This document shows positions 1 through 64,000 of a stretch of 64,000 bases of DNA, one piece after another (positions within the stretch are counted from its first letter, which is position 1; every line of letters begins with the position of its first letter). The translations under genes were made by a program, and so were the position numbers. The notes beneath the pieces were generated by a model that was not told the DNA's origin, made no database searches, and saw nothing but the letters and a program-made list of their open reading frames with translations. The DNA is from Candidatus Magasanikiibacteriota bacterium (GTDB lineage Bacteria > Patescibacteriota > Patescibacteriia > Magasanikbacterales > UBA922): positions 30,069-94,068 of the forward strand of contig JBAYVA010000004.1 of assembly GCA_041674805.1 (NCBI GenBank), in the 5' to 3' direction.

Positions 1-1
1 G

Positions 2-1288
2 TTTATCAAAGATATTGCCGATTTTGTCGGACAAAGTGTAGAAATAAAAGCGTGGGTGTATAACTTACGTTCTTCAGGTTCTCTTTCTTTTTTGGAGTTG
101 CGTGATGGTACTGGTTTTATTCAAGCTGTTGTTGCCAAAGACAATGTTTCTGCTGAAACTTGGTTAAATACTGAAAAATTGACTCAAGAGTCTTCTATTA
201 GTTTGATGGGTACTGTAAGTAAGCATCCCAAAAAAGAAGGTGTTTATGAAATTCAAGTTACTGATTTGAAAATTTTTGGTTTGTCACAAGATTATCCAAT
301 CGCTCACAAAGAACATGGTCCAGAATTTTTGTTGGAAAATCGTCATTTGTGGCTTCGCTCAAAAAGACAATGGGCAATTTTGCGTATTCGCGATACTGTA
401 GAAACTGCTATCAATGAATATTTGCATAGTATAAATTTTGTACGTACTGATTCTCCAATTTTTACACCAAATGCTTGTGAAGGAACCACTACACTTTTCC
501 CTGTGCCATATTTTGATTTAGGTGAAGCTTATTTGTCACAATCTGGACAATTGTATATAGAAGCGGCGATTGCTAGTGTTGGTCGTTGTTATGATTTTGG
601 TCCAGTATTTCGTGCTGAAAAATCGGTAACAAAAAGACATTTGACAGAATTTTGGATGATGGATGCTGAAGCTGCTTTTGTAGAGCATGAAGAAAATCTT
701 CGTATTCAAGAAGGCTTAGTCAAAGCTATTGTCAAAAAATGTTTGGACAATTGTACTCAAGAATTTGAAATTTTGGAAAGAAATACTGAACCACTAAAAA
801 AAGTTTTGGAAAAATCATTTACTCGTTATACTTATGATGATGCTATTGTAAAATTGAATGAATTAGGTAGTGATATCAAACATGGGGAAGATTTGGGAAA
901 TGATGATGAAGGCTTACTTACCAAAGATAGTGATGTGCCTGTGTTTATTGAAAAATGGCCAAAAACTATCAAGCCTTTTTATATGAAGATAGATCCTGAA
1001 AACAATTCTCGTGTATTGAATGATGATTTGATTGGTATTGAAGGTTCTGGAGAATTGATTGGTGGTTCACAGCGTGAAGATAATTTTGATTTATTATTGG
1101 AAAGAATTAGAGAAGAAAATTTGCCAGAAGCTGAATATTCTTGGTATACAGATTTACGTAAATATGGTTCTGTACCACATGCTGGTTTTGGTATTGGGGT
1201 AGAGCGTGCTGTACGTTGGATGGCTGGTATTGAACATATCCGTGAGTGTATTCCTTTCCCTAGAATGGTGAATAGACTTAAACCATAA
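2..1288 (+). CDS. asnS: asparaginyl-tRNA synthetase (5' end truncated by window edge)
   Basis: Class IIb aaRS motifs FRAEKSVTKRHLTEFWMMDAEAAF, GSGELIGGSQRE, HAGFGIGVERAV. The frame is open from nt 2 (FIKDIADFVGQSVEIKAWV...), so the true start is upstream of the window. Confidence 0.85.
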   Translation, partial: FIKDIADFVGQSVEIKAWVYNLRSSGSLSFLELRDGTGFIQAVVAKDNVSAETWLNTEKLTQESSISLMGTVSKHPKKEGVYEIQVTDLKIFGLSQDYPIAHKEHGPEFLLENRHLWLRSKRQWAILRIRDTVETAINEYLHSINFVRTDSPIFTPNACEGTTTLFPVPYFDLGEAYLSQSGQLYIEAAIASVGRCYDFGPVFRAEKSVTKRHLTEFWMMDAEAAFVEHEENLRIQEGLVKAIVKKCLDNCTQEFEILERNTEPLKKVLEKSFTRYTYDDAIVKLNELGSDIKHGEDLGNDDEGLLTKDSDVPVFIEKWPKTIKPFYMKIDPENNSRVLNDDLIGIEGSGELIGGSQREDNFDLLLERIREENLPEAEYSWYTDLRKYGSVPHAGFGIGVERAVRWMAGIEHIRECIPFPRMVNRLKP

Positions 1289-1317
1289 TTGTTTTATTTT
1301 AAATTAATTTTGTAATA

Positions 1318-1347
1318 GAAAACGTTCTTTTTGTAAAGGACGTTTTT
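1318..1347 (+). terminator. rho-independent terminator after asnS
   Basis: Hairpin aacgttc/ggacgtt followed by TTTTT; a second palindrome ccgactagtcgg follows at about 1357-1370. Confidence 0.5.
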
Positions 1348-1478
1348 AATTTAGTTCCGACTAGTCGGGATTAAATATTTGAGTTTAGAAAAATTAGTTT
1401 ATTATTTAAAATTAAAAATTCCAAAATTTCTAAATTATCTATATTAGCTATGGTGTGGATATTCTCCAGCTTTGCTAT

Positions 1479-1507
1479 TATTCTTTATTTGCAATTTGTG
1501 TTATAAT
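1479..1507 (+). promoter_or_regulatory. candidate sigma70-like promoter with extended -10 (TGtTATAAT) for the T4SS-like operon
   Basis: TGtTATAAT at 1499-1507 with a weak -35 at 17-bp spacing; about 35 nt upstream of the 1546 start. Confidence 0.3.
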
Positions 1508-1545
1508 ATTTACAAATACATTTTTAAACGGCTAACCAAAAATAC

Positions 1546-4500
1546 ATGAGTCGTTTTGTCTTAAATCAAGTTTTGAAAATAAAAAACTTGTTGTCAAAAA
1601 TATTACCAAAAAAATTATCCAAATATCATTATTTGGCATTTTTTGTTTCTTCAATTATTTTAGTTTTTATTTTTTCTAGTCATAGTGTAATTGCTGAAGG
1701 TAGTACAGATGTTTTCGGTGGTATCGGTAATTGGGTATCTGGTGCTTTGTTGACTTTTGCTAATTTAGCTATTTTGTTGAGTATTTTCTTTTTGAAATTT
1801 TTTATTCATTTAGCTAGTTACAACAATTATATTGATGTAAATGTCGTAAAAATTGGTTGGGTGATGGTACGTGATGTAGCTAATATGTTCTTTGTGGTTG
1901 CTTTGCTTATTATTGCTTTTGCTACTATTTTAGGTATTGAAAAGTATGAATGGAAAAAAGGCCTAGTCAAGTTGATTGCTATGGCTATTTTGATAAATTT
2001 TAGTAATTTGATAGCTCAAGTTATTATTGATGTAGCTCATGTTTTTACAATTACTTTTTTGAATGCTATTTCTGCTAGTGCTGGTGGTAATTTGATCAAC
2101 ATGTTTGATTTGGCTGAAATAAATACAATGGTTCATGGTAGAGAGCTTGGTTCTGATATGCAACAAGCCAATTATGCCATATTTGGTGCTGCTGTGTTGG
2201 CTCTTATTTTTTCGGTTATTACAGCGGTAACCTTGGGAGCTTATGCTATCGTGATGGCTGCTCGTGTGGTGGTATTGTGGGCTTTGATCATTTTGTCTCC
2301 ATTGGCTTATCTTTTGTCAGCTTTGCCTGATGGTGACAAATATGCTAGTAAATGGTGGTCAGAGTTCAACAGGCATGTGATAGTCGCTCCGGTAATGGTT
2401 TTTTTCTTATGGTTGGCTTTTGCTACTTTTGGTAGCGGCAATATTATGGCTGAAATAAGTAAAAGTGCGACCGTACCTTTGGATACTGGTAGTATTCCTA
2501 CTTCTATATCTTTGTTAGAAGTTTCTACTTGGGAAAATATGGCCAGTTTTATTTTGGGTATTATATTTTTGGTGATTGGTCTAAAAATGACACAGGAAAC
2601 AGGAGCAACTGCTTCTGGTATGGTAAGTGCTGCTGTAGATTGGGGTAAGAAAGTGGCTACTATTGCTAGTGGTTATGCTCTGGGTAGATGGATGGTGGGT
2701 AAGGGCAAGGATGCTGTTATAGAAAACACACCTATTGTTGGTATGCGATCTTTAAGACGTTACGGTAAACAAATAAAAGGTGTTACTACTTATCCATTCA
2801 AAAGATTTGCTATTGCACGTGATGGGCAAGTTCAAAATTTAGAAAAAAAACGAGAGGATGCAAAAAAAGAAGGTAAAACTTTTAAAAGTTTTGCTTTGGG
2901 TGCTGCTGTACTTGGAGCTACAGCTCTTTGGAGTTCTTCAAAAAGAAAAGACACTCTGGCCGATAATTGGGAGGATATTGCTGAACATATGGATAGAGAG
3001 CATGAAGCAAAAATATCTACAAGTAGAACTCCAAGTGGTGATTTAAAACAAACTGCTCGTGTGAGAGCTGATTTTGCTGTGGAAGCTAAAGATACAAAAG
3101 GTCCTCAAAAAGGTGCTGAACGTGCTTTAAAACTTATAAAAGAAAATGATAAATCAGTAGTAGATTCTTTGAAGGCTATGTCTTCATCAAAATCAAAAGG
3201 TGAGGTTGTAACTGGTTTAGTTGATGAAGTTAAACGTGAAAAATATTTGAAAGAAAGAGATAAAGATCAAATTTTAGACAAAAAAACAGATGATGATACT
3301 TATATGAAAATTTTGGCACGAAAGAAAGTTTTTAATGAAAAATTTCAAGAAACTGTTGATACTGATAGGGATTTAATGCAAGAAGATACTAGATTACATT
3401 TACATGATACAGATGATAATTATAAAAATTTAGATAATAGATCTACAGAAGCTGGAGAAAGATTGACTCAAGCAAAAAATTTATATGCTAAACGTATGGA
3501 TGAAGGCTCTGCTGTTGAAAAAGCTAAACTTATGGAAGATGATAAATTCAAGAAGAGAGAGCAGGAGTTTGGAACTCTTGAAGCTAGAACAAAAGCTATA
3601 ACAGAAGATGTTAATTCTCAAAAAGAATTATATTTATTGAAAGCTATTAAAGAGATTTTAGGAGAAATAACATTAGATACAAAAGGTAATATGACTGGTC
3701 CAGAAGATAATGTTTATAGAAGATCTTTTGTTTCTAAAGCGGCTGTAGAGAGATTGAAAGATGGTGTGGAAAGAACACAAATTTCTTCGTTGGCTTCAGC
3801 TAGAGCAGAAGGATATGAAAAAGAATCTGATGATTTACGTGCTAATTCTGTAAGAAAAAATGCTGCAGCTGAAATACAAAAAAGAGATACTGAAATGTTT
3901 GCTAATTTGAGTTATCAAGATAGACGTTTATTAGAGCAGACATTGATTGTCAAAATTCAAGAAGCTGAGGATAAAGGAGATACAGATCTTTTGAAAAAAC
4001 TTAGAATGCAAAAAAATTCTTTGACTACTTTGAATATGTTAGATGACGCTGAAACTTCTCGTGATACTCGTATTGATGCTTTAGATAAATTGGGTATTAA
4101 CGAATTAGGAGATAAAAATCGTTTAAAAGCAGAATTGCAAAGACGTCTTGGTGTTCATACAACAAAACTTGAAGCAGTTTCTATGGATGAGGGCGAACAA
4201 ATAGCATATCTTCAAAAACTTTTTGATGATTTATATGAAGGTCAAGAAGTTCAAAAACAGATTGTTTTGGAACAAATAGAAAAAGCTATGAAATCTGTTG
4301 CTATGAAAGGTGATGAATATGGTCTTGGTCTTATCAATTCAACACCAAGTAGTGATGATATAGCTTCTGGTACAATAACAAGATCTTGGAAAAGTAAAGC
4401 CGATAATGACGAGACAGATTATTTTGCTACAAGAGCTAGAGGAGTTGATAGTATTGAAGGTTATGCTAAATTAAAGAAAATTGGTGATAAATATAAAATA

Positions 4501-4800
4501 AATGGTTTTTCTAAAAGAGGGGTAAACTCAGTTTCATTTTTTTTCAAAGGTGTTGATTCTCGTTCTATGGCAGCAGAGAGTATGAAATCTGTAAGTAGTT
4601 CTGTTAATGAAGCTTCTGTTGATTCATCAAATGTAGATGAATATTTGGATTTTTTAGAGAAAACAAAAAGTTTAATGCAAAGTAGTGGTTATGAAACAGC
4701 AAAAAAACAGTGGGAACCTTTTATTGAAAAATTGGAAGCTGAGGCAGATTTTAAACAAAAGGAAAGATTAAAAGAAATTTTAAAAAAAAAGGAAGATTAA
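1546..4800 (+). CDS. VirB6/TrbL-like polytopic membrane protein with long charged coiled-coil C-terminal extension
   Basis: First roughly 420 aa hold 7-9 predicted TM helices in a TrbL/VirB6-like arrangement. The remaining roughly 650 aa are K/E/D-rich and heptad-like. It heads an operon with PrgI-like and VirB4 genes. Confidence 0.45.
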   Translation: MSRFVLNQVLKIKNLLSKILPKKLSKYHYLAFFVSSIILVFIFSSHSVIAEGSTDVFGGIGNWVSGALLTFANLAILLSIFFLKFFIHLASYNNYIDVNVVKIGWVMVRDVANMFFVVALLIIAFATILGIEKYEWKKGLVKLIAMAILINFSNLIAQVIIDVAHVFTITFLNAISASAGGNLINMFDLAEINTMVHGRELGSDMQQANYAIFGAAVLALIFSVITAVTLGAYAIVMAARVVVLWALIILSPLAYLLSALPDGDKYASKWWSEFNRHVIVAPVMVFFLWLAFATFGSGNIMAEISKSATVPLDTGSIPTSISLLEVSTWENMASFILGIIFLVIGLKMTQETGATASGMVSAAVDWGKKVATIASGYALGRWMVGKGKDAVIENTPIVGMRSLRRYGKQIKGVTTYPFKRFAIARDGQVQNLEKKREDAKKEGKTFKSFALGAAVLGATALWSSSKRKDTLADNWEDIAEHMDREHEAKISTSRTPSGDLKQTARVRADFAVEAKDTKGPQKGAERALKLIKENDKSVVDSLKAMSSSKSKGEVVTGLVDEVKREKYLKERDKDQILDKKTDDDTYMKILARKKVFNEKFQETVDTDRDLMQEDTRLHLHDTDDNYKNLDNRSTEAGERLTQAKNLYAKRMDEGSAVEKAKLMEDDKFKKREQEFGTLEARTKAITEDVNSQKELYLLKAIKEILGEITLDTKGNMTGPEDNVYRRSFVSKAAVERLKDGVERTQISSLASARAEGYEKESDDLRANSVRKNAAAEIQKRDTEMFANLSYQDRRLLEQTLIVKIQEAEDKGDTDLLKKLRMQKNSLTTLNMLDDAETSRDTRIDALDKLGINELGDKNRLKAELQRRLGVHTTKLEAVSMDEGEQIAYLQKLFDDLYEGQEVQKQIVLEQIEKAMKSVAMKGDEYGLGLINSTPSSDDIASGTITRSWKSKADNDETDYFATRARGVDSIEGYAKLKKIGDKYKINGFSKRGVNSVSFFFKGVDSRSMAAESMKSVSSSVNEASVDSSNVDEYLDFLEKTKSLMQSSGYETAKKQWEPFIEKLEAEADFKQKERLKEILKKKED

Positions 4801-4869
4801 AAGAATAAAATAGTATAATTAATTTTCATATCATATTTCCGATATCATCGGGATTGTGGAATAGTTGAT

Positions 4870-5889
4870 TTGTTTTTTATGAATAATGATTTACAAATAA
4901 AAAAAATTATTCAAAATAATAATTTTTCTGAGGTTGAAATTAAACTTAGAAAAATTATTATTGATCCTGTTGCTAAGGATGTCTTTTGGGGTATATTGGA
5001 TGAGGATTATTCTTTTGCGGATAATAAAAAAATACAAAATGATTGGTGGAAATTATATAGAATGTATGTAGAAATTTGTTGGAAAAAAATGCCAATGTTG
5101 CATATTGAATTTGTAAATAATCATTTATTTGCAAAACAATTAGTAATTGCTAGTGTACTTAAATTTGAACCTATTGAAACTTTATTAAACTATTTGGGTT
5201 CTAGATTTCTTTTGGAAGAAGAACAAATGTCTGAATATAAAAAAATAAAAGAAAGTATTTTCAATTCTAATATTGTTTTAGGTACATATAAAGGAAAAAA
5301 TGTTATTCAAAAAGAATTAATACAAGAAATTACAGAATTAAATAGTAAAAGTAACCCTACATTGGAGTTAGCTAATTTAAAAGCAAAATTAGAAGAAATA
5401 TTTTTTTCTAATTTTCCAAATGATTTGAATTTTGATAATTTTTTTGTAAATAAAAGAGAAGTTGTTGTAACATTTTTTTCTTTTGTACATTTTTTGATAG
5501 GTGTTCAACCAAAAAGTATTTCAAGATTTATTGATTTGTATTTTAATGGTAAAGAAATACTGAATAAATCAGAATTCTCTAATATCAATAATGCTTTGGA
5601 CGAAATAGTCAATTTAGATACTGACATTGTTGAAAATATAGAAAACAATGAAGATCTTTTATCTAATAGTACAAGCAATTTAGACAATAAATATTTGCAA
5701 ATCAAATCCCAACTAGAACAACAATTTTCTTATGATGAAAATGGAGAGTTGACTCCAATAGAAGAAGTTTTGAATATTTTGTCTCAAATGGCGGAAGAAC
5801 AAGGTGATGTAAATATTGAAGAGTTGTATATGTTTGATGAAAATGCTGGTAAGTTTGTCTGGAACGAAGAATTAACTAATGCTAAATAA
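4870..5889 (+). CDS. hypothetical protein (T4SS-cluster associated)
   Basis: Long ORF co-directional within the T4SS-like operon; no recognisable motifs. Confidence 0.5.
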   Translation: MFFMNNDLQIKKIIQNNNFSEVEIKLRKIIIDPVAKDVFWGILDEDYSFADNKKIQNDWWKLYRMYVEICWKKMPMLHIEFVNNHLFAKQLVIASVLKFEPIETLLNYLGSRFLLEEEQMSEYKKIKESIFNSNIVLGTYKGKNVIQKELIQEITELNSKSNPTLELANLKAKLEEIFFSNFPNDLNFDNFFVNKREVVVTFFSFVHFLIGVQPKSISRFIDLYFNGKEILNKSEFSNINNALDEIVNLDTDIVENIENNEDLLSNSTSNLDNKYLQIKSQLEQQFSYDENGELTPIEEVLNILSQMAEEQGDVNIEELYMFDENAGKFVWNEELTNAK

Positions 5890-5891
5890 GT

Positions 5892-7148
5892 ATGGCCGAT
5901 AATAAACAAGCCACAATTTTGGTAAAAAAAGCTGACGGTACAAAAGTACGCGTTACTCTTGAGGAATTCAAAAAAATGCGTGAAGGAGAAAAGGGGAATG
6001 GAGAAACATCCCAAACGTCTGGCAAGAGCGGAATGAGTGACAATGAACAGAATGTGATGAACAATGAGCTAATAACCCCGCTAGAAAATAATATTCAAGA
6101 AGAAAAAATGTTTGTCACTTCAGCTTCTGTACCTCTATCACCAGCTGTTACATTGTTAGAAAATGAACAAGTTTTAGCAAAAGAACAAAATGATGTACCT
6201 GTAGCAGAAGAAAATGAATTGGCAACAACTACACCAGTGACAGATATTTTTGTCAATGAAGCTGCTGCAAATTTTGAATGGGGTCAAAAAGACAATGAAT
6301 CACTTTTAGAAGAAGACAACAAAGAAGTAGTGGCTTTGCAAAACAAAGGTAAAGTGCATGTGGCTATGCATGATTTGAATGAACATATCAAAATGCCTAG
6401 TATGGGAATAGATGATGATATGAAAAATCGTGCTAAATCTTTGCTTATTTCTTGGCAAAAAGGTATTAGAAATGATTATCAGATTTTGGATTATGCTAAA
6501 CGAGATATCAATCACGGTGGTCTTGGTTTGGATGATGATCAAGCCAATAGATTTTTGAATCAAATAAAAAATTACAAAAATAATTTAGACAATTTGTTTG
6601 AAATAGTTTTTGAAAAAAAGAAACAACAAGTTATCTTGAATACTAATACAAAAAATGTTGTTGATGCTACATCAAAAAATGAAGTCCTAAACATAAATCC
6701 AGAAAATTTTAGAAAAGAAATTGCCAAAAATACTATTACAGATGATAATTTTTTTAGTGCTCCTTTTTCTCATACGCCACCAAAATCTGTTGTTTATGAT
6801 GTGGCTTCACCACAATCATTGAAACAAAAAACAACTGGACCAAAACAAGAAATATCCGAATTTTCATTAGTAGAATTTCGTCGTTTTGCCAAAGATCCTT
6901 ACAAATGTGCGGATATGTTATTTTCAAAATTTCAATCTTGGAAACAAGAATCTTATTTGTTGTTTTTAGATACTATGGAAGGTTGGCACTTGAGTCCTTT
7001 GTACAATATGTATGTCAGAGCAACCTTGGAAGCTTTCAACAAACATATTACTTTACAACAATTTTTTCAGACAAAAAATCCTAATGATTTTATTACTTTT
7101 GAAGAATACAAAAGTTTGATAGAGTTAAACGACAAGTTAAGTAAGTAG
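5892..7148 (+). CDS. hypothetical acidic protein (T4SS-cluster associated)
   Basis: Start sits 3 nt after the upstream stop; D/E-rich; no recognised domain. Confidence 0.5.
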   Translation: MADNKQATILVKKADGTKVRVTLEEFKKMREGEKGNGETSQTSGKSGMSDNEQNVMNNELITPLENNIQEEKMFVTSASVPLSPAVTLLENEQVLAKEQNDVPVAEENELATTTPVTDIFVNEAAANFEWGQKDNESLLEEDNKEVVALQNKGKVHVAMHDLNEHIKMPSMGIDDDMKNRAKSLLISWQKGIRNDYQILDYAKRDINHGGLGLDDDQANRFLNQIKNYKNNLDNLFEIVFEKKKQQVILNTNTKNVVDATSKNEVLNINPENFRKEIAKNTITDDNFFSAPFSHTPPKSVVYDVASPQSLKQKTTGPKQEISEFSLVEFRRFAKDPYKCADMLFSKFQSWKQESYLLFLDTMEGWHLSPLYNMYVRATLEAFNKHITLQQFFQTKNPNDFITFEEYKSLIELNDKLSK

Positions 7149-7153
7149 TTTTT

Positions 7154-7591
7154 ATGCAACAGTTTGTAGTACCACAATTTATTGAAGTAGAAGACAAAAT
7201 TTTTGGTCCAATTACAGTGAGACAGTTTCTTATATTATTAGTCACTGGTACTATTATCTTTTTTTCTTTTCGTTATGGAGATTTTTATTTGTTTCTTTTG
7301 TGCTTAGTTTTTTTTGGAGGTTTGGGTCTTATTTTCTCTTTTGTAAAAATAAATGGACAAAATTTTCATTATTTCATATTGAATGTTATACAAAGTTTAA
7401 AAAAACCAGATTTGCGTGTTTGGCACAAACATTATGACAAAGTTGAATTAAATTATTTACGTAAACGTGTTTTTGTTGTAGAGAGTGTTGACAAAAAACA
7501 AAAAAAAGTTCAAAAAAAACATATTAGAGATTTGGCTTTACTGGTGAATACTGGAGGATTTTATAAACCAGATGATGATTTTTCTTTTTAG
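7154..7591 (+). CDS. PrgI/VirB3-like small membrane protein
   Basis: N-terminus VPQFIEVEDKIFGPITVRQFLILL matches the PrgI-family pattern (P..L..V.TK..F.LT.RQ) followed by two TM helices; lies immediately upstream of VirB4. Confidence 0.5.
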   Translation: MQQFVVPQFIEVEDKIFGPITVRQFLILLVTGTIIFFSFRYGDFYLFLLCLVFFGGLGLIFSFVKINGQNFHYFILNVIQSLKKPDLRVWHKHYDKVELNYLRKRVFVVESVDKKQKKVQKKHIRDLALLVNTGGFYKPDDDFSF

Positions 7592-7652
7592 TTTATTCTT
7601 TATCAAAAAGTAATTTGATTAGAAGTAGTAGATTTGTTAAATTTTTTATATT

Positions 7653-8339
7653 ATGCAAAATAAAAAAGCTTTAAAAAAAATAAACAAAAAACCAAATACG
7701 CAGACATATTTGCCTATTGCTGAAATTAGAGATGATGTTGTGGTTTTGAAAGATGGCACTTTGCGAGCAGTACTTATTACTTCTAGTATCAATTTTTCTT
7801 TGAAATCAGAAGACGAACAAAATGCTACAATTTCTTCTTATGTAGGATTTTTGAATTCTTTGGATTTTCCTATTCAAATTAGTGTGCAATCTAGACGTTT
7901 GCAAGTCAAACCTTACTTAGAGAAATTGATGGACCAAGAAAAAAAACAAACAAACGAATTATTGCGCATCCAAACAGCTGATTATCGTTCTTTTATTGAA
8001 GAGTTAGTAGATATTGGCAAAATAATGACCAAAAAATATTATGTGATAGTTCCTTATGATCCTTTGTCTAATAATAAAAAAAGTTTTTGGTCAAGGTTCA
8101 AGGAAGTTGTCAAACCAGCAATTTCTTTACGTCTAAAAGACGAAAGATTCAAACAAAGAAAAGATGGTTTGGAAATGCGTGTTAGACAAGTATCTAGTGG
8201 TTTGGAAAATATGGGTTTATCTGTAGCGCAGTTAGATACACAATCATTGATAGAATTATATTATAATACTTACAATCCAGATATTGCTTTTGCAGAACAA
8301 TTGGGTGATATCGAAAAACAGCAAATAGAGGAGTTGTAA
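7653..8339 (+). CDS. VirB4/TrbE-like ATPase, N-terminal domain fragment (split gene)
   Basis: YLPIAEIRDDVVVLKDGTLRAVLITSSINFSLKSEDEQ...FPIQISVQSRRL resembles the VirB4 N-terminal (CagE/TrbE/VirB) domain. It stops 38 nt before the ATPase ORF. Confidence 0.5.
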   Translation: MQNKKALKKINKKPNTQTYLPIAEIRDDVVVLKDGTLRAVLITSSINFSLKSEDEQNATISSYVGFLNSLDFPIQISVQSRRLQVKPYLEKLMDQEKKQTNELLRIQTADYRSFIEELVDIGKIMTKKYYVIVPYDPLSNNKKSFWSRFKEVVKPAISLRLKDERFKQRKDGLEMRVRQVSSGLENMGLSVAQLDTQSLIELYYNTYNPDIAFAEQLGDIEKQQIEEL

Positions 8340-8377
8340 GTGTTTAGTTATTAAAAAAATAGTATATAATCATAAAT

Positions 8378-10255
8378 ATGCCTTTTAGACCTATTTCAAG
8401 CAGTAATATAAAAAACTTCAAAGATTACGAGCTTGAAGATAAAGAAAAAATAAAAATTAAAGAAGATTTAATATCTCTTGAAGAAGAGCGTGTTTATCGT
8501 GAAGGTACGGTGGCAATACGTGATCTTATTGCGCCCTCAGCTTTCAAAGTAGAACCAAATTTTTTACAATTGGGTGATACTTTTTTGCGTACTATTTTTG
8601 TAACTAGTTATCCTCGTTATATTGGAGTTGGTTGGAATGCTTCTATCCTCAATTTGAATTTGAGTATGGATGTTAGTATGTTTTTTTATCCTGTTAACTC
8701 TGCGGTAATTTTGAAACAATTAAAAAATAAAGTAGGTGCTTTGCAAGCACAATTGTCTTCAGACGCTGAAAAAGGCGCTGCCCGTGATCCTTTGAGAGAG
8801 ACAGCTTTACGTGATATAGAATCTTTGCGAGATGATTTGACTCAGGGTACTGAACATTTTTTTCAATTTGCTTTTTATATTACACTGTACTCAACAAGTA
8901 AAGAAGAATTGGACAAACAAACTGATGATTTGCACAATATTTTTGGTTCAAAATTGATTCATAGTAAACATGTTTTGTATCAATCTGAACAAGGCTTCAA
9001 TTCTACAATACCATTGGGAGTAGATGAATTAGTTATTTCTTTTAACATGAATTCATCTCCGATTGCAGCTTCATTTCCTTTTATATCCTCAGAGCTTACT
9101 AGTGATGATGGTATTTTGTATGGTATCAACAGACATAATAATAGTTTGATTTTGTTTGATAGATTTTCTTTGCAAAATGCCAATATGGTAGTATTTGCTA
9201 CTTCTGGTGCTGGTAAATCTTATGCTGTAAAATTGGAAATTTTGCGTAGTTTGATGATGGGTATTGATGTAATTGTAATTGATCCTGAAATGGAGTATGT
9301 TCATTTGTCTGAAGCTGTAAATGGTACTTATGTAAATATTTCTTTGGCTTCTGATAGTAAAGTAAATCCTTTTGATTTGCCAAGACCTGTTGGTCAACAA
9401 GTTTCAACTGAAGATGTGATTAGAAGTGCTGTCATTACTTTGAAAGGTTTGTTGCGTATTATGTTAGGTACTATAAATTCTACAGAAGATTCTATTTTGG
9501 ATAGAGCTTTGCTTGAGACTTATGCCAAAAAAGATATTACTATAAATAGTGATTTGTCTACTGTTGAAGCGCCTGTGATGCAAGATTTGCTGGATGTTTT
9601 GTCTGGTATGGATGGAGCTGAAAATTTAGTAATTAGATTAAAAAAATATACAGATGGTACTTTTGCTGGCTTATTCAATTCTCCAACCAATGTAAATACA
9701 AGTAATCAACTTGTGATATTTAGTGTGCGTGATTTGGAAGATGAATTGCGTCCAATGGCTATTTATACTTTGGTCAATTATATTTGGAATATTGTGCGTT
9801 CTGAAAAAAAGAAAAGATTACTTATGATAGATGAAGCTTGGTGGCTTATGATGCACGAAGATAGTGCCAAATTTATGTATGCTTTGGTCAAGCGTTGTCG
9901 TAAATATTTCTTGGGAGTAACAACTATCACTCAAGACGTCAATGATTTTTTGCGTTCTCCTTATGGACAAGCTATTGTGAACAACTCATCTATGCAATTG
10001 CTTTTAAAACAATCTCCTTCAGCAATTGATACTATTCAAAAGACTTTTATGTTGACAGAAGGTGAAAAATATTTGCTTTTGGATAGTCCGGTAGGACAAG
10101 GTATTTTCTTTGCTGGCAACAAACATGTGGCTATTCAAGTAGTTGCTTCTTATACTGAAGATCAATTGGTCACTACCAATCCTCAACAGCTTTTGGAAAT
10201 AGAAAGAGCCAAAAAAGATTTTCAAGATAAAATGAATAATGAGTATTTATCATAA
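8378..10255 (+). CDS. VirB4/TrbE-like conjugal-transfer ATPase, ATPase domain
   Basis: Walker A VVFATSGAGKSYAV, Walker B/DEAW motif LLMIDEAWWLM, and ITQ motif in GVTTITQD, all typical of VirB4/TraC. Confidence 0.65.
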   Translation: MPFRPISSSNIKNFKDYELEDKEKIKIKEDLISLEEERVYREGTVAIRDLIAPSAFKVEPNFLQLGDTFLRTIFVTSYPRYIGVGWNASILNLNLSMDVSMFFYPVNSAVILKQLKNKVGALQAQLSSDAEKGAARDPLRETALRDIESLRDDLTQGTEHFFQFAFYITLYSTSKEELDKQTDDLHNIFGSKLIHSKHVLYQSEQGFNSTIPLGVDELVISFNMNSSPIAASFPFISSELTSDDGILYGINRHNNSLILFDRFSLQNANMVVFATSGAGKSYAVKLEILRSLMMGIDVIVIDPEMEYVHLSEAVNGTYVNISLASDSKVNPFDLPRPVGQQVSTEDVIRSAVITLKGLLRIMLGTINSTEDSILDRALLETYAKKDITINSDLSTVEAPVMQDLLDVLSGMDGAENLVIRLKKYTDGTFAGLFNSPTNVNTSNQLVIFSVRDLEDELRPMAIYTLVNYIWNIVRSEKKKRLLMIDEAWWLMMHEDSAKFMYALVKRCRKYFLGVTTITQDVNDFLRSPYGQAIVNNSSMQLLLKQSPSAIDTIQKTFMLTEGEKYLLLDSPVGQGIFFAGNKHVAIQVVASYTEDQLVTTNPQQLLEIERAKKDFQDKMNNEYLS

Positions 10256-10877
10256 ACTAATTGCTATTTTTATGTTTACATTTAGACAAAGAATTTTTAT
10301 TTTTTCTGGTATTTTTGTGGGATTGGTTTTGGTTATTTTATTATATTTTTTTTATATAAAACCAAAAAACAATAAGCAAGAGAACACACCAGAAGTTGTG
10401 GTCAATGAAAATATTGTAGACAGCAATAATCCTAATTTAATTTTTGATAATTTAGCAAATAATAATCAAGTTATAAGTAAACCAGACGGAACACCAGAAG
10501 AACAATTTTTGAAACAGATGTCTAGATTTTTTGTAGAAAGATTTTTTACTTATTCTAATCAAAATAACAATGTTCATATTGTAGAATTACAAAGTTTGGC
10601 AACACCAAGTATGAATACTTGGATGAATACACAAATGAGAAAAAAAGAGCAAGACTATAGTGGTGTTACTACTAGAGTTTTTAGTATGTCTCTTATTAAT
10701 TTTGACAAAAATTTAGCAAAAGCTTCTGCCATGGTAGATGCTGAACATGTTATTTCTATTGAAAAAGATAATCAAGTAGAACAAAGTAAAACACAAAAAA
10801 AATACCAAGTAGATTTTGAATACGTTGATAATACTTGGAAAGTCTCAGCTGTTTGGGACAAAACTTTAAGCAATTAA
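10239..10877 (+). CDS. single-pass membrane protein, possible VirB8/PrgL-like
   Basis: N-terminal TM helix plus a roughly 160-aa extracytoplasmic domain. Its position after VirB4 mirrors Gram-positive T4SS order. No motif-level proof. Confidence 0.3.
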   Translation: MSIYHKLIAIFMFTFRQRIFIFSGIFVGLVLVILLYFFYIKPKNNKQENTPEVVVNENIVDSNNPNLIFDNLANNNQVISKPDGTPEEQFLKQMSRFFVERFFTYSNQNNNVHIVELQSLATPSMNTWMNTQMRKKEQDYSGVTTRVFSMSLINFDKNLAKASAMVDAEHVISIEKDNQVEQSKTQKKYQVDFEYVDNTWKVSAVWDKTLSN

Positions 10878-10885
10878 TTTTTTAT

Positions 10886-11578
10886 ATGATTTTGGGAGGA
10901 ATTGTCAATTCTTTAAAAGATATTTTTTTTCCAGTAAATTGTTTAAACTGTGCCAAAGAAGGTGCTTTTGTTTGTAATGAATGTTTTGAAACACTAGATT
11001 TGTCTGGTGTTTTTTGTTGTCCTATTTGTCACAAAGAAACTATTGATGGAAATTATTGTGATAATTGCCAACCTTTGTTTATAGACAAACATGTCGCTGC
11101 TATCAAATATTTAGAAACAGATTTGATAGGGGAGATAATCCATAATTTCAAATATCAGTATGTAGAAGATTTGGATAAAATAATTGAAAAAATGTTGATA
11201 AATTTTTTTGCAAACAAAAAAATAAGTGATATAGATTTAATAACTTTTGTGCCTTTGCATAGTCGTAGATATGTAGAAAGAGGATTCAATCAAGCTGAAA
11301 AAATAGCAATACTTTGTGGTAAAATTTTACATAAGCCGGTTACTAATTTACTCAAGAGAACTCGATATACACATCCACAAGCTCAGTTCAAAAGACAAGA
11401 AAGATTAGTGAATTTGCAAAATGCTTTTTCTTTAGAGAATAAAAAAGATGTGTTTGCCAAAAATATTTTGGTAGTTGACGATGTATTTACTACAGGTTCT
11501 ACTATTCAGGAGTGTGCTAAGGTCTTAAAATTGCATAAAGCTGCTAATGTATATGGTTTTAGTTTAGCTAGAGGTTGA
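10886..11578 (+). CDS. comFC: ComF family protein (ComFC-like, zinc-ribbon + phosphoribosyltransferase domain)
   Basis: CLNCAKEGAFVCNECF...CCPICHKETIDGNYCDNCQ double zinc ribbon and C-terminal PRTase motif ILVVDDVFTTGSTI. The start is set at the MILGG Met rather than the overlapping upstream TTG. Confidence 0.7.
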   Translation: MILGGIVNSLKDIFFPVNCLNCAKEGAFVCNECFETLDLSGVFCCPICHKETIDGNYCDNCQPLFIDKHVAAIKYLETDLIGEIIHNFKYQYVEDLDKIIEKMLINFFANKKISDIDLITFVPLHSRRYVERGFNQAEKIAILCGKILHKPVTNLLKRTRYTHPQAQFKRQERLVNLQNAFSLENKKDVFAKNILVVDDVFTTGSTIQECAKVLKLHKAANVYGFSLARG

Positions 11579-11599
11579 TTAATTATAAAATTAGACAAA

Positions 11600-11631
11600 A
11601 AAATATCGCTTTTTATTGCGATATTTTTTTA
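11600..11631. terminator. bidirectional rho-independent terminator (comFC / dsbB convergent)
   Basis: Hairpin aatatcgc-ttttatt-gcgatatt flanked by A-run and T-run. Confidence 0.6.
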
Positions 11632-11642
11632 TGTTTACAAAG

Positions 11643-12158
11643 TTATTTTTTTTGCATTTTTAAAAAGAAAATCATTAGTATAAAAGCAGTAAGTGACATC
11701 ATAGGTATTGTAACATAGCCAAACTCCAAAATATATAATTTGGTACAAGAGACAGCAGTATCACAAGCAATACTATTTTCAGTACCTAGGTAATAAAGTA
11801 AATTTTGATAGACACCAATGATAGCTCCTAATATTGTCAATGTTAAAGCGTATAAGTAAGAATGTTTAAATTCTTTTTTGAAGTAAGCAATACCCAAAAA
11901 TATTGCTTGAGGATAAATAAAGACTCTTTGCCACCAACATAAAGAACATGGTAAATAGCCAACTATTTCAGAATAATACAAACTAAGTAAAGCAGAAAAA
12001 AGAGCCATTAGCCAAGCTAATAGTAGACCATATTGTCCAAAAAATTTCTTGGCCAAGTTGTTTTCTTTTTTCCAAAAAATATAAATCAAAACTACAATTA
12101 AAAAAATGTGTGATAAAAGTGTGCCTGTAGCTAAAAGTTTGTTTACTATTTCGATCAT
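11643..12158 (-). CDS. disulfide bond formation protein B (DsbB/BdbC family)
   Basis: Four TM helices, with the CSLCWWQR motif and second Cys pair (CDTAVSC) characteristic of DsbB/BdbC. Confidence 0.65.
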   Translation of the reverse strand: MIEIVNKLLATGTLLSHIFLIVVLIYIFWKKENNLAKKFFGQYGLLLAWLMALFSALLSLYYSEIVGYLPCSLCWWQRVFIYPQAIFLGIAYFKKEFKHSYLYALTLTILGAIIGVYQNLLYYLGTENSIACDTAVSCTKLYILEFGYVTIPMMSLTAFILMIFFLKMQKK

Positions 12159-12168
12159 ATTTTTTATA

Positions 12169-12549
12169 TTAAGGTAATTGACAACTTGTTTTTTCTGCTA
12201 ATTCTTGCAAAGATAATTCACCAGATTGTCTACTACCATCGGCAAATATCCAAGTAGGATAGCCTTCTATTTTTTGATTAGTACAGACAGGTAATTGTCC
12301 ATTGCTATCTACAGTAGAACATTCTACATATGGTAAGTATTTGGCAGATTTTCCAAAAGTTTCTTTTTGGGCATTACAATGTGAACACCAAAAAGCGCCA
12401 TAAAAAACAGCCCCTTTGTCTTGTAAACATTTGGCAAATTCATCTAGTTTGCCAGGTTTTTGGTTGTAAGAGACTAAACTATAAATAGCAATACTTAAGA
12501 TAATAATTATGATTGAAATTATAGTAATATTTTTTGTTTTTTTATTCAT
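12169..12549 (-). CDS. membrane-anchored thioredoxin-fold thiol-disulfide oxidoreductase
   Basis: N-terminal TM helix and WCSHC active-site motif; co-transcribed with DsbB. Confidence 0.6.
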   Translation of the reverse strand: MNKKTKNITIISIIIIILSIAIYSLVSYNQKPGKLDEFAKCLQDKGAVFYGAFWCSHCNAQKETFGKSAKYLPYVECSTVDSNGQLPVCTNQKIEGYPTWIFADGSRQSGELSLQELAEKTSCQLP

Positions 12550-12620
12550 GTCATTTGATTATAATTTATATTTGGTTATTATATCAATAATCTTTTGTTG
12601 TAGTCAAATTATAACAAAAA

Positions 12621-12650
12621 ACAAACTTTAAAATAAAGTTTGTTTTTTTA
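12621..12650. terminator. bidirectional terminator hairpin downstream of tRNA array
   Basis: Perfect 9-bp stem acaaacttt/aaagtttgt with a T-run on both strands. Confidence 0.5.
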
Positions 12651-12651
12651 G

Positions 12652-12738
12652 CGGAGAGATAGGGATTCGAACCCTAGGAAGGTTTGACCCTTCAACGGTT
12701 TTCAAGACCGCCGCCATAGACCGCTCAGCCATCTCTCC
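12652..12738 (-). tRNA. tRNA-Ser (anticodon UGA)
   Basis: Acceptor GGAGAGA/TCTCTCC, G73, long variable arm, anticodon loop CUUGAAA, T-loop GTTCGAATC; no encoded CCA. Confidence 0.85.
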
Positions 12739-12740
12739 AG

Positions 12741-12774
12741 TTTAACTTTTGACAGTTAACATTTGACAATTAAC
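12741..12774. repeat. direct repeats TTGACA(G/A)TTAAC between tRNA genes
   Basis: tttgacagttaacatttgacaattaac; related copies at 12944-12978 and 12988-13023. Confidence 0.5.
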
Positions 12775-12852
12775 TTATTAAAATAAGGTTAATTTTTAAT
12801 AGTCAAATGTAAATTGTCAAGATTGGTGTATTGTTACTATGATGATCAAAAG

Positions 12853-12941
12853 CGGAGAAGGCGGGATTCGAACCCGCGGTCCGGTTTTACCCAGACAACA
12901 CATTAGCAGTGTGCCCCTTTCGGCCTCTCAGGCACCTCTCC
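12853..12941 (-). tRNA. tRNA-Ser (anticodon GCU)
   Basis: Acceptor GGAGAGG, long variable arm, anticodon loop CUGCUAA, GTTCGAATC T-loop; no encoded CCA. Confidence 0.85.
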
Positions 12942-13026
12942 TATGACAACTTTTAACAGTTGGCAATTGACTATTAACTTTTTTTAAGATGTCAACTGTC
13001 ATTTGTTAAGTGTCAAAAGTTGGTCC

Positions 13027-13116
13027 TGGCGGAGAGACAGGGATTCGAACCCTGGGTCCCCTTGCGGAGACTGCAGTTTAGTAAACTGCTGCTATCGGCC
13101 ACTCAGCCATCTCTCC
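13027..13116 (-). tRNA. Ser-type (class II) tRNA with atypical anticodon loop UUACUAA (anticodon ACU), CCA encoded
   Basis: Acceptor and D arm are identical to tRNA-Ser(UGA). Anticodon stem GCAGU/ACUGC with loop TTACTAA, long variable arm, G73 and a genomically encoded CCA. Confidence 0.6.
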
Positions 13117-13205
13117 TTTTTTAACATCTAATTCTTGTATATTCTATATCAAACAAATAATATTGTCAACTTCTAAACCTGTGGTTATTTTTGTTTTTTT
13201 GGGTG

Positions 13206-13234
13206 TTTACTATATCTAATATTTTTGTTATAAT
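13206..13234 (+). promoter_or_regulatory. candidate promoter for Hsp20 gene
   Basis: TATAAT at 13229-13234 with a TTTACT -35-like hexamer at 17-bp spacing; 12 nt before the ATG. Confidence 0.3.
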
Positions 13235-13245
13235 TTAGCTATATT

Positions 13246-13707
13246 ATGAAAAACAAAATGAACAATCATGGATTTTCTATGATTTTAGAAAATTTACAAG
13301 ATGTTTCTTCACAAGAAGCTTATGGAAAAGAAGCCTCAAAAGAATTCAAAGATTGGATAGAAGAGGGAAGTAGTGAAGGTAAATTATCTATAGATGTGGC
13401 TCAAAATGATTCACATATTTTTGTAGTATCTACTATGGCTGGTGCTAAACCAGATAAAATAGAAGTTTTTGTTCACAATGATGTTTTGACTATTAGAGGT
13501 ACAAGATATTCTCCTTTAGATATAGAAAAAAACATTGAATATTATTACAAAGAATGTTTTTGGGGAGTATTTTCTCGTACGGTTGTTTTGCCTGTTGAAG
13601 TAAAAAGTGATTTATCTTATGCCAAATTTCAAAATGGTGTTTTGTTTTTAAGTATCCCAAAAAAGAAACATGAAACCAAAATCTCGATTGAGATAGTAGA
13701 AGACTAA
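13246..13707 (+). CDS. Hsp20/alpha-crystallin family small heat shock protein
   Basis: Alpha-crystallin domain pattern with the conserved G-x-L-x-I-x-x-P-K motif (GVLFLSIPKK). Confidence 0.7.
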   Translation: MKNKMNNHGFSMILENLQDVSSQEAYGKEASKEFKDWIEEGSSEGKLSIDVAQNDSHIFVVSTMAGAKPDKIEVFVHNDVLTIRGTRYSPLDIEKNIEYYYKECFWGVFSRTVVLPVEVKSDLSYAKFQNGVLFLSIPKKKHETKISIEIVED

Positions 13708-13717
13708 TTTAAAAAAT

Positions 13718-15730
13718 ATGTTTGAAAATTTTTTCAAAAAAGAAAATGAAAAGTTGGTTAATTTTTCGTGGAAACGTGTTTGGTTGATTATTACAATATT
13801 TGTTGTAATGGTTGGTGTTTTTTTTGTGGCTAGTTTTGTTTATGTAGATAGTTACAAAGAAAAAGTTTTGCCAGGTGTTTATTTGGGTGGTATTCATATT
13901 GGAGGTATGGACAAAGAAAATTTGACTACCTATATTCAAAGCATGAATACTAAATTGTTAAATAAAGGTATTTTATTTAATTTTTCATTTGAAGGTGAAG
14001 AAAAAAAATTTACGGTTTATCCTTCAGTTCTTGCCAAAGAGGAAACACGTGATTTGATAGATTTAGACATACAAAAAGAAGTAGATAGTTTAATTTATTA
14101 TCGTAAAAATGATAATTTTTTGTCTGATATATTTTCGGCTGTTTTGGTACGTATTCAAAAACCTACTTTGAATTTAGAAACTGTAAAAATAGACAAGAAT
14201 GAACTTTTTATACAAATACAAAATTTTTTGAAAGATTATATAAAAGAACCAAAAAATGCTACTATCAAAATTACTACATTGGATCCTCTTAAATATGAAT
14301 TAGTTTCTTCGACATCAGGTTATTCTTTTGACTACGAAATGGTAGCTGGTAAGATTTTGAAATCTTGGTCAAATTTAGAAACACCTAATATTGATATTGT
14401 CTCTCATGCTAAGGATGCTGAAATAAAAGAAGAAGATGTAAAATTAATGACAGACAAATTAAGTAAAATTTTTGATGGCGGTCCTCTAAATATTTCTTAT
14501 ATAGATAAATTTACTACTAAAAAGTATAATTGGGTGATTACAACTAAGATGATTTCAGATTGGTTGGAGGTCCAAAAAAATAATGAAGGTAATTTATCTT
14601 TTGGTTTAAATTTTGCTTCTACTACAGAATTCTTTTTAAAAGAAATTGAACCTAATGTAAACATAAAAGCTCAAGATGCCAAATTTCAAATTGGTGCTAA
14701 TGGAAAAGTTAATGAGTTTGTTGGTTCTAGACCTGGTGCAACAGTAGATACTGAAGCTACTTTAGAAAAAGTCAAAGAAGCTTTTGATTCTAGAATTTTA
14801 CATTTGGATGCTGTAGTAAAAAATGTAGATTTGGTAATCAAAGAGACAAAACCAAATATCAAAACAGGAGAAGTCAATGATTTAGGTATCTCTGAAATTA
14901 TTGGTGTTGGACAATCTAGATTTAAAGGTAGTCCTACAAATCGTATCAAAAACATAAAACATGCTATTTATGATAAGTTGAATGGTTTACTTATCAAACC
15001 TAATGAAGACTTTTCTCTTGTAAACGCTTTAAGACCTTTTACTGTTGCAGATGGATATTTACCAGAGTTAGTTATCAAAGGTGATGAAATAAAACCAGAA
15101 GTTGCTGGTGGTTTATGTCAGGTAGGTACTACAATGTTTCGTGCCGCTATGAATTCTGGATTAAAAATTACTGCAAGAAGAAATCATTCTTTAGTTGTGA
15201 GTTATTATAATGATTTATCAAATGGTAATCCTGGTACAGATGCTACTATTTATGATCCAAATCCAGATTTTCGTTTTTTGAATGATACTGGTAATTATAT
15301 TTTGGTTACAACTGAAATGAATACACAAACAGGTGATCTTTTCATTTATCTTTGGGGAACAAATGATGGTCGTAAAGCTTCATATAGTCCACCAGTTGTT
15401 TCTAAATGGATACCTACAGGACCAGTCAAGAATATAGAAACAACAAATTTAGCTCCTGGCAAAAAAGAATGTCAAGAATCTCATGTTGGTGCTCAAACTT
15501 CTTTTACCTATACTCGTGTTTTGGCTGATGGTAAGAAAGAAAATGTTGTTTTTGATAGTTATTATCGACCTTTACCAAAGATTTGTTTGGTGGGTGTAGA
15601 ACCAAAAGTGGAAGCTACTATACCAAGTACTGAAGAAATACCAAATACTACAGAAGAAATTACAGCAGAGGTACCTGTTTTAGAAGAAAATCAATTACCT
15701 TTTGATCTAAATGACCCTGTTTTGAATTGA
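13718..15730 (+). CDS. VanW family protein with N-terminal TM anchor and C-terminal extension
   Basis: VanW-domain signature EVAGGLCQVGTTMFRAAMNSGLKITARRNHS; single N-terminal TM helix; TGA stop. Confidence 0.65.
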   Translation: MFENFFKKENEKLVNFSWKRVWLIITIFVVMVGVFFVASFVYVDSYKEKVLPGVYLGGIHIGGMDKENLTTYIQSMNTKLLNKGILFNFSFEGEEKKFTVYPSVLAKEETRDLIDLDIQKEVDSLIYYRKNDNFLSDIFSAVLVRIQKPTLNLETVKIDKNELFIQIQNFLKDYIKEPKNATIKITTLDPLKYELVSSTSGYSFDYEMVAGKILKSWSNLETPNIDIVSHAKDAEIKEEDVKLMTDKLSKIFDGGPLNISYIDKFTTKKYNWVITTKMISDWLEVQKNNEGNLSFGLNFASTTEFFLKEIEPNVNIKAQDAKFQIGANGKVNEFVGSRPGATVDTEATLEKVKEAFDSRILHLDAVVKNVDLVIKETKPNIKTGEVNDLGISEIIGVGQSRFKGSPTNRIKNIKHAIYDKLNGLLIKPNEDFSLVNALRPFTVADGYLPELVIKGDEIKPEVAGGLCQVGTTMFRAAMNSGLKITARRNHSLVVSYYNDLSNGNPGTDATIYDPNPDFRFLNDTGNYILVTTEMNTQTGDLFIYLWGTNDGRKASYSPPVVSKWIPTGPVKNIETTNLAPGKKECQESHVGAQTSFTYTRVLADGKKENVVFDSYYRPLPKICLVGVEPKVEATIPSTEEIPNTTEEITAEVPVLEENQLPFDLNDPVLN

Positions 15731-15752
15731 TTTGTGGACATATAATATATAA

Positions 15753-15786
15753 AATTGGCTTAAATAAGCCAATTTTTGTTTTTTAT
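15753..15786 (+). terminator. rho-independent terminator after VanW-like gene
   Basis: Hairpin ttggctt-aaat-aagccaa followed by TTTTTGTTTTTT. Confidence 0.65.
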
Positions 15787-15798
15787 CCTTATTTACTC

Positions 15799-15827
15799 TT
15801 GACAACTTTGTTATAATATGTTATTAT
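15799..15827 (+). promoter_or_regulatory. strong sigma70-like promoter (TTGACA-17-TATTAT) driving the non-coding unit
   Basis: TTGACA at 15799-15804 and TATTAT at 15822-15827 with exact 17-bp spacing. No ORF follows. Confidence 0.45.
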
Positions 15828-15833
15828 ATCAAG

Positions 15834-16159
15834 TCGTATAAAAAAAGGTTTAACAGTTTAAGAATGTAGTAAAGTATATTTTTGACACATAAGCTTAGTA
15901 AATAAAAATATACGCTCCTGTATTCACAACTATAAATAGTTAAAGCTAAACGAGGATTTAGGATAGTGCGTTTTTCTTAGTAAAGTCTATTAAAAACATA
16001 TTATCCTGTATCCACGACAAGCATGGGGGTGTGTTGTAGGCTAGGGCAGGCTACGGCTCGCAATTGACCTAGAACACACCTTCTTGGATCAGGTAAGGAC
16101 TCAATTCCTTAATCTTTTAAATATTCCTCAACACATTTGTGCTGAGGAATTTTTTTTTG
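15834..16159 (+). ncRNA. candidate structured ncRNA, RNase P RNA (rnpB)-like
   Basis: Promoter-to-terminator unit of about 325 nt with no ORF of 60 aa or more. It contains GCUAGGGCAGG (RNase P CR-II), a 13-nt exact match GGAUCAGGUAAGG (the E. coli M1 RNA J11/12 region), and AGUAAAGUCU resembling the P4 5' strand. A canonical P4 3' strand (ACAGAA..GGCUUA) was not found in the expected place. Confidence 0.4.
16124..16159 (+). terminator. rho-independent terminator ending the ncRNA unit
   Basis: Hairpin cctcaac-acatttgt-gctgagg followed by AATTTTTTTTT. Confidence 0.6.
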
Positions 16160-16237
16160 ACACTGATTACACTGATTAGAAAAGATTACACTGAAAAATA
16201 AGCTAAGATCTTTAAACCATTATTTTTGTTTATTTAA

Positions 16238-16262
16238 AAACAGACGTGTATTAGTCTGTTTT
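16238..16262 (-). terminator. terminator hairpin overlapping the stop of the HAD hydrolase gene
   Basis: aacagac-gtgtatta-gtctgtt with T-runs on both strands. Confidence 0.5.
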
Positions 16263-16844
16263 TGTTTTTAGATATTTTATAAATTTATCAAAGTCTTTGT
16301 ATAAATAAGATTCTATACCTAATTCTTTGGCAATCTCTATATTTTTTACATCATCATCTAAATAAAATATTTCTTTTGCTGGAATATTTAGATTATCTAA
16401 TATGAATTCATAAAATTCTTTAGTTGGTTTTTTGTGTCCAATATAAGCTGAAGAAAAAATTCCATCAAATAATTCTCCAAATTTCATTTTATTCTTCAAA
16501 TATTCTGTGCGGTATTTTTCTTGATTGGTGGCTAAATAGCACTTTATACCTTCTTTTTTTAATTGATTTATAAATTCTATAACTTTTTCATCGATATTAT
16601 TTTCATGTTCAAACCACTGTTTTAGAAATTCATCTACACTTTCATTCCATTGCCATTTTACTAGCCATGGTTTAATTACTTCTTTTAGGTCTGCTTTGCC
16701 TTTCATGCAGTCTTGAAACACTCCTGTAAAAAATGGTAACATTTCTTCTTTTGGAATATTATTTTTTTGACTGTAGTGATTACTAAACATTTCAGATAAA
16801 ACGACTACACCATCTGTGTCAAAAAGAAAAACTTTGTATTTCAT
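16251..16844 (-). CDS. HAD-superfamily hydrolase
   Basis: N-terminal DxD motif FLFDTDGVVV and HAD motif III/IV (YLDDD). Confidence 0.65.
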   Translation of the reverse strand: MKYKVFLFDTDGVVVLSEMFSNHYSQKNNIPKEEMLPFFTGVFQDCMKGKADLKEVIKPWLVKWQWNESVDEFLKQWFEHENNIDEKVIEFINQLKKEGIKCYLATNQEKYRTEYLKNKMKFGELFDGIFSSAYIGHKKPTKEFYEFILDNLNIPAKEIFYLDDDVKNIEIAKELGIESYLYKDFDKFIKYLKTKTD

Positions 16845-16864
16845 AATTTTCTTAATAAAACGTT

Positions 16865-16888
16865 AGGGACAGGTCTAGACCTGTCCCT
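16865..16888. terminator. perfect palindromic hairpin between clpP and HAD genes
   Basis: agggacaggtctagacctgtccct (11-bp arms) immediately downstream of the clpP stop. Confidence 0.55.
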
Positions 16889-16906
16889 ACAATTTATATA
16901 ATATTA

Positions 16907-17518
16907 TTATTTCTCAATCACTTTGTCTACCAAACCATATTTTACAGCTGCCTGAGCACTCATGAAATTGTCACGGTCTGAATCATTTTCGATAGTAGTT
17001 AATTTTTGACCAGTGTGTTTTTGTAAAATTGCGTTTAGGTTGTCTTTCATTTTTAGTATTCTTTCAGCGTGAATCTTGATATCACTAGCTTGGCCTTGAG
17101 TGCCACCCATGACTTGGTGAATCATGACTTCACTGTTTGGCAAGCAAAATCTTTTGCCTTTGGCTCCTGCGGCTAATAAAACTGAGGCCATACTAGCTGC
17201 CATACCAATACAAATAGTAGATACATCAGGTTTTACAAATTGCATAGTGTCGTAGATAGCTAAGCCAGCTGTGACTGAACCACCAGGGGAATTGATATAT
17301 ATTTTGATATCTTTTTCTGGATCTTGATTGGCCAAGAATAATAGTTGAGCTATCACAATATTAGCGACTTGGTCATTGATTTCTGTGCCCAAAAAAATTA
17401 TTCTGTCTTTGAGTAGTCTGGAATAAATATCATAAGCACGTTCACCATAACTAGTCTTTTCTATAATAGTTGGGATGAGGATTTGAGAAGTTATCTCTTG
17501 GTTGGAAGAGTTGTTCAT
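16907..17518 (-). CDS. clpP: ATP-dependent Clp protease proteolytic subunit
   Basis: ClpP signature around the catalytic Ser ([11 protein letters not shown]), His (MIHQ) and Asp; full-length, about 200 aa. Confidence 0.9.
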
Positions 17519-17589
17519 AAAGTTTATTTTTTATTTAGTTACATTCGTAATTCGAATGTTATTTTTTGTAAAACAATGCTATTTATATA

Positions 17590-18573
17590 TTACCTTATAT
17601 TCTTATTTTTTTCAATTGTGGACCAAACATTTTCTATAGCTTCTTCAATAGGACCATTTATTTCAAAACCAGCAGCTTTTTTGTGTCCACCACCACCAAA
17701 TAATCTGGCAATTTGTGAAAGATCTAAGGTATCTAAAGTAGTTCTAGTACTGACTTTTACATTGCCATTAGCTTTTTCTTTGAAAAGAAATATAGCTTGT
17801 CCTTCAGTAAGATGATTCATCATGTTTGATAATCCTCCAATTTCTTCTTCGCCCAAATTATATTTTTGTAAGTCAGCTTGTTTTATATAAGTATAAACAA
17901 TATTATTTTTTTCATTTATATTTAAACGATTGAGTACAGTACCCCATAATTGTAAAATAGCAATATTTTTGTCTAAAACGATATAATCGTGTATTTTTTT
18001 GAATTTGGCTCCTTTGTTTACTAGGTAACTAGCCATAGACAAGGCTTCTTTTGATGTGGCAGCATTAGAAAAGTTATCAGTATCTGTAATAAGACCTGTG
18101 AGTAATGCTGTAGCCATTTCACTATTTATTTTTATTTTATTTACTAAAAAGTAGTTGTATATTACTTCTACTGTGGAAGATAAAGTTTCTCTTACTAAAT
18201 TGAAGTTGCCATATTGAATATTACTAGCATGGTGATCTATGTTGATGATAAAAGGTTTTTTTTGGTTTTTTATAAATTCATCAATGCCGGCATAAGATAG
18301 GTCTCCTGAATCAAAAACCAAAATAGCTCCAAATTGTGTTTTCCAGGTATCTGGATGAGTTTGTATTTGGTCAATATTTTTTAGATATTCAAATTGTTTT
18401 GAAGCCGGTGTTTTGCAAAATAGAGTGTATTTTTTGTTTAATTGTTCCAACATTTGGGAAAATGAGGAAACAGAACTACAAGCGTCGCCATCAGGATTTT
18501 GATGTGCTACTAGCAAAAAATTGTCCTTTTGAAGGATTTCAGAGTGAATTTGTTTGGCTATTCTATGTGGCAT
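17590..18573 (-). CDS. nrnA: DHH/DHHA1 phosphoesterase (NrnA-like nanoRNase/pAp phosphatase)
   Basis: DHH motifs LVAHQNPDGDA, FDSGD and NIDHH, with a C-terminal DHHA1 motif GGGH (FGGGGHKKAAG). Confidence 0.75.
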   Translation of the reverse strand: MPHRIAKQIHSEILQKDNFLLVAHQNPDGDACSSVSSFSQMLEQLNKKYTLFCKTPASKQFEYLKNIDQIQTHPDTWKTQFGAILVFDSGDLSYAGIDEFIKNQKKPFIINIDHHASNIQYGNFNLVRETLSSTVEVIYNYFLVNKIKINSEMATALLTGLITDTDNFSNAATSKEALSMASYLVNKGAKFKKIHDYIVLDKNIAILQLWGTVLNRLNINEKNNIVYTYIKQADLQKYNLGEEEIGGLSNMMNHLTEGQAIFLFKEKANGNVKVSTRTTLDTLDLSQIARLFGGGGHKKAAGFEINGPIEEAIENVWSTIEKNKNIR

Positions 18574-18752
18574 ATTTGTCTTATTTTACAGCCAGCCATT
18601 ATATCTGATATTCATATTATTGTCAACTATCAAGAAAAAAGGTATAATAGATGTAATTTGTAGAATAACTATTACTTATTTTATAGTTTGTCTTATTTAT
18701 ACAGTTTTTAGTTAAAAGTTTGTAAAGTTCATTCCGCCCAAGGCGGACAAGA

Positions 18753-18818
18753 AAGTTTATAAAGTAATTTGATTGTATATTTATTTTAAAAAACTTTATA
18801 AACTTTTAACTTTATAAA
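18753..18818. repeat. cluster of TTTATAAA-core motifs (ACTTTATAAAC / GTTTATAAAGT) upstream of smc
   Basis: aagtttataaagt, then actttataaac twice. Same family as the motifs at 28915-29009 and 50093-50133. Confidence 0.55.
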
Positions 18819-18895
18819 CTATTTTTATAATAAAATGATATATACTTTAGAAAGTAGTATTTTGTTTAATATTTAATTTATCGTTTGAGTAGTGT

Positions 18896-21800
18896 ATGTA
18901 CGTAAAAAAACTTGAGATAAATGGTTTTAAATCTTTTGCCAGTAATACTGTAATAGATTTTCCTGCACCAAAAAATTCTGGACAATATAGTGTTACTGCT
19001 ATTGTCGGTCCAAACGGTAGTGGTAAGAGTAATGTTGTAGATGCTATTCGTTGGGTGTTGGGTGAACAAAGTATGAAGCATCTTCGTGGCAAAAAAAGTG
19101 AGGACGTTATTTTTGCAGGTTCAGAAGGTAAAGGGAAAATGGGCTTGGCTAGTGTTACAATGTTATTAGATAATAAAGATAAAAGAATAAAAATAGATTA
19201 TGATGAAGTAGAAATTTCTAGAAAAATTTATCGTTCAGGTGAAAGTGAATATTTATTAAATGGTAGTCCAACTAGATTGTTGGATTTGCAAATTCTTTTG
19301 GCACAAGCACAATTTGGTCAAGGATCTTATTCTGTAATTAGTCAGGGTACTATTGATAGACTACTTTTGCAAACACCGGCAGAAAGAAAGAATTTTTTTG
19401 ATGAAGCTGTTGGTATCAAAGAATTTCAAATCAAACGTCATCATGCTGTCTTAAAACTTAATAAAACACAAGAAAATATCAATCAAGCAGATTTGATGCT
19501 CAAAGAAATAGAACCTCATTTGAAAAATTTGAAACGTCAAGTTGGTAAATTGGAAAAAAGACAAGAAGTAGAAATATCTCTACGTGATTTGCAAGAAAAG
19601 TATTATTTTACTTTGCATGATAATTTGTCTTTGGATTTGGAAAAATTGCAATCAGAGCATGACAATGTTAGTAAAATTTATGAAGAAGTGAATGTTCGTC
19701 TTTTGTCTGTCCAAAATGAATTGTCAAAATTAGCTCAAGAAAAATCTAGACAAGAAGTTTTTACAGAGTTACAAGATGAATATCAAAAGCTTTTACAAGG
19801 AAAAAATTCTTTGGAAAGAGATCAAGCTATTGTTTCTGGAAAGTTGCAAACTGAATTTGGTAAAGTAGGTAAACAAAATATTGGTTGGCTTGAATCCAAA
19901 ATAGATGAATTTTTGCAACAAGAAAAAAATATTGAAAAAGATATTGAAGGGCAAGATAAAAGAAAAGAAGAAATTTCTAATAAAATGAAGTCTGTTTCTT
20001 TGGATATTGAAGATTTTCAAAATAAAAAAATAAAATTACAAAACAGACAGTTGGAAATAGAACACAATTTAAATGAATTAAAACAAGGCAAAGATAGTAT
20101 TCAATTTGAAGGTTTGCGTGCTGTTAATGCTATTTTGATGCAAGTTCCTGGCAAATTTGGTGGCAAAGTACACGGTTTGGTGGCGCAGTTGGCCAAAGTA
20201 GACGAAAAGTATCGTTTGGCTTTGGAAGTGGCTGCTCAGGCTCATCTGGGTGCTATTGTGGTAGAAAATGATAGTGTCGCTCAATCAGCTATTGAATTTT
20301 TGAAAAAGCAACAATTGGGATTTGCAACATTTTTGCCTTTGAACAAAATAAAAGGACGTTTTGTACCAAATGATATCAAAGAGTTAGAAAATACTACTGG
20401 TGTTTATGGTTTGGCAGTAAACTTAGTAAATTATGATCTTATTTACGATGATGTTTTTTCTTATGTTTTTGGTTCTACTTTGATTGTAGAAAATATAGAT
20501 ATTGCTCGCAAAATAGGCATTGGGCGTGTACGTATGGTAACTCTGGAAGGGGATATCATGGAAACTAGTGGTTCTATGAAAGGTGGTTTTAGACATAGTA
20601 AAAAAGGAGTTTTGTCTTTTGCTGGTGGCAATCAAGATTTTAGTGAATATGCTTATGAACAATTGAAACAAGAACTTTTGGAAAATAAAATCAAGTTGGA
20701 CAAAATGGAAATAGCTATTGAAAATCTCAAAGAAAATTTGATGGAACAACGTATGCAAGAGCAAATGCAAAGTCAAAAAATTGGACTTTTACAAAATAGT
20801 TTGAAAGATGTTTCTAAAGAATTATCACAGTTTAAACAAGAATTATCAATGCATACTTTGTCAAAAGAAGAATATAGTGAAATGATGAATACTTTTTCTA
20901 GTCAAAAAGAAGAATTGTCAACAAAAATACAAGTTTTGGAAGATAATATCTCACAAGTAAACAAAAAAATAGAACAATTGAATGCTGAAGAAGAAGCTAA
21001 AAGACAAAGAATTTTTTCTTTGCAAGATAGTATGCAAGAAGAACAAGAATCTTTGAATAAGCAAGCTGATGAAAAACATAAGTTGCAAGTAGAAATTGTA
21101 AAATTACAAACACACAGAGAAGATTTGGAACAAGAAATTTTTACAGAATTACAAGAAGGTATTGGTAATATAAAAGTAAGATTGACTGACAAATTTTTGC
21201 AAGAAGAATTGGAGTCTTGCAAAATTGAAATAGAAAAATTGAAATATCAATTGTCTTTGATTGGGGGAATTGATGAAAGTGTGATGGGTGAGTATGAAGA
21301 GATAAAAGCTCGTTATGATTCATTATCTTTTGAATTGGATGATTTGAGTAAAGCTTCTGCTGATTTGGAAAAAATGATTGAAGAGTTAGACAAGTTGATG
21401 AAGAAAAAACATAAAGAAAGTTTCAATAAAATTAAAAAAGAATTTAGTAGATATTTCAAAGTATTATTTGAAGGTGGTAGTGCTGAGTTGGTAGAAGTGT
21501 ATGGTACTGAAAAAGATGAAGATGAGATGGTATTAGAAGGTGAAGTACTTTCAAGTGAAAATTTGCAGGAAACTGATGATTTGGGAAATCCTGTAGAAAA
21601 GAAAAACAAAAGAAAAATTTTGACAGGTGTGGAAGTCTATGCTTGTCCTCCAGGGAAAAAAATAAAAAATATTTCAGCACTGTCTGGTGGTGAGAGAACT
21701 ATGACGTCTATTGCACTTCTTTGTGCTATTTTGCATACTAATCCTTCACCATTTGTAATTTTGGACGAAGTAGAAGCTGCTCTTGATGAAGCCAATACAA

Positions 21801-21958
21801 CTCGTTTTACCAAGATTTTGACAGAGTTGTCTTTACAATCACAATTCATCGTTATTACTCATAATAGAGTGACTATGCACGCTGTAGATGTACTCTACGG
21901 TGTAACAATGGGTAATGACGGTATTAGTAAATTGCTTAGTGTCAAATTGGATAATTAA
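18896..21958 (+). CDS. smc: chromosome segregation protein SMC
   Basis: N-terminal Walker A GPNGSGKSN, long coiled coils, hinge, C-terminal signature LSGGERTMTSIALL and Walker B FVILDEVEAALD. Confidence 0.85.
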   Translation: MYVKKLEINGFKSFASNTVIDFPAPKNSGQYSVTAIVGPNGSGKSNVVDAIRWVLGEQSMKHLRGKKSEDVIFAGSEGKGKMGLASVTMLLDNKDKRIKIDYDEVEISRKIYRSGESEYLLNGSPTRLLDLQILLAQAQFGQGSYSVISQGTIDRLLLQTPAERKNFFDEAVGIKEFQIKRHHAVLKLNKTQENINQADLMLKEIEPHLKNLKRQVGKLEKRQEVEISLRDLQEKYYFTLHDNLSLDLEKLQSEHDNVSKIYEEVNVRLLSVQNELSKLAQEKSRQEVFTELQDEYQKLLQGKNSLERDQAIVSGKLQTEFGKVGKQNIGWLESKIDEFLQQEKNIEKDIEGQDKRKEEISNKMKSVSLDIEDFQNKKIKLQNRQLEIEHNLNELKQGKDSIQFEGLRAVNAILMQVPGKFGGKVHGLVAQLAKVDEKYRLALEVAAQAHLGAIVVENDSVAQSAIEFLKKQQLGFATFLPLNKIKGRFVPNDIKELENTTGVYGLAVNLVNYDLIYDDVFSYVFGSTLIVENIDIARKIGIGRVRMVTLEGDIMETSGSMKGGFRHSKKGVLSFAGGNQDFSEYAYEQLKQELLENKIKLDKMEIAIENLKENLMEQRMQEQMQSQKIGLLQNSLKDVSKELSQFKQELSMHTLSKEEYSEMMNTFSSQKEELSTKIQVLEDNISQVNKKIEQLNAEEEAKRQRIFSLQDSMQEEQESLNKQADEKHKLQVEIVKLQTHREDLEQEIFTELQEGIGNIKVRLTDKFLQEELESCKIEIEKLKYQLSLIGGIDESVMGEYEEIKARYDSLSFELDDLSKASADLEKMIEELDKLMKKKHKESFNKIKKEFSRYFKVLFEGGSAELVEVYGTEKDEDEMVLEGEVLSSENLQETDDLGNPVEKKNKRKILTGVEVYACPPGKKIKNISALSGGERTMTSIALLCAILHTNPSPFVILDEVEAALDEANTTRFTKILTELSLQSQFIVITHNRVTMHAVDVLYGVTMGNDGISKLLSVKLDN

Positions 21959-21984
21959 TTTTATATTTTTAACTTTCTTATTGT

Positions 21985-22149
21985 ATGGTAAAAAACACAA
22001 AAAATTCTATTATTAATATTCTTGCTGATTTCAAAAAAAATGTGACTGTTTTGAAAGCAAAGAGAACAAAAATTGTGAAAGATTTTCAAAAAAAAATTAA
22101 AGATGTTGAAATAAAAAAGTTACAAAAAAATATAAAAAAGATAGTTTAA
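21985..22149 (+). CDS. small basic hypothetical protein (54 aa)
   Basis: ATG-initiated ORF MVKNTKNSIINILADFKKNVTVLKAKRTKIV..., K-rich, in an otherwise empty 213-bp spacer. It is not in the 60-aa-and-over track. Confidence 0.25.
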   Translation: MVKNTKNSIINILADFKKNVTVLKAKRTKIVKDFQKKIKDVEIKKLQKNIKKIV

Positions 22150-22171
22150 TTTATTTTTTTAATATAAATAT

Positions 22172-24481
22172 ATGAGTATACACGATGCAATTAAAGAAGG
22201 TGAACATACACAGGAGTTTCAGCCTAGTGTTGCTGAAGCGAAGAATGAAACTCATCAAAAAATAATAGAACTTTTGGAAAATGTACCTGCTGTCCTTAAT
22301 AGTGAAGTGGCTACTACTAAACAGCTAGTTTTTGAGATGATAGAAAGAGCAAAATCTGTTGATCTTGATGCTGAGGATATCTCCGCATTTGAGGATGCTA
22401 TGAAAAATATTGTGAAAGAACTGGAAGTGCTTGCGCAGAAAGTACAGATACAATTGAATGCTATTCAAGCTACTAATGAATTAGTTGCTAGTGGTATTCT
22501 TTCTGTAGAAGATGTACCTGAAGCAGATCCTATAAATTTGGGTGTTTTTCAACAAAGTGTTAGATCAGTGATGTCTCAGGTCAGTGGTGAATTGTCAGCT
22601 ATTGTTAATAAAAATGTACAAGAAAGGTATCGTAGAAGAGCTAGAATTAATTTTGCTGACACATTAAACAGATCTGGATTGAAAAGTTCTCATATAGAAT
22701 TATTTACCATTCCTCCACTTGAACCTTCAGATGTCTTGCAAAAACAAAGGGTAGCTTTTGAGAATGCAAAAAATTCGGCTTCTTTGTCTCAAGATGTGTT
22801 AACAAGAGCAGAAAATAATTTAAGAGCATTAGAACAAAAAGAACAAATTGCCTGGGATGCTTCACACGCTGGCAATTCTGAAGAGATTGCACTTTTGGAT
22901 AGTATTCGTACTGCTTTGGATACGGGAACCTTGGATAAATTATTTGCTAAAAAAGGATTTGATACTGAAAAAGCTGTTAAATTGATTGCTACTCAAATTC
23001 GTGAGAAAGCATTTTCTCTTGATGGTATAGGTAATGATATATTAAAAGAACTTCCAGAAGAAGTTATAAAGGCTATTGTGCAAGATATGTCTGATGAGGA
23101 AATGTGGAAGACTATTAGAGAAATGTCTATGATTGTTGCTGGGAAAAAAACAATTTCATACATATACATAAGCAAACCATACCAGGAAAGATCAAAAAAA
23201 TTAATAAGAACACAGGCAGATGCAATAAAAGTTTTTGATGATTTTTCTATTTATAATAATACATTGGGAAGATTGGTTGATGCTTTGAAAGAAAAATCGG
23301 TAGATAAAAATAATATTCGTGATAAGGCGGTAATGGAATTAAAGGATGTGGCTATAGCTATAAAGGTAATGAAAGATAGTAATGATCCTAATTTGACGTA
23401 TGTTAATTTATTTCCAGATGTACAAGATGATTTTGATAAGTTTATAGAACAAATTGAAACATCTCCAAATTTACAACCTTCTGATATCTTCCAATTTGTT
23501 ACAAAAATTAAGGAGACTTTGTTTCATCCAATAAATAGAATCAAAGAAACTTCATACATTAGTTCTTCTGCTGTAGATGGGGCCACTAGTCTGTATCAAG
23601 ACCAATTGAGGCAATCAGAAGCAAAAAACAGTAGGGAAAGAGAAATTAAGGGAGTAATTAGTGGTGTTTTGAGTGAGTTGTTATCATATAAAGTAGATGA
23701 TTATATAAGAGAAAAATTTGACCTTAATAAGTTAGAAGGTCATTTAAGTTCTATTTCTGCATCTGTTCACGATTATATTTGTGCTGTAAAACTTTGTGAA
23801 TTGCAAGAGCAAGCATATAGAGAATTTAGGAGCAAACCTTTTTTGGGTCAAAATAGAAAAATAGAATTGACTGATGCTCAAAAAGATGCTATTACAGCTA
23901 TTGCACAACTAGAAGGTCAAGAAGATCCTGGTGTTGGGGGAATTAAATTTGTTGATTATAATAAAGAAAGGAATAAAATGTCAGTAAAAAGAGGTATTAT
24001 GGAAGAAAAGAGGATGATTGTTATAAATCAAGTATCTAGATTTAGTACGCCAAATCTAGCTGTGATCAGTAACCTCATGCCCACAAGAGAACAAGTGGTA
24101 TCTTCTGTTTTAGAAAAATTAAAAAGAATTGAAGAAAAAAAATTGGGTGGAAGCTTTTATGTTGATGAATCATTGTTGAAAATAGAAGCCGAAACGTTTG
24201 TTCCTGATATAAAAGAATTACAAAGATCAATAGCAAAAAAAATACTTGCAACAGCAAAAAAATATATGGATTTGCTAGATAAAGCAATAGTATCTTATGA
24301 TACTAAAAATATAGAGGGAATGCAGATAGAATTATCTAATATGGAGACTGTTAATGAAAAAGTAGATTCTTCTTATAAAGAAGTAGTTACTTCTGGAGGA
24401 GGGGGACGTGTGTTGGGAGTATTACAATCTGTTAAGAAGGATCTTCAAGAAATGTTAGATGGTTTTTCAAAATATGAATAA
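22172..24481 (+). CDS. large hypothetical protein (769 aa, predicted all-alpha/coiled-coil, no TM)
   Basis: Long uninterrupted ORF; no recognisable catalytic motifs. Confidence 0.55.
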   Translation: MSIHDAIKEGEHTQEFQPSVAEAKNETHQKIIELLENVPAVLNSEVATTKQLVFEMIERAKSVDLDAEDISAFEDAMKNIVKELEVLAQKVQIQLNAIQATNELVASGILSVEDVPEADPINLGVFQQSVRSVMSQVSGELSAIVNKNVQERYRRRARINFADTLNRSGLKSSHIELFTIPPLEPSDVLQKQRVAFENAKNSASLSQDVLTRAENNLRALEQKEQIAWDASHAGNSEEIALLDSIRTALDTGTLDKLFAKKGFDTEKAVKLIATQIREKAFSLDGIGNDILKELPEEVIKAIVQDMSDEEMWKTIREMSMIVAGKKTISYIYISKPYQERSKKLIRTQADAIKVFDDFSIYNNTLGRLVDALKEKSVDKNNIRDKAVMELKDVAIAIKVMKDSNDPNLTYVNLFPDVQDDFDKFIEQIETSPNLQPSDIFQFVTKIKETLFHPINRIKETSYISSSAVDGATSLYQDQLRQSEAKNSREREIKGVISGVLSELLSYKVDDYIREKFDLNKLEGHLSSISASVHDYICAVKLCELQEQAYREFRSKPFLGQNRKIELTDAQKDAITAIAQLEGQEDPGVGGIKFVDYNKERNKMSVKRGIMEEKRMIVINQVSRFSTPNLAVISNLMPTREQVVSSVLEKLKRIEEKKLGGSFYVDESLLKIEAETFVPDIKELQRSIAKKILATAKKYMDLLDKAIVSYDTKNIEGMQIELSNMETVNEKVDSSYKEVVTSGGGGRVLGVLQSVKKDLQEMLDGFSKYE

Positions 24482-24510
24482 ACTATTTGAAGTTAAATTA
24501 AATAATTAAT

Positions 24511-25083
24511 ATGAGAGATAAACCATTTGATTTTAGTATACGTAGTGAAAGTGAAGGTATTATTGGTTTGAGTGATAGTATTGAAGATGTTAATAGTCAT
24601 AGTGAAAAAGAATCTTCACCTGATTTGGAAAAATGCCAAAGAATAATTTGGAAAAAAATTTTAGAAGATAAAGATTTCTTTAAAGGTTTATCTAAATTTT
24701 CTATATCTGCTAAGACAATTGCTAAAATGAATGGATTAAGATTACCTTATCAAGCTACTCGGGAGGATATTCAAAAATGTAGTTCTAAAAAAGAAATTAG
24801 AGATATTAAAAAATTGTTGTTTGATAAAATTATTGATCAGATAAATGTATATAATTTAGAAAATGGTTATTTTCCTTTCCCTACTGTTTTACCTGATATA
24901 AATTTTGAAGAATCAGAAAAATTTCAGTTTGATGTCTTTGTAAATAACGGTTTACAAAAAGTTACTTTTTTGTGTACTTTGTCTTATGAATGTGTTTATG
25001 GTTATGATTGTCCTATTTTGGAAGTTATAGATATTGTTCAATATAGTCAGTCGGTTTATGATTTTAATACTTTGAATACTTGA
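24511..25083 (+). CDS. hypothetical protein (190 aa)
   Basis: ORF 30 nt downstream of the 769-aa gene; no motifs. Confidence 0.5.
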   Translation: MRDKPFDFSIRSESEGIIGLSDSIEDVNSHSEKESSPDLEKCQRIIWKKILEDKDFFKGLSKFSISAKTIAKMNGLRLPYQATREDIQKCSSKKEIRDIKKLLFDKIIDQINVYNLENGYFPFPTVLPDINFEESEKFQFDVFVNNGLQKVTFLCTLSYECVYGYDCPILEVIDIVQYSQSVYDFNTLNT

Positions 25084-25165
25084 CAAATAAAACCTTATCT
25101 GTTAGAATAGTTTTCGTAAACCGTCACCCGCTCTAGATAGGTTTATTTATATAAAAAGAAATATT

Positions 25166-25528
25166 ATGTTGACTATTCGTCTACAAAGAATTGGTAAAAG
25201 AAAACAACCAACTTATCGTTTTATCGTTTCAGAAAAACGTCACGATACACAATACAATAGTTTGGAAATTTTAGGTCATTATTCTCCTACACAAAATCCA
25301 AAAATATTGGAATTGAATAAAGATCGTATAAAACATTGGTTGTCTGTTGGTGCTCAAACATCAAATACTGTAAATAATTTGTTTGTAAGAGAAGGTTTGG
25401 TTGAAGGTAAAAAAAGAAAATCTGTTACAATCAGTAACAAACGCCAAACAAAACTTACTACAAAAAAAGCTGAAGAAGCAACAAAAAAAGAAGCCGCAGC
25501 AGCTAAAGCAGCTGAAGCACAAGCTTAA
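25166..25528 (+). CDS. rpsP: 30S ribosomal protein S16 with Ala/Lys-rich C-terminal tail
   Basis: MLTIRLQRIGKRKQPTYRFIVSEKR... matches the bS16 N-terminus. Confidence 0.85.
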   Translation: MLTIRLQRIGKRKQPTYRFIVSEKRHDTQYNSLEILGHYSPTQNPKILELNKDRIKHWLSVGAQTSNTVNNLFVREGLVEGKKRKSVTISNKRQTKLTTKKAEEATKKEAAAAKAAEAQA

Positions 25529-25544
25529 AAAATACATATTTAAA

Positions 25545-25572
25545 AAATCTCGTTAAAAGCGAGATTTTTTGT
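25545..25572 (+). terminator. rho-independent terminator after rpsP
   Basis: Hairpin atctcg-ttaaaag-cgagat followed by TTTTTTGTTTT. Confidence 0.65.
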
Positions 25573-25654
25573 TTTATATGAGCGACTTGAAAAAAAATGT
25601 ATTAAATAGTAAACTGTAGATGATATGTATTTTTAGATTAATAACTTATTTTAT

Positions 25655-27661
25655 ATGCAAAAGATTTTAGAACGTATTTTGAAAATTCTTATTGGAACAA
25701 CTTTTTTTATTCCTTTGCTTGTTTTGCCAAAAGTTTATATATTTCCGTTTATCGTACCAAAGATTATTTATTTTCGCTCTCTTGTCTTGCTCATGCTTGG
25801 TGTATATTTGATTTTGTTGTTTGCAAATTTTGCTAAGTATCGTCCTAGATTTTCTTGGTTGCATGTCAGTGTTTTGGCATTTTTTTCCTCTTTCTTGATT
25901 TCTACTTTTTTAGGTGTGGATTGGTATAAGAGTTTTTGGGATAGTCACGAGAGAATGCTTGGAGCTTTTACTATTTTTCATTATATAATTTATTATATTA
26001 TTGTGAGTAGTGTTTTGCATAGTTGGGATGATTGGAAAAATTTGTTGCGTACATTTTTGTTGGCTGGTTCTGTAGTCATGTTTATTGGTCTTTTACAAAG
26101 ATATGCTGATCCAGAAATGCTTTTGAATAGAGGTAGCGAAAGAGTTTCGGCTACACTTGGTAATGCTATATATTTTAGTGGCTATGGTTTGTTTTTGTTT
26201 TTTGTAGGTGCTCTTTTGGCTGTCAAAGACAAATTGAAATTGGTTAAGAATCAAATGTTTTCTTTTGAAGCTTCTTGGTTTTGGTTTGAAGTATTAGCTG
26301 CTTTGCTTGGTTTTTGGGGAATATTTTTGGGTGGTACTAGAGGAGCGTTGGTTGCTTGGTTGTTAGCTATTATTATTTTAAGTTTGGTATATTTTTTTAC
26401 ATTAAAAGAACAGAAAAAATTGAAGCAAATAGTTTCTTTATTTTTCTTAAGTATGTTGACTATTTTTGGAGTATTGTTTATAAATAGAAATACTGAATTT
26501 GTTCAAAATTTGCCAACAGTTGGACGTCTGTTTTCTACAGATATATCTAATACAAATACTAGAGTTATGGCTTGGGGAGTGGCTTTGGATGCTTGGCAAG
26601 AAAAACCAATTTTTGGTTGGGGTCCAAATAATTATTATTATGCTTTCAATAAGTATTATCGTCCAGAATTTTTGCAATATGGTTTTACTGAAACTTGGTT
26701 TGACAATGCACATAGTGTAATCATGAATACTTTGGCTGTGCAAGGTGTGGTTGGTATTGTATTGTATGTGAGTATGTTTTTACTTGCTAGTTGGTTGTTG
26801 ATAAAGAAATATAGAGAAGGTAATTTGGATGTTCATATTTTGGCTTTTTCTTTGGCTTTTTTGTGGGCTCATTTTATTAGCGTTGCTACTGTTTTTGATA
26901 ATCCTACTTCATATTTATATTTCTTTTTCTTCTTGGCTATGGTAAATTTTTTGACAGAAAATAAAAGAGAAGAAAATCTAACTAAAAATTATAAACAAAT
27001 TTCAATAGGTATTTCAGTTTTAGTTTCTGTTTTTATTCTTATTTTATTATATAGTACAAATATTAATCCAGCTCGTGCTAACAAAGCGACTTTGCGTGCT
27101 ATCCAGAATTTGACGTCAGGCAAAGCTTTTGAAGCTGATTATGAATTGGCTTTGAAAACGCCTAGTCCTCATATAGATGATATTAGAAATGATATTTCTA
27201 GATTTTTTACTGAAGTGATCACTCAAATTTTTAAAGATACAAAAATAAAAGATAAATGGGCTGTGGCTGAAAATTTTTATAATTTGGCTGTAAATAATTT
27301 GGAAGAAAATTTGAAGATTCATCCTAATGATATTCGTGTAAGTTTACAATTGTCTCAGTTGAAGTTGATAGGTGCTTCAGCTACTCAAGATGTAAAATTG
27401 TTGCAAGAGTCTGAAAAGATTTTGGAAGATGCTTTGTTATTATCTCCAAAGAGACAACAAATACAATATTTATTGTCAAATGTCAAACAACAATTGCAAA
27501 AACCAGAAGAAGCTGAACAATTGTTGAGAGATAGTATTTCAAATGATCCTTTGATTGCAAATGGCTGGCAACAGCTTGAAAGTTTGTACAAAGCTATGGG
27601 TGAAAATGAAAAAGCAAAGGCGTTGCATGAAGAAGCTGTGGAAAAGGGAATATCTTTTTAA
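25655..27661 (+). CDS. O-antigen ligase/polymerase (Wzy_C)-family polytopic membrane protein with C-terminal TPR region
   Basis: About 12 TM helices with a large loop containing GGTRGALVAWLLA (Wzy_C-like); a soluble C-terminal roughly 200 aa with TPR-like repeats. Confidence 0.5.
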   Translation: MQKILERILKILIGTTFFIPLLVLPKVYIFPFIVPKIIYFRSLVLLMLGVYLILLFANFAKYRPRFSWLHVSVLAFFSSFLISTFLGVDWYKSFWDSHERMLGAFTIFHYIIYYIIVSSVLHSWDDWKNLLRTFLLAGSVVMFIGLLQRYADPEMLLNRGSERVSATLGNAIYFSGYGLFLFFVGALLAVKDKLKLVKNQMFSFEASWFWFEVLAALLGFWGIFLGGTRGALVAWLLAIIILSLVYFFTLKEQKKLKQIVSLFFLSMLTIFGVLFINRNTEFVQNLPTVGRLFSTDISNTNTRVMAWGVALDAWQEKPIFGWGPNNYYYAFNKYYRPEFLQYGFTETWFDNAHSVIMNTLAVQGVVGIVLYVSMFLLASWLLIKKYREGNLDVHILAFSLAFLWAHFISVATVFDNPTSYLYFFFFLAMVNFLTENKREENLTKNYKQISIGISVLVSVFILILLYSTNINPARANKATLRAIQNLTSGKAFEADYELALKTPSPHIDDIRNDISRFFTEVITQIFKDTKIKDKWAVAENFYNLAVNNLEENLKIHPNDIRVSLQLSQLKLIGASATQDVKLLQESEKILEDALLLSPKRQQIQYLLSNVKQQLQKPEEAEQLLRDSISNDPLIANGWQQLESLYKAMGENEKAKALHEEAVEKGISF

Positions 27662-27675
27662 TTTAGAAATTTAGG

Positions 27676-27796
27676 AATTTTAAATTTTAAATTATCTGTT
27701 TGCCTATGTGGTGCGAGCGGAAATATTTTTTAATTTATAAATGAAATTATTTTTATTCTCTTAATTTAGCAGACAAACAAGTTAAAATTTAAAATT
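27676..27796. repeat. imperfect long-range inverted repeat between the wzy-like gene and gmd
   Basis: Left arm aattttaaattttaaattatctgtttgc. Right arm gcagacaaacaagttaaaatttaaaatt (15/15 outer match). Roughly 65-bp spacer with a GC-rich core gtggtgcgagcgg. Confidence 0.4.
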
Positions 27797-27819
27797 ACTA
27801 AATTTAAAATTATATTTAT

Positions 27820-28836
27820 ATGCGTAAAGCACTAATAACCGGTATCACCGGACAAGATGGATCTTATTTAGCAGAATTATTGCTAGAAAAAGGTTATGAA
27901 GTACATGGTATTATTCGTCGTTCTAGTAGTTTTAATACGGAAAGAATAGATCATATTTATCGTGATAAACATGAAAAAGGTGTTAAATTATTTTTGCATT
28001 ATGGTGATTTGACAGATAGTAGCAATGTTAGTCGTATTTTGGAAGAAGTAAAACCTGATGAAATATACAATTTGGGAGCACAGAGTCATGTGCGTGTAAG
28101 TTTTGATTTACCAGAGTACACAGCTGATGCTGATGGTTTGGGAACATTACGTTTACTTGATGCTATTCGTGACAAAGGTATGGATGTAAAATTTTATCAA
28201 GCAGGAAGTTCAGAAATGTTTGGCAAAGTTTTGGAAATTCCACAAAAGGAAACAACAGCATTTTATCCTCGTAGTCCATATGCTTGTGCCAAAGTTTATG
28301 CTCATCATATTGCTGTTAATTATCGTGAAAGTTACAATATGTTTGTTTGTAACGGAATACTATTTAATCATGAATCTCCTCGTCGTGGTGGCACTTTTGT
28401 TACCAAAAAAATTGTGGATGCTTTCAAAAATATCAAAGAAGGAAAACAAGAAAAATTGTATTTGGGTAATCTAGAAGCCAAGCGTGATTGGGGTTATGCT
28501 TGTGATTATGTAGAAGCTATGTGGATGATGCTTCAACAAAAAGAGGCTGATGATTATGTCATTGCTACTGGCGAAACTCATAGTGTGCGTGAATTTGTGG
28601 AGGAATCTGCTCCTTATTTTGGTTTTGCTATTGAGTGGAAGGGAAGTGGTATGAAAGAAAAAGGAATTGATAAAAATAGTGGTAAAGTTTTGATTGAAAT
28701 AGATGAACAATATTTTCGTCCAGCAGAAGTAGATTTGCTATTGGGAGATGCTAGTAAGGCTAAAGAAAAATTGAATTGGGTACCAAAAACTAAGTTCAAA
28801 GAGTTGGTGAGTATTATGTGTGAGGAAGAAAAATAA
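27820..28836 (+). CDS. gmd: GDP-mannose 4,6-dehydratase
   Basis: [42 protein letters not shown] is near-identical in pattern to E. coli Gmd. Confidence 0.9.
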
Positions 28837-28889
28837 ATTTGTTGGTTTTTAGAAATTATGTTATAATATTTTCATAAAAAAATAAATGT

Positions 28890-28906
28890 GAGCAGAGGAG
28901 GGGGAG
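28890..28906. repeat. GC-rich 17-mer GAGCAGAGGAGGGGGAG (copy 1 of 2)
   Basis: A second copy, GAGCAAAGGAGGGGGTG, lies at 62992-63008. Both sit in AT-rich intergenic DNA next to long inverted repeats. Confidence 0.5.
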
Positions 28907-28914
28907 TGTATTTA

Positions 28915-28983
28915 GTCCATAAAGTTTATAAAGTCTATAAAGTAAAAAGTTGTGATTTTACGGACTTTATAAACTTTATGGAC
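28915..28983. repeat. perfect 21-bp inverted repeat (GTCCATAAAGTTTATAAAGTC ... GACTTTATAAACTTTATGGAC) between gmd and fcl
   Basis: Arms at 28915-28935 and 28964-28983 are exact reverse complements, with a 28-bp spacer. A third half-site, ggactttatgaac, lies at 28997-29009. Confidence 0.7.
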
Positions 28984-29002
28984 TTTAAATTTTAAGGACT
29001 TT

Positions 29003-29959
29003 ATGAACTATTTATCAAAAATTTATGTAGCTGGACATAATGGAATGGTAGGTTCTGCTATTTTGCGTTTACTTGAAAAACAAGGTTATACAAATATTAT
29101 TATACGTACGAGAGAAGAACTTGATCTGACAAATCAGCAATCTGTGGCAGATTTTTTTGCAACAGAAAAACCAGAATATGTGATTCTGGCAGCTGCCAAA
29201 GTGGGGGGAATTATGGCCAACAATACTTACCCAGCAGATTTTCTCTATCAAAATTTACAAATTCAAAATAATGTAATTCACAATGCCTATTTGAGTGGCG
29301 TGAAGAAGTTGTTGTTTCTTGGATCTTCTTGTATTTATCCAAAGAATTGTCCGCAACCCATGAAAGAAGAATATTTATTGACTGGACTTTTGGAAGAGAC
29401 AAACGAACCTTATGCGATTGCCAAGATTGCGGGAATAAAAATGTGTCAAAGTTACAATAGACAATATGGCACAAATTTTATTGCGGTCATGCCGACCAAT
29501 CTTTATGGGGAGAATGATAATTTTGATTTGAATAATTCTCATGTTTTACCAGCTTTACTTCGCAAGTTTCACGAAGCAAAAATAAATAATTTGTCAGAAG
29601 TAGAAGTGTGGGGTACAGGTACACAAAGACGGGAATTTTTGTATGTGGATGATATGACGAAAGCTTGTCTTTTTGTCTTACAAAATTTTAGTCCAACTAA
29701 GGACCAAAATGAAAATGGCGATATATTTTTTAATATTGGGACTGGAATGGATCTTACTATTCTAGAATTAGCAGAAATGATCAAGAAAATAGTTGGTTTT
29801 GAAGGAAATATAGTTTTTGACACTACTAAACCTGATGGAACTTTGCAAAAACTCTTGGATGTAACAAAAATAAATAACTTAGGTTGGAAAGATGAAAGTA
29901 GTCTAGAAGAGGGTATAAAACAGGTTTATGATTGGTATTTGGACCGTATTGACACCTAG
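29003..29959 (+). CDS. fcl: GDP-L-fucose synthase (GDP-4-keto-6-deoxymannose 3,5-epimerase/4-reductase); a ColC-like alternative is possible
   Basis: IYVAGHNGMVGSAI, LAAAKVGGI.ANNTYPADF and NEPYAIAKIAGIK.C.SYNRQYG collinear with E. coli Fcl. Confidence 0.85.
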   Translation: MNYLSKIYVAGHNGMVGSAILRLLEKQGYTNIIIRTREELDLTNQQSVADFFATEKPEYVILAAAKVGGIMANNTYPADFLYQNLQIQNNVIHNAYLSGVKKLLFLGSSCIYPKNCPQPMKEEYLLTGLLEETNEPYAIAKIAGIKMCQSYNRQYGTNFIAVMPTNLYGENDNFDLNNSHVLPALLRKFHEAKINNLSEVEVWGTGTQRREFLYVDDMTKACLFVLQNFSPTKDQNENGDIFFNIGTGMDLTILELAEMIKKIVGFEGNIVFDTTKPDGTLQKLLDVTKINNLGWKDESSLEEGIKQVYDWYLDRIDT

Positions 29960-30062
29960 TGATACCATATGATAAAATTGTTATAGTTGTTTAATCACTA
30001 CGTTTGTTGTAATTTATTTTTTAATTATAACATTTATAATTCTTACAAACATCTATAATATT

Positions 30063-30308
30063 ATGTCTGAAATCAAGCCCAACGAAGTATATACAACTAC
30101 AGAAGCTCAAGATTTACTAAAAATTAGTAGTAGTACCATGAAACGCCTGCTTAAACAAGGTCTTATTCGTGCTAATAAGATTGGTAAACAATACAGAATT
30201 CTTGGTCATGAACTTTTGCGTTTGCTTTCGCCTGTTGTAGACCAAAGGGTCACTGATTTATATCAAAAGGTGAAGATAAAAACAATTGAGAAAATTGATA
30301 AATGGTAG
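30063..30308 (+). CDS. small helix-turn-helix DNA-binding protein (excisionase/MerR-like HTH_17)
   Basis: YTTTEAQDLLKISSSTMKRLLKQGLIRANKIGKQYRI pattern of excisionase-family HTH domains. Confidence 0.5.
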   Translation: MSEIKPNEVYTTTEAQDLLKISSSTMKRLLKQGLIRANKIGKQYRILGHELLRLLSPVVDQRVTDLYQKVKIKTIEKIDKW

Positions 30309-30391
30309 TAGTATTTATTTTTTTATTTAAGTAGCCTTTTGTGTAATAAAAATTATTAGTTTTTAGTTGGAATGATATAATTATAAAAGTT

Positions 30392-32212
30392 ATGAAAAAA
30401 ATAATTCAAAAATTTAATTTTTTATATAAAATTAATGATCTTTTCAATAAAAAAGAAAAAATACATTTTTTATTTGTTTTGATTTTGTCGATTATTTCGT
30501 CTTTATTTCAAGCTTTGGGAATTATTTCTATACTTCCTTTTATGAGTATAATAATGAATTCAGATTTAATATACTCAAATTTTTTTTATTTTTATGTTTA
30601 TAATTTATTTAATTTTACAAGTGAAGGTTCTTATATATTTTTTGTAGGTTTATTTGTTTTATCAATTATTATACTTGGTAATTTAATTTCAGCTTTAAAT
30701 ATTTGGGTTAAAACATCTTTCATTTGGGGTAAAGAGCATAAGTTGTCAGTTTCTTTGTTGAAAAAATATTTGTCTCTCCCTTACATTTATTTTTTGGATA
30801 GAAACACTGCAGATTTGGGGAAAAATATATTGGTTGAAGTTGGAAATCTTATGAATGGTTTTCTTTTTCCATTTTTAAGAATATTATCTGATATAATAAT
30901 GATTTTGGTTATTTTGGCAACTCTTCTTTTTGTTAATTTTAAAATTACTTTAATTGCCTCTGTTGTTTTGATAACAGCTTATGTCATAATATATATTATG
31001 ATTTCTTTTAAATTAAAGAGCAAGGGTGTAGAACGTTTAGAAGAAAATAAAAGACGTTTTGAAACAGCCAATGAGGCATTGGGTGGAATAAAGGATGTAA
31101 AGCTTCTGGGTAGAGAATTATATTTTTTACATAGATTTTCTAAACATTCTCATAAATATTCTCAACTTATTATGTGGAGTGATGTAGTTGGACAAACACC
31201 TCGATATATAATGGAGATCTTTGCCTTTGGTGGAGTTATTACGTTAATTTTGTTTCTGTTTTCTTCTGGTTTTTTGATAAATGAAATTATTCCTTTGGTT
31301 AGTTTTTTTGTTTTTGCTGGTTATCGCTTAATGCCAGCATTGCAAGATGCATTTAATTCTTTTACTGTTTTTCGGTTTAATAAGGTTGTTTTGGACAGTA
31401 TACATAAAGATATGTTGGAGGATGGTATATATAAAGAAAAAAAAATTCTTAATGAAGAAAATTTAAAATCTATGATTTTTGAAAATGAAGTAGCTTTAGA
31501 AAATATTAATTTTCATTATCCTAATACACACAAAAAAGTGTTGAATGGTATAAGTTTAAATATAAAAAAGAAAACCTCTATTGCTATTGTTGGGTCTACT
31601 GGTTCAGGAAAAACAACTTTAGTTGATATTATTTTAGGACTTTTGAGTCCTCAGGAGGGACAAATTAAAATTGATGGTGTAGAAATAAATTATTCTAATA
31701 TTAGAAATTGGCAGGCTAATTTGGGCTATGTTCCACAACAAATATATCTTTCTGATGATACTTTAACTAGAAATATTGCTTTTGGAGTGCCAGATCATTT
31801 GATTGATAATGAACAAGTTAAAATGGTGGCTAAGATGGCTAGTATTGATGATTTTATTGAGAATGATCTTAAGGATTCATATAATACTATTATCGGAGAG
31901 AGGGGGATTAGGTTGAGTGGTGGACAAAGACAAAGAATAGGTATCGCAAGAGCTTTATATAATGATCCTAAAGTTCTTGTATTTGATGAGGCTACTAGTT
32001 CTTTGGATAATGTGACAGAAGACGCCGTACTAGATTCTATAGAAAGAATTTCAAAGTTTAAAACTATGATAATAGTTGCACATAGATTAACAACCATTAA
32101 AAAATGTGATATTGTATATTTATTAGATAAAGGTAAGCTTGTGGCTAGCGGAACCTATGAAGATCTAATAAAGACAAATGATCAATTTAAAATTATGGCA
32201 AAGAAATTTTAA
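30392..32212 (+). CDS. ABC exporter, fused permease/ATP-binding protein (MsbA-like)
   Basis: Six N-terminal TM helices; Walker A GSTGSGKTT, signature LSGGQRQR, Walker B VLVFDEATS. Confidence 0.8.
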   Translation: MKKIIQKFNFLYKINDLFNKKEKIHFLFVLILSIISSLFQALGIISILPFMSIIMNSDLIYSNFFYFYVYNLFNFTSEGSYIFFVGLFVLSIIILGNLISALNIWVKTSFIWGKEHKLSVSLLKKYLSLPYIYFLDRNTADLGKNILVEVGNLMNGFLFPFLRILSDIIMILVILATLLFVNFKITLIASVVLITAYVIIYIMISFKLKSKGVERLEENKRRFETANEALGGIKDVKLLGRELYFLHRFSKHSHKYSQLIMWSDVVGQTPRYIMEIFAFGGVITLILFLFSSGFLINEIIPLVSFFVFAGYRLMPALQDAFNSFTVFRFNKVVLDSIHKDMLEDGIYKEKKILNEENLKSMIFENEVALENINFHYPNTHKKVLNGISLNIKKKTSIAIVGSTGSGKTTLVDIILGLLSPQEGQIKIDGVEINYSNIRNWQANLGYVPQQIYLSDDTLTRNIAFGVPDHLIDNEQVKMVAKMASIDDFIENDLKDSYNTIIGERGIRLSGGQRQRIGIARALYNDPKVLVFDEATSSLDNVTEDAVLDSIERISKFKTMIIVAHRLTTIKKCDIVYLLDKGKLVASGTYEDLIKTNDQFKIMAKKF

Positions 32213-32233
32213 AAAATAATTAAAATTAATTTT

Positions 32234-33010
32234 ATGAAAGTAGTTATATTATGTGGTGGTTTAGGAACCCGTTTAAAAGAAGAAACTGAATTTAGACCAA
32301 AGCCGATGGTCCCTATTGGTAATAAACCTATTTTGTGGCATATTATGAAGATATATGCTCACTATGGTTTTAGTGACTTTATTTTAGCTCTTGGTTATAA
32401 AGGTGATACAATCAAGGAGTATTTTAATAACTATGAGTTAATGAATAATGATGTGACTCTTGAGTTAGGTAGACCAGAAAATCGTATAGTTTACCAGAAT
32501 CATAAAGAGATTGGTTGGAAAGTTACTTTGGCTGATACAGGTCAGTATTCTTTAAAAGGAGCTAGACTAAAAAAACTGGAAAAATATATTGAAGATGATG
32601 AATTCATGGTGACTTATGGTGATGGTGTCGCAGATATTAATATTGAAGAGCTTTTAAAATTTCATCGTAGTCATGGAAAGATGGTAACTGTAACTGGTTC
32701 TATTCCTTCATCTCAATTTGGAAAATTAACTATACAAGAAAATGATACTGTGAATTTTAATGAAAAACCAAAAGCTGATTCATATATAAATGGTGGTTTT
32801 TTTGTTTTTAATAGATCAATTTTTGAATATCTTACGACTGAAGATAGTTGTGATTTAGAATATGGGGTTTTAGAAAAACTTTCCCAATCTGGTGAAATTA
32901 AAGTTTATAAGCATAATAATTTTTGGGCGAACATGGATACCTTTAGAGATATGGAATATTTGAATAAATTATGGAATGAAGGTAATGCAAAATGGAAAAT
33001 TTGGAGTTGA
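32234..33010 (+). CDS. rfbF: glucose-1-phosphate cytidylyltransferase
   Basis: MKVVILCGGLGTRLKEETEFRPKPMVPIGNKPILWHIMKIY collinear with Salmonella RfbF/DdhA. Confidence 0.85.
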   Translation: MKVVILCGGLGTRLKEETEFRPKPMVPIGNKPILWHIMKIYAHYGFSDFILALGYKGDTIKEYFNNYELMNNDVTLELGRPENRIVYQNHKEIGWKVTLADTGQYSLKGARLKKLEKYIEDDEFMVTYGDGVADINIEELLKFHRSHGKMVTVTGSIPSSQFGKLTIQENDTVNFNEKPKADSYINGGFFVFNRSIFEYLTTEDSCDLEYGVLEKLSQSGEIKVYKHNNFWANMDTFRDMEYLNKLWNEGNAKWKIWS

Positions 33011-33038
33011 AAAATGAGAAAATTAAAATGGCAAAAAT

Positions 33039-34091
33039 ATGGAAAATATTAAAAAAAGTTTTAAAAATAAAAAAATCCTAGTCACAGGTCATACTGGTTT
33101 TAAAGGATCCTGGCTTTCTCTTTGGCTCAAAGAACTAGGGGCGGATGTTAGTGGTTATTCTTTGCCACCAAAAAATAATCCTAATCTTTATTCTATTTTA
33201 AATTTAGATTTACCTGAAACTTTAGCTGATATTAATGATAAAAATTCTTTGTCTAGACATTTACAAAAGTATAAACCAGAAATAATTTTTCATTTAGCCG
33301 CACAACCTTTGGTTAGAGAGTCTTACAATGATCCTGTTGGTACTTTTCAGACAAATATTGCTGGTGTTTGGAATTTATTAGACTTGATTAAAAAAACTCC
33401 AAGTGTTAAAGTAGTTGTCGTAGTTACTACTGACAAATGTTACAAAAATAATGAAAATGGTGTTCCCTTTGTTGAAACGGATCCTTTGGGGGGGTATGAC
33501 CCCTACTCAGCCTCTAAAGCTTGTGTTGAAATAATTTGTGAGTCATGGAAATCATCATTTTTATCGGAACAAGGTGATCCTGTATTAGCTACTGTAAGAG
33601 CCGGTAATGTTATAGGTGGAGGAGATTGGTCTACTGATAGATTAATTCCTGATTGTATTAGATCTTTTATTTCCAATGAGTTTGTTAACATTAGATATCC
33701 AAATTCTGTAAGACCTTGGCAACATGTTTTAGAAGCTTTGTATGGATATATTATTTTAGCAGAAAAACTCTATAATTTTGGTAATAAATATTCTGGTGCT
33801 TGGAATTTTGGACCAAATATGGAAAATCAAGCAACAGTTGGTGATGTTGTTTCTATTGCTTCTGAATTATGGGGTACAAAAAACGTTTTTAAAAAACAAT
33901 CAATAAATAATCTTCATGAAGTTGAATTGCTTAGGTTGGACATTACTAAAGCTACTAAGGAATTAGATTGGAGACCACGTTGGGACATTAATCAGACATT
34001 ATCTGAAACAGTAGAATGGTATAAAAAATGGCATCAAGGTGATGACATGTTAATATATACAATAAATCAAATAAAAAAATATGGAATGTAA
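33039..34091 (+). CDS. rfbG: CDP-glucose 4,6-dehydratase
   Basis: ILVTGHTGFKGSWLSLWL and YSASKAC (YxxxK) SDR motifs, with RfbG-like length. Confidence 0.8.
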   Translation: MENIKKSFKNKKILVTGHTGFKGSWLSLWLKELGADVSGYSLPPKNNPNLYSILNLDLPETLADINDKNSLSRHLQKYKPEIIFHLAAQPLVRESYNDPVGTFQTNIAGVWNLLDLIKKTPSVKVVVVVTTDKCYKNNENGVPFVETDPLGGYDPYSASKACVEIICESWKSSFLSEQGDPVLATVRAGNVIGGGDWSTDRLIPDCIRSFISNEFVNIRYPNSVRPWQHVLEALYGYIILAEKLYNFGNKYSGAWNFGPNMENQATVGDVVSIASELWGTKNVFKKQSINNLHEVELLRLDITKATKELDWRPRWDINQTLSETVEWYKKWHQGDDMLIYTINQIKKYGM

Positions 34092-35292
34092 ATCTTGCAA
34101 GTCATTAATAATTGAATTTTTTTCTTTAGGCCAAATGCCTTTAGTTAATTCTTTTTTGAAAAAAGATGAGTTGTCTACAGAAGAAAAATTTGATTTGAGA
34201 GTTGGCTTTTGTACAAAGTGTTATCTTGTTCAATTAATTACGGTAGTACCTCCTGAAAGGTTGTTTAGAGATTATGTTTATTTTTCTTCTACGTCTAAGT
34301 CTTTTTTAGAACATTGTCAAGAAACTTCTGAATATTTAACAAAAAGATTGGGTTTGAATTCTAAAAGTTTAGTAATGGAGATAGCTAGTAATGATGGATC
34401 TCAATTAAAGTTTTTTAAAAATTTAGGTATTTCAATATTAGGAGTTGATCCTGCTATTAATATCTCAGAGATAGCAAATAAAAATGGGATCCCTACAATT
34501 CCAGAATTTTTTAATTATAATTTTGCTAAAAAATTAAAAGAAAATGATGGGATAGAAGCGGATCTAATTCTTGGAGCAAATGTTTTGGCACATGTACCTG
34601 AAATAGTTGATTTTGTTAAAGGTGTTAAGATTATTTTGAAACAAAATGGTACAGCTGTATTTGAGTTTCCTTATTTAAAGGGTTTGATAGAAAAAAAATT
34701 TGATACTATTTATCATGAACATGTTTATTATTATTCTCTAATAGCTTTAATAAATCTTTTTAATCAAGCTGATTTGGAAATTTATGATGTAGAAATAACC
34801 TCTATGCAAGGAGGATCCCTAGAAATTTTTGTTTCACATCCTGGTAGTTATAAAATAAGTAGTAATATTAAGAATTTAGTTGATAAAGAATTTGAATTTG
34901 GATTTGATAAAATTGAAACATATCAAAAAATAAACAGTGATGTTAAAAGTTTAAAAAAAGATCTTGTTTCTTTTCTTGATAAATTAAAAAAAGAAGGTCA
35001 TAAAATAGCTGCTTATAGTGCTCCAGCTAAAGGTAATATTCTTTTGAATTATTTTGGTATCAATAATAATTATATTGATTTCATAGTAGATAAATCGATA
35101 GCTAAACAGGGTTTATTCACACCTGGTACTCATTTAATGGTTTACTCACCTGAAAAAATTTATCAAGATAAACCAGATTATCTTTTAATTTTGTGTTGGA
35201 ACATAGCTGATGAAGTAATAGAACAATTAAATGAATATCAAAAAACTGGAGGTAAATTTATTATTCCAATACCAGATATAAAAGTAATATGA
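34081..35292 (+). CDS. NDP-hexose C-methyltransferase-like (zinc-ribbon + SAM MTase + C-methyltransferase C-domain)
   Basis: N-terminal CKSC...CTKC zinc ribbon, SAM motif I MEIASNDGS, and a TylC3/C-methyltransferase-like architecture. Confidence 0.55.
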   Translation: MECKSCKSLIIEFFSLGQMPLVNSFLKKDELSTEEKFDLRVGFCTKCYLVQLITVVPPERLFRDYVYFSSTSKSFLEHCQETSEYLTKRLGLNSKSLVMEIASNDGSQLKFFKNLGISILGVDPAINISEIANKNGIPTIPEFFNYNFAKKLKENDGIEADLILGANVLAHVPEIVDFVKGVKIILKQNGTAVFEFPYLKGLIEKKFDTIYHEHVYYYSLIALINLFNQADLEIYDVEITSMQGGSLEIFVSHPGSYKISSNIKNLVDKEFEFGFDKIETYQKINSDVKSLKKDLVSFLDKLKKEGHKIAAYSAPAKGNILLNYFGINNNYIDFIVDKSIAKQGLFTPGTHLMVYSPEKIYQDKPDYLLILCWNIADEVIEQLNEYQKTGGKFIIPIPDIKVI

Positions 35293-35822
35293 AGTTCAAA
35301 GAGACTAAATTAAAAGGTCTTTATATTATTGAGCCTGAACTTAAAATTGATGAAAGGGGCTATTTTATGAGGACTTTCTGTATAGAAGAATTAAAGAAAA
35401 ATGATCTACAATTTACAGTTACACAAGTAAATCAAACCTTAACAAAAAAAAAGGGGACTATTCGTGGAATGCATTTTCAAAAATCATCAAAAGCGGAAGA
35501 TAAAATTGTTCAATGTTTGCGAGGTGCTATATATGATGTTGCTATTGATTTGCGTGAAGATTCAATAACTTATGGTCAGTGGGTTGCTGAAGAATTAACA
35601 GAAAATAATAAAAAATTGTTTTTAATACCTAAAGGTTTTGCTCATGGTTTCCAAACATTAACTGATAATTGTGAACTTCAATATTTTATGTCGGAATACT
35701 ACTCACCGGAGTATGCATCTGGTGTACTTTGGAACGACCCACTTTTTGATATATCATGGCCAATAAAAAAAATATTTCTTTCAGAAAAAGATAAAAAGTG
35801 GAATTTATTAAAAAAAGTATGA
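35289..35822 (+). CDS. NDP-4-keto-6-deoxy-sugar 3,5-epimerase (RmlC-like cupin)
   Basis: RmlC-family pattern ...RGMHFQ... with His/Tyr catalytic context; ATGA overlap with the next gene. Confidence 0.7.
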   Translation: MKFKETKLKGLYIIEPELKIDERGYFMRTFCIEELKKNDLQFTVTQVNQTLTKKKGTIRGMHFQKSSKAEDKIVQCLRGAIYDVAIDLREDSITYGQWVAEELTENNKKLFLIPKGFAHGFQTLTDNCELQYFMSEYYSPEYASGVLWNDPLFDISWPIKKIFLSEKDKKWNLLKKV

Positions 35823-36691
35823 AAAGAATTTTATTGATAGGAAAATTTGGACAATTAGCTACTGAAATTATAAAACATTCTGTTTATTTTGATTTTGATG
35901 TTGTGAGTTTTAGTAAAGAGGAACTAGATGTCAGTGACATAATTCAAGTTGAAAAAAAAATAATTGAAATTAAACCAGATATATTAATTAACACTTCTGC
36001 CTATCATGTGGTAACAAATTGTGAAGAAAATCCAGCAGTTGCCATGGAAATTAATTTTATTGCTGTGAGAAATTTAGCTAAAATTTGTTTAGATCAAAAT
36101 ATTACCTTTGTTACTTATAGTACGGATTATGTTTTTGATGGCAAAAAAAAAGTACCTTATGAAGAAAATGATAGAACAAACCCACTTCAAACATATGGAT
36201 TTTCTAAACTTGCAGGGGAATATGCTGCTTTAAAAACTCATCCTGATAAAACATTTGTTATTAGAACTAGTGGTGTTTATGGAGGAAAAAATGGTAGTCA
36301 TGAAAAAAAAGGTAATTTTGTTTTAAATATTATTAAAGAGTTACAAGATAAAAATATTATTGAAGTTAGTTCTGAACAATTTGTTAGTCCTACTTATGCT
36401 GTTGATTTGAGTATTTCTACTTTAAAATTATTAAATAGTAATGCTGAAGCTGGTATATACCATTTGGTTAATGAAGGATTGTGTAGTTGGTATGAGTTTG
36501 CACAAGAAATTATTAAATTGTCTAAAATAAATAAAAAAATAAAACCTGTTGATAGAGGTGGCTTAACTAAAAAAATGAAACGTCCTAAATTTTCAGCTTT
36601 AAAAAATAGTAAAGCTAAGTCATTAGGTATAGAATTACCTCCTTGGCAGGAAGGTTTAAAAAAATATTTATATGATTTGTCCAATTTGTAA
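35819..36691 (+). CDS. NDP-4-keto-6-deoxy-sugar 4-reductase (RmlD-like)
   Basis: RmlD substrate-binding-domain pattern (LLIGKFGQLATEI; YSTDYVFDG; YGFSKLAGE). The start is taken at MKRIL, overlapping the upstream stop. Confidence 0.65.
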   Translation: MKRILLIGKFGQLATEIIKHSVYFDFDVVSFSKEELDVSDIIQVEKKIIEIKPDILINTSAYHVVTNCEENPAVAMEINFIAVRNLAKICLDQNITFVTYSTDYVFDGKKKVPYEENDRTNPLQTYGFSKLAGEYAALKTHPDKTFVIRTSGVYGGKNGSHEKKGNFVLNIIKELQDKNIIEVSSEQFVSPTYAVDLSISTLKLLNSNAEAGIYHLVNEGLCSWYEFAQEIIKLSKINKKIKPVDRGGLTKKMKRPKFSALKNSKAKSLGIELPPWQEGLKKYLYDLSNL

Positions 36692-37793
36692 AGATACTAA
36701 TCCACAATTTATTTTTAATTTTTTTGATAGTCCTGCAATGCAAAATAAATTGCACGTTACTCTTGAGAGTGCTTTGATGGAAGAAAAAGTTTCTGTTAAT
36801 CTTTATGGGTGTAATGAATGTGGTTTTGTTTTTAATGCGGATTTTATTGATAAAAAAACGGAATATTCTTCAATTTATGATAATACACAAGATGATTCTA
36901 TTTATTTTCAATCTTATTTGATTAAACTTGCAGAAAGACTTGATAAAAAATATCAGTTATTTGATAAAAAAGTGGTTGAAGTAGGATGCGGAAAGGGGCA
37001 TTTTATCAAAATTATTTATGATTTGGGTGTAAAAAATATTAGAGGCTATGACCCTTCATATATTGATTATAATAAAAATATTGATAGATTAGTAATAAAA
37101 AAATTTTTTGATGATAAAAATGTCGATGAAAAAGTTGATTTTATTATTTGTAGGCATGTTTTAGAACATATTAAAAATCCAGATTTGTTTGTATTCTCTA
37201 TTGAAAAATGTTTGAATGTTGGAGGTTCTATGTATTTTGAATTTCCTTCTTTAGAGTGGATTGTTAAAAATGAAGTTTTTTTTGATTTTTTTTATGAACA
37301 TTGTAATTATTTTTCAAAGAGATCATTATCTTTTTTGTTTAATAAAATAGGATTGGGTAATATAGTTTTTAACTATGGGCTTGATGGACAATATTTTCAA
37401 CTTGATATTAGCCGTGGAAAATGTAGTGACTTAAAATTATTAGATTTGATTAATTTTGATGATATTTCTAATTTTTTATCTAATAAGATAAATGAATATA
37501 AAAAAATGGTTGAAGAAATGGGTACTTTTATTGTATGGGGTGCTGGGGCAAAAGGGGTTACATTTCTTAATAGGCTAAATATTTCTGTTGAAAAATGTCA
37601 GTATGTTATAGATATTAATTTAAATAAACAGAATAAGTTTATTCCTATAACAGGTCAAGAAATAGTTTCACCTAAGATTCTTAAAAAAATAGATGTTAAT
37701 ACTATTATTGTTATGAATCCTGTATATGAAGAGGAAATTAAAAAAATGGCATCTTCTTTTGGTTATAATGGAAAATTTATTTTATTGCATTAG
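36672..37793 (+). CDS. second C-methyltransferase-like protein (zinc ribbon + SAM MTase)
   Basis: CPICK...CNECGF zinc ribbon; SAM motif VVEVGCGKGHF. Confidence 0.5.
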   Translation: MICPICKDTNPQFIFNFFDSPAMQNKLHVTLESALMEEKVSVNLYGCNECGFVFNADFIDKKTEYSSIYDNTQDDSIYFQSYLIKLAERLDKKYQLFDKKVVEVGCGKGHFIKIIYDLGVKNIRGYDPSYIDYNKNIDRLVIKKFFDDKNVDEKVDFIICRHVLEHIKNPDLFVFSIEKCLNVGGSMYFEFPSLEWIVKNEVFFDFFYEHCNYFSKRSLSFLFNKIGLGNIVFNYGLDGQYFQLDISRGKCSDLKLLDLINFDDISNFLSNKINEYKKMVEEMGTFIVWGAGAKGVTFLNRLNISVEKCQYVIDINLNKQNKFIPITGQEIVSPKILKKIDVNTIIVMNPVYEEEIKKMASSFGYNGKFILLH

Positions 37794-37847
37794 TTAATAT
37801 TTTTTTTATATTAAATAAGTTGAATTATTAATAATAATTTTTAAATT

Positions 37848-38603
37848 ATGAATAACGATCAGTTGGAAAAATTTAAAGATGAATCATCTAAAAGGATTTT
37901 ATCTTATGAAAATAATCATAGTTTACAAGAGTCTCGTAAAATATTGTTTGAAGAGATGAATAAAGTAAAATATTTTTATAATTTTTTTTGGCTAGGTGTT
38001 CCAATTATTCAATCACCTCAAGATATGCAAGCTTGGCAAGAAATTGTTTGGGAAGTTAAACCTGATTTAATTATAGAAACAGGGATTGCTTGGGGTGGTT
38101 CAATTCTTTTTAGTGCTTCTTTATTAAAATTGTTAGAAGTTTGTGGTGAAATAGAGAATGGTGAAGTTATTGGAATTGACATTGATATTCGTTCTCACAC
38201 TAAAGATATTATTAATAATCACCCAATGAGTAAATGTATTACTATGTTTGAGGGATCAAGTGTAGATAATAAAATTCTAGAAAAAATTAAACATATTGCT
38301 GGCAGCAAAAAGAGAATTTTAATTATGTTGGATAGTAATCATACACATGAACATGTTTTGGCAGAACTTAAAACTTATGCACCTTTAGTTAGTTTAGGAA
38401 GTTATATCATAGCTCAGGATACTATAGTTGAAGATTTGTCAGATGATTGTGTGGTTGATCGCCCTTGGTGTAAAGGTAATAATCCTAAAACTGCAGTTTT
38501 TGAATTTTTAAAGAATAATAGTGATTTTGAAATAGATAAAAATATTGAATCAAAAATTATGTTAACAAATTCTCCTGATGGGTTTTTAAAGAGAATAAAG
38601 TAA
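37848..38603 (+). CDS. CmcI/cephalosporin-hydroxylase-family sugar O-methyltransferase-like
   Basis: FWLGVPIIQSPQDMQAWQEIVWEVKPDLIIETGIAWGGS matches the CmcI-family rhamnosyl O-methyltransferase pattern. Confidence 0.6.
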   Translation: MNNDQLEKFKDESSKRILSYENNHSLQESRKILFEEMNKVKYFYNFFWLGVPIIQSPQDMQAWQEIVWEVKPDLIIETGIAWGGSILFSASLLKLLEVCGEIENGEVIGIDIDIRSHTKDIINNHPMSKCITMFEGSSVDNKILEKIKHIAGSKKRILIMLDSNHTHEHVLAELKTYAPLVSLGSYIIAQDTIVEDLSDDCVVDRPWCKGNNPKTAVFEFLKNNSDFEIDKNIESKIMLTNSPDGFLKRIK

Positions 38604-38604
38604 T

Positions 38605-39468
38605 ATGGAAGAAAAAAGTCAAAAGTTAGTTAGTGTAGGAATTCCAACTTATAATAGACCTGAAGGGTTGAAAAGAGTATTGGAATGTATAACTAATCAG
38701 TCTTACAAAAATTTAGAAATTATTGTTTCTGATAATTGTTCTTCTTACTCGGAAGTTGTAGAAGTTCTTCTTGAATTTTCTGCAAAAGATAAAAGAATTA
38801 AATACTTTATTCAAAAAGAAAATAAAGGTGTTTCTTTTAATTTTGATTTTGTTCTTAAAAAAGCAACTGGTGAATATTTTATGTGGGCATCAGATGATGA
38901 TGAATGGGAAAATAATTTTATTGAAGTATGCGTTAATTTGTTGGAAGAAAATAAAAATGCAGGAGTAGCTTTTTCTAACATTGTTAATATAGATTCTTTT
39001 AACCATATTGTAAGAACATATCCGTCTTTTAAAAAGTTTACTATTAAAAATAATTTTTTTAGAATAATAAAATACGTATTGGATCCAGAAATATTAGGAA
39101 AGGCCAATATTATTTATGGTCTTTACAGAATAGATGTATGTAAAATGGCATGGAATATTTGCCCTTTAAATGAAAAATGGGGGTCTGATATGGCGTTTGT
39201 ATTAGCCACACTTAGCCGCTTTCATATGTGTATTGATGATAGAATTCTTTTTAAGAAAAGAATAGTAAAAGATTCTGAAGATAAAAACTATGCTTCTAAG
39301 ATTAATATTTTGCATCCATGGCGAAGTATTTTCCCTTTTGATAAGTTTATTGAATATACAGTAGAAATGAAAAAAGGCGTTAGTGGAACCAAGTACTCGT
39401 TTTTAGTTGTTTTTTTATTATTAATTCGTTTGCCTCAATCATTTTTAAACAAGTATTTGGGGAGTTAA
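38605..39468 (+). CDS. family 2 glycosyltransferase
   Basis: VSVGIPTYNRPEGL...IIVSDNCS GT2 DxD context. Confidence 0.7.
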   Translation: MEEKSQKLVSVGIPTYNRPEGLKRVLECITNQSYKNLEIIVSDNCSSYSEVVEVLLEFSAKDKRIKYFIQKENKGVSFNFDFVLKKATGEYFMWASDDDEWENNFIEVCVNLLEENKNAGVAFSNIVNIDSFNHIVRTYPSFKKFTIKNNFFRIIKYVLDPEILGKANIIYGLYRIDVCKMAWNICPLNEKWGSDMAFVLATLSRFHMCIDDRILFKKRIVKDSEDKNYASKINILHPWRSIFPFDKFIEYTVEMKKGVSGTKYSFLVVFLLLIRLPQSFLNKYLGS

Positions 39469-39480
39469 TTTATAGAAAAT

Positions 39481-40656
39481 ATGATACCATTAATGAAATA
39501 TGCTTTTTTGAATGAGTTTGAAACTAAAAAAGCATTAGCAGATTTTATTTTAAAGACAGACCGTTTGAGTATGGACGTACAATGTTCAGAATTTGAAAAA
39601 AAATTTGCTTCTTTCCAAGGAAGTAACGATTCTATTCTTTTTAATAGTGGTGGAAGTGCAAATTTGGCAATTATACAGTCTTTAAAAAACTTAGGAATAC
39701 TAAAAGAAGGAGATAAAGTGGGATTTTCTGCGCTGACTTGGTCAACCAATATAATGCCTATAATCCAGCTTGGTCTTATTCCTGTACCTATAGATTGCAA
39801 TATTAATACTCTTAATGTTATGTCGTCTGATTTGGAAGATAGAATTAGAGAAACTTCTTTGAAGGTTTTGTTTTTGACTAACGTTTTAGGATTCGTCGGG
39901 GATATCTCCAAAATAAAAGAAGTATGTAATAAAAATGATATTATTTTATTGGAAGATAACTGTGAAGCATTAGGGACTGAATTGCCAGAAGGGAAAACTG
40001 GAACTTTTGGGTTGTGTGCTAGTTTTTCTTTTTTTGTTGCTCACCATATGTCTTCTATAGAAGGTGGTATGGTGTGTACTAATAATGAAGAATTGGCTGA
40101 AATGTTAAGAATAGTGCGTGCTAATGGTTGGGATAGAAATTTAACAGCTCAACAACAATATAAATGGAGAAAAAAATTTAATATAAATTCAGAATTTGAA
40201 GCAAAATACACTTTTTATGATTTGGGATTCAATATGAGACCTACTGAAATAACAGGTTTTCTAGGTTCATATCAGCTTCAATTTTTAGAAGATAATATAA
40301 AAGCTAGAGAAAAAAATTATTTGTTAATTGAAAAAATCGTAAAAGATAACGATGATCTTGTTACATTAACACATGATCATATAAAATGTCTTTCAACTTT
40401 TGCTTTGCCTGTGGTCTGTAAGAGTCATGAGCTAAGAGAACACTATTTGGCTAGATTTGCCGGAGCTGGTATAGAAGTGAGGCCAATGATAGCAGGGAAT
40501 ATGCAGCGTCAGCCTTTTTATTATAAGTATGTAAAAGAAAAATACAATGTACCAAATACAGATTTTATTCATGATAATGGATTTTATTGTGGTAATTATC
40601 CAGAACTTACAGAAACAGATTTACAAACAATTTCAAGTTGTTTGTTAAAATATTAA
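39481..40656 (+). CDS. colD: ColD-like NDP-4-keto-6-deoxyhexose 3-dehydratase (DegT/AHBA-synthase fold with active-site His)
   Basis: Collinear with E. coli ColD: SWSTN, NTLN, EDNCEALGT, GTFGLCASFSFFVAHHMSSIEGGMVCT (His in place of the aminotransferase Lys), RANGWDRNL. Its 391 aa is about the same as ColD (388 aa). It lacks the Cys cluster of RfbH/E1. Confidence 0.6.
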   Translation: MIPLMKYAFLNEFETKKALADFILKTDRLSMDVQCSEFEKKFASFQGSNDSILFNSGGSANLAIIQSLKNLGILKEGDKVGFSALTWSTNIMPIIQLGLIPVPIDCNINTLNVMSSDLEDRIRETSLKVLFLTNVLGFVGDISKIKEVCNKNDIILLEDNCEALGTELPEGKTGTFGLCASFSFFVAHHMSSIEGGMVCTNNEELAEMLRIVRANGWDRNLTAQQQYKWRKKFNINSEFEAKYTFYDLGFNMRPTEITGFLGSYQLQFLEDNIKAREKNYLLIEKIVKDNDDLVTLTHDHIKCLSTFALPVVCKSHELREHYLARFAGAGIEVRPMIAGNMQRQPFYYKYVKEKYNVPNTDFIHDNGFYCGNYPELTETDLQTISSCLLKY

Positions 40657-40659
40657 ATT

Positions 40660-41532
40660 ATGATTGTTGTAAGATTAATAGGTGGATTAGGAAATCAACT
40701 TTTTCAATATGCTCTGGCAAGAAAACTTTCTGTTCATTTAGATACCAAAGTTGTTTTGGATATAACTCCTTATAAAAAATATAAATTACACAAATACGGA
40801 CTTGATAATTTCAATATTTGTTCTAAAATAATATCTGGCAGAGAGAAAATTTTTTGGTATTTTAAAAAAATAATATTATTTGATAAAATATTTTGCATAA
40901 TATCAAAAAAATTTCGTAATGCCATATATATTACTGAACAGCAATTTAATTTTGATAAAAAAATATTTTTAGATTCAAAAAAAGATACCTATTTGGATGG
41001 TTATTGGCAGAGTGAAAAATATTTTTTAGATATTAGAAAAAATCTTTTAGGTGATTTAATTGTTTCTAAACAAATAGAAGGTAAAAATTTGGAATTGTCA
41101 AAACAGATTAATAGTGTAAATTCAATATCTTTACATGTGCGTAGAGGTGATTATGTTTCTAATATTAAAACAGCGCAAGTGCATGGTGTTTGTTATTTAA
41201 ATTATTATTATAATGCGATTGATTTTTTATCAAAAAGAATTGAAAATCCTGTATTATTTATTTTTTCTGATGATATAGAATGGGTTAAAGAAAATTTAGA
41301 AACAACTTTAAAATGTATTTACGTTGAAAATAATAGTGCTAATTTTAATTATGAAGATTTAAGATTGATGAGTTTGTGTAAACATAATATTATTGCTAAT
41401 AGTTCTTTTAGCTGGTGGGGTGCTTGGCTTAACAATAATCCAGACAAAATAGTTGTTGCTCCTAAAAAGTGGTTTAATGATTCTTCAATTAATACAAAAG
41501 ACTTATTACCAGACGATTGGGTAAAAATATAA
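40660..41532 (+). CDS. GT11 alpha-1,2-fucosyl(colitosyl)transferase
   Basis: GT11 motif I IGGLGNQLFQYALARKL and C-terminal motifs. Confidence 0.7.
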   Translation: MIVVRLIGGLGNQLFQYALARKLSVHLDTKVVLDITPYKKYKLHKYGLDNFNICSKIISGREKIFWYFKKIILFDKIFCIISKKFRNAIYITEQQFNFDKKIFLDSKKDTYLDGYWQSEKYFLDIRKNLLGDLIVSKQIEGKNLELSKQINSVNSISLHVRRGDYVSNIKTAQVHGVCYLNYYYNAIDFLSKRIENPVLFIFSDDIEWVKENLETTLKCIYVENNSANFNYEDLRLMSLCKHNIIANSSFSWWGAWLNNNPDKIVVAPKKWFNDSSINTKDLLPDDWVKI

Positions 41533-41535
41533 AAT

Positions 41536-42339
41536 ATGAAAAAACCTGAATTTTCAATTTTAATGGCAAATTATAACAATGCTAAATATTTGAAGCAAGC
41601 CATAGAATCGGTTTTGAATCAGACATATATTAATTGGGAACTTATTATAGTAGATGATTGTTCTGTTGATAATTCAGTTGATATTATAAAAAAATATTTA
41701 AAGGATTCACGAATTATTTTTTTAAAACATAAAAAAAATATTGGGTATGTTGGTGTTTTGAAAAAGATGATCTCTTTGGCTAGTTCAGATTTAATTGGTA
41801 TTTTGGATAGTGATGATGCTTTAAAAAAAAAAGCTGTAGAAGAAGTAGTATCTTGTTATCTAAAAATGCCCGAAATTGGTATGGTATATACACAGTTTCA
41901 ATATTGTGATAAAGATCTAAATCCAGTTAAAAATGGTTATTGTCAAGAGGTTTCAATTTCAAAGAGTACACTGGACTGTGATGTTGTGAGTCATTTTAAG
42001 ACTTTTAAAAAAAGTGTTTATTTAAAAACTGAAGGTTATAATGAATTTATAATATATGCTGAAGATAAAGATTTAGTTTTCAAATTAGAAGAGGTAACAA
42101 AAATGTTTTTTTTAGATAAAATTTTGTATGATTATAGAGTATTAGAAAATTCTCAAGGTAATGATAAAAAGAAATCTTTTAGAAGGTTGATTTCTTTAAT
42201 AAAGGCTAGGAAACAAGCTTATAAAAGAAGAAAAAATACAAATAAAAGATCTAGTTTTTTAAGTTTTTGGTTAACAAATGTAAAATTAATTTATAATAAT
42301 TTTGTTAGATTAAAAATTAGCTACCTATGGAAAAAATAA
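41536..42339 (+). CDS. family 2 glycosyltransferase
   Basis: FSILMANYNNAKYL...IIVDDCSVD. Confidence 0.7.
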   Translation: MKKPEFSILMANYNNAKYLKQAIESVLNQTYINWELIIVDDCSVDNSVDIIKKYLKDSRIIFLKHKKNIGYVGVLKKMISLASSDLIGILDSDDALKKKAVEEVVSCYLKMPEIGMVYTQFQYCDKDLNPVKNGYCQEVSISKSTLDCDVVSHFKTFKKSVYLKTEGYNEFIIYAEDKDLVFKLEEVTKMFFLDKILYDYRVLENSQGNDKKKSFRRLISLIKARKQAYKRRKNTNKRSSFLSFWLTNVKLIYNNFVRLKISYLWKK

Positions 42340-43235
42340 CTGTTGCAATTTGTACTTACAATAGATCTTATTTATTAAAAAAGGTATTAGAAAGTTTAGT
42401 AAATCAAACTGTTAAAAAAGATTTTTTTGAAGTTTTAGTTGTAGATAATAATTCTAGTGATAATACTAGAGAGGTTGTTAAAATTTTTGAATCTTTACTT
42501 TCTTTAAAATATGTTTTTGAAAATAAACAAGGTTTAAGCTATGCTAGAAATCGTGCAATAAAAAACTGTCAAACTGAATATATTTCTTTTATTGATGATG
42601 ATTCTATCGCTGAGAATAATTGGTTAGAGATTGCGTATGATTTGATTAAAAATGGCCAGTATGATATTTTTGGTGGTAGTATTTATCCTTATTATATAGA
42701 TAAAAAAATTTGGTTTTTGGATAAATATGAAATTAGAGAACCTGCAGTTGTTAGTAGCTTTTTACATAATAATCAGTTTTTGTCTGGTTCAAATATTTTT
42801 TTTAGAAGAAGTATTTTTATTAAAATTGGTAATTTTGATCAAAAATTAGGCATGAAAGGTAATAAAATAGGTGTTGGTGAAGAAACTTTATTACAAATTT
42901 GTGCTGACAAAAAAGAAATAAAAAGATACTTTTCTAGTAAATTGATTGTATATACATTAGTGCCTATTAAAAAAATGGAATTAAAATATTTGATAAAAAG
43001 GACTTTTATTACAGGATATGTGAGCAAACAAGTTTTTATTAGTAAAAGAGGATTGTTCGTGGATGGAGTAAGATTTTTTATGTCTATTTTATTAATTATT
43101 TTTTCTTCTATAACTATGATTTTTAGGAATAGAAAAAAATATAGGTATTGGCAAAATTATTTTGTTGAAAAAATTTGTAATTATTTTTATGTAATAGGAG
43201 TATTTTTTTCATATTTTAGATTAATTAAATTTTAA
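42327..43235 (+). CDS. family 2 glycosyltransferase
   Basis: ITVAICTYNRSYLL...LVVDNNSSD and a C-terminal TM helix. Confidence 0.7.
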   Translation: MEKITVAICTYNRSYLLKKVLESLVNQTVKKDFFEVLVVDNNSSDNTREVVKIFESLLSLKYVFENKQGLSYARNRAIKNCQTEYISFIDDDSIAENNWLEIAYDLIKNGQYDIFGGSIYPYYIDKKIWFLDKYEIREPAVVSSFLHNNQFLSGSNIFFRRSIFIKIGNFDQKLGMKGNKIGVGEETLLQICADKKEIKRYFSSKLIVYTLVPIKKMELKYLIKRTFITGYVSKQVFISKRGLFVDGVRFFMSILLIIFSSITMIFRNRKKYRYWQNYFVEKICNYFYVIGVFFSYFRLIKF

Positions 43236-43263
43236 AATAATATAGTTTATAATATAGTTAAAT

Positions 43264-43989
43264 ATGCAAAACAAAAAAATAGGTATTTTAGGTTATGGAG
43301 AAATTGGTCATGCTATGGCTAAATTTTACAAAAAACCATTGATTAGGGATATAGAAATAAATACTTTTCAAGAAAATTTGGACATCCTTCATGTTTGTTT
43401 GCCATATTTAAAAAATTTTGAAGAGGTTGTTTCATATAATATTGTTACTTATAAACCAAAAATAGTTATTATCCATTCTACAATTGGGCTTGGAAGTACT
43501 TTGAATTTATACAAAAAATTTGGCAATGTGGTACATTCTCCTGTCCGTGGGGTACATCCTTATTTGTATGAAGGTATAAAAACTTTTGTTAAATATATTG
43601 GAGCTGATGATAGAAAATTAGGTATGAAAGTAGCACGACATTTTAGGTCTATTGGTATAAATAATCTAAAAGTTTTAGGAAGTTCAAAATCTAGTGAACT
43701 TGGGAAATTATTAGACACAACTTATTACGGACTTTGTATTGCTTATCATGATTATGCTAATAAGATTTGTGTTGAAGAAAAAGTTGACTTTGAAGAAGTT
43801 ATGTCAGATTTTAATACAACTTATAATGATGGTTATAAAAAATTAAAAAAAGAAAATGTTATTAGACCAGTTTTGTTTCCACCCAAAGATGGTAAAATAG
43901 GTGGACATTGTATAATGCCTAATGCTCAAATATTAAAAAAAATATTTGGCGACGATGCTATTTTGAAAGCCATACTTAGACACGAATAA
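43264..43989 (+). CDS. Rossmann-fold NAD(P)-binding protein of unknown function
   Basis: N-terminal IGILGYGEIGHAMA dinucleotide-binding motif. Confidence 0.4.
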   Translation: MQNKKIGILGYGEIGHAMAKFYKKPLIRDIEINTFQENLDILHVCLPYLKNFEEVVSYNIVTYKPKIVIIHSTIGLGSTLNLYKKFGNVVHSPVRGVHPYLYEGIKTFVKYIGADDRKLGMKVARHFRSIGINNLKVLGSSKSSELGKLLDTTYYGLCIAYHDYANKICVEEKVDFEEVMSDFNTTYNDGYKKLKKENVIRPVLFPPKDGKIGGHCIMPNAQILKKIFGDDAILKAILRHE

Positions 43990-43995
43990 GAATTT

Positions 43996-45120
43996 ATGAA
44001 ATTTGTTATTTTGAATTCAGATTATCCAGTTTTTATAGAAAGTGTAGCCAAACAAGACACCTCTTTTTTGTCAGTTACATATGATGAACAGACAAAAATA
44101 TATTTTGATAAATTTTTTGGTACGGCTAATTTTTATTCAAAAAATCTTTGTTTATTGGGACATGAAGCTCAAGATTTTGTAATTAATAATCAATATTTAC
44201 AAAAAAAATGGTTAGTAGATCATGATTTATCTTATAATAAGATATTAGAACTGTTTGATAAAAATAGAATTTTGAGGACTCTTAAGAGGAAGTTTTATTT
44301 TTCTAGTGATTGGTATTATAAGGCTATTCTTGCCCAAATAAAAGAATATCGTCCAGATGTGATATATATACAGTTGATGGCCCACATTTCCCCTGTTTTT
44401 TTGAAAAAAATAAAAAAATATTGTAAATTATTAGTTGGACAGATAGCTTGTCCTATGCCTAGTTTAAATTATTTTAAAGACTATGATCTTATTCTTTCAT
44501 CTTTACCAAATTATGTTGAAAAGTTTAAAAAAGCAGGTATTAAGAGTGAATATTTCAAATTAGGTTTTGAAAAAGAAGTACTCAATAATCTATCAAAAAA
44601 AGATAATTTTTTTGATGTGGTTCATATTGGTGGTTATGGGCCTGTACATAATGAAAGAAATGCTTTGTTAGAAAAAGTAAGTAAAATTGTGCCAATTGAC
44701 TTTTGGGGGTATGGCGTTAACAATTTGTCATCTGAAAGTCCAATTAGAAAAAAAATTCATGGTGAATCTTGGGGAGTAAATATGTTTGAAACGCTTTATA
44801 ATTCTAAAATAACTATGACTAAACATATAGACTCTGTGGCTGGGGAATATGCGAATAATATGACACTCTTTGAGGCAACTGGAGTTGGTACTTTGTTAAT
44901 TACTGACGAAAAAAAGAATTTATCAGAACTTTTTAAAATTGGTGAAGAAGTTGTGACCTATAAGAATGCTGAAGATCTTGCTGATAAAATAAAATATTAT
45001 TTAGATCATGAAGAAGAACGAAAAAAAATTGCTCTTGCAGGACAGAGGAGAACTTTGACTGAGCATACTTACACAAATCGAATGCAAGAATTGATTAAAA
45101 TTATTGAAAATTATTTATGA
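43996..45120 (+). CDS. glycosyltransferase (GT1/CgeB-like)
   Basis: C-terminal GT1-like region with the E..EAT.VGTLLIT pattern. Confidence 0.5.
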   Translation: MKFVILNSDYPVFIESVAKQDTSFLSVTYDEQTKIYFDKFFGTANFYSKNLCLLGHEAQDFVINNQYLQKKWLVDHDLSYNKILELFDKNRILRTLKRKFYFSSDWYYKAILAQIKEYRPDVIYIQLMAHISPVFLKKIKKYCKLLVGQIACPMPSLNYFKDYDLILSSLPNYVEKFKKAGIKSEYFKLGFEKEVLNNLSKKDNFFDVVHIGGYGPVHNERNALLEKVSKIVPIDFWGYGVNNLSSESPIRKKIHGESWGVNMFETLYNSKITMTKHIDSVAGEYANNMTLFEATGVGTLLITDEKKNLSELFKIGEEVVTYKNAEDLADKIKYYLDHEEERKKIALAGQRRTLTEHTYTNRMQELIKIIENYL

Positions 45121-45920
45121 AAAAATTATTAAAAAATCTATTGTCTCCAATTCATAACTTTATTTATTCTAAAAATATACGTACTTTTTTAAAATTGTAT
45201 TTACGTTTCTCAAATGCTAAACGTTTTAAAGAAACAAAAATTAATTTTTTGAATTATTTTTTTATAGTTCCTGATAGCCTCAGTTTTGTTTATCAGTTTA
45301 AAGAAATATTTGTTGATCAAATATATAAATTTAAAAATGTTTCAGATGAACCTATTATTTATGATTGCGGTGCAAATGTAGGAACGAGTATTTTGTATTT
45401 TAAAAAAAATTACCCTAATGCGATTATTAAGGCATTTGAACCGGATAAAAAAATATTTTCTTATTTAAAAAATAATTTAATAGATAACGGAATAAATAAT
45501 GTCTTACTTGAAAATAATGCTGTCTGGATAAACAATGATGGTATAAGTTTTAGTTCTGATGGTGCTGATGGTGGTTCTATGTTTGGTGCTGATAATGTTA
45601 CTTTAGTATCTTCTGTAAGATTACGAGATTTGTTATCTAAAGAAAAATTAGTGGATATGTTGAAAATGGATATTGAAGGATCTGAAGTTGAAGTAATAAT
45701 GGACTGTGTTGATGTCTTGGACAAAGTAAATAATCTATTTGTGGAGTATCATTCTTGGAGTAAACAACCACAAAAACTGGATGAATTATTACAGGTATTA
45801 TCAAAAGCTGGCTTTAGGTATTATTTACAGACTATCAAGATACAAAGTGAACCTTTTGTAAATAAAGGGAGTGGTATGTTGATGGATTTACAACTTAACA
45901 TATCTGCTTATCGAATATGA
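45117..45920 (+). CDS. FkbM-family methyltransferase
   Basis: IIYDCGANVGTSILYF FkbM motif; ATGA overlap with the upstream gene. Confidence 0.65.
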   Translation: MKKLLKNLLSPIHNFIYSKNIRTFLKLYLRFSNAKRFKETKINFLNYFFIVPDSLSFVYQFKEIFVDQIYKFKNVSDEPIIYDCGANVGTSILYFKKNYPNAIIKAFEPDKKIFSYLKNNLIDNGINNVLLENNAVWINNDGISFSSDGADGGSMFGADNVTLVSSVRLRDLLSKEKLVDMLKMDIEGSEVEVIMDCVDVLDKVNNLFVEYHSWSKQPQKLDELLQVLSKAGFRYYLQTIKIQSEPFVNKGSGMLMDLQLNISAYRI

Positions 45921-46699
45921 ACAAGCAATTAATAAAAAGAATTATAGCAAAATGTTATCCATTTATTTATCGGGATGGTATTTTGATTTTGAATTACCAT
46001 TCTGTTGGTTCAAATAATCCTTTTTCTTTGTCTTTAAAAAACTTTGATGAACAAATGAATTATATTACTAAAAATTATAATATAGTGAAACTTGGTGATT
46101 TTTCAAATTTGGCTGGTGGAATAAGTTTAGTGGTGACTTTTGATGATGGTTATGAAGATAATTATTTGGAGGTTTTCCCAATTTTAAAAAAATATAATAT
46201 TCCTGCGACGATATTTCTTACTAGTGAATTTATATTGGGTAAACTTGATATTACAAAAGATTGGCTAGATTATAAAGGTTTAAAACCTCTTAAAATAGAT
46301 CAGATAGAAGAGATGAATAATTCAGGACTTGTTTCTTTTGGTTCACATAGTAAGACACACAGAAAAATGAGTAATTTATCTAAAGAAAATATAACTACAG
46401 AAGTAGTTGATTCAAAAAAAGAACTTGAATTTATTTTGGGCACTTCAATATCAGATTTCGCTTTTCCTTTTGGTCAAAAAAAAGATATTGGAGTATTTCA
46501 AGATGAGTTATTTAAGAATAGTGGTTATAAAACTGTTTGTACTACCAATTGGGGAATAAATTTATTTAAAAGTATTGATTTTTATAGACTAAAAAGAATT
46601 AGAATTGATCATTTGGACAGCTTAAATGATTTTGTAAATAAAATAAAAGGCCACTGGGATTTTGTTAGATTTTTTCAAAGTATAAAAAATTTTTTATGA
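45917..46699 (+). CDS. polysaccharide deacetylase (NodB/CE4)
   Basis: VVTFDDGYEDNYLEVFPILKKYNIPATIFL NodB motifs 1-2; HSKTH. Confidence 0.7.
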   Translation: MNKQLIKRIIAKCYPFIYRDGILILNYHSVGSNNPFSLSLKNFDEQMNYITKNYNIVKLGDFSNLAGGISLVVTFDDGYEDNYLEVFPILKKYNIPATIFLTSEFILGKLDITKDWLDYKGLKPLKIDQIEEMNNSGLVSFGSHSKTHRKMSNLSKENITTEVVDSKKELEFILGTSISDFAFPFGQKKDIGVFQDELFKNSGYKTVCTTNWGINLFKSIDFYRLKRIRIDHLDSLNDFVNKIKGHWDFVRFFQSIKNFL

Positions 46700-47871
46700 A
46701 AAAAGTTTTATTTATAAATACAGTATTTGATGGTGGTGGTGCTGCAAAAATTGTTCGTACTTTGTTTGATTACACAGATAAACAGCCGGATGTGGAAGCT
46801 TATTTTGCTTATGGTCGTGGTAAAAATGTTTATAAAAACAGAGTTTATAAATTTGGTATTTTTTTTGAGGTACTTTTCCATATTTTTATAGTAAGAATTT
46901 TGGGTATAGATGGTTGTGGTACTTATTTTTCTACTAAACGTCTTATAAATTATATTAAAAAAAATAAATTTGATTTAGTTCATTTGCATAATCTACATGG
47001 TTATTATTTAAATTATAAATTATTATTAAATTTTTTAAATAAATTAAATATACCAATAATTTGGACTTTGCATGATGAATGGGCTTTGACTTGGCTTCCT
47101 GCGCATAGTATGGGATGTCAGCATTGTATTTCAGCTGAAGGTAAATGTATAAATAGATATTTATATCCAAAGACGTATAACAAAATTTTCGCAAATTGGT
47201 CTTTAAAAAGAAAAATAAATTTGATTAGTTCTATTTCTAATTTAACTTTTGTTTCTCCTGCCAAATGGCTTGCTAAAAAAGTTAATTTGGTTTATCCAAA
47301 ACTCACTGTAAAAATTATTGTAAATAGTGTCAGTTTTTCAATTATAAACATTGATAAAAAATTGTTAAGAGAAAAATATAATTTAGGTCAAAATAAAAAA
47401 ATAGTTTTATTTTCTTCTGGAAATTTGAATGATCCAAACAAGGGTTTGAAGTATATTATAAAAATAGCTAGCAATCTGATAAAAGAAAAAGATATAGTTT
47501 TTGTTTTAGTAGGACAAGGTAAAAAGAAAAAATTATCTAATATTGTCTACTTGGGATATCTTAATGAAAAACAAATGGAAGAGGTTTATGCGCTTTCTGA
47601 TATGTATTGTTTTTTTTCAGAGGCTGAAACGATGCCATTATCTCTTTTGGAAGCAAAATCTGCTGGATTATATATTTTTTCTATGGACATATCTGCAAGT
47701 AAAGAAGTTCTAGAGGATTATGAAAGATGCTTTTTTGTTAATAATAATTCAATTTTTTTGTTGAAAGATAAAATTTTGAATTTAGACATAAATTTTCAAA
47801 AGAGGAAAAATGTTAGATACTATAATACTATTGATTTTTGTCAAGAATATTTTAAAATATATTTATCATAA
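46696..47871 (+). CDS. GT4/GT1 glycosyltransferase
   Basis: C-terminal E-x7-E-like region (FSEAETMPLSLLEAKSAGL). Confidence 0.6.
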   Translation: MKKVLFINTVFDGGGAAKIVRTLFDYTDKQPDVEAYFAYGRGKNVYKNRVYKFGIFFEVLFHIFIVRILGIDGCGTYFSTKRLINYIKKNKFDLVHLHNLHGYYLNYKLLLNFLNKLNIPIIWTLHDEWALTWLPAHSMGCQHCISAEGKCINRYLYPKTYNKIFANWSLKRKINLISSISNLTFVSPAKWLAKKVNLVYPKLTVKIIVNSVSFSIINIDKKLLREKYNLGQNKKIVLFSSGNLNDPNKGLKYIIKIASNLIKEKDIVFVLVGQGKKKKLSNIVYLGYLNEKQMEEVYALSDMYCFFSEAETMPLSLLEAKSAGLYIFSMDISASKEVLEDYERCFFVNNNSIFLLKDKILNLDINFQKRKNVRYYNTIDFCQEYFKIYLS

Positions 47872-47880
47872 TATTTTAAA

Positions 47881-48621
47881 ATGAAAATCTCCCTCATCAC
47901 AATTTCCTACAATAGTGCCAAAACGATTGAAAAAACTATTCAATCTGTTTTGTCGCAGACTTATACAGATATTGAATATATTATTATTGATGGAGCTTCG
48001 ACAGATGGAACTTTGAAAATATTTAATAAATATAAAGATAAAATTAGTAAAATAATTTCTGAAAAAGATAAAGGTATTTATGATGCCATGAACAAAGGTA
48101 TCTCTTTGGCTACTGGAGATGTTGTTGGAATTATTAATTCTGATGATTTTTATATTGATGAATTTTCTATAGCCAAAGTTATGGATTGTTTTGAAAATAA
48201 TAAAGTGGATGCTTGTTATGCTAATTTGGAATATTTGAATAGAGAAAATATTGATAAAAAAGTAAGAAGTTGGAGAGCAGGTGAGTATGATCAAAAGAAA
48301 TTATCAAGTGGTTGGGCTCCTCCACATCCTACTTTTTTTGTTAAAAAAGAAATTTATGAAAAGTATGGTAAATTTAACTTGGATTTCAAAATAGCTGCAG
48401 ACTATGAGCTAATGTTGCGTTTTTTGATCAAAGGTATTAATATTGTTTATATTAATGAAAACTTGGTTTGTATGAGGGAAGGTGGTCATAGTGCTAAGAG
48501 TGTTGCTCAGAGAATTAAAGGTTGGCAGGAGATTAGAAAATCTTGGCAAGTGAATAATAGACAAGTTCCTAAATGTTTGATTTTTAGAAGAATTTTGTCA
48601 AAATTATCACAGTATATATAA
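47881..48621 (+). CDS. family 2 glycosyltransferase
   Basis: ISLITISYNSAKTI...YIIIDGAST...INSDD. Confidence 0.75.
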   Translation: MKISLITISYNSAKTIEKTIQSVLSQTYTDIEYIIIDGASTDGTLKIFNKYKDKISKIISEKDKGIYDAMNKGISLATGDVVGIINSDDFYIDEFSIAKVMDCFENNKVDACYANLEYLNRENIDKKVRSWRAGEYDQKKLSSGWAPPHPTFFVKKEIYEKYGKFNLDFKIAADYELMLRFLIKGINIVYINENLVCMREGGHSAKSVAQRIKGWQEIRKSWQVNNRQVPKCLIFRRILSKLSQYI

Positions 48622-48685
48622 CTTAGAAGTTTGTAAAGTTAATAAAGTAACTGTTTTTGATATTTCAACTTATTATACAGCTTTT

Positions 48686-48724
48686 CAGGCCTTTTTAGCC
48701 TTTCAAGCATTTTAAGCCTTTTTA
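48686..48724. repeat. phased (A)GCCTTTT-type 9-10-bp repeats upstream of ugd
   Basis: caggccttttt agcctttca agcatttta agccttttt; same family as 57495-57539, 60861-60953 and (reverse orientation) 57319-57362. Confidence 0.55.
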
Positions 48725-48725
48725 T

Positions 48726-50090
48726 ATGAAACTACTCTACATCGGCGCCGGTTTTGTCGGCACATGCTCAGCTGCCGTTTCCGCTTCTAGTGGACACGAA
48801 GTTTTGGTTTATGATATTGATGAAAAGAAAATAAATATGTTATCATCTGGCGACCGTGATCAAATTGAGGCTTGTCTTTTTGAAGAAGGCTTGAGTGATT
48901 TGCTTACACGCAATAAAGAAAGAATAGAATTTACTATTGATTATAATAAAGTCAGTGAATTTTTGGAAAATTGTGATGCTATTTTCATGTGTTTGCCAAC
49001 TCCAGAAATTGGTGAAACAGGGGAGAGTGATCTCAAATATTATAATTTGGCTGCAGAAAAATTGGCTGAAAATTTGCTTAAAAGAAATAATAGTGAGCAA
49101 AATAAATATGTAGTTATTATCAACAAAAGTACTGTACCAATCGACATGGTAGATAAGACTGCTGAAATTTTGGAAAGTAAGGGCGTCAAAAATTTTGGGG
49201 TAGTTTCTAATCCAGAATTTTTGGTGGAAGGCAAAGCTATTCAAGGTTCAATCAAACCAGACAGAATTGTTGTTGGTGCTTGGAACGAAAAAGATTTTGC
49301 GATTATGAAAAAAGTTTACGAACGTTTTTGCAATTCTCCACAAACTAAATATATTGAAGTCAATCCTAAGGAAGCTGCAGCTGCAAAATTATTGGCAAAT
49401 TATATGCTTTTCAACAAGTTGGCTGTTTGTTTCGATGTCGTCGGTCGTACTTGTGAAAGTTTTGAAGATTTGGGATTTGAAAATGTTCGCAATGCTTTGG
49501 TTACAGATCCACGTATTGGAAGTTGGGGATTGTATGACAGCCTTTATGCTGGAGGAAGTTGTTTTATCAAAGATGCGCGTTCATTATCTCATCAACTCAA
49601 ACAAAAAAATCAAAATACAGTTTTGGTAGACGAAGTTTATTTGTCCAACAAAAGACAGCTCAAAAATTTCTTGGAAAGAATAGAATCTGTAAGTGGATTT
49701 GAAAACAAAAAAATCAGTATTTTAGGAACTGCTTTCAAACGCGATACCAATGATATTCGTAATTCAGCTAGTATCGAAATAATGAATTATTTGCAAGACA
49801 AAAATTTTGCTGAAATAAATATTTACGATCCGGCTGCCATGGACAATTTCAAAAAAATGTTTCCTGAATCAGTAAATATCAAATATCACAGCCATGAGTT
49901 TGAAGCAATTAGAAATTCTGATATAATAATCATAGCGACAGACTGGCCACAATTTCGTGGTTTGGCAGATATAATTATGTCAGAGATGTCTAACAAAGTA
50001 ATTATTGCTGACGGTCGTCGTATGCTCGCACATCGTTATGAAGATTTGAAGAATTCTGGGTTTAAGGTTGTGGCGGTGGGAAGTAAATAA
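48726..50090 (+). CDS. ugd: UDP-glucose 6-dehydrogenase / nucleotide-sugar dehydrogenase
   Basis: N-terminal GAGFVGTCSAAV Rossmann motif, catalytic Cys region GGSCFIKD, and a UDPG_MGDP_dh C-domain. Confidence 0.8.
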   Translation: MKLLYIGAGFVGTCSAAVSASSGHEVLVYDIDEKKINMLSSGDRDQIEACLFEEGLSDLLTRNKERIEFTIDYNKVSEFLENCDAIFMCLPTPEIGETGESDLKYYNLAAEKLAENLLKRNNSEQNKYVVIINKSTVPIDMVDKTAEILESKGVKNFGVVSNPEFLVEGKAIQGSIKPDRIVVGAWNEKDFAIMKKVYERFCNSPQTKYIEVNPKEAAAAKLLANYMLFNKLAVCFDVVGRTCESFEDLGFENVRNALVTDPRIGSWGLYDSLYAGGSCFIKDARSLSHQLKQKNQNTVLVDEVYLSNKRQLKNFLERIESVSGFENKKISILGTAFKRDTNDIRNSASIEIMNYLQDKNFAEINIYDPAAMDNFKKMFPESVNIKYHSHEFEAIRNSDIIIIATDWPQFRGLADIIMSEMSNKVIIADGRRMLAHRYEDLKNSGFKVVAVGSK

Positions 50091-50092
50091 AA

Positions 50093-50133
50093 AGTTTACA
50101 AACTTTATGAACTTTATAACTTTACAAACTATA
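50093..50133. repeat. tandem ACTTTAT(A/G)AAC / TTTACAAAC motifs immediately upstream of galE
   Basis: agtttacaaactttatgaactttataactttacaaactat runs straight into the ATG. Confidence 0.55.
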
Positions 50134-51140
50134 TGAAATATTTAATCACCGGCGGTGCTGGCTACATTGGTAGTCATGTCGTCAAACAATTGATTGACAA
50201 AAAAAACGATATTGTAATTGTAGATAATTTGTCTACTGGTTTACAAAAAACTATCAATACTTTGAAAAAATACGCTGACACCAAAAAAGTAAAATTAAGT
50301 TTTTATAAACTTGATTTGGCTGATAGCAAAAAATTGGAAACTGTTTTTGCCAAAGAAAAAGTTGCAGGTGTAATACATTTTGCTGCGAGTATTGTCGTGC
50401 CAGAATCAGTGATTGACCCTTTGAAATATTATGCTAATAATACGAGTAATACAATTAATTTGATCAAAGCTTGTTTGAAATATAAAGTAAACAAATTTAT
50501 TTTTAGTTCTACTGCTGCTGTCTATGGCGAGCTTGATGCAAAATATATTCCAGCCAAAGAAGATGGACCTGTTTCTCCTATCAATCCTTATGGACAAAGC
50601 AAACTTTTCAATGAAAAGATTATTCAAGATGTAGCTTTTGCTAATTCAAAATTTAAATATGTTATCTTGCGTTATTTCAATGTAGCTGGCGCCTGTCTAG
50701 ATGGCAGTATCGGACAGTCAAGTGAGAAAGCTACTTTACTAGTAAAAGTTTGTGCTGAAGTGGCACTTGGTAAACGCAAAAAATTAACATTATTTGGTAC
50801 TGATTACAAAACACCAGATGGTACTGCTATTCGTGATTATATTCACGTGGATGATTTGGCTTCTGCTCATATCAAAGCTTTGTCTTATTTGAACAAAAAT
50901 AAAAGTGATATTTTCAATTGTGGTTATGGCAAAGGTTTTTCTGTGCAAGAGGTCATAGATATGATGAAAAAAGTCAGTGGAGTTGATTTCAAAGTAGAAA
51001 AAGCAGGAAGACGTCCGGGTGATCCTGCTGTTCTTATTTCTGATAATAGTAAGATAAAAAATAAGATGGACTGGCAACCTAAGTATGATGATTTAGAAAT
51101 TATTTGTCGCACAGCGCTTGAGTGGGAGAAGAAAATTTAG
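50133..51140 (+). CDS. galE: UDP-glucose 4-epimerase
   Basis: ITGGAGYIGSHV, the YGQSKLFNE (YxxxK) motif and GalE length. Confidence 0.85.
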   Translation: MKYLITGGAGYIGSHVVKQLIDKKNDIVIVDNLSTGLQKTINTLKKYADTKKVKLSFYKLDLADSKKLETVFAKEKVAGVIHFAASIVVPESVIDPLKYYANNTSNTINLIKACLKYKVNKFIFSSTAAVYGELDAKYIPAKEDGPVSPINPYGQSKLFNEKIIQDVAFANSKFKYVILRYFNVAGACLDGSIGQSSEKATLLVKVCAEVALGKRKKLTLFGTDYKTPDGTAIRDYIHVDDLASAHIKALSYLNKNKSDIFNCGYGKGFSVQEVIDMMKKVSGVDFKVEKAGRRPGDPAVLISDNSKIKNKMDWQPKYDDLEIICRTALEWEKKI

Positions 51141-51148
51141 TTATCAAA

Positions 51149-51178
51149 AGAGGTGTGTAAAAACACCTCTTTTTTTAT
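51149..51178 (+). terminator. rho-independent terminator after galE (end of glycan locus)
   Basis: Hairpin gaggtgt-gtaaaa-acacctc followed by TTTTTTT. Confidence 0.7.
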
Positions 51179-51226
51179 AAATAATAATTTGTTATAATGG
51201 AAATATAATTTATATAAATAAAATAT

Positions 51227-51844
51227 ATGGAGGAAAACAAAAAAAGATTTTTTAAATTAGACATATTTTTTTGGTTATTTTTGCTAGCTGTGGCTGGTTA
51301 TTTTTTTTTGAAGAGTGCACCGCAGGCGACAGCACCAGATGATGAAAGTATGGTGACAAGTACTAGTGAGGTGAGTGCTGATTTACCAGAGGGTGTGACA
51401 GTGGAAAATTTGGGAGATGGTAATAAGTTGGTTAAGAATGAAAAGAATGATTATACTTTAAAAGTTAATGATGATATTTATTTGTATAAAGATTTTGAAG
51501 GAGATTTGAGAGTGCAAAATTATGAACAACCAAAAGAAGCTTATGGTGGTTCCCCTGGTTGTAGTGTTTCTATAACTCTTTTTCCTATAAAAACACAAGA
51601 AGAACTTAGAATTGAAGAAGAAAATAATTGTAAAAATATAATAGGTTTTGATTGTAAATCAGTACATGTAGAACAATTAAAATATAATAATATTGATTGG
51701 ATTAAAATTTATTCCCATGGTACTTATGTAGGTACAGATAATCCTTTAATTGTTACTAATAGAGAAGATAGTATGATAGGTCTATATTTTTCTTGTTCTA
51801 ATAAAAATTTTGTAGATAATATATTAAATAATTTTTCATTTTAA
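51227..51844 (+). CDS. hypothetical secreted/membrane-anchored protein
   Basis: N-terminal hydrophobic segment FFWLFLLAVAGYFFL; no known domain. Confidence 0.5.
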   Translation: MEENKKRFFKLDIFFWLFLLAVAGYFFLKSAPQATAPDDESMVTSTSEVSADLPEGVTVENLGDGNKLVKNEKNDYTLKVNDDIYLYKDFEGDLRVQNYEQPKEAYGGSPGCSVSITLFPIKTQEELRIEEENNCKNIIGFDCKSVHVEQLKYNNIDWIKIYSHGTYVGTDNPLIVTNREDSMIGLYFSCSNKNFVDNILNNFSF

Positions 51845-51854
51845 ATACAAAAAT

Positions 51855-54800
51855 ATGGAGGGGAAAAAGAAAAGTCTATTTTTTTTGTCAATAATAATAT
51901 TTTCTTTTTTATTTTTTAATTTAGTTAGTGCAGAAAATATTTTGAATGTGCCATTTATTTCACAGTACCCGCCAGGTACAAGTTGGAATTTTACTTTGAA
52001 TTGTGGTCCGACATCTTATTTAATGTTAGAATCATACTATACTAATAAAAAATTAGAAATACAATCTATAAAAGATATAGATGATTGGTTATATACAAAT
52101 TATAATAGACCAATTAATAATTACAATGGTTATTATACAGATACTGCTGATTTAAAAATATTAGCAACTGAATATGGTGATTTTACAGATGAAGATGTTA
52201 TAAAAACACGTTCGCTTGATGATATTAAGGAAGCTGTAAATAATAATTTTCCAGTTATTGTTGCAGTATATACAAATATGATGGCCTATAAAAATAGGAG
52301 TAATGGTCACTTCATGGTCCTCACTGGTATTACAGACGATACTGTTTATGTAAACGATCCTGGAAAAACTTATGGCAAGAACATGAGTTATAGTTTGGAA
52401 CAATTTCTTTATGCTTGGTCGCTGCAAAATAATGCGGCTCTTATTTTTTATCCACCAAATTCTGCTAATACAAAAAAATTAGATCAATTAGCACCTTATC
52501 TTTTGTTAAATAATAATTATAGTTATAATTCAGTTTTTAGTGAGATTTTTTCTAATTATACTAATATTTTTGATTTGAATAATTTAAAAGATCTAGAAGT
52601 AAAAGATAAAAAATTAGAAGAAAAACCATTGGAAGAAGATGTTAAGGTTTTTTATAATTCTGTTATAGAAGACAAAAATCTTAATTTACAGGCAAATGCA
52701 AATGAAGAATTGAATATTAAGTTGAAAGTAAAAAATACTTCTAATGTTTCTTGGGAAAGAAAAAATTTTTCTGTAAATGTTGTGGGAGGTGAAGTTCAAA
52801 ACAAAATTTTTTATCATAATTCTTGGATTACAAAATTACGACCAGCTTTGCAAAAAGAAAATATAGTTGAGTCAAATAATTTAGCTACTTTTGATTTTGT
52901 TATTCAAGCTCCTGACAAACCTGGTGATTATGTTTTTAAGTTGACGGTTGTTAGGCAATCTGGTAATAGTTTTAGTAATGTTGGTACAGATGTTTTTGTA
53001 TTGAATTTAGAAGTTTTAGAAGAAAAAAAAGTTGATGAAAAAATTGAAGCAGAACCTGAAAAAATAGTGATAGAAGAAAAAAAAGAAGAAATTGTTACCA
53101 AAGAAGAAGTTATTAAAAAAGAAGAGATAATTCAAAATAATTTTATTTCAAGTCCAAGCTATTCCTCTGGTTCTTCTTCTGGCTCTTCTTCAAATGGTTC
53201 AAATCAAAACAATGATGATGTTGTAAAATCATTTTTCTTTAATTTTGCTAGTTCTACACCAGTTATTACTAATCAATCAAAAGTTGTTTTTAATGGTGAA
53301 AAAACAAAAGAACTAACCAGATTAAAAATAAATAATTTGGATAGTTTGTTTTTTGATCAAGGTAATATTTGGTCTGTAGATTTTTCGTTACAAGAAGGAG
53401 ATAATAATATTTTGATGTCTTTTTTTGATGATACTTATGAAAATAGTGTAAGCGGCACTACGTATATTGCTCTTGATAGTACAGCCCCTGACAAACCTAT
53501 TTTGCAAGCTGTGGTAGTAGGTGATAATCAAAAACAAATCAATTTAACTTGGCAAAGTAATGATGTCGGTAGTGGAATTGATTATTATGTTTTGGAGTTC
53601 AAACAAAATAGTGTAGATGATTGGCAGTCTTTGGTGAGTAGTACTTTTGAAAATAGTTTTGTTTTTCCAGCAGAAATAGCGAAAGAATATTCTTTTAGAG
53701 TAAAAGCTTATGATAAATTAGGAAATGAGTCTTTGTGGAGTAATGATGGACAAGAAGAAATTATTTCTGTAGATTGGTCAAAAGAAGTAGTGATAAATGA
53801 GATAGCTTATGCTCCCACATATTCAAACAATTGTGGTGGTGAATGGATAGAATTGTATAATCCAGGATCAACAGATATTGATTTGTCTGGTTGGAAGTTG
53901 GAAATTTTGGATAGTAGTTCTTCTAGTACTGTAGATCTTACGGGTTTTGTGAGTAGTACTTCTTACAAAGTTATTCCAATTTCTAATATGTCAGATATTG
54001 GAGCCAAAATTACCTTAAAAAATTCTTTAGGTAATATTGTAGATGAGACTGATCAAAGTTTGGGTTGGTTTCCTACGTTGAATACTAATCATTCTCGTTC
54101 TTTGGAAAGAATTAATTTTGAAAGATCAGGTAATTTTCATAGTAATTGGCGAGAAAATAATTCACTTAAATTTTCTTTTTCAAATAGTAGTTGTGGTGAA
54201 AATTATTCTAGTCAAGGTTTTGATAATAATAGTTTTTATTTTTTATCAAAAAATTTAGATAGAGATTATGTTTTTTCAAATTCTTCTACTGATAATTTTG
54301 TTTTGACTTTGACCAAAGATCATAATCCTTATATTTTGTCGCAAGAAGTAGTATTACCATCTAATTACACTCTTATTTTAGAACCGGGTGTCGTCGTCGT
54401 TGGTATTGATAAAGATTCTGTTTTGAAAGTAAGTGGCAAATTGCAAATAAATGGTACAGAAGATGATCCTGTTTATTTTACTTCAGCACGTGATAAAACA
54501 GTGGCTGATTGGTATGCTTTGGGTAATCCAAGCAATAAATTAGCTGCCGGTGATCCTGCTCCTGGTGATTGGAGTGCCATTGTGGTAAAAGGTGGTGTTG
54601 TTGAAGCAAATTATGCCAATTTTTGGTATGGAGGAAGTACTTATAGAGATGGTAGTTGTTATGTGTGTTATAGTCAAGTTGTGATTCGTAATGAATCTGG
54701 AACTGTAAAAGTAACTAATTCAAATTTTGATAACATTTTTTTGAAAGATGATTATTCCGATCATCAAGATGCTTATATTTGGGATGGTGGAGGTAATATT

Positions 54801-55694
54801 GAAGTGGATAATACTATTTTTAATAATGGTTATTATTCTTTAGTTAGTTCCTATGGTTCTAATATAAATTTTACCAATAATGTAATTAGCAATTTTACAT
54901 TTCAGCCAGTTTCACCGGTAGTTTTGACTAGTAATGGTACTAATATTGTAAAGTGGTCAAATAATAGTTTGATAGATAATAATAACAATTTTGTGACATT
55001 ACCAGCTTTGGAGGTAAATGAAGATTATACTTTGACTACAGATGTAAATAATGTATATTTTATGGGAATAAATGTGACTTCTACAGCGACTTTAAATGTT
55101 TTACCTGGTGTTCATATAAATTTATTTGATAAACGTTTTTTGAAAGTAGAAGGAAATTTGCAAGCTTTGGGTACATCTGAAAATCCAATAGAGGTTTGTC
55201 CTTATGCTGTTTGTGGTGGTATTTGGTTACAAGATTCTCAAGGTAGTAAATTGTCTTTTGTTAATTTGAAAAATGGTGGTTATCATGATAATAGAGAGTA
55301 TCCTTATGATTATCTTTCAAAATATTATTCACCTTTTTGGTTAGTGAATTCAAAAGTAGAAATGGATAATGTAAATATTTTTGATAGCCGTTTTCCAAAT
55401 GCTTATAGTATTTGTAGTTTGAATAGTGATTTGCAAATCAAAGATTCTAATTTAGGTTGGACTGTAAAAAGAGATTATACTATTATTGGTGGAATTTATT
55501 TTTATGGTGGAAATTTATTTTTAGATAATACAAATTTTCATTTTAATAAATATGCTATTGATGCAAGTAAAGGAGATGGTGTTGTAACTTATGAAAATAT
55601 GAGTCCTGCTAATTTTATCAATAGTTTGCCGGCTAATGGATTCAAAAATTGGTTACCAGCAAGTTTGTTTCCTTTTGTTATTGAATATTGGTAG
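51855..55694 (+). CDS. large surface protein: C39-like peptidase domain + lamin-tail domain + right-handed beta-helix repeats
   Basis: Signal/TM helix; NVPFISQYPPGTSWNFTLNCGPTSYLM resembles the C39-like papain-fold domain; INEIAYAPTYSNNCGGEWIELYNPGSTDIDLSGWKL is an LTD signature; the C-terminal N/G/S-rich repeats are typical of pectate-lyase-like beta-helix. Confidence 0.6.
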   Translation: MEGKKKSLFFLSIIIFSFLFFNLVSAENILNVPFISQYPPGTSWNFTLNCGPTSYLMLESYYTNKKLEIQSIKDIDDWLYTNYNRPINNYNGYYTDTADLKILATEYGDFTDEDVIKTRSLDDIKEAVNNNFPVIVAVYTNMMAYKNRSNGHFMVLTGITDDTVYVNDPGKTYGKNMSYSLEQFLYAWSLQNNAALIFYPPNSANTKKLDQLAPYLLLNNNYSYNSVFSEIFSNYTNIFDLNNLKDLEVKDKKLEEKPLEEDVKVFYNSVIEDKNLNLQANANEELNIKLKVKNTSNVSWERKNFSVNVVGGEVQNKIFYHNSWITKLRPALQKENIVESNNLATFDFVIQAPDKPGDYVFKLTVVRQSGNSFSNVGTDVFVLNLEVLEEKKVDEKIEAEPEKIVIEEKKEEIVTKEEVIKKEEIIQNNFISSPSYSSGSSSGSSSNGSNQNNDDVVKSFFFNFASSTPVITNQSKVVFNGEKTKELTRLKINNLDSLFFDQGNIWSVDFSLQEGDNNILMSFFDDTYENSVSGTTYIALDSTAPDKPILQAVVVGDNQKQINLTWQSNDVGSGIDYYVLEFKQNSVDDWQSLVSSTFENSFVFPAEIAKEYSFRVKAYDKLGNESLWSNDGQEEIISVDWSKEVVINEIAYAPTYSNNCGGEWIELYNPGSTDIDLSGWKLEILDSSSSSTVDLTGFVSSTSYKVIPISNMSDIGAKITLKNSLGNIVDETDQSLGWFPTLNTNHSRSLERINFERSGNFHSNWRENNSLKFSFSNSSCGENYSSQGFDNNSFYFLSKNLDRDYVFSNSSTDNFVLTLTKDHNPYILSQEVVLPSNYTLILEPGVVVVGIDKDSVLKVSGKLQINGTEDDPVYFTSARDKTVADWYALGNPSNKLAAGDPAPGDWSAIVVKGGVVEANYANFWYGGSTYRDGSCYVCYSQVVIRNESGTVKVTNSNFDNIFLKDDYSDHQDAYIWDGGGNIEVDNTIFNNGYYSLVSSYGSNINFTNNVISNFTFQPVSPVVLTSNGTNIVKWSNNSLIDNNNNFVTLPALEVNEDYTLTTDVNNVYFMGINVTSTATLNVLPGVHINLFDKRFLKVEGNLQALGTSENPIEVCPYAVCGGIWLQDSQGSKLSFVNLKNGGYHDNREYPYDYLSKYYSPFWLVNSKVEMDNVNIFDSRFPNAYSICSLNSDLQIKDSNLGWTVKRDYTIIGGIYFYGGNLFLDNTNFHFNKYAIDASKGDGVVTYENMSPANFINSLPANGFKNWLPASLFPFVIEYW

Positions 55695-55825
55695 ATATAT
55701 TAGTGAAATTTTTATGTATATTTAAGCTCCAAAATTCAGCTTGAAGCGATTTTGTTTTTAGAGTATAATTACTATCGTAAAATTTAAGATCATAAATCCT
55801 AAATTAAAAATCAGATTTTTGATTA

Positions 55826-55875
55826 AACCTATTTTTACCTAGTACCTAACACCTAATATCTAAAACCTAAAAAAA
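55826..55875. repeat. ACCTAA-type roughly 7-bp tandem repeats immediately upstream of pyk
   Basis: aaacctatttttacctagtacctaacacctaatatctaaaacctaaaaaaat runs into the ATG. Confidence 0.45.
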
Positions 55876-55876
55876 T

Positions 55877-57313
55877 ATGGAAAAACAAACCAAAATTGTC
55901 TGTACTATTGGACCTTCTTGTGAAGATGTAGAAACTCTTGAAAAGATGGTAAGGGCGGGGATGAATGTAGCTAGACTCAATTTTTCACACGGCACTTATG
56001 AAAATCATGCAATGCTTATAAAAAATATTCGTGAAGTAGCTGAGAAGACTGGTGAACCTGTTGCGATTTTGCAAGATTTGTCAGGACCAAAAATTAGAAT
56101 AGAAAAAGTTGCCGAAGAAGGTGTGAATTTGGTAGAAGGGGCTGAAGTAATTTTTTCTACAGATCCTTCTGACAAAGATGCTATTCAAGTTGGTTACAAA
56201 GAGTTGCATAAGTTTATCAAAAAAGGTGAAGCCATGTTTCTCGATGATGGTAAAATAGAAGTCGTAGTAAAAGAAGTTCAAGACAAAAAAATTATTACAA
56301 AAGTTGTCGTTGCTGGAGTTTTGTTTTCCAACAAAGGTATCAATATTCCTAAGACTGATTTGACAGGATTAGAAGTTTTGACAGAAAAAGATAAAGCTGA
56401 TGCAAAATTTGGTGTAGAACAAGGAGTAGATATGATTGCTTTGTCTTTTGTAATGCGTCCAGATGATATTCTTGATTTACGTTATCATATCAAACAGATG
56501 GAATTAGAATTGGGTATAGAGCCTCATGATCCTATAAAGATTATCGCCAAAATAGAAAAAGCTGAAGCTGTAAAACATATCAAAGATATTATTCAAGTGA
56601 CTGATGGTATCATGGTAGCTCGTGGAGATTTGGGAGTTGAAATTCCTGCGGAAGAAGTGCCAATTGTGCAGAAAAAATTGATAGATATTGCTCTTGAAAA
56701 TGCCAAACCGGTGATTGTTGCTACTCAAATGCTTGATTCGATGCAAAATAATCCTCGTCCTACTCGTGCGGAAGTTTCTGATGTTGCCAATGCTGTGATT
56801 GATCACACAGACGCTGTAATGCTTTCTAATGAAACTGCAACTGGAAAATATCCAGTTGAAACTGTTTCGATGATGAGTAAAATTATCAAAGAAACAGAAA
56901 AATCAGAATATACCAAATTGTTTATTCGTGAACCAAAAGAAAAGACAAACAAAATAGACGACGTTATAAGTGGATTGTCCCGTCTTGTTGCTGAAGATGT
57001 GGGGGCTGATCTTATTTTGGCAGCTTCTTTATCTGGAGAAACTGGTCGTTTGATTTCTCGTTATCGTCCAAAATTTCCGATTGCAGTAGCAACCAATAGT
57101 AAGTTGGTTTCACATCAATTGAATTTATCTTGGGGTGTCTTGCCTTTTGAAGTGATTGAATGTAAAAGTATTGAAGAATTAGTTGAGCGTTCTATGACTC
57201 ATTTACGTGAGAAAAAAATAATCAAATCAGGTGATAGAATTATTGTGGTAGCTGGTGAACCTGTTGGTCATGCTGGTTTTGTTAATTTGCTTGAAGTGAG
57301 GGAAGTGAAGTAA
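55877..57313 (+). CDS. pyk: pyruvate kinase
   Basis: KIVCTIGPS, ARLNFSHG, MVARGDLGVEIP motifs. Confidence 0.9.
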   Translation: MEKQTKIVCTIGPSCEDVETLEKMVRAGMNVARLNFSHGTYENHAMLIKNIREVAEKTGEPVAILQDLSGPKIRIEKVAEEGVNLVEGAEVIFSTDPSDKDAIQVGYKELHKFIKKGEAMFLDDGKIEVVVKEVQDKKIITKVVVAGVLFSNKGINIPKTDLTGLEVLTEKDKADAKFGVEQGVDMIALSFVMRPDDILDLRYHIKQMELELGIEPHDPIKIIAKIEKAEAVKHIKDIIQVTDGIMVARGDLGVEIPAEEVPIVQKKLIDIALENAKPVIVATQMLDSMQNNPRPTRAEVSDVANAVIDHTDAVMLSNETATGKYPVETVSMMSKIIKETEKSEYTKLFIREPKEKTNKIDDVISGLSRLVAEDVGADLILAASLSGETGRLISRYRPKFPIAVATNSKLVSHQLNLSWGVLPFEVIECKSIEELVERSMTHLREKKIIKSGDRIIVVAGEPVGHAGFVNLLEVREVK

Positions 57314-57318
57314 AGTAA

Positions 57319-57362
57319 AGGCATAAAATGCCCGAAAGGCAAGAAAGGCTAGTAACCTACAT
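57319..57362. repeat. AAAGGC-type phased repeats after pyk (reverse orientation of the GCCTTT family)
   Basis: aaaggcataaaatgcccgaaaggcaagaaaggctag. Confidence 0.45.
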
Positions 57363-57494
57363 ATAAATAAAAGAATTAGATTTTATAAATAATAATCAGT
57401 TTAAATATATAAAAAATAAACGTGGTGAAATCGTTTTTCTATTTTTTAAATTAATCAAGTCCTTGGAAATCCAAAAGGATTAGTCAAACTCGTA

Positions 57495-57539
57495 AAAGCC
57501 TTTTAGGCCTTTTGGGCATTTTAAGCATTTCAAGCCTTA
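57495..57539. repeat. phased GCCTTTT-type 9-bp repeats upstream of ppsA
   Basis: aaagcctttt aggcctttt gggcatttt aagcatttc aagcctta; closely related to 48686-48724. Confidence 0.55.
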
Positions 57540-57547
57540 TTACTATT

Positions 57548-57576
57548 TTGTAAATTTTCATTTTTTGTGCTATAAT
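57548..57576 (+). promoter_or_regulatory. candidate promoter for ppsA: TTGTAA-17-TGcTATAAT (extended -10)
   Basis: TGCTATAAT at 57568-57576 with a -35-like TTGTAA at 57548-57553; about 30 nt before the ATG. Confidence 0.45.
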
Positions 57577-57604
57577 AAAAACATCTAATTTTTAACTATT
57601 TTTT

Positions 57605-60600
57605 ATGTTAAAAAACCGCGAAAAAAAATTGCAGATCGCGGAACAAAATACTAATAAAAATAACGTGGCTAGAGATAGCAAACGTGTTTTGTGGTTTGAT
57701 GAAATTGGTATCAAAGATATACCACTTGTTGGTGGTAAAAATGCTAGTCTTGGTGAAATGTACAACAATTTGAGTAAAAAAGGTATTAGTGTTCCAAATG
57801 GTTTTGCTGTAACATCTTTTAGTTACTGGGAATTTTTGGACAAAACTGGTTTGAAACAAAAAATAAAAAATGTTGTCAAAGATTTGAATATAAATGACAT
57901 AAAAAATTTATCTCAAGTTGGTGCAAAAATTAGAAAAATGATTTTGGCTGAAAAACTTCCAAAAGAATTAGCCAAAGAAATTGATACTGCTTATACACAA
58001 TTATCCAAAGAACAAAAAATAAATAATATTGCTGTGGCAGTACGTTCTTCTGCTACTGCTGAAGATTTGCCTGATGCTAGTTTTGCTGGTCAACAAGAAA
58101 CTTATTTAAATATTGTTGGTAAAAATGATTTACAGTTGGCTGTCAAAAAATGTATTGCTTCACTTTTTACTGATAGAGCTATTTCTTATCGTGAAACCAA
58201 AGGTTTTGATCATCTTGATGTGGCTTTGTCTGTGACTGTACAAATTATGGTCGGTTCTGAATCTGGTGCTAGTGGTGTGATGTTTACGCTAGATACAGAG
58301 TCTGGTTTTCCTGGAGTTGTACTTATCAATGCCTCTTATGGTCTTGGTGAATATGTAGTAAAGGGTAGAGTTACTCCTGATCAATTTTATGTTTTCAAAG
58401 AAGGTCTGAAAAATGGCAAAAAATCTGTTATTAGTAAAATTCTGGGTACCAAAGAAGTAAAGCTTGTTTATGGTAAGACAGGAACAAAGCAAATGACAGT
58501 ACCAAAATTACAACAAAATAAATTTTCTATTACCGAAGACGAAGTTTTACAATTGGCCAAATGGGGTGTAGAAATTGAAGAATATTACAAAAAACATCAA
58601 GATATTGAATGGGCCAAAGATGGTAAAACTGGCAAATTGTATATTGTCCAAGCTCGTCCTGAAACAGTGAAAGCTAATGTAGACAAAGCTTTTATTGAGA
58701 CATATATTTTAAACAAAAAAGGTAAAGTATTACTTACAGGTACTTCTGTCGGTCAAAAGATTGGTGCTGGCAAAGTGCGTGTAATAGACAATCCAAAACA
58801 AATGAAACTTTTCAAAAAAGGTGAAGTTTTGGTGACTAGAATTACTGATCCAGATTGGGAGCCAATTATGCGTATTGCTTCAGCTATTGTGACTGAACAA
58901 GGTGGCAAGACTTCTCATGCGGCTATCGTTTCTCGTGAACTTGGCGTACCTTGTGTGGTTGGTGCCAAAAATGCTCGTAAAATTTTGAAAACAGGTGAAA
59001 AAGTAACTGTTAGTTGTACTGGCGGGGATGAAGGAACTATTTACAAAGAAATGTTGCCATTTGAAGTACAAAAAACTGAAATTAAACAAGTAGACAAAAC
59101 TAATACCAAAATCATGATGAATGTTGGTGATCCTGATAATGCTTTTTCTTTGTCATTTTTACCAAATGATGGTGTAGGCCTTGCTCGTGAAGAATTTATT
59201 TTTAGTAATTTTATTCGTATTCATCCTTTGGCTCTTGTTAATTATGATAAATTGAAAGATAAAAAAGCCAAAGAACAAATAGCTGAAATTACTCGTGGCT
59301 ATGACAAAAAGACAGATTATGCTGTAGACAAATTAGCTGAAGGTATTGCTCGTATTTCAGCGGCTTTTTATCCAAAAGATGTGATTGTCCGTTTGTCAGA
59401 TTTCAAAACAAATGAATATGCTACTCTTATTGGTGGCAAAGAATTTGAACCAAAAGAAGAAAATCCAATGCTTGGTTGGCGTGGAGCTAGTAGATATTAT
59501 TCCAAAGAATACAAACCAGGTTTCAAATTAGAATGTGAAGCTATCAAAAAAGTTCGTGAAGAATGGGGATTAAAAAATCTTATTGTCATGATTCCATTTT
59601 GTCGTACACCAGAAGAAGGACAAAAAGTATTAGATACCATGAAAGAATTTGGTCTTGAGCGTGGCCGCGAAGATTTGCAAGTTTATGTGATGTGTGAAAT
59701 TCCATCGAACGTTATTTTGGCAGATGATTTTGCTCAAATGTTTGATGGTTTTAGTATTGGTTCCAATGATTTGACACAGCTTACTTTGGGTGTAGATAGA
59801 GATTCTGCTTTGGTTAGTCATGTTTATAATGAAAGAAATCAAGCAGTAACAAAACTTATCAAAGATGTTATTAGAACTGCTCACAAACACAAACGTAAAG
59901 TTGGTATTTGTGGACAAGCTCCAAGTGATTATCCAGAGTTTGCTGAAATGCTCGTGCGTGAAGGTATTGATAGTATTTCTCTCAACCCAGATACCGTGAT
60001 TTCTACACGTGAACGTATTTCTTTTACTGAAAAAACTTTAGGTAAAAAAGGTCATAAAACACATAAAACTTATTTAGGTTTGGTGACTTTGCTTGGTATT
60101 ATTTCTGCTTTTACTATGACTTTGGGTGCTGGTTGTAATTTGTCACAAGATGTAAGTCAAAACAACAAAGCTGTAATTCAAGAAATCACACCTTCTCAAA
60201 TTCGTGAAAATGCTGAAAAAAGAATGCAAGAAAAAAAATCTCAAGAAAAATTGCAATTGACTCAGACTATTAGTATGGCAGATTTTGCTAATTTCAATTT
60301 TAAATATCCTCAAGAGTGGACTGTGAATTATTGGAATGGGGGAGTAACAGTATTTAATTCTAGTTCTAGTGAATATGTGAGTGTTTTCAAACAATTAGTA
60401 GCTCATCCTATTGCTCTTGAACAAAAAGAAAAAATAACTATAGCTGGTCGTGAAGCTTTCAAATATACTCAAGCTATTGTCAGTAGTACCAAATCTTTTA
60501 CTGTAGTTGAAGTAAATATGGGTGATTATATTTTGGAAATGAATAGTGATGCTCCAAATTTTGTAGAAATGCTCAATACTTTCCAGTTTACTAGTTCTAG

Positions 60601-60763
60601 CAATCCTGATAGACCTCTTACTCATTGGGACGTCCTAGAAAAGAGAATTTGTGTGCAAATGATTACTTATGCCAAACAAGGTGAAGCAGGTAGTTGTCAG
60701 GCTTTTCCTACGCCTTGTGATGTGCCATCTGGTTGGCAAGTATGTAATTCTTCTTCACAATAA
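57605..60763 (+). CDS. ppsA: phosphoenolpyruvate synthase (pyruvate, water dikinase) fused in-frame to a roughly 250-aa C-terminal signal-peptide/lipoprotein-like domain
   Basis: N-terminal LVGGKNASLGEMY, phosphohistidine region GGKTSHAAIVSRELGVPCVVG, and a PEP-utilising TIM barrel ending near GIDSISLNPDTV (about aa 795). It is then followed, with no stop, by KKGHKTHKTY-LGLVTLLGIISAFTMTLGAGC and a soluble Cys-containing domain. Confidence 0.75.
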   Translation: MLKNREKKLQIAEQNTNKNNVARDSKRVLWFDEIGIKDIPLVGGKNASLGEMYNNLSKKGISVPNGFAVTSFSYWEFLDKTGLKQKIKNVVKDLNINDIKNLSQVGAKIRKMILAEKLPKELAKEIDTAYTQLSKEQKINNIAVAVRSSATAEDLPDASFAGQQETYLNIVGKNDLQLAVKKCIASLFTDRAISYRETKGFDHLDVALSVTVQIMVGSESGASGVMFTLDTESGFPGVVLINASYGLGEYVVKGRVTPDQFYVFKEGLKNGKKSVISKILGTKEVKLVYGKTGTKQMTVPKLQQNKFSITEDEVLQLAKWGVEIEEYYKKHQDIEWAKDGKTGKLYIVQARPETVKANVDKAFIETYILNKKGKVLLTGTSVGQKIGAGKVRVIDNPKQMKLFKKGEVLVTRITDPDWEPIMRIASAIVTEQGGKTSHAAIVSRELGVPCVVGAKNARKILKTGEKVTVSCTGGDEGTIYKEMLPFEVQKTEIKQVDKTNTKIMMNVGDPDNAFSLSFLPNDGVGLAREEFIFSNFIRIHPLALVNYDKLKDKKAKEQIAEITRGYDKKTDYAVDKLAEGIARISAAFYPKDVIVRLSDFKTNEYATLIGGKEFEPKEENPMLGWRGASRYYSKEYKPGFKLECEAIKKVREEWGLKNLIVMIPFCRTPEEGQKVLDTMKEFGLERGREDLQVYVMCEIPSNVILADDFAQMFDGFSIGSNDLTQLTLGVDRDSALVSHVYNERNQAVTKLIKDVIRTAHKHKRKVGICGQAPSDYPEFAEMLVREGIDSISLNPDTVISTRERISFTEKTLGKKGHKTHKTYLGLVTLLGIISAFTMTLGAGCNLSQDVSQNNKAVIQEITPSQIRENAEKRMQEKKSQEKLQLTQTISMADFANFNFKYPQEWTVNYWNGGVTVFNSSSSEYVSVFKQLVAHPIALEQKEKITIAGREAFKYTQAIVSSTKSFTVVEVNMGDYILEMNSDAPNFVEMLNTFQFTSSSNPDRPLTHWDVLEKRICVQMITYAKQGEAGSCQAFPTPCDVPSGWQVCNSSSQ

Positions 60764-60781
60764 TGTTTATTTTATATAATT

Positions 60782-60822
60782 AAAAACGGTTTCTTGTTCT
60801 AAGAGACCGTTTTTTTTGTTTT
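60782..60822 (+). terminator. rho-independent terminator after ppsA
   Basis: Hairpin aacggtttc-ttgttctaa-gagaccgtt followed by TTTTTTTGTTTTT. Confidence 0.65.
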
Positions 60823-60860
60823 TGATATTTTGGATAATAAAAATGATTGTATTAGCAGAG

Positions 60861-60953
60861 TAAGCAAAATAAGCAAATTTAAGTGTAAACCTAGTAAGCT
60901 TTGTAAGCCTTGTAGGCGCCTTGTGAGCCTTGTAATCTTACGTCTTGCAAATC
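60861..60953. repeat. about six degenerate tandem roughly 9-bp repeats (TAAGCCTTG family) upstream of trhO
   Basis: agtaagctttg taagccttg taggcgccttg tgagccttg taatcttacg tcttgcaaatc. Confidence 0.5.
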
Positions 60954-60998
60954 ATACCATTTTGGTATATAATAGGAGTGTTTTTTATTAATAATAAT

Positions 60999-62015
60999 AT
61001 GAGTTTATACAATAAAGTAAATAATAATACACTTAGAAAATGGATCAAAGAAGATACAACACCACGTACTACTTTGTCTTTTTATCGTTATGTCAAAATT
61101 TTAGAACCAGATAAAATGAGAGATGAGTTATATCGCGCTTGGGGTGCTATGGGAGTTTTGGGTAGAATTTATTTAGCAAAAGAAGGTATTAATAGTCAAT
61201 TGTCTGTGCCAACAGCTAATTTTGAAATGTTTAGAAAATATATAGATAGTTTTTTGGAATTCAAAAATGTACCTTTCAAAATTGCTGTGGAAGATGATGG
61301 TAAATCTTTTTATAAATTAACTATAAAAGTAAGAAGTAAAATTGTAGCTGACGGTCTAGATGATGATGCCTTTGACACTAGTAATGTTGGTAAGCATCTT
61401 ACTGCCGAAGAGTGGAATGAATATTTAGAAAAAGAAAATACTGTAGTAGTGGATATGCGCAATTCTTATGAGTCTAAAATAGGACATTTTGAAGGAGCTA
61501 TTTTGCCAGATGTGGATACTTTTCGTGAAGAATTGCAAGTAGTCAAAAAAGAATTGCAAAACAAAAAAAATAAAAAGATTTTGTTGTATTGTACTGGTGG
61601 TATACGTTGTGAAAAAGCTTCAGCTTTTCTTAAGTCAGAAGGTTTTGATGATGTTAACCAATTGTATGGTGGTATTATTGATTATGCTCGTCAGTGTAAA
61701 CAAGAAAATTTACCAATGAAGTTCAAAGGAAAAAACTTTGTTTTTGATGAAAGATTGTCAGAAACAATTTCTGATGAAATTTTGACTAAATGTGAACAGT
61801 GTGGAGAGAGCTGTGATGATTATCGTGATTGTAGCAATACTTTGTGTCATGTGTTATTTATTCAATGTGACAAATGTAAAGAAAAATTTGAAGGAACTTG
61901 TAGTGAAAAATGTCAATCAATTTTACATTTGTCAAAAGAAGAAAAATTAAAATTAATTCCTATTTGGGCTAAACAAAAAAAGAATAGAAGATTGAAATCA
62001 GCTTGTAGTATATAA
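60999..62015 (+). CDS. trhO: rhodanese-domain tRNA U34 hydroxylase TrhO (UPF0176/YceA) with Cys-rich C-terminal extension
   Basis: [29 protein letters not shown] and the rhodanese active-site loop [12 protein letters not shown]. The start is taken at MSLYNK rather than the upstream in-frame Met. Confidence 0.7.
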
Positions 62016-62051
62016 AAAATAAATTTGCTTGAATTTTTAATTTATATATAA

Positions 62052-62083
62052 AAAAACTCCACTAATTTTAGTGGAGTTTTTTC
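62052..62083. terminator. bidirectional terminator (trhO / tRNA-Asp convergent)
   Basis: Hairpin aactccact-aatttt-agtggagtt with A/T runs on both sides. Confidence 0.65.
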
Positions 62084-62087
62084 AAAG

Positions 62088-62161
62088 CGGACCGGACGAG
62101 GCTCGAACTCGCAACTTCTGCCGTGACAGGGCAGTGCTCTAACCAGTTGAACTACCGGTCC
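62088..62161 (-). tRNA. tRNA-Asp (anticodon GUC)
   Basis: Acceptor GGACCGG/CCGGTCC, D arm TAGTTCAACTGGTTAGAGC, anticodon loop CUGUCAC, T-loop GTTCGAGCC. Confidence 0.85.
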
Positions 62162-62226
62162 GTATATTCAATTATTTTTGATAATTGAATTGAAAAATTA
62201 CAATAATTCTAAACCAAAATTACAAA

Positions 62227-62343
62227 CTATTTTGTAGCAGCTGTTGCTTTGGCAAGACGTTTTTGTTTTTTCTTGTCTCTTCTTATTTTTGCTTTTTCAC
62301 GCTCAATTTTAAATTTTGCGTTGATTTTTTTTCTCATTCCCAT
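62227..62343 (-). CDS. very small basic protein (38 aa), possible ribosome-associated protein
   Basis: MGMRKKINAKFKIEREKAKIRRDKKKQKRLAKATAATK; below the 60-aa track threshold; lies between tRNA-Asp and a minus-strand gene. Confidence 0.25.
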   Translation of the reverse strand: MGMRKKINAKFKIEREKAKIRRDKKKQKRLAKATAATK

Positions 62344-62413
62344 AATTTTGGATTAGTTTGAGTACGGTTAATATAATACCTTTTTTTTGAAAAGTTGTCA
62401 ATATCTATAACTG

Positions 62414-62896
62414 TTAGTAAGAGAAGTATCCTAATTTTTCTTTCAAATCTTTGAGACGGGCATAAAAGCCTGAAGTATGAATAGAATTGATTTTTAATTT
62501 TTTATAATCATAATGATGGAGCCATTCATGTAGTAGAGTATCTACAAAGCTTTTTGGGGCCAAAATTTGGCCTCTAACAGCTGTTTTGTTGCTAATATGT
62601 ATATATTGACTAAGTGGTTTGTAATAGCCATAACGTCGTAAAGCTACTTTGCCTTTATGTTTTTTATGGTATTGTTTCTCGTCAGATATTTTTAGATGAA
62701 CTATGTCTATCTCAGCTAAGTCAGCCAATTCGTCTAAAAGTTGATCTCCGATGTTTTGTCTTTCTATTTCGTCTTTACTTTTGAGAAGTAAGGCAGTTAG
62801 GTGTCTAGCTTCATCAGAAATAGGGAAGTTTGTTTTTGTGATATAATTACTTATGGCATAATTGGCTTTGGAAAACAAAGCTTTTAAAATTCGCAT
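62414..62896 (-). CDS. hypothetical protein with C-terminal HExxH motif (putative small zinc metallopeptidase, SprT/YgjP-like)
   Basis: LLHEWLHHYD near the C-terminus; 160 aa. Confidence 0.4.
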   Translation of the reverse strand: MRILKALFSKANYAISNYITKTNFPISDEARHLTALLLKSKDEIERQNIGDQLLDELADLAEIDIVHLKISDEKQYHKKHKGKVALRRYGYYKPLSQYIHISNKTAVRGQILAPKSFVDTLLHEWLHHYDYKKLKINSIHTSGFYARLKDLKEKLGYFSY

Positions 62897-62968
62897 AGTC
62901 TAACTAATGATTTTTAAAAATGTTAAAGTATTATAGCATGAAAATTTTTTTAAAACAAAAAAGACCTG

Positions 62969-63031
62969 CTTAATGTTTGGCGTGACATGATGAGCAAAGG
63001 AGGGGGTGCTCCAGTCAACACCAAACATTAA
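62969..63031. repeat. 17-18-bp imperfect inverted repeat enclosing the GC-rich 17-mer (copy 2)
   Basis: Arms cttaatgtttggcgtgac / tcaacaccaaacattaa. The 28-nt loop atgatgagcaaaggagggggtgctccag contains GAGCAAAGGAGGGGGTG. Confidence 0.6.
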
Positions 63032-63145
63032 AAAGATCTTTTATATTATAAAATATTAGCATATTTTGACTTTGGTGTCAAGAGGATATTGTTTGTTTTT
63101 TTAAGAAATAATAAGAAATAAATTGTCTTATATTTTCTATAAAAA

Positions 63146-63176
63146 TAAAAAACTCACTAGATTAGTGAGTTTTTGT
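63146..63176. terminator. bidirectional terminator downstream of rplT
   Basis: Hairpin aactcactag-att-agtgagtt with flanking A/T runs. Confidence 0.6.
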
Positions 63177-63185
63177 TTATTGTAT

Positions 63186-63530
63186 TTATTTTACAGATTC
63201 GTAAATTTTTGTAAATACTTGAGGATGTTTTTCAGCTATTTCTGCTAAAATCTTTCTATCAACTGCTATTTCATGTTTCTTTATAGAAGCCATAAATACA
63301 CTATATGATGTACCTAAGGCACGAACAGCTGCATTGATTTTTACTTGCCATAAACGGCGATTTTCTCTTTTTTTGTTTTTTCTATCACGATAAGCGTATG
63401 CACCAGCTTTTGTTTCAGCAGTTTGAGCTAGTTTGATAAGATTTTTTCTACCAGCTTCAAAACCTTTGGTTCTTTTCATGATGGCCTTACGGCGTTTGAC
63501 GTGTTGTACACCTCTTTTTACTCTAGGCAT
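63186..63530 (-). CDS. rplT: 50S ribosomal protein L20
   Basis: MPRVKRGVQHVKRRKAIMKRTKGF... bL20 N-terminus and length. Confidence 0.9.
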   Translation of the reverse strand: MPRVKRGVQHVKRRKAIMKRTKGFEAGRKNLIKLAQTAETKAGAYAYRDRKNKKRENRRLWQVKINAAVRALGTSYSVFMASIKKHEIAVDRKILAEIAEKHPQVFTKIYESVK

Positions 63531-63549
63531 ATTGGTTATTTGTTACATT

Positions 63550-63756
63550 TTATGAATATGGTAGGGCTTTTACTACAGTTTTTTGTAGTGGTAAAGCTAC
63601 TGTATTGTCTGAACGTTTGTTACGTTTGGTCTTACCAGATTCACGTGAGTTGAAATGGTCTTGACCGTCAGTTCTTTTTAAAACTTTGGTACCTTTTTTA
63701 GACTTTTTTACCATGAATCTTTTGGCAGTACCTTTGTGAGTCTTCATTTTTGGCAT
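63550..63756 (-). CDS. rpmI: 50S ribosomal protein L35
   Basis: MPKMKTHKGTAKRF... bL35 N-terminus; sits immediately upstream of rplT. Confidence 0.85.
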   Translation of the reverse strand: MPKMKTHKGTAKRFMVKKSKKGTKVLKRTDGQDHFNSRESGKTKRNKRSDNTVALPLQKTVVKALPYS

Positions 63757-63900
63757 ATTTTTGATAAATTTATATATCTTGAAGCTCGGTGATTATATAC
63801 TATTTTTGAGCTTGAGTCAAGACGTGTGGTGTGTATAGATTAGGTTTTTTCTAACAAATAAGAAATACGAAATTTGTGTACTATCCGTATTTGATTAATT

Positions 63901-64000
63901 TTATTTTTTTACTATGACAGCTACAATACTTTTTCCTTGTCTTAGGATTTCTTGTTCAAATTTTATTTCTATTTTTGTTTGAATATTTTGCATCAATTTT
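63901..64000 (-). CDS. infC: translation initiation factor IF-3, C-terminal end (truncated by window edge)
   Basis: Minus-strand frame ends ...GKSIVAVIVKK*, resembling the IF3 C-terminus (GRNMFLVLAPK). Its position upstream of rpmI-rplT matches the conserved infC-rpmI-rplT operon. Confidence 0.45.
   Translation of the reverse strand, partial: KLMQNIQTKIEIKFEQEILRQGKSIVAVIVKK

Follow-up and report, generated by a model that had tools for sequence, protein, structure and literature searches.

Two intergenic spacers of the window, by which we mean the whole 64,000-nt stretch of DNA that was analysed, share a G-rich motif. The window belongs to a metagenome contig of 744 kb (ENA ERZ27247358 k141_1563332), and proteins homologous to those that it encodes carry the names Candidatus Magasanikbacteria or Parcubacteria, which places the host among the Patescibacteria (CPR). 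One spacer separates gmd from fcl, which is followed by an HTH_17 gene and then by a long polysaccharide gene cluster. The other separates rplT from a gene for a 160-aa protein and holds, in minus-strand order, a terminator of rplT, the promoter of a predicted small RNA, a long hairpin and the U-run UCUUUUUUGUUUU (Table 1).

Table 1. Features of the two spacers and of their neighbouring genes; positions refer to the window.
Feature	Position	Strand	Evidence or remark
gmd	27820-28836		upstream of copy 1
Putative fcl-leader promoter	28839-28867	+	sequence reading; block aaaTTATGTTATAAT conserved in relatives L135 and L229
Copy 1, GUGAGCAGAGGAGGGGG, 17 nt, candidate target site	28888-28904	+	duplex scan; leader alignment
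Long fcl-leader hairpin, perfect 21-bp core	28914-28984	+	9-nt ACTTTATRR units; unrelated to the small RNA
fcl (GDP-L-fucose synthase), first gene after the leader	29003-29959	+	Pfam annotation, source names
Gene for 160-aa protein	62414-62896	-	downstream of the small RNA
Predicted small RNA transcript, ~100 nt	62946-63046	-	fold and covariance model; ends inferred
Conserved 29-bp hairpin	62962-63039	-	RNAalifold, 28 homologues
10-nt apical loop CCCCCUCCUU	62997-63006	-	plus strand is AAGGAGGGGG, the core of copy 2
Sigma-70-type promoter of the small RNA	63053-63081	-	promoter scan
Separate intrinsic terminator of rplT	63148-63174	-	terminator scan: 12-bp stem, then T-run
rplT	63186-63530	-

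The initial annotation had described a 15-mer that occurs twice on the plus strand, and both occurrences are present (GAGCAGAGGAGGGGG at 28890-28904, hereafter copy 1, and GAGCAAAGGAGGGGG at 62992-63006, copy 2). The stretch common to the two copies extends one base further and amounts to 16 nt, TGAGCARAGGAGGGGG, at 28889-28904 and 62991-63006. The claim that such a repeat is unlikely to have arisen by chance was upheld, with 0.03 matches expected at ≤2 mismatches and none of 100 shuffles reaching two. A third copy of the 16-mer was not found in the window, even when three mismatches were allowed. The third occurrence of GGAGGGGG, at 24398, encodes Ser-Gly-Gly-Gly-Gly-Arg within a gene and was rejected as a further copy of the motif, being a chance match in the poly-Gly stretch of a 769-aa ORF. 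When genome contigs were searched with CCCCCTCCTYTGCTC, at least 119 loci were returned, nearly all of them chance matches in GC-rich genomes; among the matches listed, L019 was the sole true homologue and the L014 match lay within a CDS.

The long inverted repeats said to adjoin the motif are real in both cases. Copy 1 stands next to a perfect 21-bp repeat within 35-nt arms (28914-28948 and 28950-28984), and copy 2 is enclosed by 36-nt arms (62948-62983 and 63018-63053). Apart from the motif itself, the flanks of copy 1 are unrelated to those of copy 2. The repeats are also different in kind, that at copy 2 being an RNA stem with its terminator and that at copy 1 a hairpin of an unrelated repeat family. 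Because a covariance model of the RNA, described below, has a single match in the window and none at copy 1, the two copies are, by this sequence-based measure, not two members of one element.

A miniature mobile element of the REP or MITE type had been among the original suggestions, and the likeness is a short GC-rich sequence beside inverted repeats in AT-rich intergenic DNA. Such elements are recognised by dispersed copies with related flanks or terminal repeats; the 64-kb window, in contrast, holds two 16-mers only, with unrelated flanks and one structured copy, and the structured hairpin is syntenic after rplT across divergent genomes rather than dispersed. We therefore abandoned this suggestion for the window.

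The hairpin beside copy 1 belongs to a family of dispersed intergenic 9-nt units (ACTTTATRR/GACTTTATG), for which we counted 15 matches in the window versus 1.3 expected. Sites of this family lie at 18750-18824, 28910-29013, 48633-48648 and 50093-50134, and the units often reach start codons, as they do at fcl and at the gene at 50133. In relatives, lineage-specific versions of the repeat flank 23S_rRNA_IVP genes (PF05635), and such a gene lies within the gmd-fcl spacer hairpin in L135 (2071-2421), L216 (1310-1660) and L231 (1008-1424). Because the fcl-leader arms enclose the IVP gene in L135 and L216, the window holds the 'empty' form of this arrangement. IVP genes are also found before gmd (L132, L217) and before smpB/infC (L003, L009), which suggests that they move between intergenic hairpins.

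The hairpin downstream of rplT and its homologues

The predicted promoter of the spacer hairpin consists of TTGACA (63081-63076), a 17-nt spacer and TGc-TAATAT (-10 at 63058-63053). We placed the start of the RNA 7 nt past the -10 element and its 3' end at the U-run. In the hairpin, a small internal loop separates a lower helix of 23 bp from an apical helix of 6 bp, with GAGCA/UGCUC as the apical stem of the window RNA, and a 117-nt stretch of the region folds at -41.5 kcal/mol (z = -8.05). By sequence prediction, the region has the promoter and the Rho-independent terminator of an independent transcription unit. Copy 2 had been described as the loop of its inverted repeat, which is right for AAGGAGGGGG and wrong for GAGCA, because the latter pairs with TGCTC in the apical stem.

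Homologous promoters, hairpins and terminators were found in the matching spacer of relatives with a protein identity of only 72-73%, as well as in a Magasanikiibacteriota genome (L019) that has a different downstream gene. A protein-anchored scan of metagenome contigs contributed 80 loci, which together with the earlier loci resulted in 28 distinct RNA sequences. RNAalifold analysis of these homologues identified compensatory changes in 26 of 29 pairs. Paired cells made up 92% of the cells of this structure, compared with 77% in shuffled and 41-51% in slid controls, and cells with double changes numbered 132 versus 38 in shuffles; none of 500 shuffles reached any of the observed measures.

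The same alignment indicates the strand. On the strand that carries the C-rich loop, 81 G.U cells stand against 13 A.C cells and 92.0% of cells are paired, compared with 83.6% on the other strand. Because of this excess of G.U pairs, we assign the RNA to the minus strand, and the orientation of promoter and terminator agrees. It follows that the functional sequence at copy 2 would be the C-rich complement CCCCCUCCUU, shown in the hairpin loop, rather than the G-rich motif as it was first read. The suggestion that the motif is the conserved core of a small RNA thus stands for copy 2, where it falls in a covarying hairpin of the opposite strand, and not for copy 1, which is an antisense site.

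In the window, the covariance model has one match (62948-63048, minus strand, 90.8 bits, E = 5e-21), and in 30 related loci it has one match each, with 57-100 bits. A 30-bit match in L165 was rejected as a homologue because it is a generic terminator. The loop is identical in 26 of the 28 distinct homologues and has a U at position 1 in the remaining two. Since the loop was the feature by which homologues were first collected, part of this constancy is built into the sample. No homologue with a different loop was recovered by the covariance model, and within the ~0.5 Mb of CPR sequence searched, the exact loop 10-mer occurs only in these hairpins. The structure backed by covariation thus contains a conserved single-stranded C-rich segment of the kind expected of a seed. 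The lower helix is conserved in sequence as well (GUGUUUGGCG/CGCCGRACAC). A promoter of the form TTGACA-16/18-TAnnnT precedes 22 of the 28 homologues, with the end of the -10 element located 13-24 nt before the hairpin base.

L153 carries two tandem hairpins of the small RNA after rplT (2740-2934), with a U-run only after the second and with different apical stems (GAGCA/UGCUC and GAGUA/UACUC). Its second copy was found by the loop search only; the trace that it left in the covariance search is a 32.5-bit match on the opposite strand.

The location of the hairpin is as constant as its loop. In all 27 metagenome loci that contain rplT, the small RNA lies 4-490 nt downstream of this gene; it was found in no metagenome locus without rplT, it has the same position in L019, and the linkage also holds where rplT does not adjoin the gene for the 160-aa protein. 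Judged from these loci, the predicted RNA gene is always just downstream of rplT, in the infC-rpmI-rplT operon context, in Magasanikbacteria and related Patescibacteria. The 160-aa protein that is encoded downstream of the RNA in the window has no Pfam match and is conserved across lineages of the Parcubacteria group; it has an invariant HEWxHH(Y/F)D motif together with NSIH(T/S)xGFY and may be an uncharacterised metal-dependent hydrolase.

In four loci (L146, L149, L156 and L178), the hairpin follows the rplT stop codon by 4-15 nt and is the sole terminator-like element. Given this distance and the lack of a separate promoter there, the hairpin of those lineages would serve the infC-rpmI-rplT operon as 3' UTR and terminator. 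Several features go beyond what a terminator needs: the stem has 29 bp, the 10-nt loop is constant, 22 of 28 homologues are preceded by a promoter of their own and, in the window, rplT has a separate terminator. We also considered an autoregulatory target in the leaders of infC-rpmI-rplT and rejected it, since these leaders have no G-rich site of ≥7 nt.

A scan of the window at the Rfam gathering thresholds (Rfam 15) returned four tRNAs and nothing else, and scans of both copies at E ≤ 10 gave only low-scoring, unrelated matches. As judged by these scans, the small RNA belongs to no known Rfam family. Taken together, copy 2 very probably marks a structured small RNA of ~100 nt that has not been described before.

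Elsewhere in the window, three tandem tRNA-Ser genes lie on the minus strand (12651-13116). The third (13027-13116) was assigned the anticodon ACT (ACU) by ARAGORN, with A at position 34, and an ACU tRNA-Ser is unusual for bacteria, especially beside a GCU isoacceptor.

The fcl leader as a candidate target

Copy 1 is complementary to the RNA over its full 17 nt: GUGAGCAGAGGAGGGGG pairs with CCCCCUCCUUUGCUCAU, which comprises the loop and the 3' strand of the apical stem, through 15 Watson-Crick and two G.U pairs in an uninterrupted run. When both strands of the 64-kb window were scanned for duplexes, against a background of -7.9 ± 3.7 kcal/mol, copy 1 was the best non-self partner with -37.7 kcal/mol, compared with -28.4 kcal/mol for the next best. 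For seven of the 17 pairs, the apical stem has to be opened.

The putative promoter between gmd and copy 1 has a weak -35 element, TTGTTG (28839-28844), and an extended -10 element, TGtTATAAT (28859-28867); owing to the poor -35, it was missing from the output of the consensus scan. With a leader start near 28874, as this promoter would predict, copy 1 is located ~15 nt from the 5' end of the transcript and ~100 nt ahead of the start codon of fcl. A model in which copy 1 clamps the start codon until it is opened by the RNA was rejected: the predicted unpaired probability of the AUG region is 0.45 when the leader is free and 0.42 when it is bound.

Among relatives, the site is retained as AGGAGUAGAGGAGGGGG in L135/L216 and as AGGAGCAAAGGAGG in L229/L230, whose fcl genes are 81 and 79% identical to that of the window, respectively. 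It has decayed in L132 (83%), where an intact RNA gene is present on the same 89-kb contig, has been replaced by a different G/C-rich element in L217 (77%) and is absent from L218 (76%). Given these losses, the constancy of the loop cannot be due to the fcl leader.

In the leader alignment, the site forms a conserved island, and both flanks have diverged in length and composition. Pairing appears to be kept, because the variable positions of the site are C or U opposite a G of the RNA and A or G opposite a U. At the site's edge, a U in the window faces the A of the window's own RNA (UGCUCA), and a G in the relatives faces the C of all sister-clade RNAs (UGCUCC); to read this as a compensatory change assumes that site and RNA share a genome, as the leader sites and RNA genes of the relatives are on different contigs. 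No sample is listed for both these RNA genes and the leader sites, and several lineages occur together in one sample. As far as the aligned leaders go, the substitution pattern at the site is what RNA-RNA pairing predicts.

In L229, a GC-rich hairpin with a T-run, CTCCCTC-gaata-GGGGGAG, lies after the leader site (1165-1235). Located between promoter and fcl, this hairpin resembles an attenuator; by pairing with its 5' arm, the motif could serve as an anti-terminator.

The host had been described as lacking Shine-Dalgarno (SD) sequences, and this is correct for the window, in which none of ~53 gene starts has a GGAGG-type core upstream. AGGAGG occurs seven times in the window versus 10.6 times expected and is therefore not enriched. 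SD-like cores precede only 8 of 292 ORFs in the related loci, and the strongest belong to DUF559 endonuclease cassettes. In L151, AGGAGGGGG lies 9 nt before the ATG of a DUF559 gene that adjoins the RNA gene, and it is complementary to the loop. The strong SDs of these cassettes suggest a wider role of the RNA in binding SD-like sequences.

DUF559 (Vsr-like endonuclease) genes have C-rich/G-rich hairpins (CCCCCTCCTAgTAGGAGGGGttaGGGGAGG) and strong SDs ahead of them, in genomes otherwise without SDs. Sites of this type lie at 436-505 of L135, 2440-2503 of L151 and 9860-9960 of L217, where L217 has a DUF559-cassette remnant without its gene in the gmd-fcl spacer.

From these observations, we propose a new family of base-pairing sRNAs with a candidate target in the leader of the fcl/polysaccharide operon, a reading that we consider reasonably probable on the sequence evidence; that copy 1 in particular is a functional target has, in our estimate, slightly better than an even chance. 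In the proposed mechanism, the loop would nucleate pairing with the G-rich site of the fcl leader, and the duplex would then spread into the 3' strand of the apical stem. Pairing would alter the fcl-operon transcript through its stability, through read-through of the leader hairpin or through translation. More generally, the RNA may bind rare G-rich, SD-like sequences in a host whose own genes are without SDs.

Other explanations for the loop and the leader site

The loop is complementary to AAGGAGGGGG, an extended SD, and contains CCUCCUU. This is the anti-SD core of 16S rRNA in general, as distinct from one read from the host; no 16S rRNA was found in any locus examined. The hairpin might act through a protein instead, as a housekeeping RNA that is tied to infC-rpmI-rplT and whose match at copy 1 is due to coincidence or descent; for example, it could mimic the 16S 3' end and thereby bind or titrate IF3, a ribosomal protein or another 3'-end factor. 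Such a role would fit the strict linkage to rplT in 27 of 27 loci whatever gene lies downstream, a loop that does not change among lineages without the site in their fcl leader, the CCUCCUU that the loop has in common with the anti-SD core, and a lower helix that is conserved in sequence. However, a lineage-matched complementarity of 17 nt that runs past the loop into a covarying stem is hard to expect unless the RNAs pair, the data do not allow a binding protein to be named, and no known structured-RNA family reached or approached its gathering score in Rfam scans of the region. We regard this explanation as unlikely. A long shot is that the RNA is an abundant anti-SD mimic, linked to a ribosomal operon, that selectively binds and silences the rare SD-led transcripts, many of them from selfish or acquired cassettes such as the DUF559 endonuclease genes, with AGGAGGGGG ahead of their start codons; in that case, the site in the fcl leader would represent a domesticated or remnant SD-like site. 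If true, the host would have an RNA-level means of telling its own translation signals from foreign ones.

A mobile-element origin of copy 1 is possible on sequence grounds, and the site might accordingly be a non-functional remnant, either an arm of a DUF559-cassette hairpin or an inverted partial duplication of the RNA gene. DUF559 cassettes do carry hairpins of the form CCCCCTCCTA-N-TAGGAGGGG-TTA-GGGGAGG, the gene-less remnant of L217 lies in the very same spacer, the L135 site AGTAGAGGAGGGGG resembles the cassette arm AGTAGGAGGGG, and the gmd-fcl spacer is a hot spot of insertion, as shown by the IVP genes in L135 and L231. An origin of this kind would, however, leave the lineage-matched complementarity to the RNA unexplained. 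Three lineages keep the site directly behind the promoter, with flanks that have diverged in length as well as in sequence, the only substitutions seen are those that preserve pairing, and neither a DUF559 gene nor a second cassette arm was found in the window. Moreover, a 17-nt match to an RNA that is probably abundant would be expected to pair whatever its origin. We thus consider a mere remnant rather improbable.

That the G-rich motif is a true SD, serving a small leader ORF at copy 1 and another ORF on the plus strand at copy 2, seems very improbable to us. The ORF at copy 1 would start with GTG at 28906, span 30 codons and end 8 nt before fcl. A GTG follows AGGAGG both in the window and in L135, there is apparent conservation of the first residues, LVHKVYKV, and a few genes of related genomes do use strong SDs. 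Against this, the expectation of a small ORF beginning 5-9 nt past AGGAGG was not borne out, as the GTG follows at 4 nt in the window and at 2 nt in L135, and in L229 the motif is not followed by a start codon. The likeness in LVHKVYKV falls on repeat units of the nucleotide sequence in the hairpin arm, and these units recur in inverted orientation on the opposite arm; in addition, the plus strand at copy 2 is antisense to the covarying RNA hairpin.

Relation to known RNAs and significance

For the preferred reading, a base-pairing sRNA with a candidate target at fcl, the closest class that we can propose by analogy is that of RsaE/RoxS (Rfam RF01820) of Staphylococcus and Bacillus. These are short trans-acting RNAs whose unpaired, C-rich loop motifs pair with G-rich, SD-like sequences of mRNAs, and the predicted RNA is likewise short, with its own promoter and an intrinsic terminator. 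RoxS pairs with the extreme 5' end of the yflS mRNA and thereby shields it from RNase J1, and copy 1 would also be located near the 5' end of its leader. The differences are substantial: there is no homology in sequence or structure to RsaE, which gave no match in cmscan at E ≤ 10, and where RsaE/RoxS have several C-rich regions, the RNA described here consists of one long hairpin with a single 10-nt loop. RsaE/RoxS have no counterpart to the fixed position after rplT. Because the host has almost no SD-led genes, a general blocking of SDs cannot be the main role of the RNA.

In the lineages in which the hairpin follows rplT by 4-15 nt, the RNA resembles the 3' UTR-derived sRNAs CpxQ, DapZ and SroC of enterobacteria in that an mRNA terminator would be reused. 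However, the seed of those sRNAs is usually located 5' of the terminator hairpin, whereas here it would be the terminator's own loop. In further contrast to them, the RNA has its own consensus promoter in the window and in most Magasanikbacteria, and rplT has a separate terminator in the window. The 4.5S SRP RNA (RF00169) is similar as a single hairpin of ~100 nt with a conserved apex and a strong promoter in a reduced genome, but the RNA described here has no GNRA tetraloop and none of the conserved symmetric and asymmetric loop motifs, and cmscan at E ≤ 10 gave no match.

Patescibacteria/CPR bacteria have tiny genomes with few recognisable regulators and are without genetics, and the present host is uncultured. 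In our searches of the literature on SD usage and on small or noncoding RNAs of this group, we found no report of regulatory RNAs, and a literature search on the loop sequence returned nothing relevant. The case also illustrates that what looks like an 'SD-like repeat' can turn out to be the antisense signature left by an sRNA and its target. If our reading is correct, these bacteria possess a widely conserved, structure-backed sRNA family that is recognisable by its location after rplT and whose seed is the complement of an extended SD, in genomes that hardly use SDs. Its candidate target, the leader of a GDP-fucose/surface-polysaccharide operon, belongs to a locus that is likely relevant to the episymbiotic lifestyle, and post-transcriptional regulation in CPR bacteria would thereby become testable.

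Follow-up and report, generated by a model that had tools for sequence, protein, structure and literature searches.

The spacer between gmd and fcl in a genome of the Magasanikbacteria carries a long inverted repeat, which raises the question of whether this repeat is a terminator or attenuator separating the two genes, an operator for a dimeric regulator, or a part of another kind of element. The region was analyzed within a window of 64,000 nucleotides, this being the whole stretch of DNA under study; positions are counted from its first letter and all features of the locus lie on the + strand. The nearest genomes are Magasanikbacteria, a lineage of the CPR/Patescibacteria. The window matches a segment of a metagenome contig of 743,922 nt with full identity; its GC content is approximately 30% and nearly all of its genes are on the + strand. 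The upstream neighbor of the repeat is gmd (27820-28836), an ORF for GDP-mannose 4,6-dehydratase, with Pfam GDP_Man_Dehyd listed for the identical locus. The downstream neighbor is fcl (29003-29959), an ORF for GDP-L-fucose synthase, according to the NCBI name of the identical protein P0001 (Candidatus Magasanikbacteria). Shortly past fcl follows a conserved small gene for a helix-turn-helix protein, in the window an HTH_17 protein gene at 30063-30308.

The first-pass annotation described the arms GTCCATAAAGTTTATAAAGTC (28915-28935) and GACTTTATAAACTTTATGGAC (28963-28983) as exact reverse complements, which they are. Pairing over the whole arm was indeed perfect, the arm length of 21 bp being one pair short: A28914 pairs with T28984, giving 22 perfect pairs (28914-28935 with 28963-28984). 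The loop between them counts 27 nt, not the 28 bp given earlier. Following imperfect extension, arms of 35 nt were obtained (28914-28948 and 28950-28984; 86% complementary), of which the inner stem has decayed, with 5 mismatches among the inner 13 pairs. Both arms have a 9-nt period and are tandem arrays. The left arm consists of about four 9-nt units, AGTCCATAAAGT TTATAAAGT CTATAAAGT AAAAAGT, and the right arm is the inverted array of GACTTTAT-type units; in each, the outer 22 nt are those that pair perfectly. An ATG at 28978 inside the right arm now opens only the peptide MDFKF*. The stretch TTTAAATTTT, reported after the distal arm, was found at 28984-28993. A third half-site, GGACTTTATGAAC (28996-29008), starts 12 nt past the right arm instead of the 14 bp noted before, and rather than preceding the fcl ATG it contains this start codon (29003-29005).

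With loops of up to 60 nt, the 22-bp gmd-fcl palindrome is the longest perfect inverted repeat of the window, the runner-up having arms of 15 nt. In Markov simulations (60 sequences of 64 kb each), the longest arms had a mean of 12.0 and a maximum of 14 nt when the composition of the window was used, and a mean of 12.8 and a maximum of 16 nt with intergenic composition. The gmd-fcl inverted repeat is far beyond chance.

The suggestion that the repeat could form an RNA hairpin was supported by the predicted fold of region 28880-29010, which yielded -37.8 kcal/mol compared with -20.3 ± 3.2 kcal/mol for shuffled sequences (z = -5.5). At the gathering score, no Rfam family matched the region; a search by E-value returned only generic microRNA-precursor hairpin models, with 17 to 35 bits against thresholds of 70 to 140. 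This very stable stem, followed by UUUAAAUUUU, is what speaks for a terminator or attenuator that lowers read-through into fcl from gmd or from an internal promoter. Intrinsic terminators are marked by a short GC-rich stem, a loop of 3 to 8 nt and an immediate U tract. Here only 6 of the 22 stem pairs are G-C, so that the stem is AU-rich; the loop counts 27 nt (11 nt with the inner stem); the stem runs straight into no more than two U residues, the tail being UUAAAUUUU; and a scan with the terminator consensus made no call.

The position of the hairpin points in the same direction. A promoter-like site at 28839-28867 comprises a -35 element TTGTTG (28839-28844), a 17-nt spacer and an extended -10 element TGtTATAAT (28859-28867). 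Shine-Dalgarno boxes are absent from the genes of the host, which have promoter-like sites of the form TGnTATAAT, and the same form recurs in other spacers of the window. The promoter-like block is kept in the related loci L085, L007, L091, and L006, and presumably serves as a promoter. The hairpin then lies in the fcl leader, past this site and not at the end of gmd, where a terminator had been proposed; the only evident purpose of the conserved promoter upstream of it is the expression of fcl and the genes that follow. We regard the terminator or attenuator as very unlikely.

Between the promoter-like site and the hairpin, a G-rich, Shine-Dalgarno-like box, TGAGCAGAGGAGGGGGAGTG (28889-28908), ends in a GTG codon. 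The box is kept in L085 and L007 as GGAGTAGAGGAGGGGGTGCC, directly precedes a GxxExxY gene in L006, and is repeated with 15 of 16 bases at window positions 62991-63006. From its GTG, a possible upstream ORF, MYLVHKVYKVYKVKSCDFTDFINFMDFKF (28906-28995), of 29 codons spans both arms, with its stop 7 nt before the fcl ATG. The GTG start occupies the same place in L085 and L007, where the frames have other ends, and is absent in L091. Of the frame through the hairpin, taken as 29 to 35 codons, only the first ~10 codons have counterparts in L085 and L007, which is explained by conservation of the DNA. Since two of the three frames are open in the 9-nt units, an open frame at this place is weak evidence, and translation of the hairpin region as a coding sequence is a minor and speculative possibility.

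The nature of the repeat became apparent from the same spacer in relatives. In L085-L089, of which Fcl is 81% identical, the spacer contains the same promoter, the G-rich box, the left arm, an ORF of 116 aa and a right arm that runs into the fcl ATG. The ORF encodes a 23S_rRNA_IVP four-helix-bundle protein (PF05635, E = 2e-34; TIGR02436, E = 2e-32), hereafter IVP. In L085, the left arm is AGTCCATAAAGTCTATAAAGTCCGTAAGGTCAAAAGTCTTT and the right arm ends in ...ACTTTATAGACTTTAAAAACTTTATGGACTTTTGACTTTATAGACTTTATGGACT, the last ATG of which is the start of fcl. When the RNA of this L085 spacer is folded in silico, a long-range stem closes the gene (z = -6). The window and L085 were aligned in two pieces, MAFFT having misplaced the large gap. 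The L085 left arm runs colinear with the left side of the window, and the right arm of L085 with window positions 28957-29009; the left arm of the window is colinear with that of the L003 IVP cassette as well, and the right arm of the window corresponds to units on the inner side of the right arm in L085. The third half-site, the outermost unit of the right array, lines up in L085 with the unit AGACTTTATGGAC, where the fcl ATG of that locus lies and which forms the base of the perfect 22-bp stem there. By this alignment, the third half-site is the ortholog of that unit.

The point where the gene is missing could be placed in the loop, at 28946-28961, where AAAGT (28946-28950) is followed by TGTGATTTTAC (28951-28961). 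The junction 28950|28951 falls within an AAAGT that is common to units on both sides of the gene. On the left, GTAAAAAGT matches GTCAAAAGT, the last L085 unit before the IVP ATG, at 8 of 9 positions. On the right, TGTGATTTTAC matches TGTGAGTTTAC, which comes after the IVP stop in L085 (TAG-CCATAAAGT), at 10 of 11. Missing from the window is CTTTATG...ORF...TAGCCATAAAGT; as the two halves of the junction match the L085 flanks of the gene, it is exactly this gene that the window lacks, apparently as a result of deletion from one direct AAAGT unit to the other.

The perfect 22-bp stem of L085 encloses the 351-nt gene, overlaps the fcl ATG and lacks a U tract, all of which argues further against a terminator. 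The perfect 22-bp partner of the left arm is formed by inner units in the window and by outer units, including the ATG, in L085, so pairing is perfect in both lineages in different registers. A T/A pair at arm position 13 in the window, as opposed to C/G in L085, was considered as a compensatory change and rejected, because the right-arm units that form the perfect stem are not the same in the window and in L085.

Other relatives carry various forms at this position. The closest one, L083 (Fcl 83% identical), has a hairpin made of unrelated AATTTTAAA / AAAATTC units. In L003 and L007, the left arm is kept in the gmd-fcl spacer and the remainder has been replaced by a G/C-rich palindromic element; in L003, the first IVP codons are kept in addition. 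L003 thereby holds a truncated copy in this spacer together with an intact IVP cassette with ATAAAGTC arms before gmd. The G/C-rich elements of L003 and L007 match the arms of DUF559 cassettes and, on the strength of this match, are gene-less DUF559 cassettes directly analogous to the window hairpin. The L091 spacer retains the promoter and an arm stub without a hairpin, and in the 57-nt spacer of L095 no trace of a cassette or of arms was found. In L005 and L006, the gmd-fcl spacer contains a GxxExxY (PDDEXK_3) gene.

These comparisons also bear on the proposal of an operator bound by a dimeric transcription factor such as the HTH_17 protein (30063-30308), for which the perfect dyad symmetry and the conserved small helix-turn-helix gene just past fcl could be put forward. 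The arms are 22- to 35-nt arrays of 9-nt units instead of short half-sites, and they begin approximately 47 nt downstream of the -10 element. The half-site is not conserved at the orthologous promoter, being replaced by unrelated units in L083 and missing together with the hairpin in L091 and L095, which keep fcl. The HTH_17 gene itself is kept in L095 and absent in L091. Finally, the arm units occur in many unrelated contexts, with the motif present in at least 120 metagenome stretches. An operator is therefore most improbable.

Inverted arms of 7- to 10-nt units flank all 11 small-gene cassettes found at related loci (seven with IVP, two with PDDEXK_3/GxxExxY and two with DUF559 genes; matches to PF05635, PF13366, or PF04480). 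Arm scores of these 11 cassettes ranged from 31 to 65, whereas shuffled sequences gave means of 16 to 21 and maxima of 23 to 31; nearest to the shuffled range were the arm pairs of the two DUF559 cassettes (31 and 32) and of L083 (32). Arms of the sequence AAGATTTAAAGATTGAAAGATTTAAAGATT and near-identical IVPs are common to two different sites, one before gmd in L009 and one between gmd and fcl in L093. Arms and gene travel together.

Related arrays are found elsewhere in the window. The motif relatives reported upstream of smc and galE were recovered as arrays at 18716-18821 and 50091-50137, and a further related array was located at 48627-48650. A pattern derived from the arms matched the window seven times (0.47 expected), in agreement with the motif family postulated in the first-pass annotation. 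The unit type of the window is GTCYATAAAG. No IVP, GxxExxY or DUF559 ORF was found in the 64-kb window, and the 744-kb contig to which the window belongs yielded, among the best 120 database matches, no IVP with 68% or more identity to the protein of L085.

The metagenome scan was carried out with the pattern AGTCYATAAAGTYTRTAAAGT. The 80 loci studied have GC contents of 0.28 to 0.63 and include human-gut contigs. An inverted partner was present at 31 of 79 assessable sites among the matches listed. Gaps between arms are bimodal, being either at most 130 nt, with no gene, or 344 to 534 nt, with a gene inside. An IVP ORF of the L085 type was found at most 300 nt from the motif in 10 of the 80 loci, with flanking arrays of up to ~20 units per side. 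Flanking genes of the assessable metagenome hairpins were co-directional in 12 cases, convergent in 4 and divergent in 2, not visibly unlike a typical genome. Given the convergent and divergent settings, the hairpins do not in general share a transcript with a gene downstream. Because the mix of orientations resembles that of an ordinary genome, the idea that they generally couple translation of adjacent genes was rejected. At least 7973 database proteins match the L085 IVP at E ≤ 1e-10; among the matches listed, all those with a source name belong to the Patescibacteria group, and many are on very short contigs.

Unit type tracks IVP clade. All nine IVPs that are 58 to 86% identical to the L085 protein are accompanied by TC[CT]NTAAAG units; the clade of L093, L009, and L005 (43 to 47% identical) has GATT[TG]AAAG units, and the IVP of L083 (31% identical) has CATTGTG units. 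Conservation of non-coding units across such divergence of the protein points to a constraint on the unit sequence as such.

This correlation is one ground for reading the arrays as a protein-binding or mobility module, in which the 9-nt units are DNA or RNA recognition sites for the cassette protein (an IVP pentamer, or a GxxExxY or DUF559 nuclease) and gene-less hairpins are orphan sites acted on in trans, in the way that RAYT transposases act on REPINs. The units are conserved across host GC contents of 0.28 to 0.63 and 30 to 40% protein divergence. The same kind of arms and gene recurs at different sites, within L003 and between L009 and L093. The lengths fall into gene-bearing and miniature forms, and IVP matches on many very short contigs are expected of repeats that break assemblies. 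Against this, co-inheritance of arms and gene explains the correlation between clade and unit without any binding; to our knowledge, IVPs have no nuclease or recombinase activity; and a protein that could act in trans was encoded neither on the 744-kb contig (as an IVP of at least 68% identity, among the best 120 matches) nor in the window (as an IVP, GxxExxY or DUF559 gene). We hold such a module to be an unlikely, if conceivable, explanation. Boundaries of L003, L009, and L093, read by eye, showed no obvious target-site duplication.

The layout that emerges, terminal inverted arms around a small gene, has its closest known counterpart in the S23p-bearing intervening sequences (IVSs) of 23S rRNA in Leptospira and Coxiella burnetii. 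In Coxiella, the terminal inverted repeats of the IVS form a 28-bp stem, which RNase III cuts mid-stem in vitro, and tandem heptamers (GACAGAT) precede the decaying S23p gene; the origin of this IVS was described as unknown (PMC4990558). For 23S rRNA IVSs and their S23p genes in general, it is still described as unclear where they come from, how they move, and what they do (PMC4990558). IVP genes also sit between genes of other operons (PMC3936711) and in rRNA insertions of CPR bacteria (PMC11270868). The element at gmd-fcl resembles these IVSs in its terminal inverted repeats with a stem of at least 22 to 28 bp, in the gene for a four-helix-bundle protein of ~115 aa inside (present in the orthologs L085-L089), in short tandem repeats by the start of the gene, in gene decay, and in the existence of short gene-less forms. 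The stem is formed by 22 perfect or 35 imperfect pairs in the window and by the long-range stem in L085, and arms are present in all 11 cassettes. In the window, the stem encloses a 27-nt loop in which there is no PF05635 gene, such a gene being present in the orthologous L085-L089. The element differs from IVSs in lying between gmd and fcl and not in helix 9, 25, or 45 of 23S rRNA (no rRNA was found in the 64-kb window), in having arms that are multi-copy arrays of 9-nt units with variable copy number, and in having sister cassettes of the same layout that carry GxxExxY or DUF559 nuclease-fold genes. On these comparisons, the window element is a gene-less derivative of an IVS-like element, of a family with gene-bearing and gene-less members.

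Two further systems share parts of this organization. Correia elements (CREE or NEMIS) of Neisseria are described as short, multi-copy intergenic sequences with inverted ends that are co-transcribed, of which RNase III can bind or cut the hairpins and which can change expression of the adjacent gene (PMC2649163, PMC10969869). As in Correia elements and other MITEs, inverted ends and many dispersed copies were observed here (three arrays in the window, the scan matches in metagenomes). Unlike in those elements, a transposase-encoding parent was not found, the gene-bearing forms encode IVP, GxxExxY, or DUF559 proteins free of transposase domains, and the ends are tandem unit arrays instead of unique terminal repeats. 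In REPIN-RAYT systems, REP hairpins occur in pairs, a small single-copy transposase gene lies between inverted short repeats, and inverted pairs without a gene are scattered in large numbers over intergenic spacers (PMC3116915). The likeness is in the inverted repeat copies that flank a small gene and in the gene-less intergenic pairs. RAYTs are HUH/Y1 (IS200/IS605-like) transposases and REPs are GC-rich palindromes of 20 to 30 nt. The cassette genes belong to other families, with matches to PF05635, PF13366, and PF04480 and none to RAYTs, and the repeats are AT-rich 9-mers in arrays. No description of unit-array arms or of their gene-less derivatives was found in the literature searched, the coverage of which was incomplete.

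The comparison with L085 and the other relatives points to a gene-bearing ancestry of the gmd-fcl element. The palindrome probably consists of the two inverted arms that ended a small-gene cassette which has since lost its gene, and would now serve as a processing or stability site of the leader RNA or persist as a relic. The ancestral spacer would have contained an array of GTCYATAAAG units, a 23S_rRNA_IVP / S23p four-helix-bundle gene of ~115 aa and an inverted array running into the fcl start codon. Deletion between direct AAAGT-containing units flanking the gene would have removed the gene and left the arms as a 71-nt hairpin. In principle, the reverse direction, insertion into a pre-existing hairpin, could have led to the same pair of forms; the remnants in L003, L007, and L091 and the wider distribution of gene-bearing copies favor deletion.

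Transcription from the conserved promoter at 28839-28867 would place the hairpin in the fcl leader, the RNA of which is predicted to form at least 22 bp of duplex. By analogy with genuine IVSs, RNase III would cleave the stem mid-stem. Judged by this analogy, the hairpin would today most likely serve as a site that affects processing or stability of the fcl leader RNA; it may equally be a tolerated relic.

A rival reading is that of a functionless scar, in which the perfect complementarity is due to recent origin or to homogenization at the DNA level and any effect on fcl is incidental. Homogenization could proceed by template switching between the arms or by slippage within the arrays. The structure is dispensable, as indicated by one-armed or decayed forms in L003, L007, and L091 and by its absence in L095, and the inner stem of the window has already decayed; the S23p gene of the Coxiella IVS is decaying as well (PMC4990558). 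Tests for selection on pairing gave weak signals at most. Among sense-strand mismatches in 17 stems, 22 would be G.U and 13 A.C (p = 0.18), the G excess of the strand by itself favoring G.U. For 34 hairpins, pairing with the own arm scored 42.1 and pairing across loci 38.8 (p = 0.02), a comparison biased by the choice of hairpins, and in just 3 of the 34 did the own right arm score highest. Complementarity of the arms may be a by-product of conserved units and not itself selected. What a scar does not readily account for is that the window and L085 each provide the left arm with a perfect partner of 22 bp, in different registers, and that units are kept among cassettes whose proteins differ by 30 to 40%, an argument for the arrays being constrained parts of the element. 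A neutral scar of this kind is a substantial possibility that we nevertheless think less likely than not.

A broader interpretation, which we put forward tentatively and consider doubtful, is that the hairpin is an orphan of an undescribed class of selfish modules whose gene product recognizes its own units, either in DNA or in folded RNA, with 23S IVSs as the rRNA-borne subset. The proposed class would consist of a small gene (IVP, GxxExxY, or DUF559) within inverted arrays of a matching 7- to 10-nt unit, common in CPR bacteria and present elsewhere. If true, the S23p/IVP family would gain a function and the source of IVSs would be explained.

At the locus itself, the tempting account of an attenuator or operator between gmd and fcl is not supported, and the single hairpin of the window, a decayed relic, is of less interest than the family to which it led. 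Several odd short-repeat arrays of the window are explained as related elements, and the IVS layout is seen outside rRNA, in three gene families and in both gene-bearing and miniature forms. For the annotation of CPR genomes, this means that such arrays fill many intergenic spacers, adjoin start codons and probably break assemblies. Cleavage of mRNA stems by RNase III and binding of IVPs to their own arrays have become directly testable questions.

Palindromic elements rich in G/C were found in the gmd-fcl spacers of two of the loci used for comparison, L003 (3854-3973) and L007 (3879-3966), in the form CCCCTCCTATTAGGAGGGG ... CCCCCTACTAGGGGGAG. These elements match the arms around the DUF559 genes in L085 and L007 and are DUF559 cassettes without the gene, a cassette being a small gene (IVP, GxxExxY or DUF559) placed between inverted arms of 7-10-nt units. 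Where the gene is present, cassette genes carry Shine-Dalgarno boxes, namely AAAGGAGGATTTATG, AAGGGGGGTATG and AAGGGAGGGTATG (L085, 1006-1359; L093, 2044-2424; L009, 2336-2716), whereas the host genes throughout the window are without such a box. An HTH_17 gene (30063-30308), encoding an 81-aa protein with an excisionase-type helix-turn-helix, lies directly 3′ of fcl and is kept in this position in most relatives examined, with or without a cassette.

A further hairpin, with 36-nt arms that are 81% complementary, was located at 62948-63053, flanked by two minus-strand genes. Its loop contains TGAGCAAAGGAGGGGG (62991-63006), identical at 15 of 16 positions to 28889-28904 of the G-rich box, the Shine-Dalgarno-like sequence (28889-28908) between the promoter-like site and the gmd-fcl hairpin (28914-28984). 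Read from the minus strand, the loop would show CCCCCUCCU. Searching this hairpin against Rfam gave no match. The stretch 15731-16250 comprises 520 nt without genes, includes GC-rich segments and carries a strong promoter-like site (TTGACA and TGTTATAAT, separated by 17 nt); it may represent an RNA not yet annotated, and an Rfam search at E ≤ 0.1 returned no match for it.

Upstream of smc, a GC-rich mini-hairpin, TCCGCCCAAGGCGGACAAG, is situated at 18733-18751 inside an AT-rich unit array. An identical copy is present in the relative L006 (3876-3894), and a variant, TCCACCCAAGGCGGATCAG, was found in L007 upstream of the DUF559 gene (2322-2675). The mini-hairpin may constitute a second small repeat that is nested in the array.

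Unit arrays were also observed elsewhere in the window. The tRNA gene at 12853-12941, one of three long tRNA genes that are clustered there, is flanked by inverted arrays of TTGACA / TGTCAA-type units (12796-12827 / 12946-12977). Inverted AAAGGC / GCCTTT arrays, with 146 nt between them, occupy the intergene between pyruvate kinase and PPDK (57317-57350 / 57497-57530), and five tandem ACCTAAn units with a 7-nt period (55837-55872) directly precede the pyruvate kinase start codon. Units related to AAAGGC / GCCTTT form the arrays GCCTTTTAA x4 (48679-48722) and TAAGCCTTG x5 (60884-60935), which extend as far as the start codons of two genes, those for UDP-glucose dehydrogenase and rhodanese. In L159 (2914-3015) and L169 (7287-7409), perfect GTCTATAAA units are repeated in tandem, about 12 or more per run, which shows that unit copy number in such arrays is highly variable. 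Between gmd and the Wzy_C gene, the spacer is filled by inverted arms (27667-27703 / 27769-27805) of 37 nt each, 86% complementary and built from units of the AATTTTAAA type. Since the left arm, TTTAGGAATTTTAAATTTT, is also present in the gmd-fcl hairpin of the relative L083, arm families reside at differing loci between genomes.

Follow-up and report, generated by a model that had tools for sequence, protein, structure and literature searches.

The GDP-4-keto-6-deoxy-D-mannose 3-dehydratase ColD (WbdK), known from E. coli O55/O111 and Yersinia pseudotuberculosis and represented in the PDB by 2gms, 3b8x, 2r0t and 3gr9, takes off the 3-hydroxyl in the synthesis of colitose, a sugar of bacterial surfaces. 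E1 (RfbH/DdhC/AscC; PDB 3bb8 and 3bcx) is the CDP-6-deoxy-L-threo-D-glycero-4-hexulose 3-dehydrase and carries a C-X57-C-X-C-X7-C [2Fe-2S] motif. The Lys-to-His substitution is the main difference between the 3-dehydratases and aminotransferases (PMC8987622). SpnQ, the TDP-4-keto-2,6-dideoxyglucose 3-dehydrase, is also a His-type DegT 3-dehydratase (PMC8987622); it has a [2Fe-2S] cluster and requires ferredoxin- or flavodoxin-type reductases. The C. jejuni HS:5 and HS:11 GDP-6-deoxy-4-keto-heptose C3-dehydratases deoxygenate C3 of a GDP-linked 4-keto sugar independently of Fe-S and depend on PLP and L-glutamate, providing, along with ColD, a mechanistic precedent (PMC8987622; PMC10440746). Downstream of ColD chemistry, WbgN of E. 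coli O55 is an alpha-1,2-colitosyltransferase of family GT11 that takes GDP-Col or GDP-Fuc and no other nucleotides (PMC11987014).

Here we analysed a 391-aa ORF in a 64,000-nucleotide stretch of DNA (the window) from a probable CPR bacterium (Magasanikbacteria) (Table 1). It is an ordinary but under-annotated relative of ColD and joins an enzyme kind that is already known. We put at roughly three in four the probability that it acts as a ColD-type dehydratase on a GDP-4-keto-6-deoxyhexose and, with Gmd, Fcl and GT11, leads to GDP-L-colitose or a close 3,6-dideoxy-L-hexose.

Table 1 Features of the window that bear on the ColD-like gene.
Feature	Position	Strand	Remarks
gmd, GDP-mannose 4,6-dehydratase	27820-28836	+	NCBIfam TIGR01472, 577.8 bits (cut-off 415)
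fcl, canonical-type GDP-L-fucose synthase	29003-29959	+	NCBIfam Fcl model, 497.8 bits (cut-off 500)
CDP-sugar module	32234-39468	+	separate from the predicted ColD pathway
rfbF	starts 32234	+	CDP module
rfbG	starts 33039	+	CDP module
C-methyltransferase	starts 34081	+	CDP module
RmlC-like	starts 35289	+	CDP module
RmlD-like	starts 35798	+	CDP module
Second methyltransferase	starts 36672	+	CDP module
CmcI-type O-methyltransferase	starts 37848	+	CDP module
GT2 (GT2a)	38605-39468	+	last gene of CDP module
ColD-type PMP/PLP-dependent NDP-4-keto-6-deoxyhexose 3-dehydratase (predicted)	39481-40656	+	391 aa, intact
Codon of catalytic His188 in the ColD-like ORF	about 40042-40044	+	from alignment with ColD
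GT11 glycosyltransferase	40660-41532	+	290 aa; Pfam Glyco_transf_11 (PF01531), 3.1e-44

The translated ORF matches Pfam DegT_DnrJ_EryC1 (PF01041; E = 3.9e-59, residues 18-388), and the ColD chains of the PDB align with it over residues 22-374, in agreement with a DegT/aspartate-aminotransferase fold and a length of about 390 aa. The start at 39481 is backed by the N-terminus MIPLMK, which is kept in 391-aa homologues, and comparison with the 120 closest homologues revealed that the ORF is full length and retains every conserved catalytic residue. An earlier note on this DNA had claimed collinearity with ColD and a His where aminotransferases have the Schiff-base Lys, and both claims were borne out. 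The strings GTFGLCASFSFFVAHHMSSIEGG, LLEDNCE and RANGWDRNL were all found in the translation, and ColD is the best solved relative. In a MAFFT alignment of the target, ColD and E1, His188/His189 of the target coincide with His188/His189 of ColD, at identical numbers, and with His220/His221 of E1. As position markers we used the ColD mutant chains 3b8x and 2r0t (H188N, H188K), which depart from the wild type precisely at the first H of 'HH'.

The Schiff-base lysine of the DegT/DnrJ/EryC1 aminotransferases is therefore absent from the target, its place being taken by His188, which is invariant in the closest homologues (120/120). An ordinary DegT-family sugar aminotransferase would fit the Pfam match and the name 'DegT/DnrJ/EryC1/StrS family aminotransferase' under which homologues are filed. 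However, in RefSeq the genuine E. coli ColD is filed under this generic name too, and with His at the Schiff-base position in the target and all 120 homologues we give this reading next to no probability and regard it as ruled out by His188.

Because ColD and E1 have the same fold, a fold search cannot separate them. Sequence comparison places the target closest to ColD: a phmmer search of the PDB returned 192.5 bits for ColD (top match 2gms, 1.1e-55), 151.9 for E1 and 99 for perosamine synthase, and in a neighbour-joining tree the target family and E. coli ColD come out as sisters, with E1 apart. Identity to E. coli O55 ColD is 32% by BLASTP; the identities cited here come from BLASTP or tblastn wherever these were available, and the Biopython 'identity' distance runs higher (40% vs 32% to E. 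coli ColD). On the NCBIfam RfbH model NF011936 the target scored 224.6 bits, well below the cut-off of 423, and authentic E. coli ColD was likewise below it at 260.8 bits. The target resembles ColD in length (388-391 aa). It shares with E1 the His-for-Lys exchange, an identical 'AHH' motif and the general character of a DegT-fold 3-dehydratase, but is only ~25% identical to it, 46 residues shorter and without its N-terminal extension. It also differs from ColD in having Ala at position 187, as in E1, where ColD has Ser, and in belonging to a separate subfamily that is very strongly conserved, at 70-80% identity across phyla.

The earlier note was also right that the Fe-S motif of RfbH is missing. 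In the alignment, the E1 ligands C251, C253 and C261 correspond to R219, L221 and W229 of the target, and these three of the four E1 cysteines are likewise replaced in 120/120 closest homologues. Only the equivalent of C193 is kept, as it is in the cluster-free ColD. Unlike E1 and SpnQ, the target is thus predicted to be an Fe-S-free protein. Nine residues (W88, N160, E162, W217, R219, R250, P251, E329 and P332) are common to the target and ColD and different in E1. Conserved in the target and its family are D159, E162, W88, R219, N248, R250 and R331 of ColD, putative active-site or substrate-contact residues, some of which may contact GDP. No E3-like Fer2/FAD reductase was found among the window ORFs of at least 140 aa. 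A true E1 was ruled out by the missing Cys motif, the lack of an E3, the shorter length and the sub-threshold RfbH score.

The physically nearest sugar-nucleotide genes are those of a CDP-sugar module, with rfbF and rfbG lying 5.4-7.2 kb upstream of the target. The earlier note had placed the target inside this sub-cluster; instead, it follows GT2a, the last gene of the module. The module recurs at 66-80% identity in three of four sampled loci (L052, L054 and L055), and the fourth (L053) has a variant form that includes an aminotransferase and lacks a neighbouring GT2. As a ColD-like gene is missing from all four, the target is better described as sitting at the 3' junction of the module than within it. 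We presume that the module resembles the vinelose pathway; a literature search on vinelose returned no paper.

The position of the target in the same tight plus-strand array, right after the CDP module, could nevertheless indicate an Fe-S- and E3-independent 3-dehydratase for CDP-4-keto-6-deoxy-D-glucose, whose product the RmlC-like and RmlD-like enzymes would turn into an ascarylose-like CDP-3,6-dideoxy-L-hexose, with optional methylation. In the ascarylose pathway, a 5-epimerase and a 4-reductase act after E1, in keeping with such an order of steps. If true, this would be a previously unknown glutamate-driven, reductase-free route to CDP-3,6-dideoxyhexoses in a CPR bacterium. To place the family in context, we compared 31 distinct loci of relatives whose flanks were usable, drawn from a genome-contig scan (10 loci), a metagenome scan and individual look-ups. 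Just one of them, L013, likewise carries rfbF/rfbG no more than 10 kb away, together with its own true E1 (437 aa, 68% identical to Yersinia E1, 713 bits). Of the neighbours characteristic of E1, the CDP-glucose genes rfbF/rfbG are present in the window but not conserved around the dehydratase in the 31 loci, and no E3 (AscD/RfbI) was found in the window. Together with the occurrence of the module without a ColD-like gene in all four sampled loci and the residues that set the target and ColD apart from E1, this leaves a CDP-linked function only a slim chance.

The partners that do recur are of the GDP type. Of the 31 loci, 22 have an Fcl/ColC-type gene no more than 400 bp from the dehydratase, and 25 have one if the distance is extended to 10 kb; by best match, the 22 close neighbours comprise 12 Fcl-sister, 7 canonical-Fcl and 3 classical ColC genes. 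Within 10 kb, gmd was found in 11/31 loci and GT11, a GDP-donor-specific family, in 12/31, often 4-24 bp downstream. Because the family partners are Fcl/ColC, gmd and GT11, and because the CDP module is self-contained elsewhere, it is more likely that the target works with the GDP genes of the window than with the CDP genes. The nucleotide specificity, which the earlier note had left open, is in this way largely settled in favour of GDP. The context of the target is thus like that of ColD, with linkage to gmd and an Fcl-superfamily 5-epimerase/4-reductase and a GT11 with colitosyltransferase precedent, and unlike the CDP-type context of E1. The usual partner of the target subfamily, however, is the Fcl-sister clade and not classical ColC.

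On the same strand as the target and 9.5-11.7 kb upstream of it are gmd and fcl; the window contains no manB or manC. The earlier note had named gmd and an fcl/ColC-like gene upstream and an adjacent GT11 that could transfer a colitose-like product. The first and the last of these statements agree with our data: the gmd assignment is well above its model cut-off, and the GT11 gene starts 3 nt past the target stop and encodes a protein that is 40% identical over its full length (290 aa) to WbgN, making it a probable transferase for a GDP-L-deoxyhexose (colitose and/or fucose). As for the second, the gene is present, but its ColC-like character did not hold. It is the sole Fcl/ColC-type gene of the window, is closer to E. 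coli Fcl (58% identity, tblastn) than to ColC (38-41%), and matches E. coli GFS in the PDB (3.2e-121). Authentic ColC reaches 311 bits on the NCBIfam Fcl model vs 497.8 for the window Fcl. The Fcl/ColC phylogeny that had been suggested as a check groups the window Fcl with clade A, of the Fcl type and not the ColC type. The catalytic residues S107, C109, Y136, K140 and H179 are all present, although they are identical in every Fcl clade including ColC and so do not discriminate between the two. Similar canonical Fcl genes adjoin this dehydratase in other genomes.

The identity of this reductase bears on whether the pathway is complete. Among the nearest relatives of the target (80% and 76% identity) the genes form a trio of Fcl-like, ColD-like and GT11, the cassette beginning with an Fcl-like gene of 310-311 aa. 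That gene is missing here: no dedicated ColC or Fcl-sister gene stands beside the target in the window, and the partner at hand is a canonical Fcl 9.5 kb away, with the Fcl-type 'PTNLYG' where ColC and the Fcl-sister clade have 'PCNLYG'. The ColD-GT11 pair looks horizontally acquired, and it may have arrived without its Fcl-sister/ColC partner, leaving the pathway incomplete or diverted. The dehydratase product would then not be matured by the canonical Fcl, or another SDR would convert it to a different 3,6-dideoxyhexose isomer, and the GT11 would serve mainly as a fucosyltransferase supplied with GDP-fucose by gmd and fcl. This would suit the acceptance of GDP-Fuc as well as GDP-Col by WbgN-type GT11 enzymes, and a GT11 without a ColD-like gene indeed occurs in L052, which is from Patescibacteria and shares the CDP module. 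We nonetheless consider such a truncated pathway unlikely. The target ORF has been preserved intact with its catalytic residues, those of Fcl are the same across all clades, and in seven related loci the direct partner of the dehydratase is a canonical-type Fcl, among them the gmd-fcl-ColD-like operons of L025 and L027, whose fcl products score 484-498 bits on the Fcl model.

A ColD-type dehydratase might also act on another GDP-4-keto sugar, such as the GDP-6-deoxy-4-keto-heptose of C. jejuni HS:5 and HS:11. The characterised homologues there carry out the same chemistry on a GDP-heptose, a likeness by description, and are followed by a separate RmlC-like (cupin) C5-epimerase and a C4-reductase (PMC10440746), gene types that both occur in the window. 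However, the RmlC-like and RmlD-like genes of the window belong to the conserved CDP cassette, the window showed no heptose-nucleotide genes such as the gmhA, hddA or hddC types, and the gmd that is present is linked to the family elsewhere. A heptose substrate, in contrast to the hexose presumed for the target, therefore likewise has only a slim chance.

Taken together, these results are most consistent with a GDP-colitose-type pathway, for which we propose the following course. With PMP and His188, not a Lys, the enzyme would remove the 3-hydroxyl from a GDP-linked 4-keto-6-deoxyhexose, most likely the GDP-4-keto-6-deoxy-D-mannose produced by Gmd, whose gene lies ~10 kb upstream. As the E1 Fe-S ligands are missing and there is no E3 gene nearby, hydrolysis of the enamine intermediate would presumably give GDP-4-keto-3,6-dideoxy-D-mannose and ammonia, and PMP would be regenerated from PLP by L-glutamate, as in ColD. 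An Fcl-superfamily enzyme, for which the canonical Fcl is the only candidate here, would then epimerise C5 and reduce C4 to yield GDP-L-colitose or a 3,6-dideoxy-L-hexose much like it, and the adjacent GT11 may add this colitose-like sugar to a glycan. The weakest point of this scheme is the final conversion to colitose, because the reductase of the window is a canonical Fcl.

The value of these findings lies in annotation and glycan prediction; they do not overturn current understanding. The 391-aa subfamily is very widespread and is labelled 'CDP-...-3-dehydrase E1' by JGI and 'aminotransferase' by NCBI, and we found no published assay of it in the literature searched. Both its sequence and the genes around it speak instead for a GDP-linked 3-deoxygenase of the ColD type. 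This assignment implies that many environmental members of the Bacteroidota, Planctomycetota, Elusimicrobia and CPR carry colitose-like 3,6-dideoxy-L-hexoses on their surfaces. It also raises the question of whether a CPR bacterium gained the ColD-GT11 pair from Gram-negative donors. If a canonical GDP-fucose synthase does finish colitose, one gmd-fcl pair together with ColD could give two donor sugars.

The product of the ColD-like gene is 391 residues long and matches Pfam DegT_DnrJ_EryC1 over residues 18-388 (E = 3.9e-59); its start is supported by the N-terminus MIPLMK, which is conserved in the closest homologues. When compared with all PDB chains, it was closest to four E. coli ColD entries (2gms, 3b8x, 2r0t and 3gr9; E = 1e-55 to 5e-54, ~190 bits), followed by two Yersinia E1 entries (~150 bits) and then by perosamine synthases (~99 bits). 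The earlier note had claimed that a His replaces the PLP lysine and that the Fe-S cysteines of E1 (RfbH) are missing, and the strings it quoted are all present in the translation. MAFFT alignment with ColD and E1 indeed placed target His188/His189 on ColD His188/His189 and E1 His220/His221, and the ColD H188N and H188K mutant chains mark the first His of 'SHH', which aligns with the first His of 'AHH' in the target; the Schiff-base position is thus occupied by His, not Lys. The RfbH-type Fe-S motif is also absent: E1 ligands C251, C253 and C261 are replaced by R219, L221 and W229, and the only ligand cysteine retained, C193, is retained in cluster-free ColD as well. This pattern is common to 120/120 of the closest homologues (the best 120 of thousands). 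Residues distinguishing ColD and this family from E1 are W88, N160, E162, W217, R219, R250, P251, E329 and P332; R219, together with R331, we take to be a pyrophosphate contact in the ColD structure. The observation on the target is therefore confirmed, and its interpretation is supported.

Coordinates of genes in the window and in the E. coli reference loci
Feature	Position	Strand	Remarks
Wzy_C/TPR 'O-antigen ligase'-type protein	25655-27661	+	Wzy_C with C-terminal TPR repeats
gmd	27820	+	578 bits, cut-off 415
fcl	29003-29959	+	497.8 bits, cut-off 500
PglK/MsbA-like ABC exporter	30392-32212	+	
CDP module (rfbF to GT2)	32234-39468	+	
rfbF, glucose-1-phosphate cytidylyltransferase	32234	+	
rfbG, CDP-glucose 4,6-dehydratase	33039	+	
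TylCIII-type C-methyltransferase	34081	+	
RmlC-like	35289	+	
RmlD-like	35798	+	
Second methyltransferase	36672-37793	+	Methyltransf_23 plus C-terminal half of Methyltransf_14
CmcI-type O-methyltransferase	37848	+	
GT2	38605	+	
Target, ColD-like	39481-40656	+	DegT_DnrJ_EryC1
GT11	40660	+	Pfam 3.1e-44
Further glycosyltransferases and modifying enzymes	41536 onward	+	
241-aa ORF	43264-43989	+	no Pfam match
Pyruvate kinase	55877-57313		
O111 (L016) ColC	13547-14470		
O111 (L016) ColD	14467-15633		
O55 (L056) WbgN	1769-2641		
O55 (L056) ColC	8081-9004		
O55 (L056) ColD	9001-10167		

ColD, E1 and SpnQ start alike, with a PMP-sugar Schiff base from which the active-site His takes the PMP C4' proton and the 3-OH is expelled; ColD then hydrolyses the enamine to ammonia and a 4-keto-3,6-dideoxy sugar while glutamate regenerates PMP, and E1 and SpnQ reduce the intermediate via their own [2Fe-2S] cluster and a reductase (PMC8987622). 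The presence of the His, the absence of the cluster ligands and the lack of an E3 nearby (no Fer2/FAD_binding_6/NAD_binding_1 reductase was found among window ORFs of at least 140 aa) support the ColD route, by which the target would form a PMP-sugar Schiff base, lose the 3-OH with His assistance, hydrolyse the enamine and have its PMP regenerated by glutamate. Database names follow another course. JGI calls the family 'CDP-6-deoxy-D-xylo-4-hexulose-3-dehydrase' or 'E1', and NCBI uses generic aminotransferase names. NCBIfam seemingly has no curated ColD model; authentic E. coli ColD matches the RfbH model only below threshold (260.8 vs a cut-off of 423), RefSeq lists it as a 'DegT/DnrJ/EryC1/StrS family aminotransferase', and O55 WbgN carries the name 'alpha-1,2-fucosyltransferase'. 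The target is an enzyme of a known kind, whose subfamily is uncharacterised and commonly mis-annotated.

This subfamily is very large and strongly conserved, with thousands of database matches, the best 120 of which share 71-100% identity and are nearly all 386-392 aa long; source names among the matches include Bacteroidia, Cyclobacteriaceae, Chitinophagaceae and Burkholderiales. Loci were drawn from genomes, metagenomes and single look-ups, and homologues of window genes were placed by tblastn. After removal of duplicates, 32 distinct loci carried a homologue of at least 45% identity, 31 of them with at least 1 kb of flank. An Fcl/ColC-type reductase gene lies within 400 bp in 22 of these 31 and within 10 kb in 25, while gmd (11/31), GT11 (12/31, often 4-24 bp downstream) and rfbF/rfbG (1/31) were scored within 10 kb. 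The window likewise has gmd and an fcl-like gene upstream and GT11 next door, as had been noted. Among relatives on longer contigs, the closest two (80% and 76% identity) each carry a trio of Fcl-like (310-311 aa), ColD-like (391 aa) and GT11 (289-291 aa) genes within Wzm/Wzt-type polysaccharide clusters. In three distant CPR-type relatives (L007, L036 and L045; 47-51% identity), the ColD-like gene adjoins gmd, TylCIII-type C-methyltransferase genes are close and rfbF/rfbG are absent from the vicinity, a hint that C-methylated 3,6-dideoxy sugars linked to GDP may be made there.

The gene had been described as lying inside a CDP sub-cluster. CDP genes do adjoin it, but it sits at the junction between that module and GT11. 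With the window C-methyltransferase as probe, four relatives on long contigs (L052-L055) were inspected, and the cassette rfbF-rfbG-C-methyltransferase-RmlC-like-RmlD-like-(methyltransferase)-CmcI-GT2 was found to recur in the mostly Patescibacteria-like L052, L054 and L055, with core genes 66-80% identical; in the variant L053 an aminotransferase replaces the reductase and no GT2 is adjacent. In none of the four does a ColD-like gene lie within 10 kb of the probe (0/4). This recurrence delimits the window CDP module, whose last gene, GT2, ends just upstream of the target, and evidently the module needs no 3-dehydratase. The second methyltransferase, between the RmlD-like and CmcI genes, is absent in L052 and L054; L055 carries in its place a radical-SAM/SPASM gene together with a weakly similar homologue (25% identity). 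The cassette product is predicted from its gene content to be a CDP-6-deoxy-C-methyl-L-hexose, also O-methylated, which presumably resembles CDP-vinelose of Azotobacter; no paper on vinelose was found in the literature searched.

The sole locus with rfbF/rfbG, L013 from Burkholderiales, encodes an E1 of its own (437 aa), with 68% identity to Yersinia E1 (713 bits) and with the Fe-S ligand cysteines intact. Where a CDP 3,6-dideoxy pathway and the target family coexist, then, the former comes with a separate E1. Beside the ColD-like gene in this locus (L013/L014/L015, 3018-9022) lie rfbF, rfbG, the gene for the true E1 (437-450 aa), an SDR gene and genes for split N and C subunits of transketolase type, a set suggestive of a pathway to a two-carbon-branched, CDP-linked 3,6-dideoxyhexose resembling yersiniose; GT10 is also encoded there, as is a faint GT11. 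That the target is a cluster-free 3-dehydratase acting on CDP sugars, a reading to which its position beside the CDP genes might lend itself, is very improbable. GDP is favoured, and the question of nucleotide specificity is largely settled by comparative evidence rather than biochemistry. PLP and glutamate chemistry on GDP sugars has a precedent in the C. jejuni GDP-heptose C3-dehydratases (PMC10440746). The window GT11 aligns along its full length with WbgN (40% identity), a GT11 enzyme that uses GDP-beta-L-colitose or GDP-L-fucose and not other-nucleotide donors (PMC11987014).

The upstream reductase gene had been called 'fcl/ColC-like'. It does belong to the Fcl superfamily, but it is not a ColC. 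A neighbour-joining tree of Fcl-like proteins resolved three groups: canonical Fcl (A; E. coli Fcl, the window protein and a distal L011 copy), an Fcl-sister clade from which the neighbour of the ColD-like gene usually comes (B) and classical ColC (C; E. coli O111 ColC with the L004 and L005 partners). On the NCBI Fcl model (cut-off 500 bits), scores follow these groups, with 497.8 for both the window Fcl and the L027 neighbour, 483.6 for the L025 neighbour, about 418 for clade B, 310.6 for O111 ColC and 300.6 for L005. The window Fcl shares 58% identity with E. coli Fcl and 38-41% with ColC, and there is no second Fcl-like gene in the window. The best match of the 22 directly adjacent partners was clade B in 12, the canonical type in 7 and ColC in 3, so that canonical Fcl pairing has natural precedent, including the gmd-fcl-ColD-like operons L025 and L027. 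Catalytic S107, C109, Y136, K140 and H179 are identical across all groups; the one recurrent difference noticed, 'PCNLYG' in clades B and C vs 'PTNLYG' in canonical Fcl (E. coli GFS residue ~164), may mark enzymes for 3-deoxy substrates. We infer that the window Fcl may complete colitose synthesis.

Genes from ~25.6 kb to 51 kb are all on the plus strand with tiny gaps between them; manB and manC were not found among window ORFs of at least 140 aa. The 241-aa ORF has weak nucleotide-sugar dehydrogenase similarity (E = 1e-6) and a 49% identical homologue directly upstream of rfbF in L053. Wzy_C/TPR genes similar to that of the window also border the CDP cassette in L052-L055. The Wzy_C 'O-antigen ligase' and PglK/MsbA-like exporter occur here in a bacterium probably without an outer membrane, and may belong to a protein or cell-wall glycosylation system, not LPS O-antigen. 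Many large ORFs in the flanks (1-25000 and 51000-64000) match no Pfam family; the flanks also encode a VanW protein, a TraG-like ATPase and a giant 1279-aa C39-peptidase/LTD protein. The closest matches of the pyruvate kinase are proteins of Candidatus Magasanikbacteria MAGs (81-83% identity), followed by other Patescibacteria, so that the host is most likely a CPR bacterium. GC content is ~30%, with no anomaly. Among named relatives, those nearest to the ColD-like gene are from Bacteroidia and Cytophagales (up to 79%), and the CPR copies in L007, L009 and L010 are 47-51% identical to it, whereas the closest named relatives of the CDP module are Patescibacteria. This difference in affinity suggests horizontal acquisition of the ColD-GT11 pair, with insertion behind a CDP module already resident.

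Follow-up and report, generated by a model that had tools for sequence, protein, structure and literature searches.

Tandem nonamer arrays between genes of a Candidatus Magasanikiibacteriota genome as probable arms of a small PF05635 cassette

The Locus and Its Repeat Blocks

The window, that is, the whole stretch of 64,000 nucleotides from a Candidatus Magasanikiibacteriota bacterium that was analysed, has about 30% G+C and strongly co-oriented genes, and its ppsA gene has relatives of 70-85% identity in ten public contigs of Candidatus Magasanikbacteria (Patescibacteria/CPR). Four blocks of short tandem repeats, which a first-pass annotation had located upstream of ugd, ppsA and trhO and downstream of pyk, are real and lie at or near the positions assigned to them, and the gene names ugd, galE, pyk, ppsA and trhO are correct. 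The blocks and their associated features are given below, the terms left and right arm referring to the cassette described in the next section.

48680..48724, plus strand: ugd block, a solitary array of right-arm form with five 9-bp GCHTTTNNN units
57317..57352, plus strand: block downstream of pyk, the left arm, with four units of AAAGGC/AAATGC followed by NNN
57370..57483, plus strand: remnant of a PF05635 gene (last 37 codons and stop; the first ~85 codons are deleted)
57498..57542, plus strand: block upstream of ppsA, the right arm, with five 9-bp GCHTTTNNN units
57548..57576, plus strand: ppsA promoter from a consensus scan (TTGTAA-17-TATAAT, TG extension), given as context and outside the cassette
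60858..60944, plus strand: trhO block, a solitary array of right-arm type built on the GCCTTGTAA variant, with four clear and two to three degenerate units
60945-60973: trhO promoter from a consensus scan (TTGCAA-17-TATAAT)

The array unit is composed of GC-H-TTT and three variable bases, with the GCCTTGTAA variant at trhO. The ugd block reads, in order, GCTTTTCAG GCCTTTTTA GCCTTTCAA GCATTTTAA GCCTTTTTA, and its 3' end is 1 nt ahead of the ugd ATG (48726). The left arm begins 4 nt past the pyk stop codon and its unit is the reverse complement of the GCCTTT unit; the right arm ends 5 nt ahead of the -35 box of the ppsA promoter. At trhO, the clear units GCTTTGTAA GCCTTGTAG GCGCCTTGTGA GCCTTGTAA occupy 60898-60935, the degenerate units lie to their left, and the block abuts the trhO -35 box at 60945. 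The ugd and ppsA arrays had been called near-identical; at 37/46 identical positions (80%) they are similar only.

Tandem repetition was also correctly recognised, but the period, initially given as 9-10 bp, is exactly 9.0 bp by autocorrelation. Lag 9 gives the best match in 4/4 blocks (match fraction 0.54-0.72, as against 0.29-0.57 at lag 10 and 0.21-0.29 at lag 11), with p <= 0.0005 in 2000 dinucleotide shuffles when the maximum over lags 5-13 is taken, and the period given by TRF is likewise 9. Eight short-period arrays came out of a scan of the whole window, seven of them of period 9 and all intergenic, intergenic DNA being 8.4% of the window. A regular-expression census for arrays of the GC-N-Y-.. 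type gave five matches, 0.38 being expected by chance, and four of the five are the blocks described here. None of the blocks matched a covariance model of Rfam 15 at E <= 1 or at the gathering score.

A PF05635 Gene between Two Arms

In two relatives, L001 and L003, the pyk-ppsA spacer contains an intact gene for a protein of about 120 aa between the same two arrays. Its left AAAGGC array begins at the pyk stop codon, and its right array, of five GCCTTT units, ends just ahead of the ppsA -35 box. The protein belongs to PF05635, a family named "23S rRNA intervening-sequence protein" (Pfam E 1.2e-35), with a weaker match to bAvd, and its nearest solved relatives, 2gsc and 2rld, comprise five chains each as deposited.

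The same locus is found at different stages of decay in other genomes. The window remnant aligns with residues 84-115 of the protein encoded intact in L001, with 25/32 positions identical (E 1e-15; tblastn, BLASTP), and the remnant of L008 is reduced to 26 codons. L004 has the 3' half of the gene, with a different repeat hairpin nested in the place of the 5' half. In L010 the remnant is inverted between unchanged arms, window positions 57317-57544 matching L010 6687-6466 on the reverse strand (BLAST). The left arm is at the same place in L001, L003, L004, L008 and L010, and in six genomes the right arm keeps to exactly five units at a distance of 17-18 nt from the -35 box. Since relatives carry the intact gene or its remnants between the same arrays, the blocks downstream of pyk and upstream of ppsA are the left and right inverted arms of one cassette of about 480 bp with a decaying gene. 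The local PF05635 gene is dead, so the window arrays can be regarded as relics.

Several further observations concern the genes around this cassette. A Shine-Dalgarno-like motif precedes only 2/49 window genes, whose leaders are A/T-rich (e.g., 48701-48725 and 55852-55876); the PF05635 cassette genes of the relatives have strong GGAGG/GAGGA motifs 4-8 nt ahead of the ATG. The window pyk (55877-57313) shows 93-94% nucleotide identity to L001 and L010, and ppsA (57605-60763) only 82.5%, the ppsA genes of L001 and L010 being 96% identical to each other. This discordance, seen at one locus, points to a recombination breakpoint in the pyk-ppsA spacer; the pyk ATG is also precisely where the BLAST alignment with L001 begins. 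The idea that pyk moved as a cassette whose breakpoints lay in the arrays has these identities at a single locus behind it and is noted as an aside. With an inversion in one relative and discordant gene phylogeny at pyk-ppsA, the arms appear to be sites of rearrangement. PpsA has 1052 aa, of which models of PEP synthase cover the part up to about residue 813; the remaining C-terminal extension, some 240 aa long (window 60030-60763), is conserved in relatives. The gap between ppsA and trhO contains 1.2-1.6 kb of extra DNA in L010, L001 and L008, including a G+C-rich ORF of 279 aa in L010 (10192-11031), and measures about 170-240 bp in the window and L003.

Cassettes and Single Arms at Other Sites

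A protein search returned 3865 homologues at E <= 1e-10, and the best 120 of these 3865 are 65-100% identical; the few among those 120 with a named source are labelled as Magasanikbacteria, Parcubacteria or Patescibacteria. Nine homologues that were looked up (65-89% identity) occupy nine different sites. For instance, they lie between L28 and an M50 protease, atpD and atpC, yceG and queA, a tRNA synthetase and CvpA, M17 and U32 peptidases, or a holin-like gene and an amino-acid kinase, as well as after ndk. Arms of the same family are present at 8/8 sites with readable DNA (all nine except atpD-atpC), and the right arms there usually have five units. The unit variants GCCTCT, GCCTTGTAA and GCCTCGTAA are found on both arms of a given element, and the IVP cassettes of L136, L137 and L141 have arms made of GCCTTGTAA, which is also the trhO block's unit.

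The position of the arms is also regular. The left arm typically starts at the stop codon upstream or no more than a few bases from it. The stretch of 38-49 nt from the stop codon of the cassette gene to the next ATG is usually filled by the right arm, and this is precisely the form of the ugd block. Right arms fill this gap in L131, L132, L136 and L144, and the L106 array has the same form. Every intact copy (13 of 13) points in the direction of the gene downstream of it. In the unrelated metagenomic contigs L102, L106 and L107, intergenic gaps are taken up by inverted pairs of these units with no gene between them. These are the three contigs in which arrays of this family were confirmed among the matches listed by a metagenome scan with a four-unit array pattern; the scan matched at least 120 contigs, most of the 120 listed having perfect 9-nt repeats in coding sequence and a few others, such as L022, having degenerate arrays.

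The ugd and trhO blocks have the form of cassette right arms, as if gene and partner arm had been lost, and on this form they are most likely relics derived from full cassettes. The ugd block has no partner arm nearby and no local structure (fold z = 0.03), and the trhO block has no local structure either (fold z = 0.38). Three units of right-arm type are kept ahead of the ugd ATG in L008; the trhO array is found at the same spot in L010 and is absent in L003 and L008. A riboswitch or leader for ugd or trhO was considered and ruled out, these blocks having no structure (z about 0).

Terminal inverted repeats thus occur together with at least ten dispersed insertion sites and gene-less copies, the combination by which MITE/TIR elements are recognised. 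The element contains no transposase, and no direct repeat is evident at the arm boundaries as read from the element sequences. The analysis found neither a transposase nor a target-site duplication nor an exact empty site, so that mobility is suggested solely by the many insertion sites.

PF05635 Loci beyond the Subfamily

Distant PF05635 genes, some of them on phage contigs, are also flanked by inverted tandem arrays of 7-9 bp. In L004 such genes have arrays of AATTTTGA and ATTTGAA units, and the arms of the L139 locus are made of ATTGCTATA-like units. On contigs of a viral collection the arm units are TTAGCT, GGGAGTA/TACTCCC, GAGGCTT, GGGCTTT/AAAGCCC and AATTCGT/ACGAATT (36-70% G+C); one such locus was obtained with a single-protein query and six more with an alignment query.

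The flanks of 18 PF05635 loci (at least six different units, GC 30-70%, phage contigs included) were compared with those of 48 window genes. The median local score of flank complementarity is 20.3 for PF05635 and 9.5 for the controls (p = 5e-9), 0/48 controls reaching the PF05635 median, and tandem periodicity is higher in both PF05635 flanks (p = 6e-6 and 5e-5). Inverted arrays can also flank genes outside PF05635, as the housekeeping gene smpB of L004 (minus strand, 17777-18223) is bracketed by the complementary arrays ACAATGNAA / CATTGTTAN at 17739-17773 and 18281-18326.

Pairing and Constraint of the Arms

In the minimum free energy fold of the window spacer the left arm pairs with the right arm (-58.9 kcal/mol, z = -4.5). 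The arms of L001 close around the whole gene (z = -3.5), and the gene-less pair of L106 folds with z = -4.3. Across 14 elements, unit type agrees between the left and right arms of an element (permutation p = 1e-4). In an arm alignment of 16 elements 85% of the cells pair and 18/27 positions change on both sides, with 0/500 shuffles as high, a figure inflated by the choice of a register that maximises arm identity. With the register optimised equally for controls, complementarity is 0.75 for cognate and 0.71 for non-cognate arms (p = 0.013), and that of the spacers, 0.56 versus 0.53, does not differ significantly. In the six orthologous copies, which are too closely related and share one unit family, so that this comparison has low power, cognate and swapped arms are equal in duplex energy and spacer complementarity. 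Mismatches of the G.U and A.C types are balanced (35:35) and carry no signature of RNA pairing, which favours recognition of a repeated motif, or homogenisation at the DNA level, over base pairing alone. The signatures of a selected RNA helix are therefore weak.

The motif itself is strongly constrained. The core G, C, T, T and T positions are 97% identical in six genomes (G 30/30, C 30/30), whereas the spacers are 45% identical versus 57-63% at four-fold sites of ppsA in the six genomes, that is, about neutral drift. Five units is the commonest right-arm size (9/13 independent arms). Arms and core motif are conserved in the six genomes although 4/6 are without an intact gene. That the arms outlive the gene suggests either that copies elsewhere in the genome recognise them in trans or that they have found a new use, as a stem, insulator or terminator between pyk and the ppsA promoter.

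Possible Functions of the Arms

Each of the four blocks is very likely an inverted arm from the end of a small selfish PF05635 cassette, in some cases the only arm left. Such a cassette consists of a left arm of about four to six AAAGGC+NNN units, a leader of ~25 nt with a strong Shine-Dalgarno sequence, a PF05635 gene for a four-helix-bundle protein of ~120 aa (S23p, Avd-like) and a right arm typically of five GCCTTT+NNN units. It would insert into the tiny gaps of co-directional Patescibacteria genes, placing the left arm at the upstream stop codon and the end of the right arm at the next start codon or promoter. The pyk-ppsA copy has lost most of the gene and kept both arms, and of the ugd and trhO copies only the right arm would remain. 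By analogy with rRNA intervening sequences, the arms are predicted to pair, once transcribed with the host genes, into an imperfect duplex of ~36-45 bp bracketing the gene, a potential RNase III substrate whose processing could make the insert tolerable inside operons. After decay of the gene, the arms may stay on between pyk and ppsA in the role of a stem, insulator or terminator. The arms probably either form RNase III-type stems, like those of rRNA intervening sequences, or bind the pentameric protein.

The second of these functions could also stand on its own, the arrays being binding-site registers for an oligomeric protein, foremost the homopentameric four-helix-bundle protein of the cassette itself. 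One 9-nt unit would then be bound per subunit, as in TRAP/HutP, and the pairing of the arms would be a by-product of the shared motif. The first-pass annotation had named a protein-binding array as its fallback, and this part gains some support from the conserved GC.TTT core, the drifting spacers and the fixed number of five right-arm units. The invariant core recurs every 9 nt in five copies in six genomes with free spacers between, and the commonest arm size equals the number of chains deposited for 2gsc and 2rld. The Xanthomonas S23p has likewise been described as a homopentamer (PMC4990558). The lack of a G.U excess and of cognate spacer complementarity, as well as a unit sequence that varies with the protein subfamily, point in the same direction. 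However, other subfamilies have four to about ten units of 7-8 nt, so that five is not general, and left arms range from four to six units. The protein is only mildly basic, and the arms are conserved where the local gene is dead, so that the binder must come from copies elsewhere. With this evidence on both sides, we consider binding registers an unlikely account of the arrays.

A broader proposal is that PF05635 proteins make up, together with the tandem-repeat arms on either side of their genes, a single self-recognising module that occurs in rRNA genes, operons and phages. The pentameric ring would bind its own arms as RNA or single-stranded DNA, reading their regularly spaced units (here 5 x 9 nt, one per subunit), and would in this way control excision, stability or spread of the element. 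Because other subfamilies have other unit numbers, this proposal is held to be speculative and improbable.

Alternatively, the host could have adopted the paired arms as a bidirectional terminator, insulator or processing stem between pyk and the ppsA promoter, which would account for their outliving the gene. The retention of the arms and the conservation of the core in all six genomes, four of which have lost the intact gene, are consistent with this, and so are the T-rich stretch between the stem and the ppsA promoter and the terminator-like end of each unit, GCC and a U-run. Nevertheless, a terminator scan calls two small minus-strand hairpins inside the left arm only, and not the long stem; the stems are AT-rich and interrupted, and the solitary arms would be left unexplained. 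Takeover by the host thus seems rather doubtful.

Bent DNA and Promoters

The first-pass annotation had interpreted the blocks mainly as A/T tracts phased with the helix, which would bend the DNA and act as UP-like enhancers of the downstream promoters. Two arrays do lie at about -40 to -90 of consensus promoters of the sigma-70 type, as AT-rich UP elements or phased A-tract bends would, the distance from the ppsA array to the -35 box is fixed in six genomes, and the trhO block reaches the 95th percentile of its own shuffles in a curvature model. However, a period of 9.0 bp is not that of the helix (10-10.5 bp), and the predicted bend of the three GCCTTT blocks stays within the range of shuffled sequences. 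The fraction of shuffles at least as curved was 0.18, 0.46 and 0.32 for these blocks and a borderline 0.05 for the trhO block, in a wedge model that is approximate; A6 tracts at 10.5-bp spacing, used as control, bent strongly.

The arrays are not tied to promoters either. Only 2/4 blocks precede a -35 box; of the other two, one directly adjoins a start codon and one lies inverted behind a stop codon. The ppsA promoter is kept in relatives, including the array-less L002, and the trhO promoter has the same -35/-10 boxes without an array in L003 and L008. The arrays accompany a gene, not promoters, and differ from UP elements in not being conserved with them. On period and curvature the main claim therefore fails the refutation test that had been proposed along with it; bending as enhancer is largely refuted by the period and is now very improbable. 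An interpretation as mobile element replaces that of promoter architecture.

Neutral, microsatellite-like slippage in AT-rich intergenic DNA with no common origin, which would agree with the short-period arrays of locus-specific unit and rapid turnover between relatives often carried by intergenic regions of this clade, is scarcely credible in view of the same unit family and gene recurring at many unrelated loci, a core 97% conserved versus about 60% at neutral sites, a copy number fixed at five and an inverted arrangement around the gene seen in 0/48 control genes.

Other Repeats of the Window and Its Relatives

A second period-9 family, AAAGT(N4)/ACTTT(N4), was found at 28914-28987, 50091-50132, 18715-18826 and 48626-48652. 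In the fcl leader its units make up a perfect hairpin of 22 bp (z = -6.7), and a small hairpin of this family occupies the ugd-galE gap; upstream of smc it occurs as inverted arrays, and three of its units lie just left of the ugd block. The place of the 42-bp ugd-galE hairpin of the window is taken in L004 by a PF05635 cassette whose arms are of another kind, and in L008 by those arms alone, with no gene.

The pyk 5' leader (55833-55874) contains a period-7 ACCTAAN array between the conserved pyk promoter (55741-55769) and the ATG. At the same place relatives have a AATAAACC array (L001, L008 and L010), ATCCGWAWW (L003) or none (L004). A hairpin GGATACGAAAT.../...TTTCGTATCC of ACGAAAT/TTTCGTA units occurs in L001 (1310-1380 and 7935-7975), L008 (8212-8290) and L010 (about 4940-5000), and the two L001 hairpins directly follow the -10 box in the galE and pyk leaders. 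A PF05635 gene on the viral contig L152 has AATTCGT/ACGAATT arms, to which the units of this hairpin are similar.

Elsewhere in the window, three minus-strand tRNA-Ser genes (12651-13116) with anticodons TGA, GCT and the unusual ACT are separated by spacers built of inverted short repeats of the TTGACA/TGTCAA type. The 520-bp spacer at 15731-16250, between convergent genes, has a G+C-rich stretch at about 16020-16075, a terminator-like hairpin and three copies of ACACTGATT; it gave no convincing Rfam match (best E 0.62) and no tmRNA. A small unlisted ORF (30063-30308), in the 432-bp spacer before 30392, begins MSEIKPNEVYTTTEAQDLLKISSSTMKRLLKQGLIRANKIGKQYRILG and, read by eye, resembles an excisionase or MerR-type helix-turn-helix protein.

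Comparison with Known Systems

Literature on CPR tandem intergenic repeats, on TIGR02436/PF05635 and on a link between STRR and S23 was limited to papers on the Coxiella IVS and on rRNA insertions of CPR bacteria. The cassette arrangement has no description in the searchable literature, and absence there is not proof of novelty. Its existence indicates that PF05635 cassettes are not confined to rRNA genes and also lie between housekeeping genes and inside operons. It also provides an annotation rule for Patescibacteria, in which periodic inverted 7-9-bp intergenic arrays would mark present or past PF05635 cassettes, with recognisable decay steps from intact gene to remnant, empty hairpin and single arm. 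If the self-recognising module were true, a protein family that has been without a function for 30 years would have one, and many hairpin-like intergenic repeats of CPR genomes would be its fossils.

In TRAP and HutP, evenly spaced short RNA motifs (spaced triplets) are read by a ring oligomer. The likeness is one of working only, N spaced motifs serving an N-mer ring, here five units and a pentamer; the two are not homologous, and the units here recur every 9 nt and have a core of 6 nt. The cyanobacterial STRR, tandem 7-nt intergenic units which Mazel et al. reportedly described in 1990 and which are said sometimes to extend RNA stems, share the tandem short units in intergenic DNA. They serve as a lead only, no PF05635 link of STRR being documented in the searchable literature.

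TIGR arrays, known from CPR and phages, also are short-period arrays with elements of ~9 nt in CPR genomes. A TIGR unit, however, spans 36 nt, in which two repeats of 8-12 nt alternate and two spacers measure 9 nt each, and the arrays lie beside a Tas gene with a Nop domain (PMC12045711). Here the unit has 9 nt (a 6-nt core and a 3-nt spacer) and the neighbours are ugd, pyk, ppsA and trhO; TIGR arrays were rejected for wrong unit architecture and lack of a Tas gene.

Like MITE and REP-BIME elements, the cassettes are short, dispersed, intergenic imperfect inverted repeats, and the gene-less pairs of L102, L106 and L107 resemble non-autonomous derivatives. Unlike them, full copies carry a gene other than a transposase and the arms are internally tandem-repetitive, and no target-site duplication, RAYT or transposase was seen.

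The closest parallel is found in the intervening sequences (IVS) of rRNA genes from Coxiella, Leptospira, Brucella and CPR bacteria. In the Coxiella IVS the S23p ORF is bounded by inverted repeats, with three to four GACAGAT heptamers in the 5' arm, and RNase III cuts at the first heptamer (PMC4990558); 23S_rRNA_IVP ORFs occur in rRNA insertions of CPR bacteria (PMC11270868). Both kinds of element have a PF05635 protein, an ORF bracketed by inverted repeats able to form a stem, short tandem repeats inside the arm and an ORF that decays while the RNA part persists, and both are co-oriented with, and embedded in, a host transcript. However, the cassette lies between protein-coding genes, even inside an operon (atpD-atpC), and not in an rRNA helix; its arms are almost wholly made of four to six nonamer units with an invariant GC.TTT core, and its gene has a strong Shine-Dalgarno sequence in a genome otherwise without them. 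IVS elements are removed from the transcript by RNase III, and the RNA is not religated. The IVS is defined by location in an rRNA gene (23S helix 9/25/45, or 16S), and the cassette is at pyk/ppsA in a window with no rRNA, for which reason it is not filed as a strict IVS. The element is a non-rRNA, operon-embedded variant of the IVS, with nonamer-array arms and MITE-like gene-less derivatives.
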